From the NCBI GenBank assembly GCA_964247055.1, contig OZ176051.1, positions 13,268,001-13,332,000 on the forward strand: a stretch of 64,000 nucleotides of DNA, in the 5' to 3' direction. Shown in pieces: positions 1 to 64,000 of this stretch. Each line of letters begins with the position of its first letter. The stretch's first letter is position 1. Source of the DNA: Paragordius varius (lineage: Eukaryota > Animalia > Nematomorpha). Under the pieces are notes generated by a model, which worked only from the letters and a program-made list of their open reading frames with translations, made no database searches and was not told the origin of the DNA. The translations under genes and the position numbers were made by a program.

Positions 1-512
1 AAAACCAAATAGCTTTGAGAAAACTATTATGTGTTTGTTAGGACCAGGGCGGTATTGTGCATCAAGGACTTGCTAAAACATCAATACACAGTGCTATCAC
101 CTACAATGATTAATTAAAACCATGCATTAATGAAAAAACAACCGGAATAAGCCAGAAGATTTGCAATTAGAGTTCGCAACAAGAATATGTTTTCAGTATC
201 AAGATTAGTAAAAACTACCGCAAAATCGTAATGAGTATTTTTTCCATATGCGTCATTTCCTGACTTATCGCCATCTGATTATTACCTCTTACAATGGAGA
301 CGTTTGCAGAGCATGTAATAATTCGTAAGACATTCAAAAATGGCTAAAACGGTTTGCCGCAAAAGCCAGTCAGTTTTTTGTCATGATATAATACATGAAT
401 TGACGAAGTGTGTAAAAGCCAATGGACAATAATTATGTTAAAATAAATAATTTTCCCTTTATTGCGTATTTTTTACTAATAAACCGGTAAAGAAATATGA
501 ATACACCTGTTA
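1..512 (+). mobile_element. Mariner (DD34D) transposon relic, 3' half of transposase plus right end
   Basis: Degenerate translation gives NHALMKK.PE.ARR, FPDLSPSDYYL (cf. YSPDLAPSDY) and KWL..FAAK..QFF...I.....KCVKANGQ. Many stops and frameshifts. The element runs off the window start. Confidence 0.8.
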
Positions 513-815
513 TTTATTAAATCCCTGTTTAAATAATTATGATATATCAAGTTTAAATTGCTAAAGAATAAAATGGTTAGTTTTCATTTTTAAGCTTAAA
601 GTTTAATATTTAATCCAAACATTGATACTATCATTGTGATTAATTATATTTAATTCTTTGACGTGGTAACAAAGTTTTTATCAATTATTAGCTAAATAAT
701 ATATGCTTTATCATTTATTTTACTAACATTTATATTTTGATTCATGGTATATATAAATCTGATCACACAATTAAGTTAAAAACCCAAATATATATAATAT
801 TATAAGCTGAAGGAA

Positions 816-2708
816 TTATTTAGGATCCGAAAATCGCCCTTTAAATACTATAGCGGTTTTGTCTTTAATTAGGTAGTATAGGAAAGGAGTGTTGATGTAG
901 GTTGGTTCACTAAGGGATCTAAAAGAAAATCCGATGACAGTAACAGCGGCACCTTCTGTACCTTCCTCATTAACCTTAAGTTTCACTTGATGATCGATTT
1001 TACTCAGCGTCAAATTTGCATTTCCTTTTATTACTCGGTTCATGTACCTATGTAGTTAAAGACTTATAATTAATATATATATTATGATGACGCAAATTTC
1101 ACATACAACAGAGGATACCCCTTACGGCTTATATTGACTGATTGTTAAAAAACATTTAATATACGGCGCCTATAAGGTAAAATATTCCTTTAATATGCAC
1201 TTTTCTTCATCTTAAAAATTTTTTCGATGTATGGTTTAAGACGACTTAAAAAAGCCCTATGCAAATATTAAGCCATTACACAAAATGGGTGTTATTTAAC
1301 GGAGTCTAAACGGAATTAAAGTTTCCATATATCGGTTATAAATAACTTTATGCTAAAAAAATGAAAAGTAGGAAACAATGTTATACAAAATGTAAACGGG
1401 CCAACTTAATAAATGGTTGACAATTTAATATTTTTTTCAGGAATAATGTATCCATAATGCATTACTCTTTGTGACAAGTTAACTCCTGACTAAGCGTTTC
1501 CAAAACATTGAGTTTATAATTTATATCCATACGCGGCATTACGAATGTATCAAAGTTAGTAGGGGATACACCATCAAGTTGGTCCAAAAATTTTGGATTT
1601 TCTCCAACCTTTGACTCTAATTCATTTATATCCCTGTTTGTGGGTACGACAAGCACAAATTTGTAATTCTTACTATGGTAGGGTATCACATATATTTCAG
1701 ATCCCAATGTGCCAGAACTAACATGCACAAGTGGAATGGACGAAGCAGAGAGCATATCGATTTCTTTTTCACCGCTTACGCCAAAAAATTTACCTTTGAT
1801 AGTTCTATTATTATTTTAAATATAATATATATAGTTAATGGGAGAATTAAGGAAAACATTTTATCTGCTAAAATATTTTTTTGTGTGGCGTGTCACTGGT
1901 TTATAATAAACAAATAAAATTTTTTTTATATGATGAAGTAAATAAAGCTTACTCGTCAAATTTCTGAGTCCATTTATTTTTAAAATAGAGGGTTGGTGTA
2001 GCCATTAATGCTGTCATAGGATCGATCTCTTGTATAGCGTTTTGAATCATTCCCATCGTTTCATTTTTGATTATACCATTAATAAAGCTACGTGTATTTA
2101 AGTTTGCGAAATCTACAGAAAAAATTTCTCCCTTAATATGACCGGACATGTATTTTAAATTGTTGTTGATGGCGAACCCTCGCTGGACAAACATGTTATT
2201 GCTTAGGCGTAATATTTCTGTATCCTTGTCCAATTGTTGAAGGAGAGCTCTTGTTTTCCTTGAGTGGATTAGGTGAGGTAGGGTTGGACACGTCGTACCT
2301 ATATTAATCAAAGATTAATATAAGCGATATACTATTTCTATAAATATTGATAACACCTTTGAGAACAAAATGCAACCGCTAAAAGTTCTTTAAATGTAAA
2401 TTAAAATGCCCCCTGTATTTTATGTATATATATATATGTATACCTAATTGGATCAGAGTAAACGCCATAATAAGATTCAATGGGGAAAATACGTAGTCAG
2501 GCCCATTGGCAACTAAAGGTTTTCTTGATAACATTGAGCTGAATAGCATTTGTTGTTCAAGTTGAGGATTGGTAGGATTATAGGGTCTATTGTCCTCGAC
2601 GGGAAAGTTTATCCTATGGTTATGTAGAGTATTTTGTCTTTGTCCATCGATTTGGTGATTTTTGAACACAAGTATAAGCACGGTGAGACATGTAATAAAT
2701 TTCAACAT
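816..2708 (-). CDS. Secreted serpin (serine protease inhibitor), about 393 aa, 4 exons
   Basis: Exons on minus strand: 2708-2444, 2298-1953, 1804-1466, 1047-816. All introns are GT-AG and the phases join to 1182 nt. Signal-peptide-like N-terminus (MLKFITCLTVLILVF), FSPL motif, LYFKNKW breach motif, hinge EEGTEGAAVT, C-terminal PFLY...VFKGRF.DP. Confidence 0.92.
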
Positions 2709-3930
2709 ATTTTTGGCAAAAAATATTATGGAGAAATAAAAATTGTGAATAAATAATAATGGTAGACTTCGTCCTTTTTTATATATAAATATCTTAATTT
2801 AAAGAGGTTGCTTAAATAAGGCTTTTACGTTTATATCAAGGTTAATAGTGCTCTGCTGTACAGTTGGATGACTGACTCATTCACCTTGGCATATATTCAA
2901 AATCAATATTTGATTTGATATATTTTATACCCTTTTTTTATATATTCACCTATAAGTCTGACTATATGGTAATTAAATTGAATTTTTTTTTCCAATAACA
3001 ATGTAAATATTTGCATGGTAAAAATACGTAAATGATCCAAAATATATTCATCATGCTTAACAAGTTTTAATAAAATTGGTAATATAAAAACTTTATATTA
3101 AATGTATATATTTTTAATTATTTTTTAATTAAATTTGGTTAAAATGATCGATAAAGACTAAAAATGTTAACTACATATGAATAAAGAGTTATTTTTTCTG
3201 ATGACACATACTCCATAGGGTTACTTATGAAATATACATTTTGACTAAAACAGCTAATATGACACTTATAGGAGATCAAATAAATTATTATTTATTGTTT
3301 TATATCTAATATATATGTATATATAATAATTGTAGAAATAATTAAAAAAAATGATAACATATGTAAAATATTTGCACTGTTGTGAGGGTGTGTTTTGTGT
3401 TTATATGGAGACATAAAGAAATTAATTTATATATTACAATTTTTCTCAATATATATACCTATATTCGAAAATAGCAGGTCAAACATTATTGAGGGCAAAA
3501 AAATTGTCCTTGTTAATATTTATTTTGTATATACAAGAGTTAAATTGTTTTATTTATAGATCATCGCTGATCCTTAAGTTTAAAAAGTTTTTGGCTTTAA
3601 CATTGAAATGTAAGATAACAATACAATATAATCACATTTTGGGGGCGTAATTAAATTATTTTGTGATAGTTTATTATTTATAATTGATGTGTCTGTATAT
3701 TGCTCCATTTAGCCTTAAGTTACGAATTGCAGATATCATATATTTACTGTAAAGTGTCACCCCAACGGCATATCATATTAATTGTGGTGCATGACCTATT
3801 ATTCTCATTTTTGTTATAATAATATTAGATGTTTTTGTACAAAATAAGACCATACTACTATTTATAAATATAAGTACATAATTTATATGAGTGTGTGGAA
3901 TATTCCACCAATATGCCTGCATCATTAACA

Positions 3931-5872
3931 TTAATGTGCATGAAAATTTGCATTTTGACTTGAAGAGCTATCTCTTTGTTTTGCGTTTCGCCAATTATTA
4001 TCTGGTGTTTGGGGGTTGTTATTTCCGTACCTAAGCCCTCCTGATTTAGGGTTTGAATTAGGTCCAGCCGGTGATAAAGGATTAGTATTATTATAAAAAT
4101 TGGCGTTAGGGGAGACTGAGATATCAGAACGGACACTGTATTGTGATGTGAGGGAATGTTGATGTTGATTTTGTCTATTAATATTAACAGGGGGAGGATG
4201 ACTAGGTAATTGATAATTGCCGTGAGGATTGTATGTTTGAGGTGTCGTACTACTGCTTGTCGTCCCATACATTTTACTAGCTTTTTTAGCCATGGTGGCC
4301 AACAATTCTTGGCTGTGTTTAAATGTGACACACAACGTATTTATCCACTCTTTGAGGCCAACATCATCCTGAAAGGTGGGGGGAAGGGTAAATATGTATA
4401 AATACAGTATGCACATTTATAATATTGGTCAATTCACATTATTTTCACGGGTGATTGGTAATCCAGTAGCGTATGGATAAACCAAACAAATGGTTGATAT
4501 TACAATCCTATGTCACTGCAATAAATGTGTTTATTTAATTATGGACAAAATTCGCTCTGTATTACCAATTGGCCAACAATGTGAATTTACCAGCATTAAT
4601 GCCCAATTTAAAATTTTGTAAAAAAACCATTATTTTATATCGCCAGAACTAGTGTTCTATCAGGTAGTATTAACTGGGCCTACGTATTAAATTGGTATGT
4701 AAAAAATGCTATTTTGTTATATAATTTAAATAAATAAATATCAAAATAAAAGCCAAACAAAACCATATATTACTTTGTGTCAACTTTGATAATATTCGCA
4801 CAAACAGTTCCACCGAAATATATTAATATAAATACATGGATAATAAGCATTTTAAGTTATAAATTTATTACTTGTTGGGTTAATATAATCTTTTCTTTCA
4901 TTTTCATGTTTATAATTATGCACTGTTCACCCTTGATCACCATGAATTCAGGATCGACGGATGCGATTTGGTCCATAAATACCAGCTAAAAAACATAATT
5001 TATATTGTTATTAAACATTAGAAAGTTTATTAATTAACAAAATTACGTTTCAAAAAACTTAAAGCAGCGTGCCTGCAAAACAAAAACAAAATAAGTTGTT
5101 CATATAATACTTCAGGTTTTCCCGATTCCGGGTATAATTCAAGTCGATTCGGGTATAATTTAACATACCGAGTTTGCCAGGCTGAGGCAAAAGGACCCCC
5201 AAGTTTTTTAAGGTAGCCATGTATGATACAATCAGATTCTATATATGCATTAAATTACTCGAGATATATATATATATATTTAAAACCATTTGAAATATTT
5301 TAGTTAAAATTATGCATAGTAAAATTATATCTGTTTAATTGTAAAGATATTCTTGTTAAAACCGTTTGTTAACATATATCGTTGTGAGTTCCGTCTCTAT
5401 TTCATATTATTGGATAATTGTAATTATATATAATAAATGGCCCTTAATTAGTTATTTTTACTTTTTGTAAGTGTTGTTAAATTAAACTATTTGCTCTAAA
5501 TATTCGTATATACCCTTTTCATCAGCATCAAATTTGGTTTTTTGTTTGTTTCGTTTTTTAGCCTCTAATTTATCAGTTTCTTGGTTAACTACATCAAACA
5601 CCGTTTCTAACATGATAAATAACAATATATAATTATGCATATATACCATATACACTTCCTTGAACAATTCGAATTCACCCTAAAATAAATTACGTGTTTT
5701 TTAAGATTAAAAATTACCTATATTTTATATTTAGATAATGAAATTTTGTTTCAAATTAAATTAAACCAAGTCATAGAGATATATTTCATATTCATAATCA
5801 GTTATATTAGCCCGAAAACACATAATTTATTTTTAGGGTGAATTTAATTAGTTCAAGATGTGTATTGTAAAT

Positions 5873-5909
<37 letters not shown>

Positions 5910-6946
5910 AAAGTATTTTAGTAAAGATGCTTAAATAATGCTAAAAAAATATTTAAAAAACTTTTTAAATCGATTGGGTATATAAACCCTCCCTTTCGAA
6001 ATAAAATATTCCAGGCATGTTACAATACTTTGTCACATTATGTTGTTTAAAAAACCGAACTTAAAGTTCTAGAATATTAGTTCAATATTTAACCACTAAA
6101 AAATTTTAATATTTTACAGTATTTTCTAATCGTTTTTACACAATCATTGGAGTATGGTTATTAATAAATATAAAGATTAAATAGTTATCTAATGTTACTC
6201 AACAATTATAAAAGTTAATAAATACATAAAAACTCAAACATATAACCTGCAATCTCCTCTTGCCATCGTTCTGATATGACTATGGGAAAATTTTTATAAA
6301 TCTCCTGATCGGATTCAGTTAACTAGGGATAATAAAAACAGAATAAAGTTATTAATTATTACAATAATAAAACTATGTATATACATTTTATCATATCTTT
6401 TATTTAAGGACTTAAATTGCATTGATGCTCTTGGCGCATGAAGCTTTAACAAATGGATATAGTAAGAAAGGTATATAAAGTTTTAGTTTAAATTTTATAT
6501 TTTCCCTCCTTTAAAATTGGATTATTGCCCAAAAACATCGCAATTTTTCCCTTATTGGAAACGTTAATCTAGTTTATGAATTAATTTATAAGTTTTAATA
6601 AATTATTTAGTAGATTCGCTCCAAAAATGGCATATACGACCAAAAATAAAAAAATCTTTTAAAAAAATCTATTGTATAACCCTTCTTACCATTTTACTCT
6701 AAAAAGTTGTGCCCTATAATATTTAAATTTTTATAAAAACTGGCAAGAAAAGCGAGCGTAAAATCAAGCAAACAAAACTTTAATTCCTTTGGTGTCTTCC
6801 TCATCGAAAGAGCCAATATCAAAAGCATCGGCAGCATTGACTTCCCCCCGAGGGGGTATGAGAGGCGGCGGATATCTCCGCATGTAAACCATGGTCCAAT
6901 CTACACCCAAAAAGAATGGATGTTCTTTCACTTCAATCGCTCTGTT

Positions 6947-7019
<73 letters not shown>

Positions 7020-8419
7020 ATTATGAAGAAATTTTTTACCAAATTAAAAGACTAATGGATTTAAAAAGCAAAAGAAAGTTCATCCAGTTCAATCGTAATG
7101 TAACACACTTCCATATATTAAATTAAACATGGGTTATTTTAGAAGAATTAAAAACCGGAAAAAAACGATACGGTATTATAGAAAAAAAACGGTTGTATAT
7201 TATAGTAATAGGTTTAATTGTATTTTAATAAATTTGTTATTTTTTCGGTTCAATTTTTGATAATGTTCTCAACTTTTAGGTTATTTTTTAACAATAATTT
7301 AAGATTTTTATCAAAATACAATATAACAAATAAGGGAAACAACCTATAAGAAAAATAAAATAGGTTTGATAATTTATTGTAAACAGTGGTTATATGAACA
7401 ATTGTTAAACTAAAATATTTTTATCAGTAAGTGATATTGCTACATAATGATGTACGCCGCATTTCTAATTATAATTGCAGATTATTTTTAGTTGCTATAA
7501 AATATTTAAACTCTTATATTTAACGAAAATAATATAGCAGGCGTAAACGTAATTAAAATATAGGTAGGTATTATATAAAGAGCCATCAACCCTAACAAAC
7601 TTTCATTATTTTTGTATTTAAAGTTAAGGTGAATACTAATTTCATACCATATATAGTATGTGATAGCTAAATAGATTTAAAAATAATAACATAATCTATG
7701 ATTTTGATTGCCTTTTTATGAGACAATCTCTTTAAAAATAAAAATTAAACTCTCCACCCGGGGTAAAAAAATTTGATTTTGTACTTTATATTTGCTTCAA
7801 GTTTTTAATAGTGTTTACACATATATACCCATTTCCACAGCAACCCAATCTATGTTCTACATCACGAGCCAAAAGTCCCTCAAGCAAAGACTTCACCTCG
7901 GGCGTAAAAGTGTTTGGTAATTCAACATCCTTAAAATATAAAAAATAGTTTATAATGTTACTTAAATTAATATTATACAAAATGTTTGATAACATAAAAT
8001 AGAATAGAATTTTGACACAGAGAGTGGCAATATATTATTATAAAATGTATTTTACTATGGATGACCAGGAGTATTTAATACGTTTAAACAACTTTTACAA
8101 TGAATCTTATGATATTTTAAAAACATTTATATATACATTTCGAAAAGTACAAAAAAAATTAAATTTGACGGACATAACATAAAAATTAAAAGACAAATAT
8201 TTTTTCTAAAAGACAACCATACTTTTTAAAGCCTTAATTTTTGTCATATAAGCTATTTAATTGCAATTGTAAAGTAAGGAATTGATTGTGCTAGTAATAT
8301 ATAACTCTATTTCAGACTTTGCCATTTAAAACAATGAGTTATATTGAAATAAATCAAAATTTAAAAAGTATGTTTGTCTTTTACGTTTTGTCCGTATAAT
8401 TTGAGTTTTTACTGTATAA

Positions 8420-8454
<35 letters not shown>

Positions 8455-10325
8455 TAATTTAGCAAGCTGACAACATTCTAAAATAAATTACCAATTATGT
8501 CATCAAATAATTATTTAATGAAATGGGGTGTGTTTTAATAACTTATTAACTTAACAATAAAAAAATAACAGTACATTTGATAATATATATAAGAAGTTGA
8601 CCATAATTTAAACAATTTACAATATATCTGCAACAAAATAACCATAAACAATCATTTACATAAGTGTATAAGGGAAAAATTCCAATAATAACTTCCTTCG
8701 ACAGCTTTCAAAAGCCAGCAAAAGTAAAAATTTTCTATTAATAAATAATCACCAATTAATTTATAATATAAAACGTTAAATAATGTACAAAAGTAAAAAG
8801 TGTCATTGCTAAAAAAAATTTTTTTGATGATACATATTTCACAATATTTCGTTAACAAAAAAATTCTTTCATAACATACCATTGTTAATGTCATTCTATC
8901 AATTTCGTGTTTATCCTTCGTTTTGTGCTGACGAAATGGACTGTGACTAGTATACAAAGGAGATATACATTCACGCATTAAAGAAAATTATTGCATAACG
9001 TAATATAAATGATTTGTAAAATAAAAAAATATAAATATTTTTTGTGTTCAAAAAAAAGATAAGATTTTATAATTTGTTTCGTAGTAATAAAATAGAAAAA
9101 AAATAGATAAAAAATCGTCTTTTTATGTAAAAAAATAGTCCTCCTTGTACTAACACTTGAAAAAATTGATAATTACATTTAACAATTGCACATCTAAATT
9201 ACCACTAAAACTTCTATACCTTATAAAATTATCAGCTATATTGCGTATCTAAACTAAAAAATATATTTAATTTGACATATATTTTATCATTCTTTATGTT
9301 TCCGACTCTAGTTTATGACAAATAAATCAAAATTTAATCATTATGATATACCATTAACAATTTAATTTCACCATCGAACAATTCAAATTTACCCTTGAAC
9401 AATTCAAATTTACCTTTAAATATATTATATGTTTTTTAAGATTTAGAATTACCTATATTTTATATATTTTTGAAAAATAAAATTTTGTTTCAAATAAAAT
9501 AATACTGAAAAAATAATAAACTATGTCATAACGAGTAATATTTTATATTAAAAATGAGTTACATTAGTTCAAAAACGCATAATTTATTTTTAGAGTGAAT
9601 TTAAATTGTTCAAGGGTGGTCATTTAGAATTGTTCGAACAAGGGTGAAATTGAATTGTTCGAACAAGGGTGAATTTGAATTATTCAAGGGTGGTCAATTT
9701 GAATTGTTCGAACAAGGGTGAAATTGAATTGTTCGAACAAGGGTGAATTTGAATAGTTCAAGGGTAAATTTAAACTGTAAATGGTAATTTATTATATACC
9801 GAGATACACAAGTCAAACAAATAGTTTAAGGTTGTGAAAAGTAGATTGATAAAATTACCCTTTAAGTAATTTGTAAAGCATACAACCGAGTGAAAACCAA
9901 TCTGCAGAGCTATCATAGGGGGTTCCTTTGCTTAAAACTTCAGGGGCCATATATCCATGCGTACCTCTAAAGTTAGTTGCAAAACAATTTTTTAATAAAA
10001 TATATACCATTTACAGTTCAAATTCACCCTCGAACAGCTCATATTCACCCTAAAAATAAATTATATGAAATTTCGGTCTAATATAACTCATCATTATTAA
10101 AATTAAATATATTTTTATGACGCAACGTTTATAATTTTTTCAGTATTATTTTGATTACATACAAAATTTCTTTTTTCAAAAAATATAAAAAAGTATAGGT
10201 AATATATATTTTTAAAAACACACAATTTATTTCAGGGTGAATTTGAATTGTTCAAGGGTGAATATGATTGAATTGTTCAAGGGTGGTCAATTTGAATTGT
10301 TTAAGGGTGAATTTGAACTGTAAAT

Positions 10326-10360
<35 letters not shown>

Positions 10361-11091
10361 AATATATATTGTATATAAAAAGTATAAAAATAAAACTTAC
10401 ACGGAGGCATGAGGTTTTTTCTTGGAAAAATCACAAGCCAAACCCAAATCCGAAATTCTAACATGCCCATTTTCATCAAGTAAAATGTTTGCTGGCTATA
10501 TAGTTATGTTGTATAAAAAATATTTTGTAACTCAAAATCAATAAAATAAGCATTTTTAAATAAACAGCACCTATAATAAATAAATTAATGATATTTAATT
10601 TAGGGTCTAGTTTTCCAAACGATTATTAAGTTGTTTCTCACAACCCTTTTGGTCGGAATTGGCCTTACATATTTCTATTATAATGCTTTAATCTATAATA
10701 TGATATATATAATTTAAATATATAGTATGAGTAATCATACATTGATAGAACGATATTAATTATTGCTAAAAAGTAAAGACAACAAAAGGCAGTATAATTG
10801 GCTAATAATAGTAAAAGAGAAAAATATTACTAAAAACCAATAATAATGACCTTTGTTGTATTTACTATTTGGCAATAAATAATAATATTTAATATGATAT
10901 ATAATTTAAACTGTAATTATTGAATGTAAAGAATAATACTCTAAAGTACAACTTTAATAGTTTTTCCCACATAAAAAATCATCGGAATGCAAAATACAAC
11001 TCATAACTAAAATTATCCCTACTTTAGAAGATAAAAAAAATCTTTTATTTTCAACAAAAAAAAACAAATGTATTTATATCATTTTTAATAA

Positions 11092-11126
<35 letters not shown>

Positions 11127-14100
11127 GAAAAATATTTTGTTAAAAAACACTAACAAAACTGATCGAAAAAAAGCAAACCTTTAAATCACGATATACTACG
11201 TATCGACTATGCATATGTTCTAAACCAAGGATTATTTCTGAAGCATAAAATCGCATTTCTTCTTCACTAAATACTCCGTGTTGAGATAAATGATAGTGTA
11301 AATCACCCCCTAGGAATTGTAAAAATATAAAAAAAATAGAGTAAAAATGGAAATATACGTACAAAATGTAAATATATAAAGAAAATGAGTTTTTTTTCAA
11401 CAGGCAATCATACTTTTTTAAACCATAATTTTTTTCATATAAATTATCAAATGTCAATTGTAAAATATATTATTGTCAGAATTTCCAATTTTTGAAAAAT
11501 GATCTTTATTTAAAAATAATCCTGATTTAAAAATTGTGGCCATCTTTTTAAAACAATATTTGTCTTATGTTATGTTTTGTTTTAAATTTACCAGAAAATA
11601 ATACTAAACAAATAAATATAGTTGATTATAAATATTGTGGATTAAAAATGTATGAATATATAAACAGATTTAATAATTAAGAATAATGTTTATATTAAAA
11701 TAAATAATGGACCCTAAAAAAATTTATTTTCTAAATTATAAGAGTTTTTACTATCTAATGATAAGTGAGCTAGTTTATTATATAAAAACTCATTTATATA
11801 TATCAAACATTTCCCATTTACAGTATGCATTTTAATGGTTGCTTATTTCACACTATAGGGTAGGGTAATTTGCAACACAGTAATGTATGGAAAAAACAAT
11901 AAAATGTTGAAACAATATTTTTCTTTCTTTTTTCCATACACTACTGTTGTGTTGCAAATTGCCTAACTATAGTGTGAAATAAGCAACCATAAATGCATAC
12001 TGTATAGTGCATTAATTAAAATTAAATACAGTCATGTATACTTTATTTTATAAAAAAATTATTTTCTTTCGTTAAATGGGTAAGAATATTTGTTAAAGAA
12101 TGGAAAAAATAAGAGCTCTATGGTATTAATGATATTATATTCATCAAAAAAGTATAAGAATTACCATTAAGCTCTTGTTTTTTCCATTTTACCCATTAAA
12201 ACGAAAAAAAATAAATTTTTGATAAAATAAAGGATACAAACATGACTGTAAATCAAAATTGCAAATATCAATCAACACATTATTATTATGTTTTCTCAAA
12301 AAAATCAATGTTTCAATTAATTTAAAAATTATAATAATATGTTTATTTGTTTTACCATTCATGAGGTCCAGTATAAAAGCTAATTTATCAGTGGTTTGGA
12401 ATGCATATGTCATACAAACTATGAATGGACACTGAACCTATCATAAAAAATATTAATATTAAAAATATTTATTAATTTCCATTATAGATGATGTAAAAAA
12501 ATTTGAAAATATATATACACATATAATTTACAGATCAAATTCACCCTTAAACGATTCAAATTCACCCTCAAGCAATTTAAATCTACCCTGTTTTTAGGAT
12601 TAAAAACTACTCAAAACTTTTTGAAAATGAAATTTTATTTAAAATCAAAATAGATTATCTCATCAAGACATATGTTATATTAATGATGAGTTATATTAGC
12701 CCGAATACACAAATTATTTTTAGGGTGAATTTAAATTGTTCGAGAAGGTTGAATTGTTTAAGGGTGAATTTGAATTGTAAATGGTATGTATTTATAAAAA
12801 AATCTATATTTTTGGTGGATTATCTGTTCATTTTTGCTTAAAAGCTTTAAATATGGAATAAAACTTATTTAGCTAACTTTATAAAAATTATGAAATTTTC
12901 GTAAATTGCAATTGTGAAAAAAAATTTTTATTAGAAATATTAAAAAAATACCCCTGTAGAAACTAAAGATAGCATGATACGTTCATTGATAGCTAAAGTT
13001 TCACCCTGTTTCATTTTAATACGTTTTTTATCGAGACATTTCATAGCATACCTAAATAATGTATCATATAAAAATTAAAACTATACGGAAAAAAACTTAA
13101 AAATATAAAGACATATGTTTTTTCTAAAAATCATAATTTTTAAATCTTTCTTAATTTTTTTAATATATAACTAACATTGTTTAAAATAACAAAGTGTGAA
13201 TATAGAGATATATATAACAATTGTAACTAAAAGGCTTATATATTATGGAAAAATTGCGCTAACATTTTAACCAATAAATACTTTATTTCGAAAAAATTCA
13301 ATTTAATCATATATAAATTACTGTTTTGGGTTACAGAATAGGGATTATAGATATGAAAACTGGTAATAAATCTATTATATCATTTAAAAAATATAATCAA
13401 CTAGTTTTTGTAGTAAAAAATTAAGGTTTGAAACAGTAGGGTGGGTTGTTTTTTATAAAAAGCAAAATATTTGTCTTTATATTTTAAAGTATTTTTTTGT
13501 CCGTAGAAGATTGTAAAAATAATTATTTTTTAAAAAAATTAATTTGTTTAAATAATATTTTTTATAATTTTTTATTTTCCCATTAATAATTTAAGGTATT
13601 TTAAACCAAATAATAATAATTAAAAAATAATAAAATTTATCTCCCGTTACTAATAAGATTCATAAATATTTATTAATAGTAAATAAAAATATTATTATAT
13701 ATATATATATAGGCCATTAAAAATATTAATTTCTTTTTGGAAAAAAATTGACCACACAAAAAATCGATAAAAAATGCTTACAAAAAATAATAAAAAATAT
13801 AAAAAAAGATAAAAGCGTAAATTTGTAATCATTATTTAAGTATTTATCGATTATTAAACATTATTTGAGAGGACCAACATTTACATATAAATAATTTAAT
13901 TTATTCGCGGTAAAAAAATCATTATAAAAATTATTAAAAAATCATATTTTATCTAATATAAAAACTAGTCAAAAATTTACAACACGCCATTGAATTTACA
14001 AATAATTTTGAATAAAAGCAGTTTTTTTGGTTTGAAACAAAAATTATAAAACATAAAACAAAATTATAAGGGTAAAAAAATATGGAATATAGATTTATAC

Positions 14101-17100
14101 ATTTTTCCTGTATCAGCTTTCCGGCACCCATAAACCTCTCCGAAACCTCCACGGCCTATAATTCGATGGACACTGAAATCGTTCATGGTTAACTATTATA
14201 AGAGAATTTATATTAATTTAATTATAAATATTAAAACCATTTACACTTTAACTTCAGCCTTGAAGTGTAAAATTCGCTCACCCTCAAACAATTTAAATTA
14301 ACCGTTTGAAATATTCAAAACCTAAAATAAATGAATATTCAAAATTAATAATATTATTATATACTTTTAAACAATGAAATTTTTGTTTAAAATCAACATA
14401 AAATACAAACAATAATAAACTATGAATTTGAAATAATACACTAAGATCTATATATATATATATATATATAATATATTCGAATATATTTGATACTTTAAAT
14501 ATTATACAGTATACCTAAACATTTATATATTCTGCCTAATAAGCTTTCTATAACAAACCGCATCTTCAAGTTCTTTTTTTAGTTTGCTTAAATTTGGATA
14601 TATCGTTTCGAAAGAGTCAAATTGAACCAAATAAAATTATTTTTAATTTTTCTTTAATATAATTATTATTTTATAATATTGCGGGAAAAAAACTGATATT
14701 AACACAATTTATCATTGGATCTAAAGCGAAGCTATAGCTATAAAATTACGGCCTCCTACCAATTAATTTATTACTTCTTACTTTATCATAACGATTCAAA
14801 TACCGAATAATTATAATAATAAACTGATATAACAATTTTAAAAAAACGACACCTGAATTATGAATAATCTCAACACATTAAAATTTGCCTGGAACGTCGA
14901 TACTTTAAATGGAAAACTACACATGATAATTAATTTTCTCGAATCTAAGAATGTTGACATCTGCTGCTTACAAGAAACCAGATTTAAAGGAGATATCTTA
15001 ATTAACGAACAATTACACAATCACTATTAAGCACAAGAAAATGGTCAGGCTGGTGTAGCGATAGCGATTAAAAACCCTCTTCGCGAGATGTTATCCAAGT
15101 AATGAGACACAATGAAAGAATTATACAGCTAAGGGTTGCGCACGATGACTACATCCTAAATATAATATCGATATACGCGCCCCAACCAGGTTTAAAAGAC
15201 GAAATTAAACAACAATTTTGGACGGAACTCCAAGATCTAACGAATACAATACCAGGCAAGGAATCCATCTTCTTAGGAGGTGACTTTAATAGTCACATTA
15301 GTAATAATGAACACGATTTCAGGGAAGTCCATGGTGGAAACGGCTATGGCAGTACTGACAAGATGGGAGAACAGATGTTAGAATATTGCCAAGCAAACCA
15401 CCTAATCATAGCCAACACCCACTTCACAAATCTTACCACTGTTCAAACAGCAAACTCTTCTACCATGATAGATTTCATCCTTTTGCCTAAAATAAAACGG
15501 TCACAATTACTTAACATTAACTCATCAAACTAGCTTCACATTACACAAAATCTTGATTGCAGTCTTGAAAAAACCAAACAAACATCAACCCTTATACCAA
15601 AGACCAGCCAAAATTAACCACAGCAAACTACAAAATCAAACAATCAGGAACAAATACATCAACCAAGCATCCTCCGAAAAGCTCCAGCAAAACAATGAAT
15701 CCATTGGTTCAAGATGGGATAACCTAAAAACAATAGTTGAAACAGCAGAAAATATTTGTGGGAGATGCAAACCATACAATAAAAAAAAGAAAAATTGGTG
15801 GTGGAAAAAGGAATTAAAAGAGGTTACTAAAAAAACGACGCCTTTAAAGCATGGATAAGAGATAGCAATGATAAAAACAGACAAACATATCTGATCGCAA
15901 AACACAAAGCGCAGAAAGAAATTAGAAAAACTATAAATGTAGATTGTCTAAAACTGGCCACTAAACTAGAGGACCAGGTTAAAAATAAAAAAAATTTTAA
16001 ATACATAAAGAATATAAACTCAAACAAACAAGATATCATTAAAACCAAATGTATAAAAAACAATATGAATGAAATAATCTCTAACCCAGAAAGTGGAATT
16101 AAGATATGGAAAGAAAGCTTGGAAGAATCCATGAACCAAACCAACAATTTAAAAGTTCCTCTAACATTAAAACCACCCAGCGGACCCATCCACGAAATCA
16201 CAGAAAACGAAGTATTAAAAACAATGCAAAAAATGAAACCAAACAAGTCGTCAGGTGCAAGCGAACTATCAGTTGATCTTCTAAAACCGATGCAATGCTT
16301 AACAACTACCTTACAACTTTTTTTAATGAAATTATTACCAAACGTAAATTCCCCATGACTGGAATAAAAGTATAACAATCCCTATATATAAAAAAGGGGG
16401 ATCGTCTCGTCTGCTCCTTATACCGCCCCTTAAAACTTCTAGAACACACTTTCAAAATATTTGAAAGCATCATTGACAACCGACTTAGACAAATCATTAC
16501 AGTAACAAATCAGTTTGCAATTCGTAAAGAACACAGCACTACAGATGCCATCTTCATTATCAGGACAGGAAAAATACCTTTCAAAAAATCAAAAACTTTT
16601 CCACATCTTTTTACACCTGGAGAAAGCTTTTGATAATATCTCTGGGGCAACAATCAAATGAAGACAAAATTACATCGAAGAATATCTAATTGAAATAATA
16701 CTAATTCATTATAAAAATACAACCACAATGGTACGCAGGCAAATAGGAGACACGGAACCTTTTAAGACAAACACTGGCCTACACCAAGGGTTTGTAGTTA
16801 GTCCATTTATATTCATTATAATATTAGACTGTATCATAAAAAACATATCTACCCAACCCCCCTGGGAGTTAATCTTCGCAGAAGACATTGTTGTAACAGA
16901 TATTTCCATTGAAAATATGTCAAACAAATTTATAACATGGAAAATCTGCCTAGAAAACTATGGGCTGAAAATAAATATTAATAAAACTAAAATAATAATA
17001 TCAGGAGATCGTACCTAGCGCCCCAAATATTCATGCGCTATCTGCGACAAGGAAGTCAAAACAAATTTAATAAAATGCAACAAATGCAAATTCTGGGTTC

Positions 17101-18144
17101 ACAAACAATGCTCCAAAATAACCGGCAAACTAAACAAACAAATAAACATTAAATGTAACAACTGTAAAAACAATAATCCAACTCAACACGCTCGACATAT
17201 GTGACAATCAACGAAAAATCAATAGAAAAAGTAGACCAGTTTACCTCTCTAGGAAACATCGACTCTAAAGGCCATATAACTGGAGCAATAAGGAAACAAA
17301 TATAACAAGCATGGGGTAAAGTTAACTCTCTAAAATTTGTCCTTAAAAATAAAAATGTATCTAACAATAATAAATGGCTAATATACAAAGCAGGAGTCAG
17401 GCCAGCTCTTACTTACGCCACCGAAACATGGCCCCTAAATTAAACAAATCTTGACAAAATGATAAATACGGAAAAATTAAAGCTTGCTGTTCTGACTACA
17501 ATATTCATCTTAAACACAAAAATGACACAATAGAAAAGTTTATACAAAGAAGCAGGCTTAAATACTTGGGTCACATTGAAAGAAGACAAACCGACCATCC
17601 ACTCCAAACCATTAAGCACATACAACCCTTTGGAAACAACCGCAAAGGGCGCCCAACATATTCCTGGAGCGACAGCATTAAAAATGACATAAAAATACTA
17701 AACCTCGATATTAATAGATGTCTAGATAAGGACCTTTGGAATAAGACCGTAAATGGTAACCTTCATACATGAAGTCAAAAAGCCATCAATTATCAAGTAT
17801 ATATTTTTAAAACTTATTTAACAGAGTATAAGTAAGTATACTTTGCTAGAAAGTTATTAATTATTGTCAAATAGCATATACAACAAAGGGAAGTATTATT
17901 GGCTTATAGATATTTTATTTACTATTATTAGCCAATAATAATTTGCTTTGTTGCATATTGTATTTGGAAATAATTAATAATTTTCTAGCAATATATACTT
18001 ACTCATACTGTATTATTCACATATGGTTTCGGGTGAAATAACTAAGTGTTAGAGATGTAAATTAGTATTTCATAAGCCATATAATAATAAATCCATATCA
18101 ATAAAAAAATTAGTAAGTCATCTAACTTTTTCCTTGTTAAAGAG

Positions 18145-18181
<37 letters not shown>

Positions 18182-21100
18182 TGAATATTTAATTCCAAAT
18201 TTTTCCATTGACAAAAGCGCGTAAACTTTTCACTAAATTATAATAGAAAATAGAATCGTTAAAAATAATGAAAAGATTTATACATCCATTTTTTAATATA
18301 TATATTATTGTGTTAACACCCAGTATTTTAATGAGTATAATTAAAATATTTAATTAAATATACATATGCAAATTTGGGCATAAACTAAAGTAAAAACTCA
18401 CAAAACTTTTTTTGTTAAAATATGTGTATTTTTTTCGATCCTTTATATAAAATTAATTTTTATTAAAATTTTATTATTATATATGAATATACCTTTCTAA
18501 AAAACGTTGAAATATTTCACCACATAAGGATTGATGAATTTCTTCAATGTAGGGCTAAATTTGAAAAATAAAATCATTTTTAGTATTAATTTTCGATACA
18601 TTTACGCGTGTGTCTAAAATACAGCGAGCCGCCGCATATCAAAAAAAACTTTGATGGCATATGGAAAAAGTATTGATTATTATTTGTAGGAAACTAATTT
18701 GTTTAATGATAACTTTCTTATTAAAAATTTGATTTATTAATTTATTAAACTAATCATAAATATTACTAAAAATATGCTGGGATTAATACATAAAACCCAA
18801 ACGTCACAAATATCATAAAAATTCTAATGTTTATCTATCACATTTTACGGTACAATTGCTTATAAAAGCGCATTTTTTAAAATTATTTTTCTACTCATAC
18901 CATAAAATAAGTTTTTTTAATGATAAGTAACAATAAGTGATATTTTTGAAAAAAGCCTGATACTCGATATACTCGACATATTAAAGATGAGGCGTTGAGT
19001 TATTTTTTAATTTACTGATTTAACTCCACTACGGTTACGGTATTAAAAAAATGTATTAAATGTTAGTTTTATTAATTTTTGTCTTTTATCCAAAAAAAAT
19101 AAATCCCTATCCTTAGTAAAATACGCTTTAAAATAAAATATTATGCGTATGGACTACTATTATATTTAAGTAGGATACCGCGCGTAAGACGTCACTACCG
19201 TAGTACTTTATGTAATTCAGTAGCAATATGATTAAAATTGTTTTAAATATTTACTTTATTTGTCAAAATCAATATTAACATCCTTAAAAACAGAGATATC
19301 AGTTTAAGTATAAAACCATGGTGTTTTAGGTAGATAGCTGTTTTTCCAAAAAAAAACTTCATGAAAGTAGGCAGACGATTAATTGGATACGTACCTTTGT
19401 TTTGAAAAACGACAAATATACACAAGTGTATTTCACCAAAAACTATCATTTTTATCATTCAATAGTTATGTCATTTTGCACATGAATAAAAAAAATTACG
19501 ACACGCATTACCATCAGAAGAAAAATGCTGTTAAAAGTTATCGTTTGCGGAATAAACATATGGTCAACGTGTTCTGTCGGTTAAACATGTGAAACATGGT
19601 TTCGAAATATTAAAAATTGAAATTTCACGTGAAATCTACATCCCATTGGGACGGGCGATGAATAGTGTTTATTTTGCAAATTCAAAGCAAAAAACCGTTT
19701 TTAATCTTAGCCGTTCCATCCAAAATATGGCCAAATCGCTTAGGCAAAAAACCCATGCTCCATGTCAATTTAAATTTTTGAAAACCCATAAGAATATATA
19801 TGCACTATATACTATCGCTAAGAATTACCAAATTAAAACCATGTGTTAATCAAAAAACAAACGAAACGAGTCAGAAAATATCGCAAAACTTTGATAAATG
19901 ACAATGTTCGTCAAGCACAGATAGTGGGAAAATACTATAAAATTGCTTCGATGAGAAATTTCACATCCGCTGAGTCTCCTGACTTGGTGCCATCTGACTC
20001 GCATCAATGAAACAGACTCTAGCAAAGCATTTCTTCAATAATTTCGAAAAAATTAGAAAATTCCTTGACAAATGGTTCGCAACAGTAAATTTTTTTGGCC
20101 CGGCATTCATATATTACCTGAGAGATGAGCGTGATGAAGTCAATGTACAATTAATTAATTTCCTTTAAAAAATTATTAAAAACTTATGGATAACCGTAAT
20201 AAAACTATTACGGAAAATGTCAATCCACAATATTATCTATCCCAGGTATTTATATAGAGTGGCGAACATGTACCCTAATAATTTTAGCTGAAAAGAAAAA
20301 AATGGAGATTAATTGCCACGATGTAATGATATAAATTAAAAAACTGTTTGACAAAAAATCGTACTTCATATCATTGTGAAATGTATTTACCTCTGATGTT
20401 AGCATTAGTTACCATTACAAAAAGATGCCTACCCATTTTTCACAATATTATAATTAGCGAAAATAGAAGAAGCCTTATGCGCCTTCAAACAAATAACTCT
20501 TTTGCTTAAATATATGTTTATTTATAAGGAAAAATCGATAATATAATATACATTATATAAATACATATATACATATATATCATGCACAATCTGTCATTTA
20601 AAATTTAAGATTATTCCCTCTTAATATTAAATACTTCCCATGTCATTTAAATGCGCTACAATAAACATAATAGCTAAAACCTCAACAAAAAACGTAACCC
20701 ACACACGCTTTACAAAAATGTAAAACATAAAAGTTTTTTCCAATAATATATAATCAACATTCTTAATTAAAATGAATTGTTTAGTTACAAAAAAAGAGAT
20801 GCAGATTATATGAAGAATATCAAAAAAATTAAAACAAAACATTTTCACTTATTAATAATATCTAAATCACACAATTGTTTCAAAAGTGTTATCCATTAAT
20901 TTAAATATCAAACGGAATAAACACAATTTTCCTAAATTTTTTGAAAAAAGGTTGCGCGCAAACATCAAATCAGTTAGCATGGTATTAGTTTAAGAGTGGA
21001 AATATTAATAATTAATTAAATAAATTGACAATTGTTATAATTCAAAATATTTTTTTTGAAATTTTCATATACCTTTTCAAAAAGCAATTAGGATAAAAGG

Positions 21101-22061
21101 TAGGTAGTTATTTTAATTTAATTAAACTAATTCAAGATCAACAATCAAACACATTTCTATATTAATTTAAAATATTTTTTTTCTAAAAATAACATTTTAT
21201 AAAAAGAGAGAGGCATTAATGGTCAAAAACATTATTAAAAATGCCGCAATCATATCAAGATTAGTTGACAGTTTGAAATTAATAAAATTTTAATTAAATT
21301 ATAACGAAAACGGAATATTGTTTGATGGATTAAATCTTTTTTTGGATAAAGAGATTAATTATGAAAAATCCAATGATGTAAAATATTTAAATGAAAAAAA
21401 TAGGAAACTGGACAAAATCTAATATATATATATATATATAGAATAATATTAAACATATATGTGTTAAATTACTTCGAATAGATCTGATGGTACTTGATGT
21501 TTAATAAGAATTGATTGTACCCGTTTTAAAGTGTCATTTGAAAATTTCTAAGATAAAAAAAGTAAAAATATCGAAATAAATTAAAATAGAATTCAATTTA
21601 TTTTTTGAATTACATGAGATGAATTGAGTAATTCTTTCATGATAAAGTTATCGTAAACATCTTTGGCATATTTGAGCCTTTCATCATATGTTTCCAGTTT
21701 TTGATATTTTTTAATCTAATTTAAAAATAAATACGTAATATACCTCTTCGTAAAACTCTAATTGCGGAACTTGTGTTTCATACACATTTTGGCAAAAATC
21801 TTTGAATAATAAATATCCTATACACATAAATTATACTAATCAACCTAATTTTTGATTAAATATTTTATCAAACGTTAGTTCACCAATTTTTTCCAAATGT
21901 TTTTGCATTATACTTTTTACGCTATAGAGATTAAACAAATAAATTTACCTGACGTCTGGAAGAACAATTTTTTTACTTGCTCGGGCCGCAGGAGTAGTTT
22001 TACTTTTCTCCATGGCCATCAGATAACTCACATCGGCTAATACAGCTTCCAAATCAGCCAT
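3931..22061 (-). CDS. GRK2: G protein-coupled receptor kinase 2 / beta-adrenergic receptor kinase orthologue (RH + kinase + PH), about 780 aa, 21 exons
   Basis: Exons on minus strand: 22061-21949, 21921-21845, 21817-21744, 21715-21614, 21547-21473, 18554-18493, 18232-18181, 14192-14101, 13051-12952, 12437-12356, 11309-11179, 10495-10401, 9966-9859, 8946-8880, 7929-7829, 6941-6779, 6322-6247, 5606-5514, 5238-5111, 4985-4872, 4368-3931. Total 2343 nt, all GT-AG, phases consistent. Motifs: [55 protein letters not shown], and PH domain [23 protein letters not shown]. Confidence 0.97.
5646..5874. mobile_element. CCATTT-terminal non-autonomous TIR element (short copy) in GRK intron 17
   Basis: ta|ccatatacac...tgtaaatgg with ttgaacaattcgaa and gggtgaatttaa subterminal motifs, followed by (TA)n. 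Confidence 0.7.
6949..7014. repeat. (AT)33 microsatellite abutting the GRK exon 16 acceptor
   Basis: Perfect AT dinucleotide run. Only CTAACAG separates it from the exon on the minus strand. Confidence 0.95.
8150..8414. mobile_element. MITE with degenerate TIRs, TA-flanked; a related copy lies at about 13060-13520
   Basis: The left end tac...gacggacataa...aaagacaaata is mirrored at the right end by tatgtttgtcttt...tgtccgta...actgta. Confidence 0.55.
9351..9784. mobile_element. CCATTT-terminal TIR element with 21-25 bp subterminal repeats (GRK intron 13)
   Basis: ta|ccattaac...gtaaatgg|ta, with about 7 tandem ttcaagggtgaatttgaattg-type units at the right end. Confidence 0.85.
10007..10327. 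mobile_element. CCATTT-terminal TIR element (GRK intron 12)
   Basis: ta|ccatttacagttcaaattcaccc...gggtgaatttgaactgtaaatgg|ta has near-perfect termini and is followed by (TA)n. Confidence 0.88.
10724..10880. mobile_element. AT-rich palindromic MITE, same family as 17826-18008
   Basis: Shares gtatgagtaa, attaattatt, caacaaa and ttggctaataatagtaaa motifs with the 17.8 kb copy. Confidence 0.5.
11821..12002. mobile_element. Tc1/mariner-type MITE (TA target-site duplication)
   Basis: TA|CAGTATGCATT..ATGGTTGCTTATTTCACACTATAG ... CTATAGTGTGAAATAAGCAACCAT.AATGCATACTG|TA, with long near-perfect TIRs. Confidence 0.88.
12521..12784. mobile_element. CCATTT-family TIR element, left end degenerate (GRK intron 9)
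   Basis: atttacagatcaaattcaccc...agggtgaatttgaattgtaaatgg|ta. Confidence 0.75.
14237..14450. mobile_element. Truncated CCATTT-family element (left end only)
   Basis: ccatttacactttaacttcagccttgaag...caccctcaaacaatttaaattt. No right TIR seen; followed by (TA)n. Confidence 0.55.
14860..17800 (+). mobile_element. Near full-length degenerate RTE-clade LINE (APE endonuclease, RT, PHD finger), antisense in GRK intron 7
   Basis: APE motifs WNV..L, CLQET, IYAPQ, GGDFN, IDFIL. RT motifs GLHQG..SPF.F, FAED (catalytic D changed to E) and NKTK. C4HC3 finger at 17034-17165. C-terminal LGH..R and RKGRP..W.D. Multiple stops and frameshifts. Confidence 0.93.
17826..18008. mobile_element. Palindromic MITE
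   Basis: gtataagtaagtata.ttgctagaaagttattaattatt ... aataattaataattttctagcaa.tatatacttactcatac. Confidence 0.75.
19350..20200 (+). mobile_element. Internally deleted mariner relic in GRK intron 5
   Basis: Degenerate [42 protein letters not shown] and GIHILPER motifs. Confidence 0.78.
21716..21743 (-). other. 28-nt spliceosomal micro-intron (GRK intron 3)
   Basis: GTATATTACGTATTTATTTTTAAATTAG lies between LEFYEE and IKKYQKLET. Retention frameshifts. Confidence 0.92.
21818..21844 (-). other. 27-nt spliceosomal micro-intron (GRK intron 2)
   Basis: GTTGATTAGTATAATTTATGTGTATAG interrupts [13 protein letters not shown]. Retention gives an in-frame TGA. Confidence 0.92.
21922..21948 (-). other. 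27-nt spliceosomal micro-intron (GRK intron 1)
   Basis: GTAAATTTATTTGTTTAATCTCTATAG interrupts [14 protein letters not shown]. Retention gives an in-frame TAA. Confidence 0.92.
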
Positions 22062-24276
22062 CTCAATGTGCTATATGGTACCAAACTTTGTATACATTTA
22101 CAATGAGATTAAAGTAACATAATCAAGGGTAAAGTATAAATATATAAATAGGTGCTTAAATTTTAAATCAATATTACATGAATGTTTGAATTGCACATGT
22201 TTAACACATTGCTAAATTATTTAAGATCGATTAGTTATATAGTGGTTTCGGTTTTCTTTAATCACACCAATAATATTCCAAAAATTATTTGTTTGGACTT
22301 AATTTTATTTTTGTTTCGAAATAGTATGGTAAAAATATAATATAACTTTGTAAAGACAATTATCATTTAATCCCAATAACGCGTAAAAATATTTTAAAAT
22401 TTTTTATGTTTTATTTGAATTTTGGTTATGTTTAATGTTAAATTTATTATATTTTAAAAATATTATAGATCAGTGGTAATCACCAAAATTTTAAGGGCCA
22501 AAAAATATTTAAATAGTTTCTAGGGCCATAATCCTGAATAAAATTTAACATTTGCAGATCTATATTAAGTAAAAATAAAAATTAATTAAGGGCCATAAAA
22601 GTGCACTTTTAGAATGGCATGCGACCCGTTGGCCGCGATTTACTCCTAATTTAAATTATTTTAACTGGATTAACCAATCTTTATTCAACATCTGCAGACA
22701 AATCTTCTAAAAAAATATAAATTAAAAAAAGAATTAAACATTTTCTAATCTTAATTTGGCGGGCTAGAATTCATCATTAAATAAGGGGTAAAAATATCCT
22801 AAATATTTTATAGAAAAATATACCAGGAATAATACTTTTGGTTTTGAGTACAGACAGTACAAAAATAATATATTCACTTTTGTGCTAATTTTATCCACAT
22901 ATAAAAATAGCGAATTTGCGCATATTCTGATAACACTGCCTCCAAATCCCGGAGGGGTTAGATAATATTTTGATGAATATATATTCTGATAGTAAATTGT
23001 AGCAGTATCATGGTTTTGGTTTTCGTTCTTACGGGTGTAGAAAGTTATTTAGACTTTTGTGGCAGGTGTTGCATATCAAGAAATGACTAACACATACTTT
23101 TAATTAAAAATTTTTTGGTGAAAGCTGGAGACACTATTCTAAACATCACTAAAATATCTCATATACACATAAAAAGCAAATATTGTCTCAAAAAATAAAT
23201 TCTTAAATTTTCCGCTCTTCTTAAATGAACTAATCCTCTTAACACCGATACAAATTGGGATCTAAATACCCCAAACTAAATTTAAGTCAATATTTTTAAA
23301 AAACTACTGGAGGAAACGGTACCTATTTAAATTTATGCTTCTATCCTAAATAAATTACATAAAAAATATTTAAATAAACTTTTGTATTGAAAAAAAAAGT
23401 TCCATGTCAAACTACATAGGCGCCATTTTTATTTTACAAAATTTTTGCAAAATATCGTGTTCATATTAATTTAAAGGTAAAATTAAAGATAATTTTTATT
23501 TAAATCACATCTAACATTGATAGAAATAGAAAATGTGGTTCATATTGCAATTTTTTAATTTAGCCAGTGCACACATGTCAGATTGACTTAATTTTTACCT
23601 TTGGGTTTTACCATGAAATATGGAATATCAAGCATATTTGAATGATTTTTTTGTTATATTCCGGTTTATTATGTTGTATAAGTGCAGAATTTCGCCATGG
23701 TTTCGATTCCTTCCATTATAAAGTATTTCATTTTAATTAAGCGTGGGGTATCCAACCACCTCAATTTGAATCGGAGAACTGAAATAAATGTTTGTATCCA
23801 AGTGTTAAAATAAGCGCAAAAATTCCGAAACTGCGCAAAAAAAAATTAAATATATGAAACATTTTGATATCAACTAAAAATAATTTTAAAATGCTTTTTC
23901 AAAAATTTATATTTTAGCAATATTTTGTCAGAGCCTACTTCACTGTTTTTCATCATGATGGAAATGATTTTTGTTTGTTTTCAAATTTTCGTAAATTATT
24001 TTGTAACACAATATACTTAATATAAATTCAAAACGAAAATTTTTTTAATCGAATTGAGTATTAGAAATGTTTAGGCAAACCTAATTTATAATATCTTGAG
24101 GCGTTTTTATATATTTTCGATCATGAAAATATAAGGCAGCTTTTTTAAAATTTTATTGACATAATTTTAGCATTTATTCAAAATTTGTATCGCGCAATCT
24201 CGACATTTTAACGTATTAAACTTAAAACTTTATATCGTTAGAGTTTTTATTGATATTGTTTTGCTTTTTATATAAA

Positions 24277-25456
24277 GGGTTGGGTGATAACTTGCAAGTT
24301 TTTCAAGTCCTGGCTTGTTTACATGTAATAAAAAATCATTAGACGAAAGCAAAACTTGATTCGGAGGTGATAAAAAATAATGAAGTAAAACTTGAAGATC
24401 ATGCCAGTGTGGTGTAGGGCACACTTGTCAGATTTAAAAGAATGGATAAAATTATTTTAGAACATTTATGTATATAATATAGGTTTTATGTGTAATTAAA
24501 ACCTTTTTAATGCTATAACGTGATTATTTGATAATTTTTGGCAAATTAACATACTCAAATTTGGTGGTTACAGGATTGAAAACACCTCTAATACACTAGA
24601 CAATTTAAAAACAATGCATAATATGATAAATTTATCAATTCGTGCCGCAAAAAAAATTCATCCACGAACTAAAATAATTGAATTTTATTTTTGTTTAAAA
24701 TTTTCAAATCTCCCTTTTACATATAATATTAAAAGCTAAAGGTTATTTCACCATAGCACGTAAAAAACAAATTTCATCATATCCTTTTTTGGCCACATTA
24801 TGAGAGCCAACTCACTTGAAAAGTCACTGATGCTGGGAAAAGTGAGTGGAGCTCGTAAAAGAGGTAGAAGACGAACTCGTTGGATGGATAACATCCTCAA
24901 AGAAACCAAACGAATCACTATCCGAACTAAATCCGGTATTCGCAATAAATGGAGAAGTTATATTTCAATGTTGCAGTTAGTCGGAATCGACCTTAGCAAC
25001 AACAACAAATTTATTTCTAATGATTGTTGTAAACATCTTCCCACTCTATTTACAAATGACTCCTAACCAAATGAGTAGTGTGGTAAAATAATAGCGAGTG
25101 TTTTAAATGCGCATGGTTTCATCAACTTAAAAACTTGAGTTACCAGGCAGAATATTTAGAAAAATCTTTAATATTAAAGAGATACGTGCCATTGAATTTG
25201 AAAAACTTCAATAAATGCATATTGTATTGATTGTTTATCTTTTTGTGCCTTATTTCATAAATTTCGGCTGAAAATGACCAAAATAAATTCCGTAAAAACA
25301 TTGGGTGGCAAAAAATGTTAAATTTATAAGCAAAAGACTTAACTTAAGTGTTTTTTTATCACCGATCTTTAAGTGGACACTAGCTGGCTCAAGTAAACTT
25401 GCTCAACTTGCCAAGCTTGACTTACAAGTCAAGTGCGCTTTTTTATCATCCCATCC
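24277..25456. mobile_element. GGG-terminal non-autonomous DNA transposon (PIF/Harbinger-like?) carrying an RTE 3' fragment
   Basis: Ends gggttgggtgataa / ttatcatcccatcc. Both halves are homologous to 32242-34219. Superfamily assignment is uncertain. Confidence 0.65.
24775..25006 (+). mobile_element. 5'-truncated RTE LINE 3' end with (CAA)n tail
   Basis: FGHIMRANSLEKSLMLGKVSGARKRGRRRTRWMD, followed by gaccttagcaacaacaac. Confidence 0.88.
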
Positions 25457-26799
25457 ATAGTATATGATAAATGTTAGTGTTATTTTTTGGAATAAAGCAT
25501 TTAGGTTTCACCAAAAAATTATTTAAATAATGTTCGAAAATTTTGCCATTTTATGATATGGAACACTTACCACAAAAAATAACTTTCCAAACTCGTAAGG
25601 GTCAAAAACAAATCACTATGAGAGCCTTGATACCTTTTCTTCAGAATATTTTTGTGGATATTGTGAAATGCTTTATTCTAAAACAAATCACTAAAAATAT
25701 TTCAAACTGCATATAAAAAGCGGAACAAATTTGTTATAAATATATTTTTAGATGTGGTTCCAACTTTTTGACTTTTTAAATAAGTTATTTCATTTAATAA
25801 TTAAATTAAATTTAAATAACTTGATCCCAATCTAATTTTAATAAATATCAAACAACCACTGAAAGGGACGGTTATAATTAAAATTTATGCTTCTATTGTT
25901 AATAATTATATAAATATTATATCTAAAATTAATTTAGTTTACGAAAGCTTTATATCAAGCTACTTAGACACCATTTTAATTTCACAATATTTTTGCAAAA
26001 TATCTTATTTTTAATAACGCTATAATTAGTCATTTTTATACTAATTAATCATATCTAACAATAATATAAACATAAAGTGGTTTAAACGATTTTTATTTTG
26101 ATGGCGTATTTCATAGATAAAAAAGCACCTATTAATAAACCTAATATGAATGAGTAAATTGGTAACGAACTTATACTATTTTATATACAAAAATCGCTTT
26201 TTAGGTTATTGCGAAAAACATTTTGAGAAGCAGCTAATTACAGAACCTAATTTAAAACAGCAGCTTTCCATTGATATAATTAAAAAATGCCTTTATTTCT
26301 ATTTTATTTTATGTAAATAAGTAAAATTTATTCTACAATTCTTATGGAAAAAAATAAGAGTTAAAAGAAATGTAAATAATATTTGGAGATTTACAAATAT
26401 TATAGTAAATCCACAATCGATATCAAACATTATCATTTAATATCCTAAGCTTAAATTTGTCAACATATATTGATGATTTTGTTGGCCGCACTAAAGGTTT
26501 AAATGGGCCACCCGCACAGGGTTCGCCTGTCTTAACACGGTCTCTTGATAAATGCCTTGAATACAATGGTTTAGCCTCTTGCTAGAAAACGACTCATTAA
26601 GTTTCAAGTATGTTAACATCGGGTAAGTATAATATGCCACTGTAAAACGTTAAAAAGTAATATTGAGGTTTAACAATGTCTAATGCTCCAGGAAATATAT
26701 TAGCTGTCTTTTCAAAATTTATCGTAACTGTTAAATAATTTGTTAGACAAGAGTTTTTATCATTTTTGAAACGATTAAAAGAACCATGCATGGTTTAAC

Positions 26800-27300
26800 A
26801 CTTCATAACTTACTTTGTCCGCGATGACATATGGGGTTAGTTTTATATCGTAGAGCTCAATCTTGTAAACTGTTTTTATAATTATTTCAATTATTTAATT
26901 ATCAACACTGCTTTGTATTTAGATAAAAAAGCTAATTTTTACAGTTTTAAACATATAGAGTCTAAAATACTCAAAAAGATTAAAATAAATAACTGAATGC
27001 TTTTGCTGGCAAAATTTTACTTGAGAGCTTAATTAAAAGTTCACATTTTTAACAATTATATTATTTGCCTATTGTATTAGCGATTTTAAAAAAATTTAAG
27101 ATTAAAAATGGTGGTCAGAAAGTTTGATAAGAGGATTACAATTTCAATAATAAATATATGCCTTAATAAAGAGAGTATATTTTTAAATTAAGCTTAATAC
27201 TTATATTTTTTATCATATTAAAATTCAAATCGCTCTGGGATATAAAATTTCCTCCAAAAGATCATGAAGTGTTAATACTTAAACCAATTCTAATTGTGAA
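26800..27300. repeat. Dispersed repeat (probable MITE) shared with 57880-58420; related pieces at about 23.1-23.5, 25.8-26.1, 38.2-38.7 and 41.1-41.5 kb
   Basis: ggggttagttttatatc..agagctcaat.ttgtaaa, tttagataaaaaa and ttatttgcct.tt..ttagcga blocks are collinear in both copies. Confidence 0.6.
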
Positions 27301-28587
27301 CTAATCTCAAAACTAAAAGCCAAATCCACCATAATCGATAGACGTTGATGCTTCATAGTTACCAAAATAGGCATGTTATTGCAAGTAAATAATTTTTTGT
27401 CATTCGGAGTTTTTAGGATTAATAGGTAATAAATTTATATTCAAACAATGAATTTTGGTCTGGATAGATAATTTTACATCTGGAGAACTATCAATAATCT
27501 ACAAATAATTAAAATAATGACATAACTGCGTACAATGGGGTATAAAAAAATAACCTGATGAATTATATATATCAAGATTGGAAAAAATATCAGGAATATC
27601 ATGAAGCTTTGGGCCACGAGTGATTTAAGAAAGTAGTAAGTGCTCCATATCAGAAAATGACAAAATTCGTTCACATTTTTTAAAAATTTTTTTTTGGTGA
27701 AAGATATATGTTTCATCAAAAAATATAACAACTATAAAAAGCAAAACAATATTTCTATAAAATTTGCAAAAGTCCCAAATTTTTTCGCTCCTCTAAAATG
27801 GGTGAGTTCTCTTATAATAGCAGGATTGCACGATAAAAATTTATAGTATATGCTAAATTTTTTATCAAATAATATTTTCTAAAGTGATTACTTTTTCTTT
27901 AATTTTTATGCGAAATTTTTGAGCATGATAAAAACGGTTTAAAAACGCTTTAATATATTATAAGAAGACATTTTCTATATAAATTGATGATGCGGAACAT
28001 TGCTTCAATATTCTTTGAAATTTTGGTGTACTTTTGTAAAAATTCGATTTTTTAAACTTAATATTGTGGTTCTTTCTACGACACTCTGAACAAATGTATA
28101 TTTATTGCTACTATTTTTCCTTTATTATAATTATATGAAGTGTTGATGAATAAAGCTTTGTTGATGCGTTTTCCTCAAATATTAAAATTTATTTGACCAA
28201 TGTGCGATAAAAATGCGTTTTTTTTATTTTAATTATTAGCAGAAAATAAAAAAAACTATAAATCTAGTTTTTTACCGCATTTTTTCGATATTCATTATCC
28301 TGAGGATTATATCCAAATGACATATGATTAATAAACATTTATTTCTTGCTCCCCATTTTCGCAGCACATGTTAAAGAATTTAAAGTATTTCTATCGACCT
28401 TAATTCTTATTTAAAAAAATTATATTTAATGAACAATAGCAAAATAGAATTAATTAAATATATTAAATGCTCTATCTGTTACTTTTAAATTTTCAAAACA
28501 TAGCAAAATTATTAATATATATATAAATTTATTTAAGTTGGAATCATTTTGAGATAAAATAAAATTTGTCTAAAATTTCTTTAAAAT

Positions 28588-31500
28588 TTAATATAATGTA
28601 TCTCTATTTAGCCAAAACACAGTTTCGAAGTTTGCTGTATGTGGAAACATATCAAATAAACGCATTTGTTTAATGCTAAATGGTTGACCGGGCAACCGTT
28701 TTGTACTGGGCCGAGTGAGATCAAACAAATTTTTACATGCTCCTTTCATTTCATCGCGCCTGGCATATTTGTCTTTGTGATTTATTCCACCTACATATAT
28801 TATATACAATTATCTTATTATACATTTTCACTTACATTTACTCTTATTTTTGCATCTTACAAAAAGAAAAAATTATTGATAAACCATTCAAAAGGGACGA
28901 ACATATGCATACAATAAAATGATGCGGTCATTTGTTTTTTTTTTTGCTTTAAAAATGTATCAAGAAATACTAATTAAGAAATTAGAGATTTATCGATTTA
29001 CGCACACTAAAAATAAAACTACAAAAAACATCGCACAATGACTGTAGACCAAAATTTTAAATTATTAATTTCAAATCTATAAGATTTTTTAATTAAGGGA
29101 CGAAAAACGTAAAGATATACATATAGAAACCAGTAATATTTCTCACTAGTTCAAATAAAGAATTCATCCCTTTTAAAAAAAGATTTTTAAATATTTATCT
29201 TTTGATACATGTATTAGTACTTATTTCTTGATCCTATACTATTAAATATTTGTATATATACATTAATCACTGTATTTAGATTACCCAAAAAATCACAGGA
29301 AATATAAAAGAGATGTGTTATGGATTCGCAACTTCGTATACAATCTATAACAGGCCGGGCTACACCATTACGGGGTGGATCCAATATGGCTATAAACATG
29401 GGTTTCTTATAACTTTCTCCTTTCACCCCTAAACAATATGGCATATATACATTTTGATCGTGTTAAATAAGATTTTGTTATGTGCGTTGGACATGATGTT
29501 AAAGAGACACCTCATAACGAGTTAAAAACAATTAATAAAACAAAATTCAATATTTTTCCATCCGTAGAATTATAAAAAAAGTGTTAGTAATTAAACTCCC
29601 TTGTAATGGGTTTTAGTACCCAAAATGTTTTATTGTATTTTTTGCATGTCCATTCCTATTAGGGTCATTTTTTCTTTATTCAACGTCCTTACCGATTCAA
29701 TTTCCTAAACGTATTTACATTTTAATTTTTAGCATATTATAAACGAATTGCCGGGGCTTTGTTTAACCATACCTGTGGCGCAAGGAAGGAGTGTTAATAA
29801 ACTTAGTAATAACATAAAAGATATATAAAAACATATATAAAAGTATATGAACCATATCGATTACATTATTTACAAAACAAGAACTAAACAGGCTCATACT
29901 GAGAATATGAGATTAGGATGTGTTTATCGGAAGTAGTGATTAGAAGAAGCAGAAGAGATAAAAATAATTATTTTAATTTCAGACTTCAGATAGAGAAAAG
30001 GAGTGATCTGGAAGAATACTGAAATGAAAAATGAATTATTGAGGAATCTAATAAAAGAGGTCGTAGTCAACCTCTATTCTAAACCATCAGAAGAGTAACA
30101 AATCAATGCCAACACCCAAACATTAAAATTAAGAATGATGAAGGAAAAATCTTGACGACGATAGAAATTAAAGAAAGATGGGAAAGTTACACCAAACAGC
30201 TATATAGTGCGCACCCAGGAGCAAACTGTGATAGACGAATATATAGGAATGTGGATGATGAGTTATGTATTTTGGAGGTAGAAGTGATAAAAGCTTGAAA
30301 ATCAATACCAATAAGGAAAGCCTCTGGAATAGATAATATTCCATTGGAACAAACGATATACCGTAATCAGTTATAAATAGATTGTCTAAAAAAGTATGGG
30401 AGTCAGGTTGGCCAAAGGACTGGCAAAATTGACCGTTTATCCCAGTGTTTAAAAGGTAATAATCAAATTGTGAGAAGTATAGAAACATAGCTCTCATCAG
30501 TCATTATGCAAAAATTTTGGAAATCATCCAGAACAGATAACATCATATGATAGCCAGAGAGATTCCAGATGTTCTAGCAGGGTTTATTTAATACAGAGAG
30601 TGTTGCCTTTCACCATCCTTGTTTAGGATTTTTACAGAAATGATCATGAGAAAAGATGAAGGTACTGAAAGCCTAAGAATAGGGGGGAAGGATAACAATC
30701 TAAGATTCGCAGATGATACGACGCTGAGCGCATAATGTAGTAAGTTTTAATAATATAATAAGGTTAGTAAGCGAAGAAAGTAATTATGAACTAAACCGCA
30801 ACTGTAAGAAAACCAAAGTTATGAGTTTATCAAAAAACAAACCTAATATAACCGATGACACTTTAGTAGAAGTAGTAAATAAAATCCTATTCTTAGGCTC
30901 TTTAATAGATATTATTCGATCCTCCACGTCAGATATTACTCGCCGCATAGCATTCGGAAAGCAGTTGCGAACAAGTTAAAAATTTATCGAAAAGATTTAA
31001 CTATGTTAAAAGTGAGAGTATATGCATGGTTTTTCCGGTAACGACTTATGAAAGTTGGTTAAAACTGAAAAAGAAGAATTTCGAAATAAAGGTGGTCTAC
31101 AAGGTTAATGAAAAACAATAGAAGAAAAATTAAATATTGAGTGTAAATTAATGAGTAATAAAAACTAAGTTTATGTACATAGGACATATTTTAAGAAGTA
31201 CATCCCTTAAGAAGTTTTGAGAAAGTTGAGGAAAAAAAGGAAGACTGATGTTAAGGTGGCTGAATGAAAAGAAGCTGTTAAATTTATAAGTAAATTAAAG
31301 AAAATAGCACGGGAAAAATACAAGGAGCGAATATTTTTAATTTCCAAGGAGAAGAACTCGACCTAAAGAAAACCTACCTATCTAAAAAACTCATCAATCA
31401 AAAAAATAAAATCTTGTTAATAGATTTCATGTTGCGAATATTATATCGATACCTACATTCATAGTAATTATGTGGGGAGTCTATTGGAAATAAATTTTAT

Positions 31501-34500
31501 TAAAATAAATCAAATTATGCCCCCAAAACGTAAGATATTTAAAAGTGAATTAATATACCATTTATAAGAGTTTTATCCAATAAAAGACATGGTAAGTATG
31601 TTTCAACATTTCCACAATGATATGAGGTTATGGATTGCAGACCTAAATCATTTAACAAAAAGAGCCATATATAAGGGTGTGCGTGTGTGTGTTAATTGGC
31701 GGTTAGAAAATGTTGGTATTTTGATGCATCTTTGAATAAATGCATTCATGTTTTATGGTACTTTATAACAACAAAACAATTGTGCAATTTACGTGTTTAA
31801 AGAAAAATATCATAAGTAAAATATTGACATTTCATGACCATTTAGGGGTTTCTGTACCCACGTGCGATTTCATATTGGAATATTTGAAAAATATATTTAA
31901 AATATTGGGCCTAGCCTTTAAGCCGCTTGATGTTATTTTTTTGCAAAACAATACCATATTAGAGGAGAAATTCTTATCTCAAACTTTGTGGCCGACTTAT
32001 TGAGTTTTTATATGCTAAAACAAAAGTCAAATAAATATATAGCTTTCAGGAAAAGCATCATATTATTTCATATGAAAGTTAGCTGTTTATTACTATCGGG
32101 TCTCGGAACCATTTTGGAATTCTATAAGTTAAAAACTGTAAAACAATATAAGTTTTTTTATCAGCTAATGGAGAGCAATCATATTAAATTTTTAACTAAA
32201 ACAACCTTGAAAACATATAATTATAAATTCCTCAAAACATAGGGTGGGGTGATGAAAAAAAAACTTTTCGACTTGACTTGCAAGTTTTTCACGTCATGGC
32301 TTTTATGTGATAAGAAAAATTTAACAATAGAGAACTTAAGTCAAGCAAGATGATTTTGAGGAGATAAAAAATCATGTGATCAAGTAAAACTTATAAATTT
32401 TGCAAACAGATTTTAAAATATGGATAAAATTATTTTGAGACTATTTATGTATCTAATTTACGCTTTATATGTAATAAAACCTTTGATAATGATATAAATT
32501 GTTTATTTAATAAATTTTGGCTAATTAACCTATTTTAGAAAAAATCTTAACAATACATATAAAAATATGCTTAATATACACTAGACAACAAATTTTGACT
32601 TTTACTGCCATTCTTGTAAATTTAAAATTTATTTCATTAAAGTACATAATTAGTATATCTGAAAAGAAAATTGGTCTAGCACCCAAGAATTTTTTTTAAA
32701 TCAGAGTTTATCGATAATTTTTGGCCCGATTTAACATGAAACTCGAAATCTTGAAAATTAAAAGTTTTAGATATAAAACCATGTTTTTGATATCATTCGA
32801 AAGAGCGCAAAAAACTGTATCTTTTAAATGGTAGATCTCATTTAAATCAATCGGATGTAAAAGTTATTTGGGTTTAAATGGTCGAAATTTTTACTACTTT
32901 AAAGTCAAATATTTTCACAGACAAACTAATTTGAAAATCATATAAAGTATATTATATAATTATTAGGGTTATATTAGTATTTAATTAAAAAAATGTTTGA
33001 AGCTCTTGCTTTTTTAATAAAAATTATTATTATCATAAATATTTTATTTAGTGGATACTAAAATGTATAGTTATAACTGTAAATTTATTAGATAAAGGCT
33101 ATAAAATATCAAAAATACCTCAAACTTTGTTTTTATTCTTAAAATTTTTATCAGCCTCGTAACGAAAATAAATTAATATTGATGAAATGTTAATTTTTAA
33201 AAAACAAAAAACCTAAAAATGGCTGTTTTGAGGACATAAAAGCAATAAAAAAATAATCAAAAAAACTTTCTTATGTTATCGTTTTTGGACATTCATCACC
33301 ACCTAGACAAAGTTTAAGATAGTTTCATCCATAAAATAAATTAATTAAAAAAATGATCTCGCTTCGCGCGTTTGTCGTTCTTTGTGTCCAATATTAACTG
33401 TCGATGTAATACATATTAGTATGCATTTAATAGAGTTTTTATTACTCTTACGAATGATATATTACAAATGGGGATTACTTTTATTTTTTTAAAGAACATT
33501 TTTTAGTAATTTGATAAAGATGGCGCATAATCAAAAAAATAAAATTTTACAAAATTTTTATAAAGAGTTATTTTATTTCAGATTTACTGTTAAAATGATA
33601 ATAAATATCAGAAAATGAAAAAACTCGAATGGCAGAAAAATTTGTTGTCCAGTGATATCAATTCCGTGAACTAGCAAAAAAATTGATTTTATTTCTTAAA
33701 ATTGTTAATCAAATATTAAAAAATTTCAAATCATCGTGTAATAAACGCTAAAGGTTACTTCACTATTAATTTAAATAAGAATTTTTTTAATTATCAATTT
33801 ATTTCGAATGTAATCTTGATGATTAATTAAAATAATAATATGTTATATTGTATAAGCATCTTCCCATTATGTTTGCAACTGGACTCCTAACAAAATGAGT
33901 ATTGTGTTAAAATAATAGAGAGTGTTTTAAGGGCGAATGGTATAATCAAAATTATTACCTGGTTCAATATTTAAAAAAATCTATAATATTAAATAAGATA
34001 GGTAATGCATATTGGATTAGTTGTTTATCTTTTTATTTTGGCTAAAAATGATCAAAATAATTTCCGTAAAATTCGAATTGGGCAAAAAATGCAAAAGACT
34101 TGACTTAAGTGTTTTTTTTATCACCGATCTTCAAGTGTATACTTGCTAGCTTAAGTGAACTTGCTCAACTTGCCACGCTTGACTTACATGTCAAGTGCGA
34201 CTTTTTTATCACTTCACCCATAATATTCCATATAAAATTAAAAGGTGCTAAGTGTGAATAAAAAATTTTTTTAAATAACTTTAATTATGTAAAAATAACC
34301 GTTGATTTCAGAATTTATTTTAGCGTCACATATGGCCGATGAGCAATTATCGATACCAAGGACGTTTGTAACTGCGGGCATTTGCTATCACATAAAAATA
34401 ATTGAAATTTTATGCCTAAAAGATTGTATAAATGCCTGAAAAATATATAATGCAAAAGTCGTACCATAAATGCCTGAAACAGGAAAATATCACAAATATA

Positions 34501-37500
34501 CAGTAGCGTATGACATAAAACAATTTTAGTCCATAAAAGAGTAATAAAATGTTTTTTTTAAAAAATAACAAGGGGATATTATGGATATGTATGCATACAA
34601 CTAGGCTTGTTTAAAAAAACTATTCTTATGTTTTATGCCATACGCTACTGTAATAGATTACATTCAACATCCCTTAAAATATGTAATACAAAATAGATAA
34701 TTTGAAAGATTTCAAACATAATCTATATATTTATAAAAATGGAAAATGCTGGCTTTGTGATCTGGTACAGGAAAACCGGTAGACCCAATCGAATCCAAAC
34801 TTAGAAAAAATATATCATTTATGAATGCCCCGACAATAGCTTCGCCCTTTTTTTGAAATAGGCCCCCAGTTCGGGCAAAAATCGTGTCTTTGAGACAATT
34901 TTCCGGAGAACGTGTTGGACCATTCATTTTCAAATATAATTTTTGTTTACTTATTTTCGATTGCGTTGAACATAGTCGAGCCACATTTTTGATTTAGGCC
35001 CTCTTTTTACCCGCTCCCCCCGTAAAATGTCACCTTTTTCAAAAAACAAAGTCCACAAAAATAATATTTAAATCGATTTTTCGCCCTAGGTATGAGACCG
35101 TAAAAATTCAATATGGATTACACGTATTCCCTGTTAAAAAGCAAAAATTTTAGTCAAGCGTTTATTTAATGATAGCTGCTGGGTAAGGAGCTACCCGCTA
35201 AAAACTGATTCCTTATGTAACTTTGTGATCTGTTTCCGAAAAACCGGTGAACCCAATAAAATCCAAATATCGAAAAAATATAATCTTTAATAAATGTCCC
35301 GACAATAGCTTCGCCCTTTTTGGAATTAGGTCCCCAGTTTGGGCCCACCCCGTGTGAAAAATGGGTTACAATTTTTTGGAGAACGTGTTGGACCATACAA
35401 TTTCAAATATAATTTTTGTTTACTTATTTTTGATCGCACTGAACATAGTCGACTCACTTTTTTGATTTAGGCCCTCTTTTTACCCGCCCGTAAAATGCCA
35501 TTTTTTAAAAAAAAACAAAGTCCACAAAAATTTTTTGATTGTATTTTTCCCCCAAGTAAACAATATATACCATTTACACTTCAAGAGTGTCCTTGAACAA
35601 TTCAAGTTGGTCCTTGAACAGTTCAAGTTGGTCCTTGAACAATTCAAGTTGGTCCTTGAACAATTCAAGTTGGTCCTTGAACTAATTCAAGTTGGTCCTT
35701 GAACAGTTCAAGTTGGTCCTTGAACAGTTCAAGTTGGTCATTAAAATTTATAAATTTTGATTTAACCATAATTTTTGTTTTTATTTAATTATTTATTAAC
35801 CTAATTTTCTTTATTTATTATATATTTATTTATTTAAAAATAAATTTTTTTATTGAAAAACCACTTTTTATGTTTAAAACTATTTTTTTTCAATTGAACA
35901 AAATTATTGACTTTTAAATGTTTTTAATGAAAAATTTTAATTAATAACCCAGAAAACTTATATATTTTTTCATTTCGTGTTAAAATCTTATAAATATCTA
36001 AATTTATTTTGAGAAATTAATAAAGATATACGGTTTTTCAAAGATTAAAAGTTGATATCGATTTGAAATTTATGTTAAATAATAGAAAATAGGTTAAAAA
36101 CAATAAAATAGACGAATTATATTCGATTTGATTGATAAAATTTAAAAACAAAACAAAAAAGTTAAAGGACCAACATGTATTGTTCAAGGACCAACTTGAA
36201 TTGTTCAAGGACCAACTTGAACTGTTCAAGGACCAACTTGAATTGTTCAAGAACCAACTTGAACTGTTCAAGAACCAACTTGAATTGTTCAAGGACACTC
36301 TTGAAGTGTAAATGGTATATTATTATGAATGCACCGTTTTAAAATTCCTATAAATTCATTTTTAAAGAATGTTTCGAAATAATCCACATATGTGGATCAT
36401 TTTATTGTCCCTTATTTCAAATAGCCCCCCCCCCCCCCTACCCCAGAAGTCCGAAGGACTTCCTCGTGCTGCGTAGCAGCACGAGATTTACGCTAGTAGG
36501 AATTATAAAATCATATATATAAAATTTTTGTTTGATAAACCTTAGCTATGTATTGTCCTATGGTACCAGCTCCACAACAAAGATCTAAAATGGTAAAAAA
36601 TGGTTGTCCAGTTTCATTTGTTTTTGGACTTGAATAAGGCATAGAAGACAGAATGGTCACCAAGTATTTTAGTAATAATTCGTAAACACCGGTATTAACT
36701 AATTATAAAGAGGTAAAAATGTTTTTTTTATTTGTGGTATTTTAAAACCTCACTTAAAAAAGCCGAAATTTCAAAAATATTAACTAATTGAAATATTCGA
36801 CTTATCAACACTAAAAATCTATAATAAACAACTCATGATTCAACTAAATAAAAAAATGATGATATGGACCTAAAAATATGATTGGCAATTATTGACTTAT
36901 TTTTTTTGTTATAACTACCAAAAAAATAACTAAAATCAGTGAAAGTTATTTATAAAAAGTGTTTAAAAAGTTACCTTGGAAAAAAGATAATGGTGATATT
37001 TTAAAGGTACAGACTTTGCCAATTCTCGAATCTACATGCGTTAAATTGTGACAAGATTCGCCAAAGTTTTGATTAGGTATTAAATTTTCAGTATTTAGCC
37101 CTAATATTAGATTATTAACAAATCCTTACATAACATTTCATATATCATAATACGATATATTAGTGACAGTTTAAGATAAGATTGCAAATCGAATTCTCTA
37201 ATTCTGTGAGTGGAAAAAGTTAAAAAAAGTGTGGTTTTTACTTAAGGAAAAAAATTATTTAAACTAATCAAAAATATAACTTTACTAGTTGGATTATCCT
37301 AAAAATATCGGAATTTACCAACCAATAAAAACACAAAATTTGTTTTAAGGATGAATTTTAAACAATTAAACACAAAAAAAGTTTATATTAATATATACCA
37401 TTCATGCTTAAATTCATTGATACTTGTATTGAATCTGTTCCGTAAATATGTATAAGTCCATTTTCATTGTTAATATTATTATTGCTTTCAACATTGTTTT

Positions 37501-40500
37501 TCTTGTGTAATACTGAATGCTCCAACAATATATAAAAACTTGTAATAAATTTCTTTATATCAGAGTTTTCATTAATTTGATCATTGGAAAAAATGTATTT
37601 TTGGAAGTAATCACAGAGAAATTGGACCCCCACTGAAGACGACGACTGTAAACAAATTAGTTTAGTTATAAGGGCAAAAATAAAATAAATTATTTTATAT
37701 TTTCCTCCATATATCTATGCTCAAGATGTATATCGATTACACTTTTAAAATTAAGGATAAATTATATTGGTGTTTTTGGAAAAACGAGGTATTTACGTTA
37801 ATCCCTATAATTATAATAACGATAATTTTTGAGTTACTTTTTATATTTAAAGAAGAATTTTATGGGAAAATACTTTATAGGGAAAAAACTTTTGAGAATG
37901 AATTTTAGACAAATAAGGAATTTTTACGTTTTCAAAATAATCCTGATTAATATGAAGTATAGCCATACACTGATTGAAAGATTCATTTTCTTTACATAGG
38001 AAATTGTTTGTTGTGAAATCTAATAATATGATTATATATATATATCACTTTTGCAGTACACCCATTATTTATTGTGGTAAATTGTTCTTTTTTTCCATTA
38101 TATGCGCCCATATGGTGTTAAAAAAAGTAATTTTTAAAAATTTAATGAACACATGAAAAACATTTTAAAACTTCATGACCTATTACTTTTTTGTCGTAAT
38201 TAGCGTATTGAGGTAGTTTAATATCCTAGAGCTCATTTTGTAAATAAACTATGGTTTTAAAAGTTATTTTAGTTAAAATTGAATTAACAAACATTGTTTA
38301 ACGCATTGGATAAAAACTAAATTTTTTACAGTTATCATTTCTAAAGTCTAAAATTGGTACAGTTCCAAAACAAAATCGAAACATTCTGATATTAAAATCA
38401 AAATATATCAAGTTTTTGCTGGTAAAATGTAATTTGAAAACATTTTAAAGTTAATTCTTTAAATTTCTTACCATAATAATTTACCTGTTGTGTTAGAAAT
38501 TAAAAAAAGAGAAAAAAATGATGGCGAAAAGTTTGAATTTTTACATTTTTAATTTGTATTTTACACCTAAAATGCTAAAAAAAGCTATTTATACCATAAA
38601 TCCTTTTAGGATATTCAAATTTTAAATCGCTTTGGGGTATAAAACTACATTGAAGCGTTAAAAAAAAGTTCATTTAATATCTAAAATTTTATAATTTAGT
38701 AATCTTTATGTGTTAACTAATAATATAAACAGAAATATGCAATAATAAAAATTAAATTTTGTGATTAACAAAAATTTATATAAAATCAAACTTGTCCGTA
38801 ACGTTAAAGTTTTCCAAACACCATCTCGTTTAACGTAATCATAAGGTGGATATTTAGCTAACTCAGGATCGGTTTGAAGTAAATTTTGAAATATCTAAAA
38901 TATAATAAGGTTTTTTTTGAAAAGTTTTACAAATATATATACACATGTATTTATATATCGCTCAGTTTCGTCAAATAATTATATTAATATGAAAAAATAC
39001 AATTAGCAACAAATAAAAATATAGTAAAAATAACCCTGACCACCAATTTCATGCGATCATTAACATGAACACAATCCGTGATAGGTAGGACATTTTGAGA
39101 ACCGTTTTTGTATGCACTTTCACGAAAACCTATAATTATCGTTGTTAATTCAGTATTTGAATGTATTTTTTCTGTATATAATTTTTGTGATACGCTTAAA
39201 CAATCATTTTTATTGTTTTCAAGCCAAATATTTTTGCCAACAGTAAATTGGCATTTATTTCTATATTCCGTGACTAGAGGAGAGGGTACTATCTCGATTT
39301 CACAGTCTACTAGCGCGACTGTATATTGATAGTGTGGCAATTCTGTTTTACTCAGTTTTTCATACTTTGCCAGGGCCTTATGAAATGCTTGTGATTTCGA
39401 CTTTGGAGAATTAAATAAAATAGTTTAGCAATATTGTATTGAAATAATGGAAAAAATATATTTATATTCAAAATGACTAAGAGAGAGAAAAATATCACAA
39501 TTAATGTTCAATACCTTTTAGGATAGTTTAATATACCAAAGCGATTTAAAATTTGATTATCTTAAAAGGTATTTAGGAGGTATTAAGCCGAATTTTAATT
39601 ATGCATTCTATAACATTTTAGGCAAAAAAATTGTAAAAAGACCTCATCTCAAACTCATTCGCCACTATTTCTTTTAATTTAAATCACTATAACAACAAGC
39701 AAATGTATATTATGGTTAAAAATGTTAATAATTAACTTTAAAAAGCTTGGCATATTACTAGCAAAATCTTGATATATTTTGATTTTAATATTAGCCGTTC
39801 GTTTCAGTTATGTTTGAGGCTGTCCTTTTACACTCTAAAAGTCACAAAACTGTAAAAAATTAAGCGTTTTATTTGACACGATGACAATGTTTGATAATTA
39901 GTGAACTTAAATAACTTTATAAAGTGTATTTTATTTTTAAAATTAAGCTCCGTAATATAAAACTACCTTAAAAGATAAACTAGGAAAAAAAGTGAAAAGG
40001 CAATAAAGTGTTATTTCAAAAGTAATTTCGTAGATCTATATCCAATAATTCTTTAATCTGTAAATACTCATGCCCATTAAAAAAATTGGCAAATTATAAA
40101 TTCGAAATTGATATTTCCTACACACCGTATTAGCTACAATGTTTAACCTCAAATTATAAAAGAGCAATAAAATAAATTATTTTTTAATTTTATGAATTCC
40201 AAAAATTTTTCTTCAAAAATATCAAAAATTAGCACTTGTAATTGTTTTTCATATGGTATGGCATGTAATGGCGTTACTATATCATCGACATTCACCGAAG
40301 TGTTTTCTTTTATAATTTTATCCTTTTGGGGATTAAAAAATGGATCTGCGCTTGGTTTCGATTCCTGCATAAATAAACGAAATTCTTATCGTTTAAGAGA
40401 TATAAAATAATTGTTCAAATAATTAATTACCTTGACTATCAAATTTTTATTCTTCCATTTTAGACCGTTTAATTTTGATATTGCATTTTTTCTATCTTCT

Positions 40501-40779
40501 TCATTTCTAAAAATTTACGGTAAATATACTGAAAAGTGACAAATATGTGAGGATTTTTTGTCTTTATAATTTTAATTTTGTGTGATAAAACATTGTTTGA
40601 ATCCAAAAATGTTTTGATATCTGAATAGCCAAAAACCTTTGGTAAATTTTCTAAAATTTAGATAAATAAATTAAACTAATTTCGATTTTAAAAATCTCGG
40701 ATGTAAATTTATTTTTATCCTGAATATAATCAAAGGCATGAGAAATGGTTTGATCAACATTGTTTAAATGCTCATTCAT
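28588..40779 (-). CDS. TRMT2A: tRNA (uracil-5-)-methyltransferase homolog A-like (RRM + TrmA/RlmD catalytic domain), about 645 aa, 14 exons
   Basis: Exons on minus strand: 40779-40677, 40650-40530, 40506-40431, 40364-40236, 39400-39035, 38894-38792, 37989-37928, 37645-37399, 37031-36975, 36698-36541, 34384-34300, 31642-31559, 29428-29285, 28790-28588. Total 1938 nt, all GT-AG. Motifs: FTSEIFKIEI, PYEKQL, YRNKCQFTVG, ISPLSFFQVN, DLCCGAGTIG, GID, DPPRNG, YISC, DMFPHT.NFE. Start codon (40779 or 40797) and last acceptor are uncertain. Confidence 0.9.
29740..31370 (+). mobile_element. Heavily degenerate RTE LINE (RT region), antisense in TRMT2A intron 12
   Basis: Remnants of IKERWE.Y.KQLY, KASGIDNIP.E, WPKDW, YR.IALISH, RFADDT.L, KTKVM and GHILR. 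ORF track 30168..30497 is its antisense shadow. Confidence 0.8.
32242..34219. mobile_element. GGG-terminal non-autonomous DNA transposon, second copy, expanded by nested insertions
   Basis: gggtggggtgatgaaaaa...ttttttatcacttcaccc. Terminal ~300-400 bp at each end match 24277-25456; the middle is unrelated. Confidence 0.65.
34501..34650. mobile_element. Tc1/mariner-type MITE (TA target-site duplication)
   Basis: TA|CAGTAGCGTATGACATAAAACA ... TGTTTTATGCCATACGCTACTG|TA. Confidence 0.85.
34722..36496 (+). mobile_element. Non-autonomous Helitron (interrupted by a TIR element) in TRMT2A intron 10
   Basis: A|TCTATATATTTATAAAAATGG 5' end; 3' hairpins then CTAG|T. Internal duplication of about 470 bp. 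Confidence 0.9.
35570..36315. mobile_element. CCATTT-terminal foldback-like element with 7 + 6 tandem 21-bp subterminal repeats
   Basis: ta|CCATTTACACTTCAAGAGTGTCC(TTGAACARTTCAAGTTGGTCC)7 ... mirror image x6 ... GGACACTCTTGAAGTGTAAATGG|ta, with an AT-rich core. Confidence 0.93.
40507..40529 (-). other. 23-nt spliceosomal micro-intron (TRMT2A intron 2)
   Basis: GTATATTTACCGTAAATTTTTAG. Removal gives FVTF-Q-NEEDRKNAI, collinear with the TRMT2A RRM. Confidence 0.88.
40651..40676 (-). other. 26-nt spliceosomal micro-intron (TRMT2A intron 1)
   Basis: GTTTAATTTATTTATCTAAATTTTAG. Removal gives FKIEI-K-NLPK. Confidence 0.88.
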
Positions 40780-42397
40780 ATTATTATATGACCACATAAA
40801 ATATTTTATATCTAAAAAAATATGGGTGATGGCCAGTATGGTTTAAGAAAAATGTATCCCATTCGAACTACAGAATAAAATTATACGATTTTTTTTTGAT
40901 AAACTGACAGTGATTAATCTATTTATTACCGGTCGGTTTCAGCCATCCCATATAAATATAGGATTTAAAAATTGAATAACTGTAAGTTTGAAATATCTTT
41001 ACCATTTCATTATCTTTTAACTTTCCTAGTTTACCTTTTGGGCTAGTTTATTTCGTAGAGAAACAACAGTTTCGAAAGTTTTTTTAGTTAAAATTAATAA
41101 TTAAACATTGTTGTCATGTATAAGATAGAAAAGCTTATATTTTTTCCAATGTAAAATTTGGACAGCACCAAATCACGATTGAAAGGAACAGCTAATATTG
41201 AAATAATAATATATCAAGGTTTTTCTGGTAGAATGTAGCCTAAAAGTTTCTTAAAGTTAATTATTTACATTTTTTAATTTTAATATACATTTATTTGTCT
41301 GTTGTGTTAGCGATTTATAGAAAAAATGGCGAAAGTTTAGGTTCTACATTATATTTGAAAATTTTTTGAATAATGATTCTAAATGACTAAAGTAAGCATA
41401 TTTTTGAATTTGGCTTAATACCTTAAATACTTTTTAATATTCAAATTTCAAATGGCTCTGGCATATTAGACCAAAAAGTAATGGAGTGTTGGAATATATT
41501 TTGGCTCATTCATTATTTACTTGATTGTTTTTAATAGATTGGCGGTGACTTTACTTCTAATTTTTAGTCCCTCGGTTTTATCCCCTTATAATATTGTAGC
41601 AATATTTAGGGAAATGTGTTTTTTATTTAAATGGAATATGAGAACCAAAAATCTCTAATTTTTTTCTATTTGAAAATGAAAACGTTATATGCTAAATTTT
41701 GATATCAACTAAAAATATTTTTAAAAATTGCATGCTTTTCTTTAAAAATTACGTTTAAGCGTACTTTATATTATTTTAAGGTGATGAAAACGGTAGAAAA
41801 ACGCTTTAATATATATATTCGATGATGCTAAAAGTACCTCAGTATTTAAATAAAATACTCGTTTTTCTTCAAATATATGGTAAATATTGATTGTGTGTTT
41901 TTTTTAATTTATCAAAATTTGAAAGCAATGTTTAACATTGTGGAATTTTATATAAAAAGTGTTTTTATAATATCATAGAGCTTTTTTAAACCGTTTCTAT
42001 TGCAAAATAGTATGAAGTATGCTTCAACAAAACTTTGCTAAAATTTAGATTTTATAAAAAAATATGCTTTTTTAAAAAATATTCGTAATATCAAAGTTTT
42101 CAATATAATTAAAAAAATCGTGCAATTTCAGCATTTTTGCGTTTATTATAATGAGCACCTCGCCCATTATAAAAGAAAAAAAATTTGCCAAATTCGACAT
42201 CAAAAGTTTAGAAACTATTTTTGCTTTGTAGTGTATGATATATTTTAGTAGTCATATTCATCAAAAAAATATATAAGGAAAACGTGCTTTTGTCTTCAGA
42301 TATGGAGAAGTTATTATAAAAATGTTAATTACGTTCTTATATCATTTGCATGGGCCAAAACCAAAAGCACCATGATGATCCTGATACATTTTAGGAA

Positions 42398-44391
42398 TCT
42401 ATATATTTATAAAAATGGAAAATGCTGGCTTTGTGATCTGGTACAGGAAAACCGGTGGACCCATTCAAATCCAAACATTGAAAAAATATAATCATTAATC
42501 AATGCCCCGACAATAGCTTCGCCCTTTTTTTGAAATAGGCTCCCAGTTCGGGCCCACCCCGTATGAAAAACAGGTTTTTTTTGAAAACAGAAGTCCACAA
42601 AAATCGTGTCTTTGAGACAATTTTCTGGAGAACGTGTTGGACTATTCAATTTCAAATATAATTTTTGTTTACTTATTTTTGATTGCACCGAACATAGTCG
42701 AGTCACTTTTATGATTTAGGCCCTCTTTTTACCCGCTACCCCCGTAAAATACCATTTTTTTCAAAAAACAAAGTCCACAAAAATAAATTTATGATTGTAT
42801 TTTTTTGCCCAAGGTATGAGACTGTGAAAATTCGAGAATGTTTTTTCGTATTACCTGGTAAAAGACAAAAATTTTAGTCAAGCGTTTCTATGATGATAGC
42901 TGCTGGGTAAGGAGCTACCCGCTAAAAACTGATTTTTCATGTAGCTTTGTGATCTGTTTCCGGAAAACCGGTGAACCCAATCAAATCCAAATATCGAAAA
43001 AATATAATCATTAATAAATGTCCCGACTATAGCTTCGCCCTTTTTTTGAAATAGGCCCCCAGTTCGGGCCCACCCCGTGTGAAAAATGGGTTAAGTCAAT
43101 TTTTTGGAGAACGTGTTGGACCATTCAATTTCAAATATGAATTTTGTTTACTTATTTTTGATCGCGCTGAACATAGTTAAGTCACTTTTCTGATTTAGGC
43201 CCTCTTTTTACCCGCTACCCCCGTAAAATGCCATTTTTTTCAAAAAAAACAAAGTCCACAAAAATAATTTTTTGATTGTATTTTTTTGCCCAAGGTATGA
43301 GACTGTAAAAATTCGAGAAGGTTTTTTCGTATTACCTGTTAAAAGGCAAAAATTTTAGTCAAGCGTTTCTTTGATAGATGCTGAGTAAGGAGTATCTATC
43401 ATATGTATAGCATGTTAAAAGATATATGGATATTAAAACATTATTTATGGTAATCTATCTATATATTTATGAAAATGGAAAATGCTGGCTTTGTGATCTG
43501 GTACAGGAAAACCGGTAGACCCATTCAAATCCAAACATTGAAAAAATATAATCATTAATCAATATCCCGACAATAGCTTCGCCCTTTTTTTGAAATAGGC
43601 CCCCAGTTCGGGCCCACCCCGTATGAAAAACGGGTTTTTTTTGAAAACATAAGTCCACAAAAATCGTGTCTTTGAGACAATTTTCTGGAGAACGTGTTGG
43701 ACTATTCAATTTCAAATATGAATTTTGTTTACTTATTTTTGATTGCACCGAACATAGTCGAGTCACTTTTTTGATTTAGGCCCTCTTTTTACCTGCTACC
43801 CCCGTAAAATACCATTTTTTTCAAAAAACAAAGTCCACAAAAATAAATTTATGATTGTATTTTTTTGCCCAAGGTATGAGACTGTAAAAATTCGAGAATG
43901 TTTTTTCGTATTACCTGGTAAAAGGCAAAAATTTTAGTCAAGCGTTTCTATGATGATAGCTGCTGGGTAAGGAGCTACCCGCTAAAAACTGATTTTTCAT
44001 GTAGCTTTGTGATCTGTTTCCGGAAAACCGGTGAACCCAATCAAATCCAAATATCGAAAAAATATAATCATTAATAAATGTCCCTATAGCTTCGCCCTTT
44101 TTTTGAAATAGGCCCCCAGTTCGGGCCCACCCCGTATGAAAAACGGGTTTTTTTGAAAACAGAAGTCCACTAAAATCGTGTCTTTGAGACAATTTTCCGG
44201 AGAACGTGTTGGACCATTCAATTTCAAATATGATTTTTGTTTACTTATTTTCGATTGCGCCGAACATAGTCGTCTCGCTTTTTGAATTTAGTCCCACTTT
44301 TTCCCGCTCCCCCCGTAAAATGCCATTCCCCCCCCCCCTCAGAAGTCCGAAGGACTTCCTCAGGCTGCGTAGCAGCACGAGATTTACGCTA

Positions 44392-44392
<1 letters not shown>
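42398..44392 (+). mobile_element. Head-to-tail Helitron dimer (5' ends at 42398 and 43458, one 3' end), same family as 34722
   Basis: Two TCTATATATTTAT.AAAATGG starts, an internal repeat period of about 515 bp, and terminal hairpin(s) plus CTAG|T at 44392. Confidence 0.9.
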
Positions 44393-44431
<39 letters not shown>

Positions 44432-44459
44432 TATATATTCCATCATGGTATTTTTTAAA

Positions 44460-46150
44460 CCCCCCAATTTACGACTTAGTGTAGTGATAATTGACAGACC
44501 TTAAGGATCATTTTAGATTTAGAGTTTAACCTTGGTCTTATCAAATGTGCTTCGATATGTAATACATATGTCCGGATGTGATTCTAAATTGTGTCGTCTG
44601 CGCGGAGATGCAAGCAATAAAACCTCCGATATGCGCTCTAGGAAAGTAACAGACTCGCATTAAAGTTTCTGTGGAAAAGTTAAATTGAAGAAATAGAACA
44701 CATCCTTGTCTCACACCCCTGCGAATAGAAATTATTTAGTTAGAGGGTATTTTTTAATAGCTGTTTGCTTTGTATACAACAATTGAAGCAAAATATTATA
44801 GGAGAGGACCTCCGCATTGAAAAATGTTTAATAGACAATCATAGTTATGTACGTCATACTTAAACCTGAAAAATAGCAGTGCAAACATTTGCCGAATTCA
44901 TTGTACCTTTGATATTCTATTATACCTATATAAAATTTCAGATTGTACATTAGATATTTTAAGTTAAAAATAAATTCATTGTCATAAAGTGGATAGTTTG
45001 TTGGTAATAACAACATTCAATAGTTTTGATACAGAGAAAGGTTATTAAAGAACGGTAGGAGAAACCATTTGATCCAATCGTCGGGGCAAATGTAGGATTG
45101 GAAAATATTTTGTAAAAAGATTTTTTTAAACAGTCGAAGGGGGTTGTTTGTATGAAAGTAATTGGAATGTCATTGTATTCTAAGGAATCAAATGATGCGA
45201 AGTGTTCAAAGGCAAATAAACTTACGCTAAAATTGGGAAATCAAGTTGAGAAGCATTCATCCGGTCGATAGATGCATGGGAGGGTGATCATGACAATAGA
45301 AGCCCCGATTTTTTCTTTTAAATATATATTTTGGTTTATGATAGGATGTCAGGGTTGATGGCCCCAGATTGAGGGAGATCTGATGACAGATGTATGTATA
45401 TATTCTGGCTTTTGGCATCCCGTTCTAAGTCTTTAAAAATTATAAGGTGTGCATTTTTGTAATTGATTGCCTTTCAAATTGCGTTAATATTCAGTATTCA
45501 GAGATATTGTTATCGATTAAGGCCAATCTACGGTGCTAAAATAATATAATACTACGAGAGTCTCAAATTATTGGGATGTTTTCGCTAAAGTGATCAGAAG
45601 TTATGATGATACTGTTATGATCCAAGCCTGTGGCAGTTGGTATCTATATTATATTATTGGAGGATAGCGTATGATTGGAATTTATATTGGTAAAATTGGA
45701 AAAGTGGAAGGGTTATTTACTTTTTTAAGGTAATTCAACATTTTAAATTTAATTAGTTACTGATGGGATCCTATCACGAATCCCGAGAAAATCCTCTAAT
45801 GCACCATAGTCACTTTTTTGGATGAGGATGAAGTCAATTTGTGATCGGATGTTTTTGGGAAACACAAATATATCTTATTCTGAAGGGAATATCAAAGAAG
45901 ATACTGGTAATGGCAAGTATGTGGTATACAAGAAATTCTATCAATGTGTCATAACGAAAATATCTTTTCCCAGTGGACCTTGAAGGTAAAAATTAATACA
46001 CTTATCGATACCTTTAAACTGTGCCCTAAAAAACATACTGATATAAACAAACTACATTTTAAGATTACCCACAGACCAATGAACAGAATGCACGAACTAT
46101 ATAGGTACTACGGTTCTATCAGGCACCAATGCTTCTCGAAACATATAATG
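44460..46150 (-). mobile_element. Heavily degenerate RTE-like LINE (APE to RT)
   Basis: Minus-strand remnants SQIDFILI, TSDH, RGVRQGC, ADDT and DKTK. Confidence 0.72.
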
Positions 46151-46328
46151 TAAGCAATCGGAAAAAGTGCTCGAAAGTTTCAAATTAGATAAAAAATATA
46201 AAAAAATAAGTAATTCATACCAGTAAAAAATTGGTAAATACCTGTTGTTGAGATGCATTTTAATAGCCACAAGTCACACATACATCGGCTCAAAACACGC
46301 AGAGTAAATAACTGGTAATACATTAAAT

Positions 46329-46599
46329 CTGGGTTGTTCTACATGCGACCCTCCATATTGCGTGCGGCCCGGGAAAAAATTGGACATGATATAAATGATA
46401 ATTTATGTAAAATTGAACTATCTTTAAATCTTCTGAATAAATCTATCCAATTAACAACATTGAAAAAATTGTTATATTTAGGTTACATTTTAATTATGTT
46501 TAAAATTTAATTAATATATATTAAATGTATAATTAATACTGCCCGCCGCTATTATGATATAAATGCGGCCCGCCAAGTGATTTCTGTTATACACCCCTG
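46329..46599. mobile_element. hAT-like MITE
   Basis: Degenerate ctgggttgttct...tgcggccc left end and gcggcccgc...acacccctg right end. Confidence 0.5.
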
Positions 46600-47565
46600 C
46601 ATTATATTATTCAGAAATGTATTTTTTATATTGGCGAAATTTGATGATTACATATAAAACAACATAAAAGCGTTGTGTTATATATTTTACAAATTCGATT
46701 GCATCTAAGATTCGCTAGACGACTGCATATTCGAAGCTGTTAGGCATATGGTCGTCAACCAATTAACATTTTTTTGAATATAATAACATTTTGTTTAAAA
46801 ATACTGTTCTCAAAATTGTTTCGTTTAAATTATATTATTAACATTGTTATCCTGTAATAAAAAAGCTTTTGTTTTTTTTTCAACATCTAAAGTTCAAAAT
46901 CGGGACTCCAAAAGCCGATTGTAAGATGAGATATTATCAATAAATTTCAAATATGTGCTGTCCAATTGTAATTAAAATCTTTTGGATTTTTAATCTTATT
47001 TTATATTCTGCTTAATTACCCTAAATAGGCAGCGAAAGAGTTTAAATGCATATTCTTAAATTTAGCCCAATATCATATACTCTCTTTATGTTTGAATTCA
47101 ACGTCGCATTAAGATCAATATAATGATACGAAATATGGTTATTCCGAAGGTGAGCCAACACAGACCTGAATAGGATAATATAAATTAGGCTAAAATTAAA
47201 ATATTGCGTTCTTTCACAACCAAAGTTTATATAAAAAACCAATGTTTAACCTAATATACGTTCATCCTATAATAATAAAATCATATGTTAAGTTTTTTTG
47301 CAATCAATTATAAATCATTGGTAAAGATAAATACAACTTATTATAGAATACTTATTCTACCAGAATACTAGGTGCAAAAAGACGGTCAAATATTTTTAAC
47401 AAAAAAATTATTTATAATGAGATAGCTTTTAATGTGTGAATTTATTTCCCGCAAAAATTATTAATTATTGAGCCCCAATTTTTGAAATATTGAGAGTAAT
47501 ATAAAAAAGGATATATATATTTATTTAGCATAACAACAAAACTGAATAAAATAATATGATCTGCG

Positions 47566-49821
47566 TGTTACAATGATTCCTTATATCATTAGGAAATTCG
47601 GTTATTGCATTCACAAGGATAAAGTTGTCTGATTTAAACGTTGTTAAAGATAATAAGTATAAATAAAATAATTTGCACTCACAACCAAGGTAATATATAT
47701 TTTTAACGTAACAAGGCCAAAAGTGTATTATGCACTAAAAAAGAGAAGGATAATTTGCGGATAATAACCTTTTTAACATACCTTCTTAGCTTGATATCGG
47801 TCGAGTGGCTTTCGGGATCGAATCGGGTACCGGCGAGTCGTAGTAGGAGAAGTGTCACTTGTTTGCACGGGTGTATTCTCACTTGAAGGCGCACTTTCTG
47901 ATTTCGGATTCTCCTCGATGTTTTCAGGGGTTCTTATTTCATGTTCCGTGGGATGTTTTTGGAGGTTATTATCATTGTTGTTTAAGTTTGCAGATGATGA
48001 GTTAGGAATGCTGATTGATATTTCCGGGTTATCTAGATTTTTAGTCTTTTCCTCACTTCTCCCGTCTTCTCCTTCGGCCGACCAATCCATGCGATTCCTT
48101 AATTGATCAGCATGTTTGCGGATAATTTGTCATTGTCGTTGACATTGTACGATAACCATCCCGTTCTGTCGACGATTTGTCCCTCCCTCCAACCAGAACA
48201 CAATTCATTCTTAATATATACCTTTGGCCCCTTTTCAAACTCCTGCGGAATGTCGGGAGTATCCATGAATTCGTTGGGTTTCGTTTTCATCCATGTAAAT
48301 GGGCTTTGCATAGTTCTTTTTAAAAACAAATGCGCGGGGGTCTCCTTCGTGGAACTGTGATGCGTGTTTCGGTAAGCCCATAAGATTTGGTTTAATCTTC
48401 GCACTGGGTCTGCGGAAGTGGGGCTGACATTGAATGATGATTTTTTAGAGTGTAAATTACCCTCTCTACCAACCCATTTGTTCGGGGGTGGTAGGGAGCC
48501 GATGTTACGTGTTTTATATCAGAGGAAGCTAAAGTTCTCTCAAACTCCCCCGATTTAAAATAAGAGCCGTTATCAATAACCACCACTTTTGGGTACCCAT
48601 ACCGGCAAAAACAGGTTTCTAAAAACTTAAGAATATTACCTGTATTCACAGAGCGTAACGTCTCTACCTCCACCCAGCGGGTGCAATGATCAATTAGTAC
48701 CACCCAGTATAAATTGTCAATGGGTCCGGCGATATCTAGGTGGAGCCGTTCGCACATGGTTGTATGTTCCATTGATAGGTGGGATTTTCGGGTACATTTG
48801 GGCACAGCCTTTGGCAGTTTTGGCAACTACGCACCTATTTTTCGATATCTTGGCTCAACCCGGGCCAATAAACCTTTTCACGCCTTAATAGTTTCATGGC
48901 TTGTATTCCCGGATGGCCACTATGCAGTTATCTGAAAATATCTGGCTTAATTTTGTTTCAGGATTATTACCTGATCTCCCACAAATAATAGACCGTATGC
49001 ATGCTCAATTTCATTTTTTATTGCGATGAAAGGCTTGACCAGGGGGTCCGTCCAATTATTAGACCTTAGGGCTACTTTTAATTTTGCTATCGTAGGATCC
49101 TTTATAGACTCTTGATAGATAATTGCTCTATTTAAATTTATTGGACCAAATCAAATGAACATTTCTACTTTCATCGTCTTTCTCAAAAGCCATCGGCTCC
49201 TGGTTTTCAATGGGAAGTCTCGATAGGCAGTCAGCTATGTTTTCTGTACCAGGGTGATATTCTATGTTAAAATCGAAAACCGATGTTCTAGTTATCCAGC
49301 GTACTAGTTTACAATTATTAATTTTACTTAGATCTCTTTGAGGCCCAAATAGTTTCACTAGAGGTTTGTGGTCCGTTTGTATTATAAATTTTCTGCCATA
49401 CAAAAAAGTTTTAAACTTCTCTAACGCTATTAGGATAGCTTTTGCTTCTCCTTCAATTACTGAATAATTTTCTTCGGCCTGAGAGCATTTTTTTGACGTG
49501 TAGGCGATCGGGCGATTACCCGCTGTTGTATGTGATAAAATAGCACCGTATCCTAACATTGACGCGTCGGTTTCCAAGACTATAGGTAGTTTGGGACTAT
49601 ACGGATGCTACAATGATTCCTTATATCATTAGGAAATTCGGTTATTGCATTCACAAGGATAAAGTTGTCTGATTTAAACGTTGTTAAAGATAATAAGTAT
49701 AAATAAAATAATTTGCACTCACAACCAAGGTAATATATATTTTTAACGTAACAAGGCCAAAAGTGTATTATGCACTAAAAAAGAGAAGGATAATTTACGT
49801 ATGATAATAACACTTTTAACA
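47566..49821 (-). mobile_element. Ty3/gypsy (Mag/K02A2.6-like) internally deleted element: LTR-RNaseH-integrase-LTR
   Basis: Direct repeats 47566-47778 and 49606-49821 (TG...CA; 188 bp identical). RNase H: LETDAS..G.GAIL, EGEAKAI, TDHKPL, ADCLSR. Integrase: HLDIAGP, DNG..F, PYHP.TNG.VER. Gag, protease and RT are absent. Confidence 0.9.
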
Positions 49822-50109
49822 GAGAGAAAATTGAAATTGGGCAATATTAAGGATAATTAAAAAATAATTATTGACCTATAAGATTTTTATATATAAGATA
49901 TTTACAATTAATTGCATAAAATTATATAGTCATGGTTTTAATTAAAACTCAAAAAATCCATGCTTTGTCTTACTTATTACAAAAAAATTTTTTATGAAAG
50001 TATATTAAAATTATTTTAATTATTTACTAACTAAACTCATTATTTAGATCTTGACATTCATATTTTATATAAAAATAACTAATATATCAAAATAAAATTA
50101 ATTAAATAT

Positions 50110-50990
50110 TCCTTTTTTATTTTTTGTCATCTGGGCTATGTGTGTTTAATAAATTTACTGTTGTGTTTTGTAGTCCCGTATATTAAAAATAGGATTTCCA
50201 TGTAGTGGAATATCAACCAAAAATCCATATAATATTTCATAGGTCGTCAACAAAAAATTTGCGGCAAATGAATTTGCTGGTCATAAGCTGTCTCATGAAA
50301 AAAAAATTTTATTATTTTTTTTGCACACAGTGCTTCAATTTTATGGACAAACATTTCATAGAGCATGTCGGGTTGATTAATCAAAATATCCAATTTTCGA
50401 TACGCTAACAAAATATCAAATGTTTATTTATTCCAGTTTTTAACTTATAAAAATTATTATTCCATATATAAATTATTAATAGTTATATACAAATTTATGA
50501 TTTCTAAAGGATTATATTTTTTATATCGATGGCAATGTTAGATAGATTTTTCCAAAATCATAGTTATAAATTTAATTTAATTTAACAATTTAATAAAAAT
50601 ATATCCTTAATCGATAATAAGTGTGGGAGTTTATACCTTATTTTCATTAGCATTGCAGAGCAATATTGTTGACTAACGTAGGTAGATCTTCTTATAGTGA
50701 TATTAATTATGTTTAACACCAATTCTTCATAAGACGTGTTTACCATAAAATTGAAATATAATGGATTATTTTCCATTCAAGATACAATAAGTAAGAAGCT
50801 CAAAAGATTGAAAATCGAAATATTGATCCAAATTGCGTATGTTGGTCTTTCCCAAATATCTTTTATGATGGTAATAAATATCACGAGAAACGACGCATTT
50901 AAAAATAATAATGAACAAAAATTATCTTCATTTAAATTGGATGAGGGACATTGTTTTATCATTTTATTATAAAAGTAGAAATTCGGACAG
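50110..50990 (-). pseudogene. Possible degenerate class-A GPCR pseudogene
   Basis: Same-frame ORFs 50777..50962 and 50582..50776 are separated by a single TGA. TM1-like CSLLFLNASFLVIFITII and TM2-like RPTYAIWINISIFNLLSFL; after a frameshift, TM3-end-like FITMILEK.I..CH. Confidence 0.3.
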
Positions 50991-51663
50991 ATTTAGCCAA
51001 TAAGTTAAACCGATGCCCAATATTGATCTAATTTGTAAGTTTGAAGTCAAAACTGGTAGATATAGATAGTGATTGGAAAATATTTAATTGGACATAATAA
51101 ATTAGAAATGAAATAGCGATTATTAAATATTTTTATAATATTCATTAAATAATATGCTGACATAAAAATAGCCTAATTTACTTTTTTTATGCTTTGCTGC
51201 TTTTTTGGTTAAGACACATTGCATAATTTATATAATAGTTACTATATAAAATACATTTTAACATAATTATATATGGTTTAATATTAAGCTCATTTTTTAA
51301 AATAATTTAGATTCAAATATACAAAATCAGAAAAAATAAAAAAATTAAATTCACACTCAGGCATCGTCATAGATTATTATAAAAAGATATACATTTCATT
51401 GTCTAAAAAAGTCTCAGACAATTAAAAGTTTTTCCAGTCAATCGATAGAATATCTATCCAATAAAATCAACTATCCGACTTAAAATTATTTTTCTTAATG
51501 GATCCCATTTTCTTTTTCAATTTACTCTCAAACATTGTCATTTTACTGGATAATCTCATATCCCTCTTTATAAATTTTATACCTTTAAAAATAATGTGTT
51601 TTGAGCTAAGACTCATAATTAAAATATGTGTTTTATCATAGTTTGCAAATTGTTATTTTTTAC

Positions 51664-51757
51664 TTTTAAGCAGGGCTTTTAACTGGAAGGTTCCCAATTT
51701 TAGCCGGGTCATGTTACACTGGGGCGGAACCAATCCGGTTCCAGTTCTAGTCCTCGA
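51664..51757. mobile_element. Tiny GC-rich TIR element (hAT-like?)
   Basis: cagggcttttaactggaa...ttccagttctagtcctcg with internal ggaacc/ggttcc motifs. Confidence 0.35.
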
Positions 51758-52649
51758 TAGCCAGCCCAGTTTTGCTCCCCCAAAAAATTAAAATATAAAA
51801 TTTATTGTTTAAATTATTATATAATTGTTTTTATTATAAAAATTTTTGTGGTTTGCTTTCAAAATGGAATATTGTTGTAATTTCTTGTTTAATATTTGTG
51901 AGAATTAATCATATTAAGATAACATTTTTTTCGTATCTGATTAGTTACCATGTTGACAATTTTTCTAAATATCTCTCTTTAATACTTATAGAACCAATAA
52001 TATATCAAGATTTTCTCGTAAAATTTCAATGGAAAAATTTGACCAGATAGATTTTTTTTGATCCAATTGTATGGAAAAAGTATTAATTATATATATTTTA
52101 TGTTTTGTAAATATTAAACGCTACTTCCGTTTTAGGGCAAATTATTTAAAAAATTATTATATAAAGCTAAAATCTTTTTTGAAGGTATTGGGTAAAACTA
52201 AATATGATAGTTAAAATCATTAAATTTTATAGCATAATAACAAGTTTTTAAAATACAAGTTTGACGCCAAAATGCGATTTTCAGCTTTAATTCTTGTAAG
52301 TCTATCCAACACCGTCTGAAAAAAATGTAAAATTTTATCATATTTTTCGTTTAGTGTTATCTTAATTTTTTGTTTTTTTTGTTTTTTTTTCATGCATGAA
52401 ATCATGTGATTAAAAGCGGCAAGACATTCAAGGAGAGTATTATTTAAAAATATGTTTCTCTTTAGAGCAATTATTAATCTTTTTCTTTGTTTTGTAGAGT
52501 TTTTTTAATTTTTAGCCATAATTTCTTTATATTTTTCTTTTATGATTGCTAGACAGAGTGAAATATTAATATTTATACTTTATACAAATTAACAACATTT
52601 ATAAAGATTACTCTTTAATTTTATTTATTATTCTAGATATTTATTTTTT

Positions 52650-55495
52650 TTTTGTAAAGAGGGTAAGTGAGAGGGAGGGCAATGGCAAACCACCCTCGTT
52701 TTTTACTGCCAAAAAATAGTTTTACTATATGAACTTAACGCGACTTTTCAAAGTTGGATGCTGGAACGTACGCTTAACAGAAACCAAACTGGTGATAATT
52801 GAAAAGGAAATGGAAAGATTGACCTTAGATATACTGGATCTAACGGAAACCAAGCAAAGAGGTAGCGCGAAAGAAACGAAAATTATACATTGTTAAGATC
52901 GGGGAGAGATGACCAGAAATCAGAAGGCGTTGCAGTATTAATAAAAAACAAATTAAATAAAAGTCTCATTAGTTATACACCATATACACCCAGAATCGTG
53001 AGTATTAGGCTGAATGCCAAGCCACTTAAATTTACATACATAGTAGTCTATGCTCCTACGTCAAACGCTCCCAAAGACGACATAGAGGATTTTTATGCAA
53101 CGTTGCAAATAGTTTTGGATGAAACGAAGAAAGGAGATATGATTATCATAGGAGGGGATTGGAACAGCAAAGTTGGTAGAGGTAGAGTAGATCAAATAGT
53201 TGGCCCATATGGATTGGGAGAACGAAACGAGGCCGGGGAAGCACTGATCAATTTTTGTCAAGAAAATGAGATGATGATAACCAACACATGGTTTCCACAA
53301 CACAATAGGAGGTTATACACATGGACTTCTCCATGTGGTAAATATAAGAACCAAATTGATTACATAATATGTCCTCAAAAATGGAAAAGCTCTATAATCG
53401 ATACCAAAACAAGCAAAAGCAGCGATTGCTCTAGCGATCATGAGCATCTAGTAACCAAAATCAAACTTAAAATAATTAAAAATAAGGTTAAACAGATATA
53501 CAGATATGACACTCGAAACATTCCAAACAGTTTTAGAACAGAAACAAACGATAGATTAGAAAGATTGGACAATGAATGTAGCTCAGAACAATTATGGGGA
53601 ACGATAAAAAATGTTGTTAATGAAGTGGCAAAAGAAAAAGTGCAGAGAGTAAAGAGGAAAGATAACAAATGAATATCAGAAAAGAGTTTAGAGATTGCAG
53701 AAAAGAGGAGAAAAGCTAAATTAAGAGGTGATAATAAAATGGTAAAATTATATAACAAAGAATTTCAACGACAAACAAGGAAGGATTATGAAGATTTTCT
53801 TAATAAACAATGTCTGGAAGTGGAATTAAATAACAAAAAAGAATTAATGCAACCAATGTTCCAGAAACTAAAGCACATGACTCATAAACCTTTTATATAA
53901 TCCCAAAAGATTAAAAAAGAGAATGGCACCATATTGTGCAAACAAACAGATGTACGAGAAAGATGGAAGGAATACACCCAAAAACTCTATCAGGCTCCTC
54001 AAGCAAAAGTGTTGCAATTAAAAGAAGAAGAACGTGATCCAGATATATTAAGAGAGGTTGATTTAGCTAGCAATGGGATTAGACAATATCCCAATAGAGT
54101 TCATAAAAGCTATTCCTGTAGAAACGTTACACAAGTTATGTCAAAAGGTGTGGGAAACACGTGAGTGGCCAAACGACTGGACATCATCTGTATATCTCCC
54201 AATATACAAAAAAGGAGATGTACTCCAGTGCGAGAACTATCGGAACATATCTCTTATTAGCCACGCTAGTAAGGTCTTACTAAAAGTAATACAAAACAGG
54301 ATGCACAGTATCATACAGACAGAAATACCAGAAAATCAAGCCGGATTTATGAAGGGAAAAAGCACAAGAGACCATATCTCAAACATGAGAAGGATAATGG
54401 AAACATTAAAAGAGTTCCAGAAAGAATTATACATGTGTTTTATTGATTACAGACAAGCCTTCGATTCAATTAACTATGACTGCTTGTGGGAAACATTAAA
54501 GTTAGTAGGGGGATCGTCTCACTTAATAAGATTGATAGCTCTCTCTATGTAAAACAAAGAGCGATTATTAGAACATCAGCGGGGGACACAGACGAAATAC
54601 CTATCTTGAAAGGAGTCAGACAAGGGTGTTGCTTATCCCCTTATCAGTTCAATATGTGCACAGAAATGATAATGAGGATGTTGGATGGTAAAAATATTGG
54701 AGTAAGAATAGGAGGGAGAACAATCAATAATTTAAAGTTTGCAGACGATACCACTCTTATAGCTGAAAGTGCAAATGATTTAAAGGAATTGATTGAAGTG
54801 ATTCGAAAGGAAAGTTGAGTTGTGGTCTTAAGTTTAATCCTAACAAAACCAAAATATTATGTACAGGAAAAAAGCCTACAATCATTATAGAAGGAGTAGA
54901 AATAGAAATAGTTAAACAGTTAACGTTTTTGGGCGCAATAATTTCAGAGGATGGGTCTTCAACTCCTGACATCAGAAAAATAGGATTGGGTAGAGAAGCG
55001 ATGACCAAATTAATAAAGATTTGGAAAAACAAAAGCGTAGGAGTTGAAACCAAAAAAAGATTACTCTACTGTTTCGTTCTCACGGTCACCACATATGGAT
55101 GTGAGAGTTGGACTCTCAGAAAAAGGGACAAAGAAAGGCTCATGGCTTTTGAAAGGAGCTGCTGGCGTAGGATGCTAGGATACACCTGGAAGGATAAAAT
55201 TAAGAATGGAAATCTAACTTCAGAAATAAAACCTAAAACAAACATCCTGGAGATAATTCTAAAAAGAAAGTTAACATATTTTGGTCATGTCATGCGATCG
55301 AATTCTCTGGAGAAAGATACGATGTTTGGGAAGGTAGAAGGGCAAAGGAAACGAGGCCGACCACCGATGAGGTGGTTGGATACGATAAAAGAAGAGACCA
55401 AAATGACATTGAAAAGCTCAATATAGCGGTTAAAGATAGAAAAAAATGGAAAGAAATAGTTAAAACTATATCCAAAAAGTCGTTTACGACTTAGG
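52650..55495 (+). mobile_element. Near full-length RTE/BovB-like LINE (APE + RT), disrupted by a few frameshifts and stops
   Basis: 5' ggcaatggcaaaccac motif; WNVRTL, VYAPTS, GDWNSKVG, NQIDYI, SDH, WPNDW, YRNISLISHASK, GVRQGC.LSP..FN, FADD, YGCESWT, YFGHVMR, GRPPMRWLD. Confidence 0.96.
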
Positions 55496-56132
55496 AAAAA
55501 CCAACCATTAGCAAATAAAATTTAGTTGATGTGTTTTCCACAGTTGGTTTTAATTTGATTTGACCTATTGTACGATAAAAATGCGATTTTCGGAATTCGG
55601 CTAATAAAATTAAAATCGAAATAACTCTTTTCTAGTATTTATAGGCTTCTAAAAAAATAATTAATATTGATATGATGGTAATTTTAATAGAACAAAAGAT
55701 TAAAAATGGCTTTATTAAATGACACAAAAGTAATAAATGAGGGTTTTAATCAAAATAATTTTTTTATGTTATCTTTTTGAGACATTCATTACCATACACA
55801 AAGTTTGAACTATTTTCATCCATTGATTATAAAAATATATTATTTAAAAAAAACGCTCTCGCTTCACGGGTTTAATTTATTTGACCTATTGTACAATAAA
55901 AATGTGATTTTCGGAGTTTGGTTAATAGCATAAAAATTAAAATAACTTTTTTATAGTATTTTTACAGAATCTCATTTCCTTCATCATCCTAAAGTTTTAA
56001 CTATCTAATATATGTTTAATTAACATTTATTTTTTGCTAAGCACCGTGCATAAAACACAATAAAGACTCAGACAGATATATATTGACTTTTAGCAAACTA
56101 AATTTATACGTAAAACAATATAGGATTTAAAA

Positions 56133-57269
56133 TTATGGAGAAATGTGTATTTTGTGTTGTTGTCTACAAAATAAGATAATTACATATGGGACAATATAAA
56201 ATTTAAGTGTCATAAGAAAGAATGTTATATGTTCGACTAGTGAATTGCAACCGAGGCCAGGAATCCAATATTTGTATTTGTACACAATGACAACAGCATA
56301 CGGCAGTGTGGTACATAAATTTATTACGTTTGCAATAGTTATTATTTTAAGGTATCTTTTTATGCGTCCTTTAAGGGATTTTACACTTGGCCGAGCACTG
56401 TTTAATGATTGTCCATCATTATTTCGACTCCCAGAAACTATGATAGGTGATTTAAAGATGTTAGGGGATGTGTGGTCCTCACATACGCTTTTCGATGCAA
56501 TAGTATTAAAGGTAAATCTTGCGCTTTGGTTACGCATTATGCGAATTTTGAATTTGCGTATCGTTAAAACATTTATCATAATGATAAATATTTGGGGTAA
56601 GATTAATGTGCTAATTACGACAATCGGATTATATATACTAAGAAAATAAATGTACTTCACATTGAATGGTAATATAAAGTGATCAGATAATTTTAAATAT
56701 GCCTGGTGATCAAGTAACGGCTTTATCAAATCAAACCGAACCATAAAAAAATATGGTATAGTTATCAATATTGACACAATCCCTATAACATTTAATGATA
56801 CTTTCAAGCATTTTATATGCCTTTTATACAAATTATAGTATTCTATAGGGTAATGCAAAGCAATGTATATATCAATGTTCATTAGGGCTGCAATAAAGTT
56901 CGTTATAAAGTATAATATTAACTCTATCTTCCCAATTCTTCTCAGGATAATACCTGCATAAATATTAGGCGCATCGCGTAAACATTCATCACGTATCATA
57001 AAATAAATGTTATCGACTGAAAAGAGACTAATTATTACGCAAATAATACATAAAATATTTATATAAAAGCGGTATAAAACTTTAAACTTTTTTTTAATTT
57101 TGAAAATGTCGCATCTGGCATATGATAATCCTAATATGACAAGAGTAGCTCCAAATACACCGATAGGTAACAATATCATCATCATAATGGCTTGTACTTT
57201 TTGAAATTTTGAATGAGCTTGGTATTGCAATCTTGGCCTCGTATTGAGGAAGTGTAATGAAATGTTCAT
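56133..57269 (-). CDS. Intronless, divergent rhodopsin-like (class A) GPCR, 378 aa; peptide-receptor-like or chemoreceptor-like
   Basis: One uninterrupted ORF with seven hydrophobic segments, TM3 end MNIDIYIALHYP, TM5 LPQIFIIMINVL, TM6 INLCTTLP and TM7 FYIVPYVI. Confidence 0.85.
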   Translation of the reverse strand: MNISLHFLNTRPRLQYQAHSKFQKVQAIMMMILLPIGVFGATLVILGLSYARCDIFKIKKKFKVLYRFYINILCIICVIISLFSVDNIYFMIRDECLRDAPNIYAGIILRRIGKIELILYFITNFIAALMNIDIYIALHYPIEYYNLYKRHIKCLKVSLNVIGIVSILITIPYFFMVRFDLIKPLLDHQAYLKLSDHFILPFNVKYIYFLSIYNPIVVISTLILPQIFIIMINVLTIRKFKIRIMRNQSARFTFNTIASKSVCEDHTSPNIFKSPIIVSGSRNNDGQSLNSARPSVKSLKGRIKRYLKIITIANVINLCTTLPYAVVIVYKYKYWIPGLGCNSLVEHITFFLMTLKFYIVPYVIILFCRQQHKIHISP

Positions 57270-57879
57270 TTATAGAGAATATATAATAAAATATATTTTA
57301 GAATAAATAATTAGTAAAGGCCGTTAATTATTTTAATTAATATTTCTGGCATGTTGTACGGGTTTGAATGCCTAATAATATTATGCAATATATATTATCG
57401 AAAACTAATTAAAAACAATGTATTATATTTAATTAAGTGTCGAAGAAACTATGTATAATGTATTTATCTTTAGGATCCCATGCTTTAATCCAGATCGTGC
57501 TCTTTTACCGAATTTATATCTTTGTATTGGTAAAATTAGGCGCAATACGCTTCTATAAAAATATTTAAATATACATAATAAGCCTCTAATAGAGACATAT
57601 AACTCAAAATACTTTTACAATTTGGCATGAGATTATAGTATAAACAAAGTCATATGAATAGCGCAGTTTATTTAATGTTCAATATTTGATAAATTTGTAT
57701 TTTAAAGGTATTTTCAAATCGTAATTCTTTGCTATTTTTATAAGATCTCCCCACCAATATATTTAAAAAACTTAACTAAACCAGAAGTGTCCAACACGCT
57801 CCGAGACATTATATTCGGCAAATTATGAATCCATAATTTGTAAAATATGTTTAACACGTCAAGATCTTTTTCTTTCTCC

Positions 57880-58420
57880 TAGTTGAAATATTGGGGTAGT
57901 TTTATATCCCAGAGCTCAATTTTGTAAATAAAGTATTGTTTTAAAAGTATTTTTTTTAATATTATCAAATATTGTTCTCATGTATTAGATAAAAAACTTA
58001 TATTTTTTATAACTTCTTGAGAATTGGGACAGCTCTAAAACACCATTAAAATGAACAGCTGATAATAAAAATATATTACGTTTATGCAAAAAATATATGG
58101 AAACTTTTTAAAATTAATTATTTACATTCTCCAACCATATTATACATTTATTTGCCTGTTCCTTTAGCGAAAAAAATTATAGAAAAAATTAGCGGCGAAA
58201 TGAGATGAGGTTTATTTTTTTAAAAAAAAATTTGTATAATGAGCTTAAAAGTCGAAAGAAAGCATATTTTTAAATTTTGCTTAATACTTTAAATACTTTT
58301 TAAGACCTTCGAATTTCAAATCACTCGTCTCATAAATCTACCCCAAAGGTCATGAGGTGTTAAAAAAACTCATTAAAATTAATATATAAACCAATTCTTA
58401 GAATAAGTCTTTTCAATTGG
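57880..58420. repeat. Dispersed repeat, copy of 26800-27300
   Basis: Collinear similarity blocks with the 26.8 kb copy. Confidence 0.6.
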
Positions 58421-58769
58421 CAACTAACTAGAAAAATTGGTATACGGTGTTTGCATTTTACTTGTCCAATAATATATATTAATACCCAAGTATATGCTGC
58501 CAGTGAAGCCATTTGTTTTGGACACCCCTGTTCTAAACTATAGAGTATTTAAATTTTCAATGATATTGTATAGATAAGGTCAGAAGGTTTTGTAACTATT
58601 TTCATAATAAGAGTGATTTTAGTAGAAAGGGGGAGAACAGGGGTGTACCTGCGTGTGTCATATATTAAAGAGGGACGATCGTTAAATATAATGTCTTTTT
58701 TGTCACTACCTCATTAATATAAATAAATATTATTACGTCTGCATAAACAAGGTCAATCATAGATTATCA

Positions 58770-59790
58770 GTATATTGTAATAACTTAGGGTTATCTATAT
58801 TTTGTCCATCGGCTACTACGAATTTCACCCATCTTCCAAGTTATATATGAATGCTATAGCAAACAAATTGATTGTTTTTTTGCCGCAAACCATTAGTCAG
58901 GTGTTTTTGAAATTGTGCGAGCTTATGCCCCATTGATGCAAAAGATATTACATATGCTAGGTAAGGAGAGTACGGCTAATGCGGCAGAATTTTCAACTAG
59001 ATTCCAAGGTGTCTTACACTGGTTCTGTTGTGATACGGAGCATTGTCATATAGGAAAATCACTCATGTACTTTGGCCCTTTTCGTTATTTTCGATTAATG
59101 CATGTTTTAAACTAATTATATGATGGCGATAGCGTGTGTATTTAAGGTTAGCTGGGCTGCAAAAATTATTATACACATTACTGCTTTGGTTTCACCAGAC
59201 ACCCTATTGTCATTTTGCCAAAGCCATTTTGGTTTTGATGAACCGGCTTGGAAAGGTATAAGCCACGATTTTTTTTATTTTTGAATTATTTACATGATGA
59301 GGCCGCTTCTCTCAACCGTCACAATTACGTCATGATTTTAAAACACTCTTTTTTGTTTTAAAGTTCGAAATTGTATTGGCATTTACGGAGTAATACTCTA
59401 TTTTTTGATACGATGCTTCTGTCAATTGTCACTGTCTTTAACTCAAATCCTCTTCTAAAAACACTTAAACTTTATAGTCTTCGCAGTCGTGTCTCTACAA
59501 GCGCCTTAACTTTCTGTAATTTAAATCAGCTTTTTAATTTTCGAAAACATGTTTCACATGTTTAAACCAAAGCATGTTCATAACATCATTTTCTTCTGAT
59601 GGAATAGAAAAGAATTCTAAGGGCAGATTTTCTTTTTTGAGGCACAAAATTTGACATGATTATGATAAAATTAAGACGCTCGCAGGTGTTGTAGGTGTAT
59701 GTCGTTTAATTGAAAAAATGTCGTCTTTGTCAAATTTATCGGCTGCGTTAAATTAAACCATGACTGCAGTTTGGACTATAGAGGATTGAG
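58770..59790 (-). mobile_element. Mos1-like mariner relic, nearly full length
   Basis: MSNFVPQK (ATG at 59657), HQKK, TCETCFRK, degenerate IVTGDEK, KKSW, VIFLYDNAPYH, PYSPYLA, WFAAK. Confidence 0.85.
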
Positions 59791-59989
59791 GTTAAGATAC
59801 CCATCCGTGTCTGTTTCTAATATTCTGTATTTATATCCATATAATTTGGATAAGTTAGCAAAATCGCCTTTGAAAGCGTGTATTCACTTTTCTCCTTTTC
59901 GTTGTTGTCTTCTTGGGTGTAAAACATGGACCCGATTTTAGATCTAAGCTATATATAATACAGGACACCATATCATTAAAGGTTTTGCA

Positions 59990-61790
59990 CTTTACGATTC
60001 CTATTTCAATAGTAATAAATTTATTCGGTGTAATGATAAGTTTTAAGTGTATTAAGACACTATTTTCATCTTATTGCTTAAATCGATAGTTATAGGGTGA
60101 TATGAACGATAATCATATATTAAATATCATAAGACAATTACAGAGGAAAAAAACAACGGTGTGATAATTAATTTTTTAACATACCTCCTTCTTTAAGCTT
60201 GATTCGGGCTTACGGAAACGGATCGGGTACCGGTGAGTCGTAGTTGGAAGCTTTATTTGTTTGTCTGGAAGCATTCTCACAAGAATTGACGCCGAATTTA
60301 GACTCTCGTTTCTGTTTTCAGAGGTTATTATATCGTGTTCGTGGGGTTGGGTTGAGGACGATGTATGAGGTAGCATGGCTATTGATGTGTGAGGTATCAT
60401 GGTAGATATTGCTGGGTTACCTAGATTCTTATTCTTTCCCCCTTTTATTCCGTCTTCTTCGGCAGACCCGTTTATGCTATTTTTTCATTGGCCAGCATTG
60501 CGAATAACTTTGCCAATGTCGTTTTTACGATAATCTCCTTTCTACTATTTCTCCCTCCCTCCAACCACTACACGATTCATTCTTAAGGTATATCTTTTAG
60601 CCCTTTTCAAACTCCTGCGGGGTGGAACTCATTGTGTTTGGATTTCATCCATGTTAAAGGACCTACTTCGTTTTTAAAACAGATGCGCCGGATGAGATGG
60701 ATGTTGCGACGGGTCCATAGAACTTGATTCAATCTTCGTTCCGGGTCGAATGGGAAGGCTAGTCATTAAATAGTGATTTTTTAAGGTTAAAATTACTCAC
60801 TTAAAGACCATGTTCGGGGGTGGTAGGGAGTAGAAGTTGCATATTTAATATTAGAGAACGCTTAAGTTCCTTAGAATTCCCCGATTATGCCATTATCGGT
60901 AACCACCAGTTTCGGGTACCCAAAACAGCAAAAACATGTTTCTAAAAACTTAATGATAATACCAGTATTGACCGGTAACATTTCTATCTATACCCATAGG
61001 GTGCAATGGTCAATTAACACCACCGAGTAGAAGTTGTCAATGGGACCGGCAATATCTAGGTGTACCCTTTCCCAAAAAGTGGTAGAGCATTTCATTGATA
61101 GGTGGAATTTCGGGTACATTTGGGCGAAGTTTTTGACAGTTTTGGCAGCTGCGCACCCACCACCCTTCAATATCTTGGCTTAACCCAAACCAAAAAACCT
61201 TTTCACGGTCCTGCTTGTGGCCTCACTTCGTCCGGAATTATTAGCCTATCGACAAATAATAACCCATATGTATCCTCAATTCTTTTATCCCGATAAAGGG
61301 TCTAACCAGTGGTCCGTCCAGTTATTAGACCTCAGCCCTACTTTCAATTTTGATATTGTAGGGTCATTTGATTCTTGATAGATAATTTCTATACAATTTA
61401 CCTCGCGTGGCCAAATTATCTGAACCTCGAACTCTTCGTCTTTTTCCAATGTCGTGATTTTCCATGGGGAGCCTCGAAAGGCAGTCAGCTATGTTTGCTC
61501 TTAGGCTGTATTCGATATTATAATTGAACAAAGACGTTCTTGTTATCCAAAGCAACAGTTTAATATTATTAATGTTACTTAAGTCACTTTGCGGCCCAAA
61601 TAGTTTCACTAAAAGTGTATGGTGAGTTTTTATTATAAATTTTCTGCCATACAAAAAAGTTTTAAATTTCTCTAAAGCTATTTAGATTACCTTCGCTTCT
61701 CGCTCAATTACTGATTAGTTTTGTTCAGCTTGGGAGCATTTTTGAACGTGTAGGCGATCTGTGGTATGCCATCTCTTGTTCTATGTGATA
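59990..61790 (-). mobile_element. Second Ty3/gypsy RNaseH-integrase remnant with a putative 3' LTR
   Basis: YGRKFII.T.H..L, ADCLSRLP, HLDIAGP and ..RYPIR.RKP...KEVC*, running into TGTTAAAA at 60181. LTR far boundary is uncertain. Confidence 0.85.
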
Positions 61791-63517
61791 GGGATAATTT
61801 TGAATAAAAATTAAGCAAACCCAAAAAATGATCTTAGAGTTGTTTTGTTAGTTGGGTACTCTTTGATTGCTTAATTTTATTTGGGGACGATTTCGCGCAG
61901 TTTTCAGATGAAATATCCAAGTATTCTATGAATTGTTAAAAGAGTTTTATTTTATCCGTAATTTTAATCCCATTGTTTCTAATTTGGTAATACTTTTTTA
62001 AGTTTTCTCTATTGCGTCAATTTCCCCGACGTCGTATAAATAGAAGGTGTCCCTGTGCAATCCTTCAAAAACCAATCCATTTGTTGAAAAAAACTTAAGG
62101 CGCAATTCTACCCAAATGATAATTGCTTATACTTAAAAAACTCTTTTTATGTAGAAATCGTTAGTTGCTGCTGACTATTTGGATGTACAGGAATTTGTAA
62201 ATATGCTTTCAAACCTAGTGTCGAGAAAGATTTGCCAATCGAGGTAAGGTCGTCAAAAGTTTGGTTTAGGTATTAATGTGGTTTTTATATGTAGATTTAT
62301 ACTTATTTTAAAATCAGCGCATATTTTAAGCTCCTTATTAGGTTAAAAAATATTAAAAAATGACTAGACCAAACAAATCGCCTCATTCTTGGATCAACGG
62401 ATCAATTATATCAAGATTAACTAATCTCTTTATTTCATCTCCACTTTGTTCTGCAGAAATATCGGCCTTTCCTACTTGGAAAAATTTCGCCACAATCATT
62501 GGAGTTGAAAATATTTTAATGCGTTCACCTTTCGCAGTCAAGGGCCCTCAGATAACATTGTTATATTTGTTAATATCACATAAATAAATTTTTTTATCCA
62601 GTCCATTCCGAATATTGCAAATTAATATTTTTAATAATATTTATTTTTAGATTCGCTGCAAGAGCTACAAATTTTTTTGCTCTTATAAAATTGACTAGTT
62701 TTCTCAAAATAAACGCAAACATGCCCAGCATGTGCGATTATTTTAAGTATATGCTAAATTTTGATAAACTAAAAATATTTTTAAAAAAGCATATTTTTTC
62801 CAAAATTAATATCTTAGAAATTTTTTTTGAAACTTAATTCACAATTTTGGGTCATGATGGAAACGGTATTAAAACGCTTCAAGATATTAAAAAAACACTT
62901 TTTATAATTCGATGATACTGTTAAACATTCCTCTCATCTCAAAATTTTATTTAAACGTTCGATTTCTTTTAAGTTTTGGTAAAATTTTGTAAAAATGACA
63001 ATATTTATAAATCTGAAAATGATATTTTAATCATAATTCAGATGTGATTATCGAATTATATAGATATGTGTTTTATAATATCCTAAATCGTTTTGATATT
63101 ATTCATGACTCAAACAACAGGTAAAACGCTTCAATCAAATTTTGCTATAGTTAAATTTAAAAAAAACGCTCAAAAATTTTTTAGTTGATATCAAAAAACA
63201 TATATTCAAAAGTATATCCCGCAATCTAAACATTTTTGCGTTTATTTAAAAAAACTGCCCCATTTTAGAGGTGCGAAATTGCAAATTTCGGAGCCCACAT
63301 TTTTAAATTATAATTTTTAAAAATATTGTCTTGCTGCTTATATGTAGTTTAAAATATATTTTAGTGACATTTTTTGAAATGAGCATTTAACATTTACCCA
63401 AAAAAGTATAAAATGAGCAGTTACAAAAGTGAAAAATACTTTGTTATATAATTCGTAAAGGCCAAAACCAAAAGCCCCATGAAAACTTTGATACATTTTC
63501 TTATCAGGATATATATA

Positions 63518-63665
63518 CCATTTCCCAGACAAAAAAACGTTTTCCCAGTAAATCGAAACATTTTCCCAATCAATCGAAACGTTTTTCCAGTCAATCGAAA
63601 CATTTTCCCAGTCAATCGAAACATTTCAGCAATAAAAACGTTTTTCCAGTCAATAAAAACGGTTT
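63518..63665. repeat. CCATTT terminus followed by about six 21-bp tandem units (TTTTCCCAGTCAATCGAAACA); probable left end of a TIR element
   Basis: ta|ccatttcccagac... followed by units with a 21-bp period. No matching right end within the window. Confidence 0.75.
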
Positions 63666-64000
63666 TATTTTTGATAATAAATATCAATACAAGATATAAA
63701 AACAACTTTTAACCATTATCAGCGTAATATTAGGATATTATTTTTTAAAAAACACTATTGAATGACAATTTTTCCAATTATAATCCAGTGTACAATCATT
63801 AATGACTTATTCTAAAAAGTTAACACTTCATACTGGATCCTAAACCGAAATTTTATTTAATTTATATAATATTTATAATTTGGTCTAACTGTGGCCAAAG
63901 CGGTCGTTCGAGATTCTTTGTGCAACCCGCGAAAAATTCGGAAATCCATATGCAAAAATATCCCACAAAATCTTAGTAAAATTTATATTTCTTACGAAAT

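Follow-up and report, generated by a model that had tools for sequence, protein, structure and literature searches.

Three 27–28-nt segments in a hairworm GRK2/3 gene behave as introns at ancestral positions

Introduction

Introns shorter than about 30 nt were long thought to be missing from animals. A paper of September 2026 names two parasitic animal lineages that possess them, both with compact genomes (PMC13644364), and the literature that could be searched reports introns below 30 nt in animals only for dicyemids and myxobolid cnidarians, with no paper connecting hairworms with short introns. Hairworm genomes have been described with a BUSCO completeness of 71.6%, and the preprint in question never mentions introns (bioRxiv 10.1101/2023.06.26.546503). 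The genome considered here, that of the hairworm Paragordius varius, is repeat-rich and comprises 110.6 Mb, and in it a conserved GRK2 gene carries introns of 27–28 nt beside introns of 4 kb. The question raised by this locus is whether segments so small are genuine introns of an intact gene and, if so, which route of splicing would remove them. We addressed this question in a window of 64 kb, by which we mean the whole stretch of DNA that was analysed.

Results

The minus strand of the window holds a complete 21-exon GRK2/3 orthologue, with its ATG at 22061 and its stop at 3934 (all coordinates are minus strand unless stated otherwise). Exon 1 (21949–22061, 113 nt) begins with the ATG and ends in phase 2 within a Ser codon. 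It is followed by micro-intron 1 (21922–21948, 27 nt, GTAAAT...TATAG, phase 2), exon 2 (21845–21921, 77 nt), micro-intron 2 (21818–21844, 27 nt, GTTGAT...TATAG, phase 1), exon 3 (21744–21817, 74 nt), micro-intron 3 (21716–21743, 28 nt, GTATAT...ATTAG, phase 0) and exon 4 (21614–21715, 102 nt), all coordinates having been read off the minus strand. Intron 4 (21548–21613, 66 nt, phase 0) is an ordinary short intron, and exon 5 (21473–21547, 75 nt) precedes the first long intron of the gene, intron 5 (18555–21472, 2918 nt). The initial annotation had proposed three GT-AG introns of 27, 27 and 28 nt within 21716–21948, and this proved exact, the limits being the end of intron 3 and the start of intron 1.

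The remainder of the gene, exons 6–21 with introns 6–20 (3934–18554), was placed by tblastn against P0020, a full-length GRK2-type protein, with splice sites chosen by a script that joined adjacent exon pairs only. These exons lie at 18554-18493, 18232-18181, 14192-14101 and 13051-12952 (exons 6–9), 12437-12356, 11309-11179, 10495-10401 and 9966-9859 (exons 10–13), 8946-8880, 7929-7829, 6941-6779 and 6322-6247 (exons 14–17), and 5606-5514, 5238-5111, 4985-4872 and 4368-3934 (exons 18–21, the stop being in the last). Introns 6–10 measure 260, 3988, 1049, 514 and 1046 nt, and introns 11–20 measure 683, 434, 912, 950, 887, 456, 640, 275, 125 and 503 nt. Introns 5–20 (n = 16) thus span 125–3988 nt, 17 of the 20 introns fall between 66 and 3988 nt, and GT-AG ends are found in all 20. 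The further proposal that the gene also contains introns of 0.3–4 kb agrees with these lengths of up to 3988 nt, and one long intron, intron 7, holds retrotransposon-like ORFs on the plus strand (14860–17800), which by eye resemble an endonuclease and a reverse transcriptase.

Judged by its sequence, the gene is a member of the GRK2/3 (beta-adrenergic receptor kinase) subfamily, and its original naming as GRK2 is borne out by tblastn, Pfam and PDB chain matches alike. The translations of exons 1–4 correspond to the GRK2/3 N-terminus; that of exon 1 aligns with residues 1–36 of PDB GRK2 and GRK3 chains (E about 2e-14) and includes the conserved N-terminal helix of the subfamily. All 21 exons are collinear with P0020, whose RGS, Pkinase and PH domains are matched in order by the exon alignment. 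Pfam recovered pieces of Pkinase and the start of PH in the expected order, single exons of the RGS region being too short to score. The gene that encodes P0020 spans 1.26 Mb.

We then considered what the sequence says about the three small segments. On the minus strand, GT..AG segments of 20–35 nt occur at about 28 per kb, and since they are this frequent the GT-AG dinucleotides alone carry little weight. The rough chance of GT and AG falling on three exact conserved sites is 5e-9. Excision of all three segments restores one frame through exons 1–5, and in tblastn against P0020 introns 1 and 2 appear as nine-residue, stop-containing insertions that are absent from the reference. Retention of micro-intron 1 gives an in-frame TAA immediately, retention of micro-intron 2 an in-frame TGA, and retention of micro-intron 3 a frameshift followed by a stop. 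The conserved N-terminus had been said to be recoverable only by exact removal of the segments, and the restored frame, together with a stop upon any retention, upholds that statement. The micro-introns are about 80% A+T. Because the DNA is so AT-rich we attach no significance to the retention stops themselves, and the idea that visibility to nonsense-mediated decay (NMD) is a designed feature of these introns was dropped, stops being expected by chance at such a composition.

Intron positions were compared with those in contigs of other animals (L006, L007, L008, L009 and L017) and with 120 exon-1 ORF fragments; contigs L001-L005 and L016 contain exon 1 alone. The lengths of exons 1–5 (113/77/74/102/75 nt) are identical here, in L009 and in L017, and the first two (113/77 nt) also recur in L006 and L007. 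Intron 1 has the same site and phase in L006 (174 nt), L007 (195 nt), L009 (108 nt) and L017 (99 nt), as does intron 2 in L006, L007, L009 (173 nt) and L017 (238 nt). Intron 3 is shared in site and phase with L009 (4095 nt) and L017 (2368 nt), a matching donor site for it is present in L008, and the site of intron 4 recurs in L009 and L017. Introns 1–3 of L009 accordingly measure 108/173/4095 nt, and introns 1–5 of L017 measure 99/238/2368/153/66 nt. In every one of the 120 exon-1 fragments, GRK2 homology ends at the intron-1 site, residue 38, which is R in 111 of them, as fits an AG|GT junction read through. A homologous-protein search with a 40-residue exon-4 query found no candidate. This comparison of sequences supports the view that all three are true introns in their behaviour and occupy ancestral sites; since they are placed exactly where other animals carry ordinary introns, they are almost certainly real.

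The reading that we consider highly probable from the sequence is that introns 1–3 are genuine, shrunken GT-AG introns of an intact GRK2/3 gene, with removal by the ordinary major spliceosome predicted as the most likely route. Ancient spliceosomal introns, which in other animals are about 100 nt to 4 kb long, would have shrunk to 27, 27 and 28 nt, and the ordinary U1/U2-dependent spliceosome would recognise each of them as a unit. The likely signals would be GTA or GTT at the 5' end, a TAAT- or TAAAT-like motif supplying a candidate branch A, and TAG at the 3' end, and a micro-intron left in would yield a message with an early stop. The ends GTA(A/T)..TAG are alike in the micro-introns (n = 3) and the long introns, and candidate branch motifs, guessed from three sequences, lie 5–14 nt before the AG. 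The resulting distance from 5' splice site to branch, about 14–20 nt, counts against this reading, since human and yeast spliceosomes require a considerably longer one in vitro. The U12-type 5' motif ATCCTT is absent, the micro-intron 5' ends being GTAAAT, GTTGAT and GTATAT. U12 snRNA had no match in the genome, and control genomes were equally without a match, so its absence is not implied. The genome does contain a U1 gene with a ACTTACCTG 5' end, a U2 gene with a GTAGTA box and a U6 gene, boxes canonical, and it encodes SF1-type and SAP30BP-type (HCNGP) domains. These motifs, snRNA genes and factor domains do not discriminate between ordinary and specialised short-intron splicing, and both the branch sites and the use of standard machinery are given here as putative.

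A specialised short-intron route, at which the initial annotation had hinted, would operate beside an ordinary route for the kb-sized introns; it would refine this explanation and not replace it, and we regard it as possible, though unlikely. One candidate mechanism would be U2AF-independent 3' splice-site recognition of the SPF45/RBM17-SAP30BP type, and another would be cap-proximal, co-transcriptional help that acts only near the 5' end. The micro-introns of GRK2 occupy only ordinal positions 1–3 of 20, and TRMT2A, in the same window, has two micro-introns of 23–26 nt, both also at the 5' end of their gene. A length of 27 nt leaves no space for a polypyrimidine tract. The HCNGP domain encoded in the genome would likewise suit such a route. 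Against it, the splice-site motifs are equal in both size classes, and the factor domains are expected in any animal.

The micro-introns may instead be spliced inefficiently or conditionally, with retention and NMD acting as a brake on GRK2 output. This is consistent with the premature stop that each of the three would introduce, and very short introns of Microsporidia reportedly undergo poor splicing (cited in PMC13644364); such stops are nonetheless expected by chance in introns of about 80% A+T, and we judge a regulatory brake of this kind improbable.

Two further lines of evidence bear on whether the gene is intact and spliced. A processed copy at G000:C3:12128197-12128889 (L022:1310-2191) joins exons 14–21 exactly at the modelled junctions and so confirms the junctions of introns 14–20, exons 1–5 lying outside the copy. 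Since exons 14–21 are joined in this copy, the GRK2 gene must once have been transcribed and spliced as modelled in its 3' half. A whole-genome DNA search with 21473–22120, meant to reveal any processed version of the first exons, returned the locus only. From the sequence we infer that introns 1–3 would also be excised from the RNA. The second line of evidence comes from X2, a run from another sample and another study, in which one 703-nt contig (word depth about 461) is collinear with the assembly over 21455–22158. The sequences differ by 0.85%, with no indel within 21716–21948. The exonic differences (n = 3) are all third-position and synonymous. One substitution, at 21828, lies inside micro-intron 2, again with no indel there, and micro-intron 3 is unchanged in contigs of both X2 and X5, the X5 contigs being identical to the assembly throughout intron 3 and in portions of introns 1 and 2.

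If the gene were a decaying pseudogene, the three segments would be what partial deletion has left of introns that splicing no longer takes out. X6 and X8, the two largest runs guessed to be RNA, each of a different sample, gave no RNA at the locus, as such a reading would have it. Yet each of the 21 exons has an open frame and is strongly conserved, GT-AG is kept in every intron, the exonic differences between the two samples are all synonymous, and the genome holds no second GRK2 copy except the partial processed fragment, so that decay appears very improbable. An assembly artefact, in which collapse or mis-polishing had reduced longer introns to 27–28 nt and which the initial annotation had named as a possible refutation, has a negligible probability, since the independent X2 short-read DNA contig is collinear across the region and crosses all three introns without indels, and X5 is exact over intron 3 and parts of the other two.

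Discussion

The GRK2 micro-introns can be set beside a small number of known systems. At 27–28 nt they lie below the floor of roughly 30 nt stated for animals, as had been suggested from their length, and the suggested resemblance to dicyemids and Paramecium also holds, the published range covering dicyemids, ciliates and myxobolid cnidarians (PMC13644364). The ultra-short class combines lengths below 30 nt, which these three introns have, with a median below 30 nt (most introns short), which GRK2, the only gene assessed in this way, does not have.

In the dicyemid Dicyema japonicum, animal GT-AG introns below 30 nt also occur at conserved positions, as summarised elsewhere (PMC13644364). Almost every Dicyema intron is tiny and the genome is compact and fast-evolving, whereas only 3 of the 20 GRK2 introns here are that small, the others extend to 4 kb and include transposon-like content, and the encoded protein shows high conservation. 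The myxobolid Myxozoa (Henneguya, Thelohanellus and Myxobolus) have median intron lengths of 22–27 bp, matching the range here; their introns were validated, as here, by conserved positions between conserved exons, they have A-rich candidate branch sites shortly upstream of the AG, and the U2 of these animals is canonical (PMC13644364). In contrast to the hairworm gene, these cnidarian parasites have reduced genomes with genome-wide shortening and reduced GTa...AG motifs (PMC13644364), while GRK2 keeps GTA(A/T)..TAG in both size classes and has only three micro-introns.

The 5' polarity of GRK2, with micro-introns at positions 1–3 of 20, is most closely matched by the short mode of neodermatan flatworms, in which short introns cluster at the earliest ordinal positions and long introns are present as well; introns are about 32 bp in Gyrodactylus, and their length distribution is bimodal in tapeworms (PMC4040987). 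The flatworm mode differs in being about 32 bp or more, above the 30-nt line, and in belonging to another lineage. Ciliates resemble the hairworm gene in intron length (Paramecium about 25 nt, Stentor 15–16 nt) and in the visibility of retention through stops or frameshifts, but they are not animals and all of their introns are tiny (PMC5014332, PMC13644364). Human introns spliced with SPF45/RBM17 and SAP30BP are also short, with truncated pyrimidine tracts, and a single spliceosome serves them alongside very long introns, although the human model intron, at 56 nt, is about twice as long as the GRK2 micro-introns (PMC8363638; bioRxiv 10.1101/2022.12.30.522300).

We offer only tentatively, as a reading with a low probability, that animal introns below 30 nt arose independently for a third time in the hairworm lineage, and that this is the first case in which they share transcripts with kb-sized, transposon-filled introns and are confined to the 5'-most positions. 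If this were true, it would point to position-dependent (cap-proximal or co-transcriptional) or factor-specialised recognition of introns too short for the textbook layout. That layout consists of a 5' splice site, a branch and a pyrimidine tract.

Since the tiny introns described here belong to a conserved gene, and the genome around it is repeat-rich and 110 Mb in size, genome compaction is not the whole explanation for them. A transcript that combines introns of 27 nt with introns of 4 kb offers a natural means of studying the lower intron limit of the animal spliceosome and its requirements. Gene finders and aligners whose minimum intron is near or above 27–28 nt are predicted to break such genes at the 5' end, and AUGUSTUS-type defaults for the minimum intron are near 39 nt. 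The low BUSCO completeness of hairworm genomes could therefore be, in part, an artefact of annotation and not gene loss.

Anatomy of the GRK2 gene

The initial annotation had placed three consecutive GT-AG introns of 27, 27 and 28 nt at the start of a GRK gene, and re-deriving coordinates, phases and translations from the sequence gave the same structure. On the minus strand, read from 22120 down to 21560, the ATG at 22061 opens exon 1 (22061–21949, 113 nt). This is followed by micro-intron 1 (21948–21922; 27 nt, GT-AG, phase 2, 5′ end GTAAAT, 3′ end TATAG), exon 2 (21921–21845, 77 nt), micro-intron 2 (21844–21818; 27 nt, GT-AG, phase 1, GTTGAT to TATAG), exon 3 (21817–21744, 74 nt), micro-intron 3 (21743–21716; 28 nt, GT-AG, phase 0, GTATAT to ATTAG) and exon 4 (21715–21614, 102 nt). 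The outer bases of micro-introns 1 and 3 are exactly the limits of the stretch originally noted, 21716–21948. When left unspliced, the reading frame meets a stop within or shortly past each micro-intron. Translated exons 1–4 form the GRK2/3 N-terminus, and exon 1 matches solved GRK2 and GRK3 chains over residues 1–36 (E ~2e-14), bearing out the identity first assigned.

An exhaustive protein search with a GRK2-specific exon (window 6779–6943) yielded P0020, a full-length GRK2-type reference protein of 700 residues whose gene encodes RGS, Pkinase and PH domains. Using tblastn, P0020 aligned collinearly with 21 exons between 22061 and 3934, with the domains correctly ordered in the window (Pkinase pieces, then the start of the PH domain); introns 1 and 2 appeared as nine-residue insertions with stops that are absent from the reference. 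At each junction a script picked the frame-keeping GT/AG pair, joining adjacent exon pairs only. Introns 1–20 measured 27, 27, 28, 66, 2918, 260, 3988, 1049, 514, 1046, 683, 434, 912, 950, 887, 456, 640, 275, 125 and 503 nt. The range of 27 to 3988 nt upholds the claim that tiny and kilobase-sized introns share one gene, and the tiny introns are confined to the first three ordinal positions. By eye, ORFs resembling a non-LTR retrotransposon endonuclease and reverse transcriptase lie at 14860–17800 (plus strand), making up much of the 3988-nt intron 7 on the strand opposite to the gene. Several ORFs at 816–2708 (minus strand) likewise resembled serpin exons by eye.

Conservation of the intron positions

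On the minus strand of the window, GT is followed by AG at a spacing of 20–35 nt about 28 times per kb. As these dinucleotides are so frequent, they are no proof alone, and position is the test. Using a 41-residue open stretch around exon 1 as query, we found that, among the matches listed, all 120 ORF fragments from other animals followed GRK2 through residue 37. At residue 38 these carried R (111) or S (9), R being the product of reading through AG|GT at the donor site; beyond it they ended or entered unrelated sequence, and none of the 120 listed continued into exon 2 sequence. Since homology is lost at residue 38, the site of intron 1 (phase 2, within a Ser codon) is very widely shared.

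We mapped the 10 kb downstream of exon 1 in GRK2 loci of other animals, on long contigs of 37–42% G+C. Exons 1–5 measure 113, 77, 74, 102 and 75 nt in the window gene and in loci L009 and L017. Introns 1–3 are 27, 27 and 28 nt in the window (intron 4, 66 nt; intron 5, 2918 nt), 108, 173 and 4095 nt in L009, and 99, 238 and 2368 nt in L017 (intron 4, 153 nt; intron 5, 66 nt). In L006 and L007, exons 1–2 only were mapped (113 and 77 nt), around an intron 1 of 174 and 195 nt, respectively. Across the window and these four loci, mapped exons are equal in length and introns agree in codon position and phase; a further locus, L008, has its first three donor sites in common with the window gene. The rough chance of GT and AG coinciding with the conserved sites at three introns is 5e-9. 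By this positional evidence, micro-introns 1–3 are ancient introns that have since shrunk.

A processed copy of GRK2

Searching the whole 110.6-Mb genome (G000) with P0020 revealed a processed, intron-less copy of exons 14–21 at G000:C3:12128197-12128889 (L022:1310-2191) as one continuous match. Its DNA is 90–97% identical to exons 14–21 of the window gene, introns 14–20 are absent, and the four junctions read base by base correspond exactly to the modelled sites; the protein match passes three stop codons. Because the copy is joined at the modelled junctions, GRK2 was once transcribed and spliced, which validates the 3′ half of our model. The copy ends short of exons 1–5, and a DNA search with 21473–22120 found no second copy of the 5′ exons in the genome. 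Two sequencing runs presumed to be RNA gave no sequence at the locus. It is thus by inference that we take micro-introns 1–3 to be excised; that they are real, spliced introns is very likely.

Splicing signals and machinery

The 5′ and 3′ ends of the micro-introns resemble those of the long GRK2 introns, most of which start GTA(A/T); a terminal TAG is present in 17 of the gene's 20 introns. None of the three micro-introns has a U12-like 5′ end. A splicing-factor inventory, proposed in the initial annotation, found as far as it was run several U1 genes with a ACTTACCTG 5′ end, many U2 genes with a GTAGTA branch-binding box, U6 genes, and encoded SF1-type and SAP30BP-type domains. U12 snRNA had no match in the whole genome, and control genomes also gave none, so absence of the minor spliceosome is not implied. 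One high-scoring U1 gene (L011, G000:C6:606254-606419; 122 bits) has the 5′ end ATACTTACTTGG instead of ..ACTTACCTGG, a change in the box pairing with the last exon base, where many GRK2 5′ splice sites have A or T.

A TAAT or TAAAT-like motif lies 5–14 nt before the AG in each GRK2 micro-intron and in both micro-introns of TRMT2A. The latter are GT-AG micro-introns at the 5′ end of that gene on the minus strand (40676–40651, 26 nt; 40529–40507, 23 nt), with TAAAT 6–9 nt before the AG in both.

Most likely, ordinary U2-type splicing would remove the GRK2 micro-introns, recognising them by intron definition with a very small minimum length. A specialised route, as the initial annotation hinted at, might use SPF45/SAP30BP-type 3′ site recognition, which has been described for some short introns in human (PMC8363638; bioRxiv 10.1101/2022.12.30.522300), or cap-proximal help. 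It would account for the 5′ polarity of the tiny introns in GRK2, but we regard this route as unlikely here.

Correctness of the DNA

X2, a DNA sequencing run from a different sample and study (word depth ~461), gave a single 703-nt contig collinear with 21455–22158. Assembly collapse of longer introns, named beforehand as a refuter to be sought in raw reads, is excluded by this contig, which has no indel within 21716–21948. Against the window it shows six substitutions and a single 1-nt gap: three exonic differences (22005, 21894 and 21491), each a synonymous third-position change in the spliced frame, one difference in micro-intron 2 (21828), and two substitutions plus the gap in the 66-nt intron 4. 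Though few, the silent-only exonic differences fit purifying selection in the frame predicted by splicing. A second run, X5, probably the source of the assembly itself, is identical to the window over 21581–21822 and 21932–22228. X2 contigs break at a (TA)n microsatellite (21412–21452) just within intron 5, and just upstream of the GRK2 start (22129–22252) X2 yields two alternative contigs (depths 204 and 330), apparently reflecting two haplotypes in the material sequenced.

Comparison with known short introns

Animals were held to lack introns under ~30 bp; a survey of 51 genomes found such introns in myxobolid Myxozoa and Dicyema japonicum alone, in both of which the shortening is genome-wide, and predicted further such lineages (PMC13644364, Sept 2026). 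At 27–28 nt, GRK2 introns 1–3 lie below this usual animal minimum and in the range reported for dicyemids, as first proposed, and the motif before the AG in the GRK2 and TRMT2A micro-introns is similar to the A residues, of weak conservation, reported to precede the AG in micro-introns of myxobolids and Dicyema (PMC13644364). The nearest match in intron architecture is found in parasitic flatworms: in Gyrodactylus, short introns with a mode of ~32 bp cluster at the first two intron positions and coexist with long introns (PMC4040987). GRK2 unites the sub-30-nt sizes of the former with the 5′ polarity and kilobase introns of the latter. Our literature search found no report linking hairworms with tiny introns. 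In G+C content the genome comes close to the published Gordionus genome (26.93%), from which it differs in size. The initial interpretation is supported in part: GRK2 introns 1–3 are confirmed as real, ancient and tiny, and we infer their excision from RNA, whereas a specialised splicing mode is hypothetical. The locus provides a tiny-intron case supported by base-exact comparison with other animals and by an independent check of the DNA.

Follow-up and report, generated by a model that had tools for sequence, protein, structure and literature searches.

How short can an intron be in an animal gene, and can a gene carry such introns without being broken by them? A floor of about 30 nt has long been assumed for animal introns, and as of September 2026 published exceptions come only from the myxobolid cnidarians and one dicyemid (PMC13644364). 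A further case may be provided by the hairworm Paragordius varius. In the window, by which we mean the whole 64,000-nt stretch of its DNA analysed here, a gene on the minus strand is interrupted near its 5' end by two segments of 26 and 23 nt, and it must be asked whether these are removed by the spliceosome, belong to a dying gene, or are errors in the DNA. The window is AT-rich (~20-38% GC) and holds intron-bearing eukaryotic genes together with many transposon ORFs. Based on the evidence below, both segments are very probably genuine U2-type GT-AG introns of a functional, single-copy gordiid TRMT2A gene, shrunk to their present size in this lineage.

Judged from its sequence, the gene is TRMT2A, the tRNA m5U54 methyltransferase with an N-terminal RNA-binding domain. 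Compared with the PDB (177,635 sequences), exon 2 has a single match, the human TRMT2A RNA-binding domain at residues 13-50, ending at FVTF, while the top match of exon 3 is the fly TRMT2A-type domain 7pv5 at residues 51-71. A phmmer search of the PDB with exon 1 gave no match, its conserved tail being too short; by eye, the TSEIFKIEI at its end resembles TSEIFKVEV and TSEIFKLEL, the first residues of chains 7pv5 and 7ntn. The exons match the solved TRMT2A RNA-binding domains in order, and the collinearity with this domain that had been proposed from the letters of the window alone is borne out. When the 120-residue exon at 39400-39040 was used as a HMMER query, it retrieved a Gordionus protein whose cluster includes the nearest full-length relative, RefSeq XP_065325003.1 (605 aa), annotated as a Gordionus 'tRNA (uracil-5-)-methyltransferase homolog A-like' protein. 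The N-terminus of the latter matches structures of TRMT2A RNA-binding domains with E values of 1e-10 and 1e-8, and tblastn aligns the protein with the window in 13 blocks that run collinearly from 40734 to 28603 and contain no stop. These blocks carry the motifs YRNKC, FFQ.N, ILDLCCG.GTIG, DPPR.G and SCD in the order of the Gordionus TRMT2A-like protein. The locus thus has both an N-terminal TRMT2A-type RNA-binding domain and the motifs of a C-terminal SAM-dependent m5U methyltransferase domain. Pfam searches with single exons, which are too short for this purpose, returned weak methyltransferase matches for the SAM exon only.

The gene comprises ~14 exons and 13 introns and extends over ~12 kb of the minus strand, from 40779 to ~28600 (Table 1); a second in-frame ATG at 40797 is an alternative start for exon 1. 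From 5' to 3' its introns measure 26, 23, 66, ~850 (835-871), 140, 772, 282, ~370, 276, 2156, 2657, 2130 and 494 nt, the positions of the intron 4 acceptor and the intron 8 donor being uncertain. Eleven of the 13 are thus 66 nt or longer, with a maximum of 2.7 kb, and several of the long ones are filled with transposon copies. Because both micro-introns lie at the 5' end and the later introns range from 66 nt to 2.7 kb, the genome has two size classes of intron rather than uniform compaction.

Table 1. Exons and introns of TRMT2A in the window, micro-introns of three further P. varius genes, and their counterparts in Gordionus.
Feature	Position	Strand	Length	Phase	Description	Gordionus counterpart
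TRMT2A exon 1	40677..40779	minus			ATG at 40779; ends ...TSEIFKIEI + base 1 of Lys codon	exon 1 ends at the same residue
TRMT2A micro-intron 1	40651..40676	minus	26 nt	1	after KIEI + one base; GTTTAA...CTAAATTTTAG (ends TTTTAG)	38 nt, phase 1 (L001 3129-3166)
TRMT2A exon 2	40530..40650	minus	121 nt		..K NLPKVFGYSD...HIFVTF Q..; central RNA-binding domain	
TRMT2A micro-intron 2	40507..40529	minus	23 nt	2	after FVTF + two bases; GTATAT...CGTAAATTTTTAG (ends TTTTAG)	42 nt, phase 2, after FITF + two bases (L001 3291-3332)
TRMT2A exon 3	40431..40506	minus	76 nt		NEEDRKNAISKLNGLKWKNKNLIVK; RNP1-side end of RNA-binding domain	
TRMT2A intron 3	40365..40430	minus	66 nt	0	after LIVK; GTAATT...TGCAG	41 nt, phase 0
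TRMT2A exon 4	40236..40364	minus			ESKPSADPFF...VTPLHAIPYEKQLQ; donor GTGCTA begins 40235; from tblastn and junction listing; no intron within	extra 46-nt intron within
TRMT2A intron after QL(K/Q)			long	0		long, phase 0
Remaining TRMT2A	28600..40235	minus			~10 further exons; from tblastn of Gordionus proteins and junction listing	
TRMT2A SAM-binding exon	36699-36541	minus			ILDLCCGAGTIG	
TRMT2A DPPR exon	~29414-29285	minus				
GRK2 micro-intron	21948-21922	minus	27 nt			
GRK2 micro-intron	21844-21818	minus	27 nt			
GRK2 micro-intron	21743-21716	minus	28 nt			
PSMB3 micro-intron	L017 1460-1482 (G000:C2:12477942-12477964)		23 nt		directly after ATG	43 nt, same spot (L029 804-846)
PSMB4-like micro-intron	L009 1698-1724 (G000:C1, ~6948961-6948987)		27 nt		GTAAGT...ATAG; two in-frame TAA	

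If the 26 and 23 nt stay in, no two of the three coding pieces for the RNA-binding domain share a reading frame. The unspliced frame of exon 1 terminates at the very TAG that closes micro-intron 1, and keeping micro-intron 2 causes a frameshift with a stop at ~40471. Neither length is divisible by three, and excision brings the frame back. Removing exactly these nucleotides yields FKIEIKNLPK and FVTFQNEEDR, as the original prediction had claimed; KIEI-K-NLPK and FVTF-Q-NEED were recovered by direct reading of the minus strand. The choice of junctions was assessed by taking every in-frame, stop-free GT/GC..AG join between homology anchors as a candidate and scoring it against the orthologue. 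At junction 1 just two joins exist, and the 26-nt join scores 158 versus 102 for a 56-nt join. At junction 2 there are four, topped by the 23-nt join at 177, with the others (20, 23 and 38 nt variants) at 154 or less. The existence of these further joins lends some substance to the idea that TRMT2A is spliced at a neighbouring donor or acceptor (56 nt at junction 1, 20 or 38 nt at junction 2) or with exon 2 skipped. We consider this improbable, since the alternatives not only score lower but also leave the conserved KIEI-K-NLP and FVTF-x-NE stretches with residues lost or gained, and they match neither Gordionus nor the mollusc Lottia in intron position and phase. Indeed, the spacing of KIEI-K-NLP and F(V/I)TF-x-NE across the junctions is the same in Gordionus, fly and human. 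Given the other in-frame joins at junction 2, minor use of alternative sites is possible there alongside the 23-nt excision.

Short insertions that disturb a reading frame may also originate in sequencing or assembly, and an indel error in the raw reads was the concern attached to the original prediction. No indel was found across 40507-40676: contigs from three DNA runs of two studies (X3, X4 and X5), representing at least two samples, span 40225-40896 ungapped and differ from the assembly by only 2-7 substitutions. A search for sequencing runs that contain the locus returned DNA runs only, and X6, possibly an RNA run, gave no contig over it. An assembly indel error over the two segments is thereby ruled out, and the probability left to spurious insertions as an artefact is negligible. 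The sole variant listed in the exons, T>C at 40643, is a synonymous leucine change (TTA>TTG) in the proposed frame of exon 2. Among the contig joints listed for 36300-40900, none represents a DNA form that lacks the 26-nt and 23-nt pieces. TRMT2A is single-copy in the 110.6-Mb genome assembly, and no retrocopy that could serve as a natural cDNA is present in it, either for TRMT2A or for the GRK2 5' end, each of which occurs once. A search of protein databases by way of the Gordionus proteins returned no transcript-derived P. varius TRMT2A protein. The same holds for a transcript-derived P. varius protein of PSMB3, a highly expressed gene, for which the best protein-database match is that of Gordionus (72%).

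A different reading takes the locus for a decaying pseudogene in which the two pieces are frameshifting insertions that happen to resemble introns, and neither the transposon insertions that riddle the long TRMT2A introns nor the negative outcome of the search for RNA runs would be out of place for such a gene. We nevertheless regard it as very unlikely. All 13 exon blocks remain open over 12 kb and collinear with the orthologue, the locus is the sole copy of a conserved housekeeping enzyme, its one listed exon variant is synonymous, and both pieces begin with GT and end with TAG. Moreover, the site and phase of each piece coincide exactly with those of an orthologous intron in a relative, as becomes apparent from the corresponding genomic DNA of Gordionus montsenyensis (Gordionus sp. 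m RMFG-2023, GCA_954871325.2).

In Gordionus, both micro-introns of P. varius TRMT2A have a longer counterpart at the same codon and in the same phase, and further intron positions are shared downstream (Table 1). The short Gordionus introns are like those of P. varius in their GT..TAG ends, AT-richness and clustering toward the 5' end of the gene. A wider comparison is afforded by TRMT2A of the mollusc Lottia, which has a phase-2 intron after FVTF, as at micro-intron 2, and this position must consequently be old. After KIEI, Lottia has no intron but carries one 12 codons further on. The position of micro-intron 1, present in Gordionus and not in Lottia, is accordingly shared at least among gordiids. 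The coincidence of both pieces in codon and phase with undoubted Gordionus introns makes it very unlikely that they arose by chance, in a pseudogene or as non-spliceosomal elements.

The last of these possibilities deserves a separate word. Unconventional introns of XBP1 measure 23-26 nt, and the two TRMT2A segments are of the same size, which is a numerical coincidence only. Removal by RNA cleavage of the IRE1/XBP1 or tRNA-endonuclease type, or by ciliate-like somatic DNA elimination, is exceedingly improbable. Both pieces are bounded by GT..AG and T-rich toward the 3' end. IRE1-type cleavage calls for twin stem-loops with C-N-G loops at both junctions, and direct reading reveals such C-N-G motifs at neither; TA..TA ends are likewise absent. 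Furthermore, the homologous sites in Gordionus hold ordinary GT..AG introns of 38-42 nt, all DNA contigs of P. varius keep the pieces, and no joint that skips them is among those listed.

TRMT2A is not the only P. varius gene with introns of this size. At the N-terminus of GRK2, on the minus strand of the window (21716-21948), three GT..TAG pieces of 27-28 nt separate highly conserved exons. Two more genes were encountered through a Pfam proteasome search of the genome. In PSMB3, a 23-nt intron directly follows the ATG, so that the first coding exon consists of this one codon. In Gordionus this spot is occupied by a 43-nt intron, and the N-terminus of the protein, MSNIFSYNGG, is identical. The remaining P. 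varius PSMB3 introns measure 66, 80 and ~660 nt. In a PSMB4-like gene, the Pfam PF00227 match passes straight through a 27-nt intron. Altogether, seven micro-introns of 23-28 nt are found in four genes (TRMT2A, GRK2, PSMB3 and PSMB4-like). In Paramecium, there is selection against introns that are divisible by three and free of stops. All three P. varius micro-introns with a length divisible by three, in GRK2 and the PSMB4-like gene, would bring in a stop within two codons if retained; in the two 27-nt introns of GRK2 the stop is the second codon. An ab initio scan for GT..AG segments that bridge ORFs did no better than control dinucleotide pairs, the counts being equal whatever the length; this kind of scan has no power in AT-rich, TE-rich DNA.

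The signals in these introns are sparse. The 5' sites of the seven micro-introns are reduced to GTW, and all seven end in TAG. The motif T[AT]AAT, which was picked post hoc, occurs within the last 15 nt of six of the seven, compared with 2.0 expected by shuffling (P ~0.002); the GTAAA put forward in the original prediction as the branch-point candidate falls in this motif. In both TRMT2A micro-introns, TAAAT precedes a run of four or five T and the closing AG. For a U12-type intron, the 5' sequence RTATCCTT and a TCCTTAAC branch site are expected; the segments read GTTTAATT and GTATATTT, with no CCTT motif, and this type was rejected.

As read from the letters, such signals would fit conventional U2-dependent splicing by intron definition. 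In this scheme, recognition would proceed with minimal signals, including a 5' site of barely more than GUW. The branch adenosine would reside in a UAAAU- or UUAAU-like element, ~12-17 nt into the intron and only 4-9 nt short of its 3' end, and in the TRMT2A micro-introns the candidate adenosines lie 13-20 nt from the 5' end and 6-7 nt from the 3' end. Downstream of the branch, the 3' site, UAG preceded by a few U's, could be read much like the nematode-type acceptors recognized by U2AF. Retention would be self-policing, as each micro-intron provides either a frameshift or an early in-frame stop. An mRNA that keeps a micro-intron would contain a premature stop and would probably be degraded, and these stops and frameshifts would be consistent with surveillance by nonsense-mediated decay.

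How P. varius came to have introns below 30 nt is suggested by the sizes at shared sites. The short introns of Gordionus measure 38, 42, 41 and 46 nt in TRMT2A and 43, 45, 39, 46 and 41 nt in PSMB3. All nine, from two genes, therefore lie within 38-46 nt, as opposed to 23-28 nt for the P. varius micro-introns, and among the introns of the two species compared in these genes, those below 30 nt are found in P. varius only. Conversely, some P. varius introns (66, 80 and ~660 nt) are longer than their Gordionus orthologues. Being shorter at some shared sites and longer at others, the introns of P. varius have diverged in size in both directions.

Nematodes, the sister phylum, offer a first point of reference. 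Introns of C. elegans have a modal length of ~47 nt, a UUUUCAG acceptor and a weak branch consensus, and the nematode minimum is ~40 nt. The P. varius micro-introns are similar in having a T-rich acceptor that ends in AG, no long polypyrimidine tract and a weak branch consensus, but they are about half the minimum length in nematodes.

Among animals, introns below 30 bp are known from Myxobolidae and Dicyema only, with more such lineages predicted (Hadjez et al., Mol Biol Evol 2026, PMC13644364); the ultra-short introns of Dicyema japonicum were described by Lu et al. 2019 (PMC6736024). The P. varius micro-introns share many features with those of myxobolids and Dicyema (PMC13644364): they are GT-AG introns within 22-28 nt with a 5' signal of about GTa/GTW, reduced splice-site motifs and a few A's shortly upstream of the AG as the likely branch, and their positions are common to longer introns of relatives. 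Both also come from parasitic lineages with low BUSCO scores. On the other hand, nearly all introns of myxobolids and Dicyema are tiny (median 22-27 bp), their genomes are compact and TE-poor, and the animals are microscopic and simplified, whereas in the large-bodied ecdysozoan P. varius the micro-introns cluster at the 5' end and stand beside TE-filled introns of 66 nt to 2.7 kb. Thus, while P. varius has introns below 30 nt with reduced motifs in four genes, a median below 30 nt in a compact genome is not seen in TRMT2A and PSMB3, the few genes that bear on this point. Outside animals, introns of ~25 nt occur in Paramecium and Nyctotherus and of 15-16 nt in Stentor (Bondarenko & Gelfand 2016, PMC5014332; cited in PMC13644364). 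Those of P. varius resemble them in size range, in AT-richness and in the frameshift or early stop that follows retention; ciliates differ in having a uniform population of tiny introns and different genetic codes.

From this perspective, it is a tentative but real possibility that gordiids, or at least P. varius, have come independently, as the third animal lineage to do so, to possess a standing class of introns below 30 nt. Ancestral introns of ~40 nt would have shrunk to this size once the lineage had parted from Gordionus, and they would coexist in the same genes with multi-kb, transposon-laden introns. If so, these would be the first introns below 30 nt from an ecdysozoan, and from any animal that is large and anatomically complex, and minimum intron length would be a fast-evolving property of the splicing machinery instead of a fixed constraint on animals. 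With one gene and one site in two sizes, P. varius and Gordionus (38-46 nt) provide a natural comparison, which could reveal how a 5' site, a branch and a 3' site fit into 23 nt and which trans-acting factors changed. Our search of the literature returned no work tying hairworms to intron length, Cunha et al. 2023 lying outside this comparison, and introns are nowhere mentioned in the Gordionus genome preprint or in a comparative hairworm preprint. The contribution of the present analysis is exact evidence at orthologous sites, with sizes from a sister genus and independent confirmation of the DNA.

Short introns of this kind also have practical consequences. The default minimum intron length of AUGUSTUS is near 40 nt, and gene finders with such a minimum would be predicted to break these genes and miss the exons concerned. 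In the BRAKER annotation of Gordionus, TRMT2A is split into CAK9293216-CAK9293220, with partial proteins of 253, 216, 545 and 315 aa in place of the one 605-aa RefSeq protein; the 545-aa protein starts inside the RNA-binding domain and lacks the N-terminus. Similarly, one BRAKER model of Gordionus PSMB3, CAK9292106, begins 14 residues late, at MAGKNC. Short 5' introns may break gene models in the hairworm phylum. If gordiids do form a lineage with introns below 30 nt, part of the 'rampant loss of universal metazoan genes' ascribed to hairworms, and of their ~70% BUSCO scores, could be an annotation artefact due to predictors that do not accept such short introns. As predictors would break short-intron genes and BRAKER fragments TRMT2A of Gordionus, the claims of gene loss in this phylum need to be rechecked.

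Several repeats and open frames in the window are worth recording in their own right. A very high-copy short element occurs at 38148-38455, 39688-39995 and ~41000-41500, with copies upstream of TRMT2A as well as inside its introns 4 and 6. At this element contig depth is 100-fold higher, and 38426-38431 is linked to 39728-39748, on the opposite strand, in many contigs, which suggests inverted copies of a MITE/SINE-like repeat. Extreme depth is also seen at 36300-36600 in all DNA runs. Another repeat, with an open frame of ~100 aa (…SKISKQKLYLKLNSPTRSPENCLKDTIF…), has at least five copies within 34715-35400 and 42410-44240, one group lying inside TRMT2A intron 10 and another immediately upstream of TRMT2A. 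Intron 10 further contains tandem 21-nt repeats at 35577-35700 and 36165-36340, which read LEQFKLV and ELFKDQL in opposite orientations. Partly degraded ORFs resembling non-LTR retrotransposons (endonuclease/RT) and Gypsy elements (RT/integrase) are found at 15072-17769, 52866-55423, 48102-49607 and 60179-61681. Finally, a single open frame of 378 aa on the minus strand at 56136-57269 encodes several hydrophobic stretches and is possibly an intron-less membrane receptor gene.
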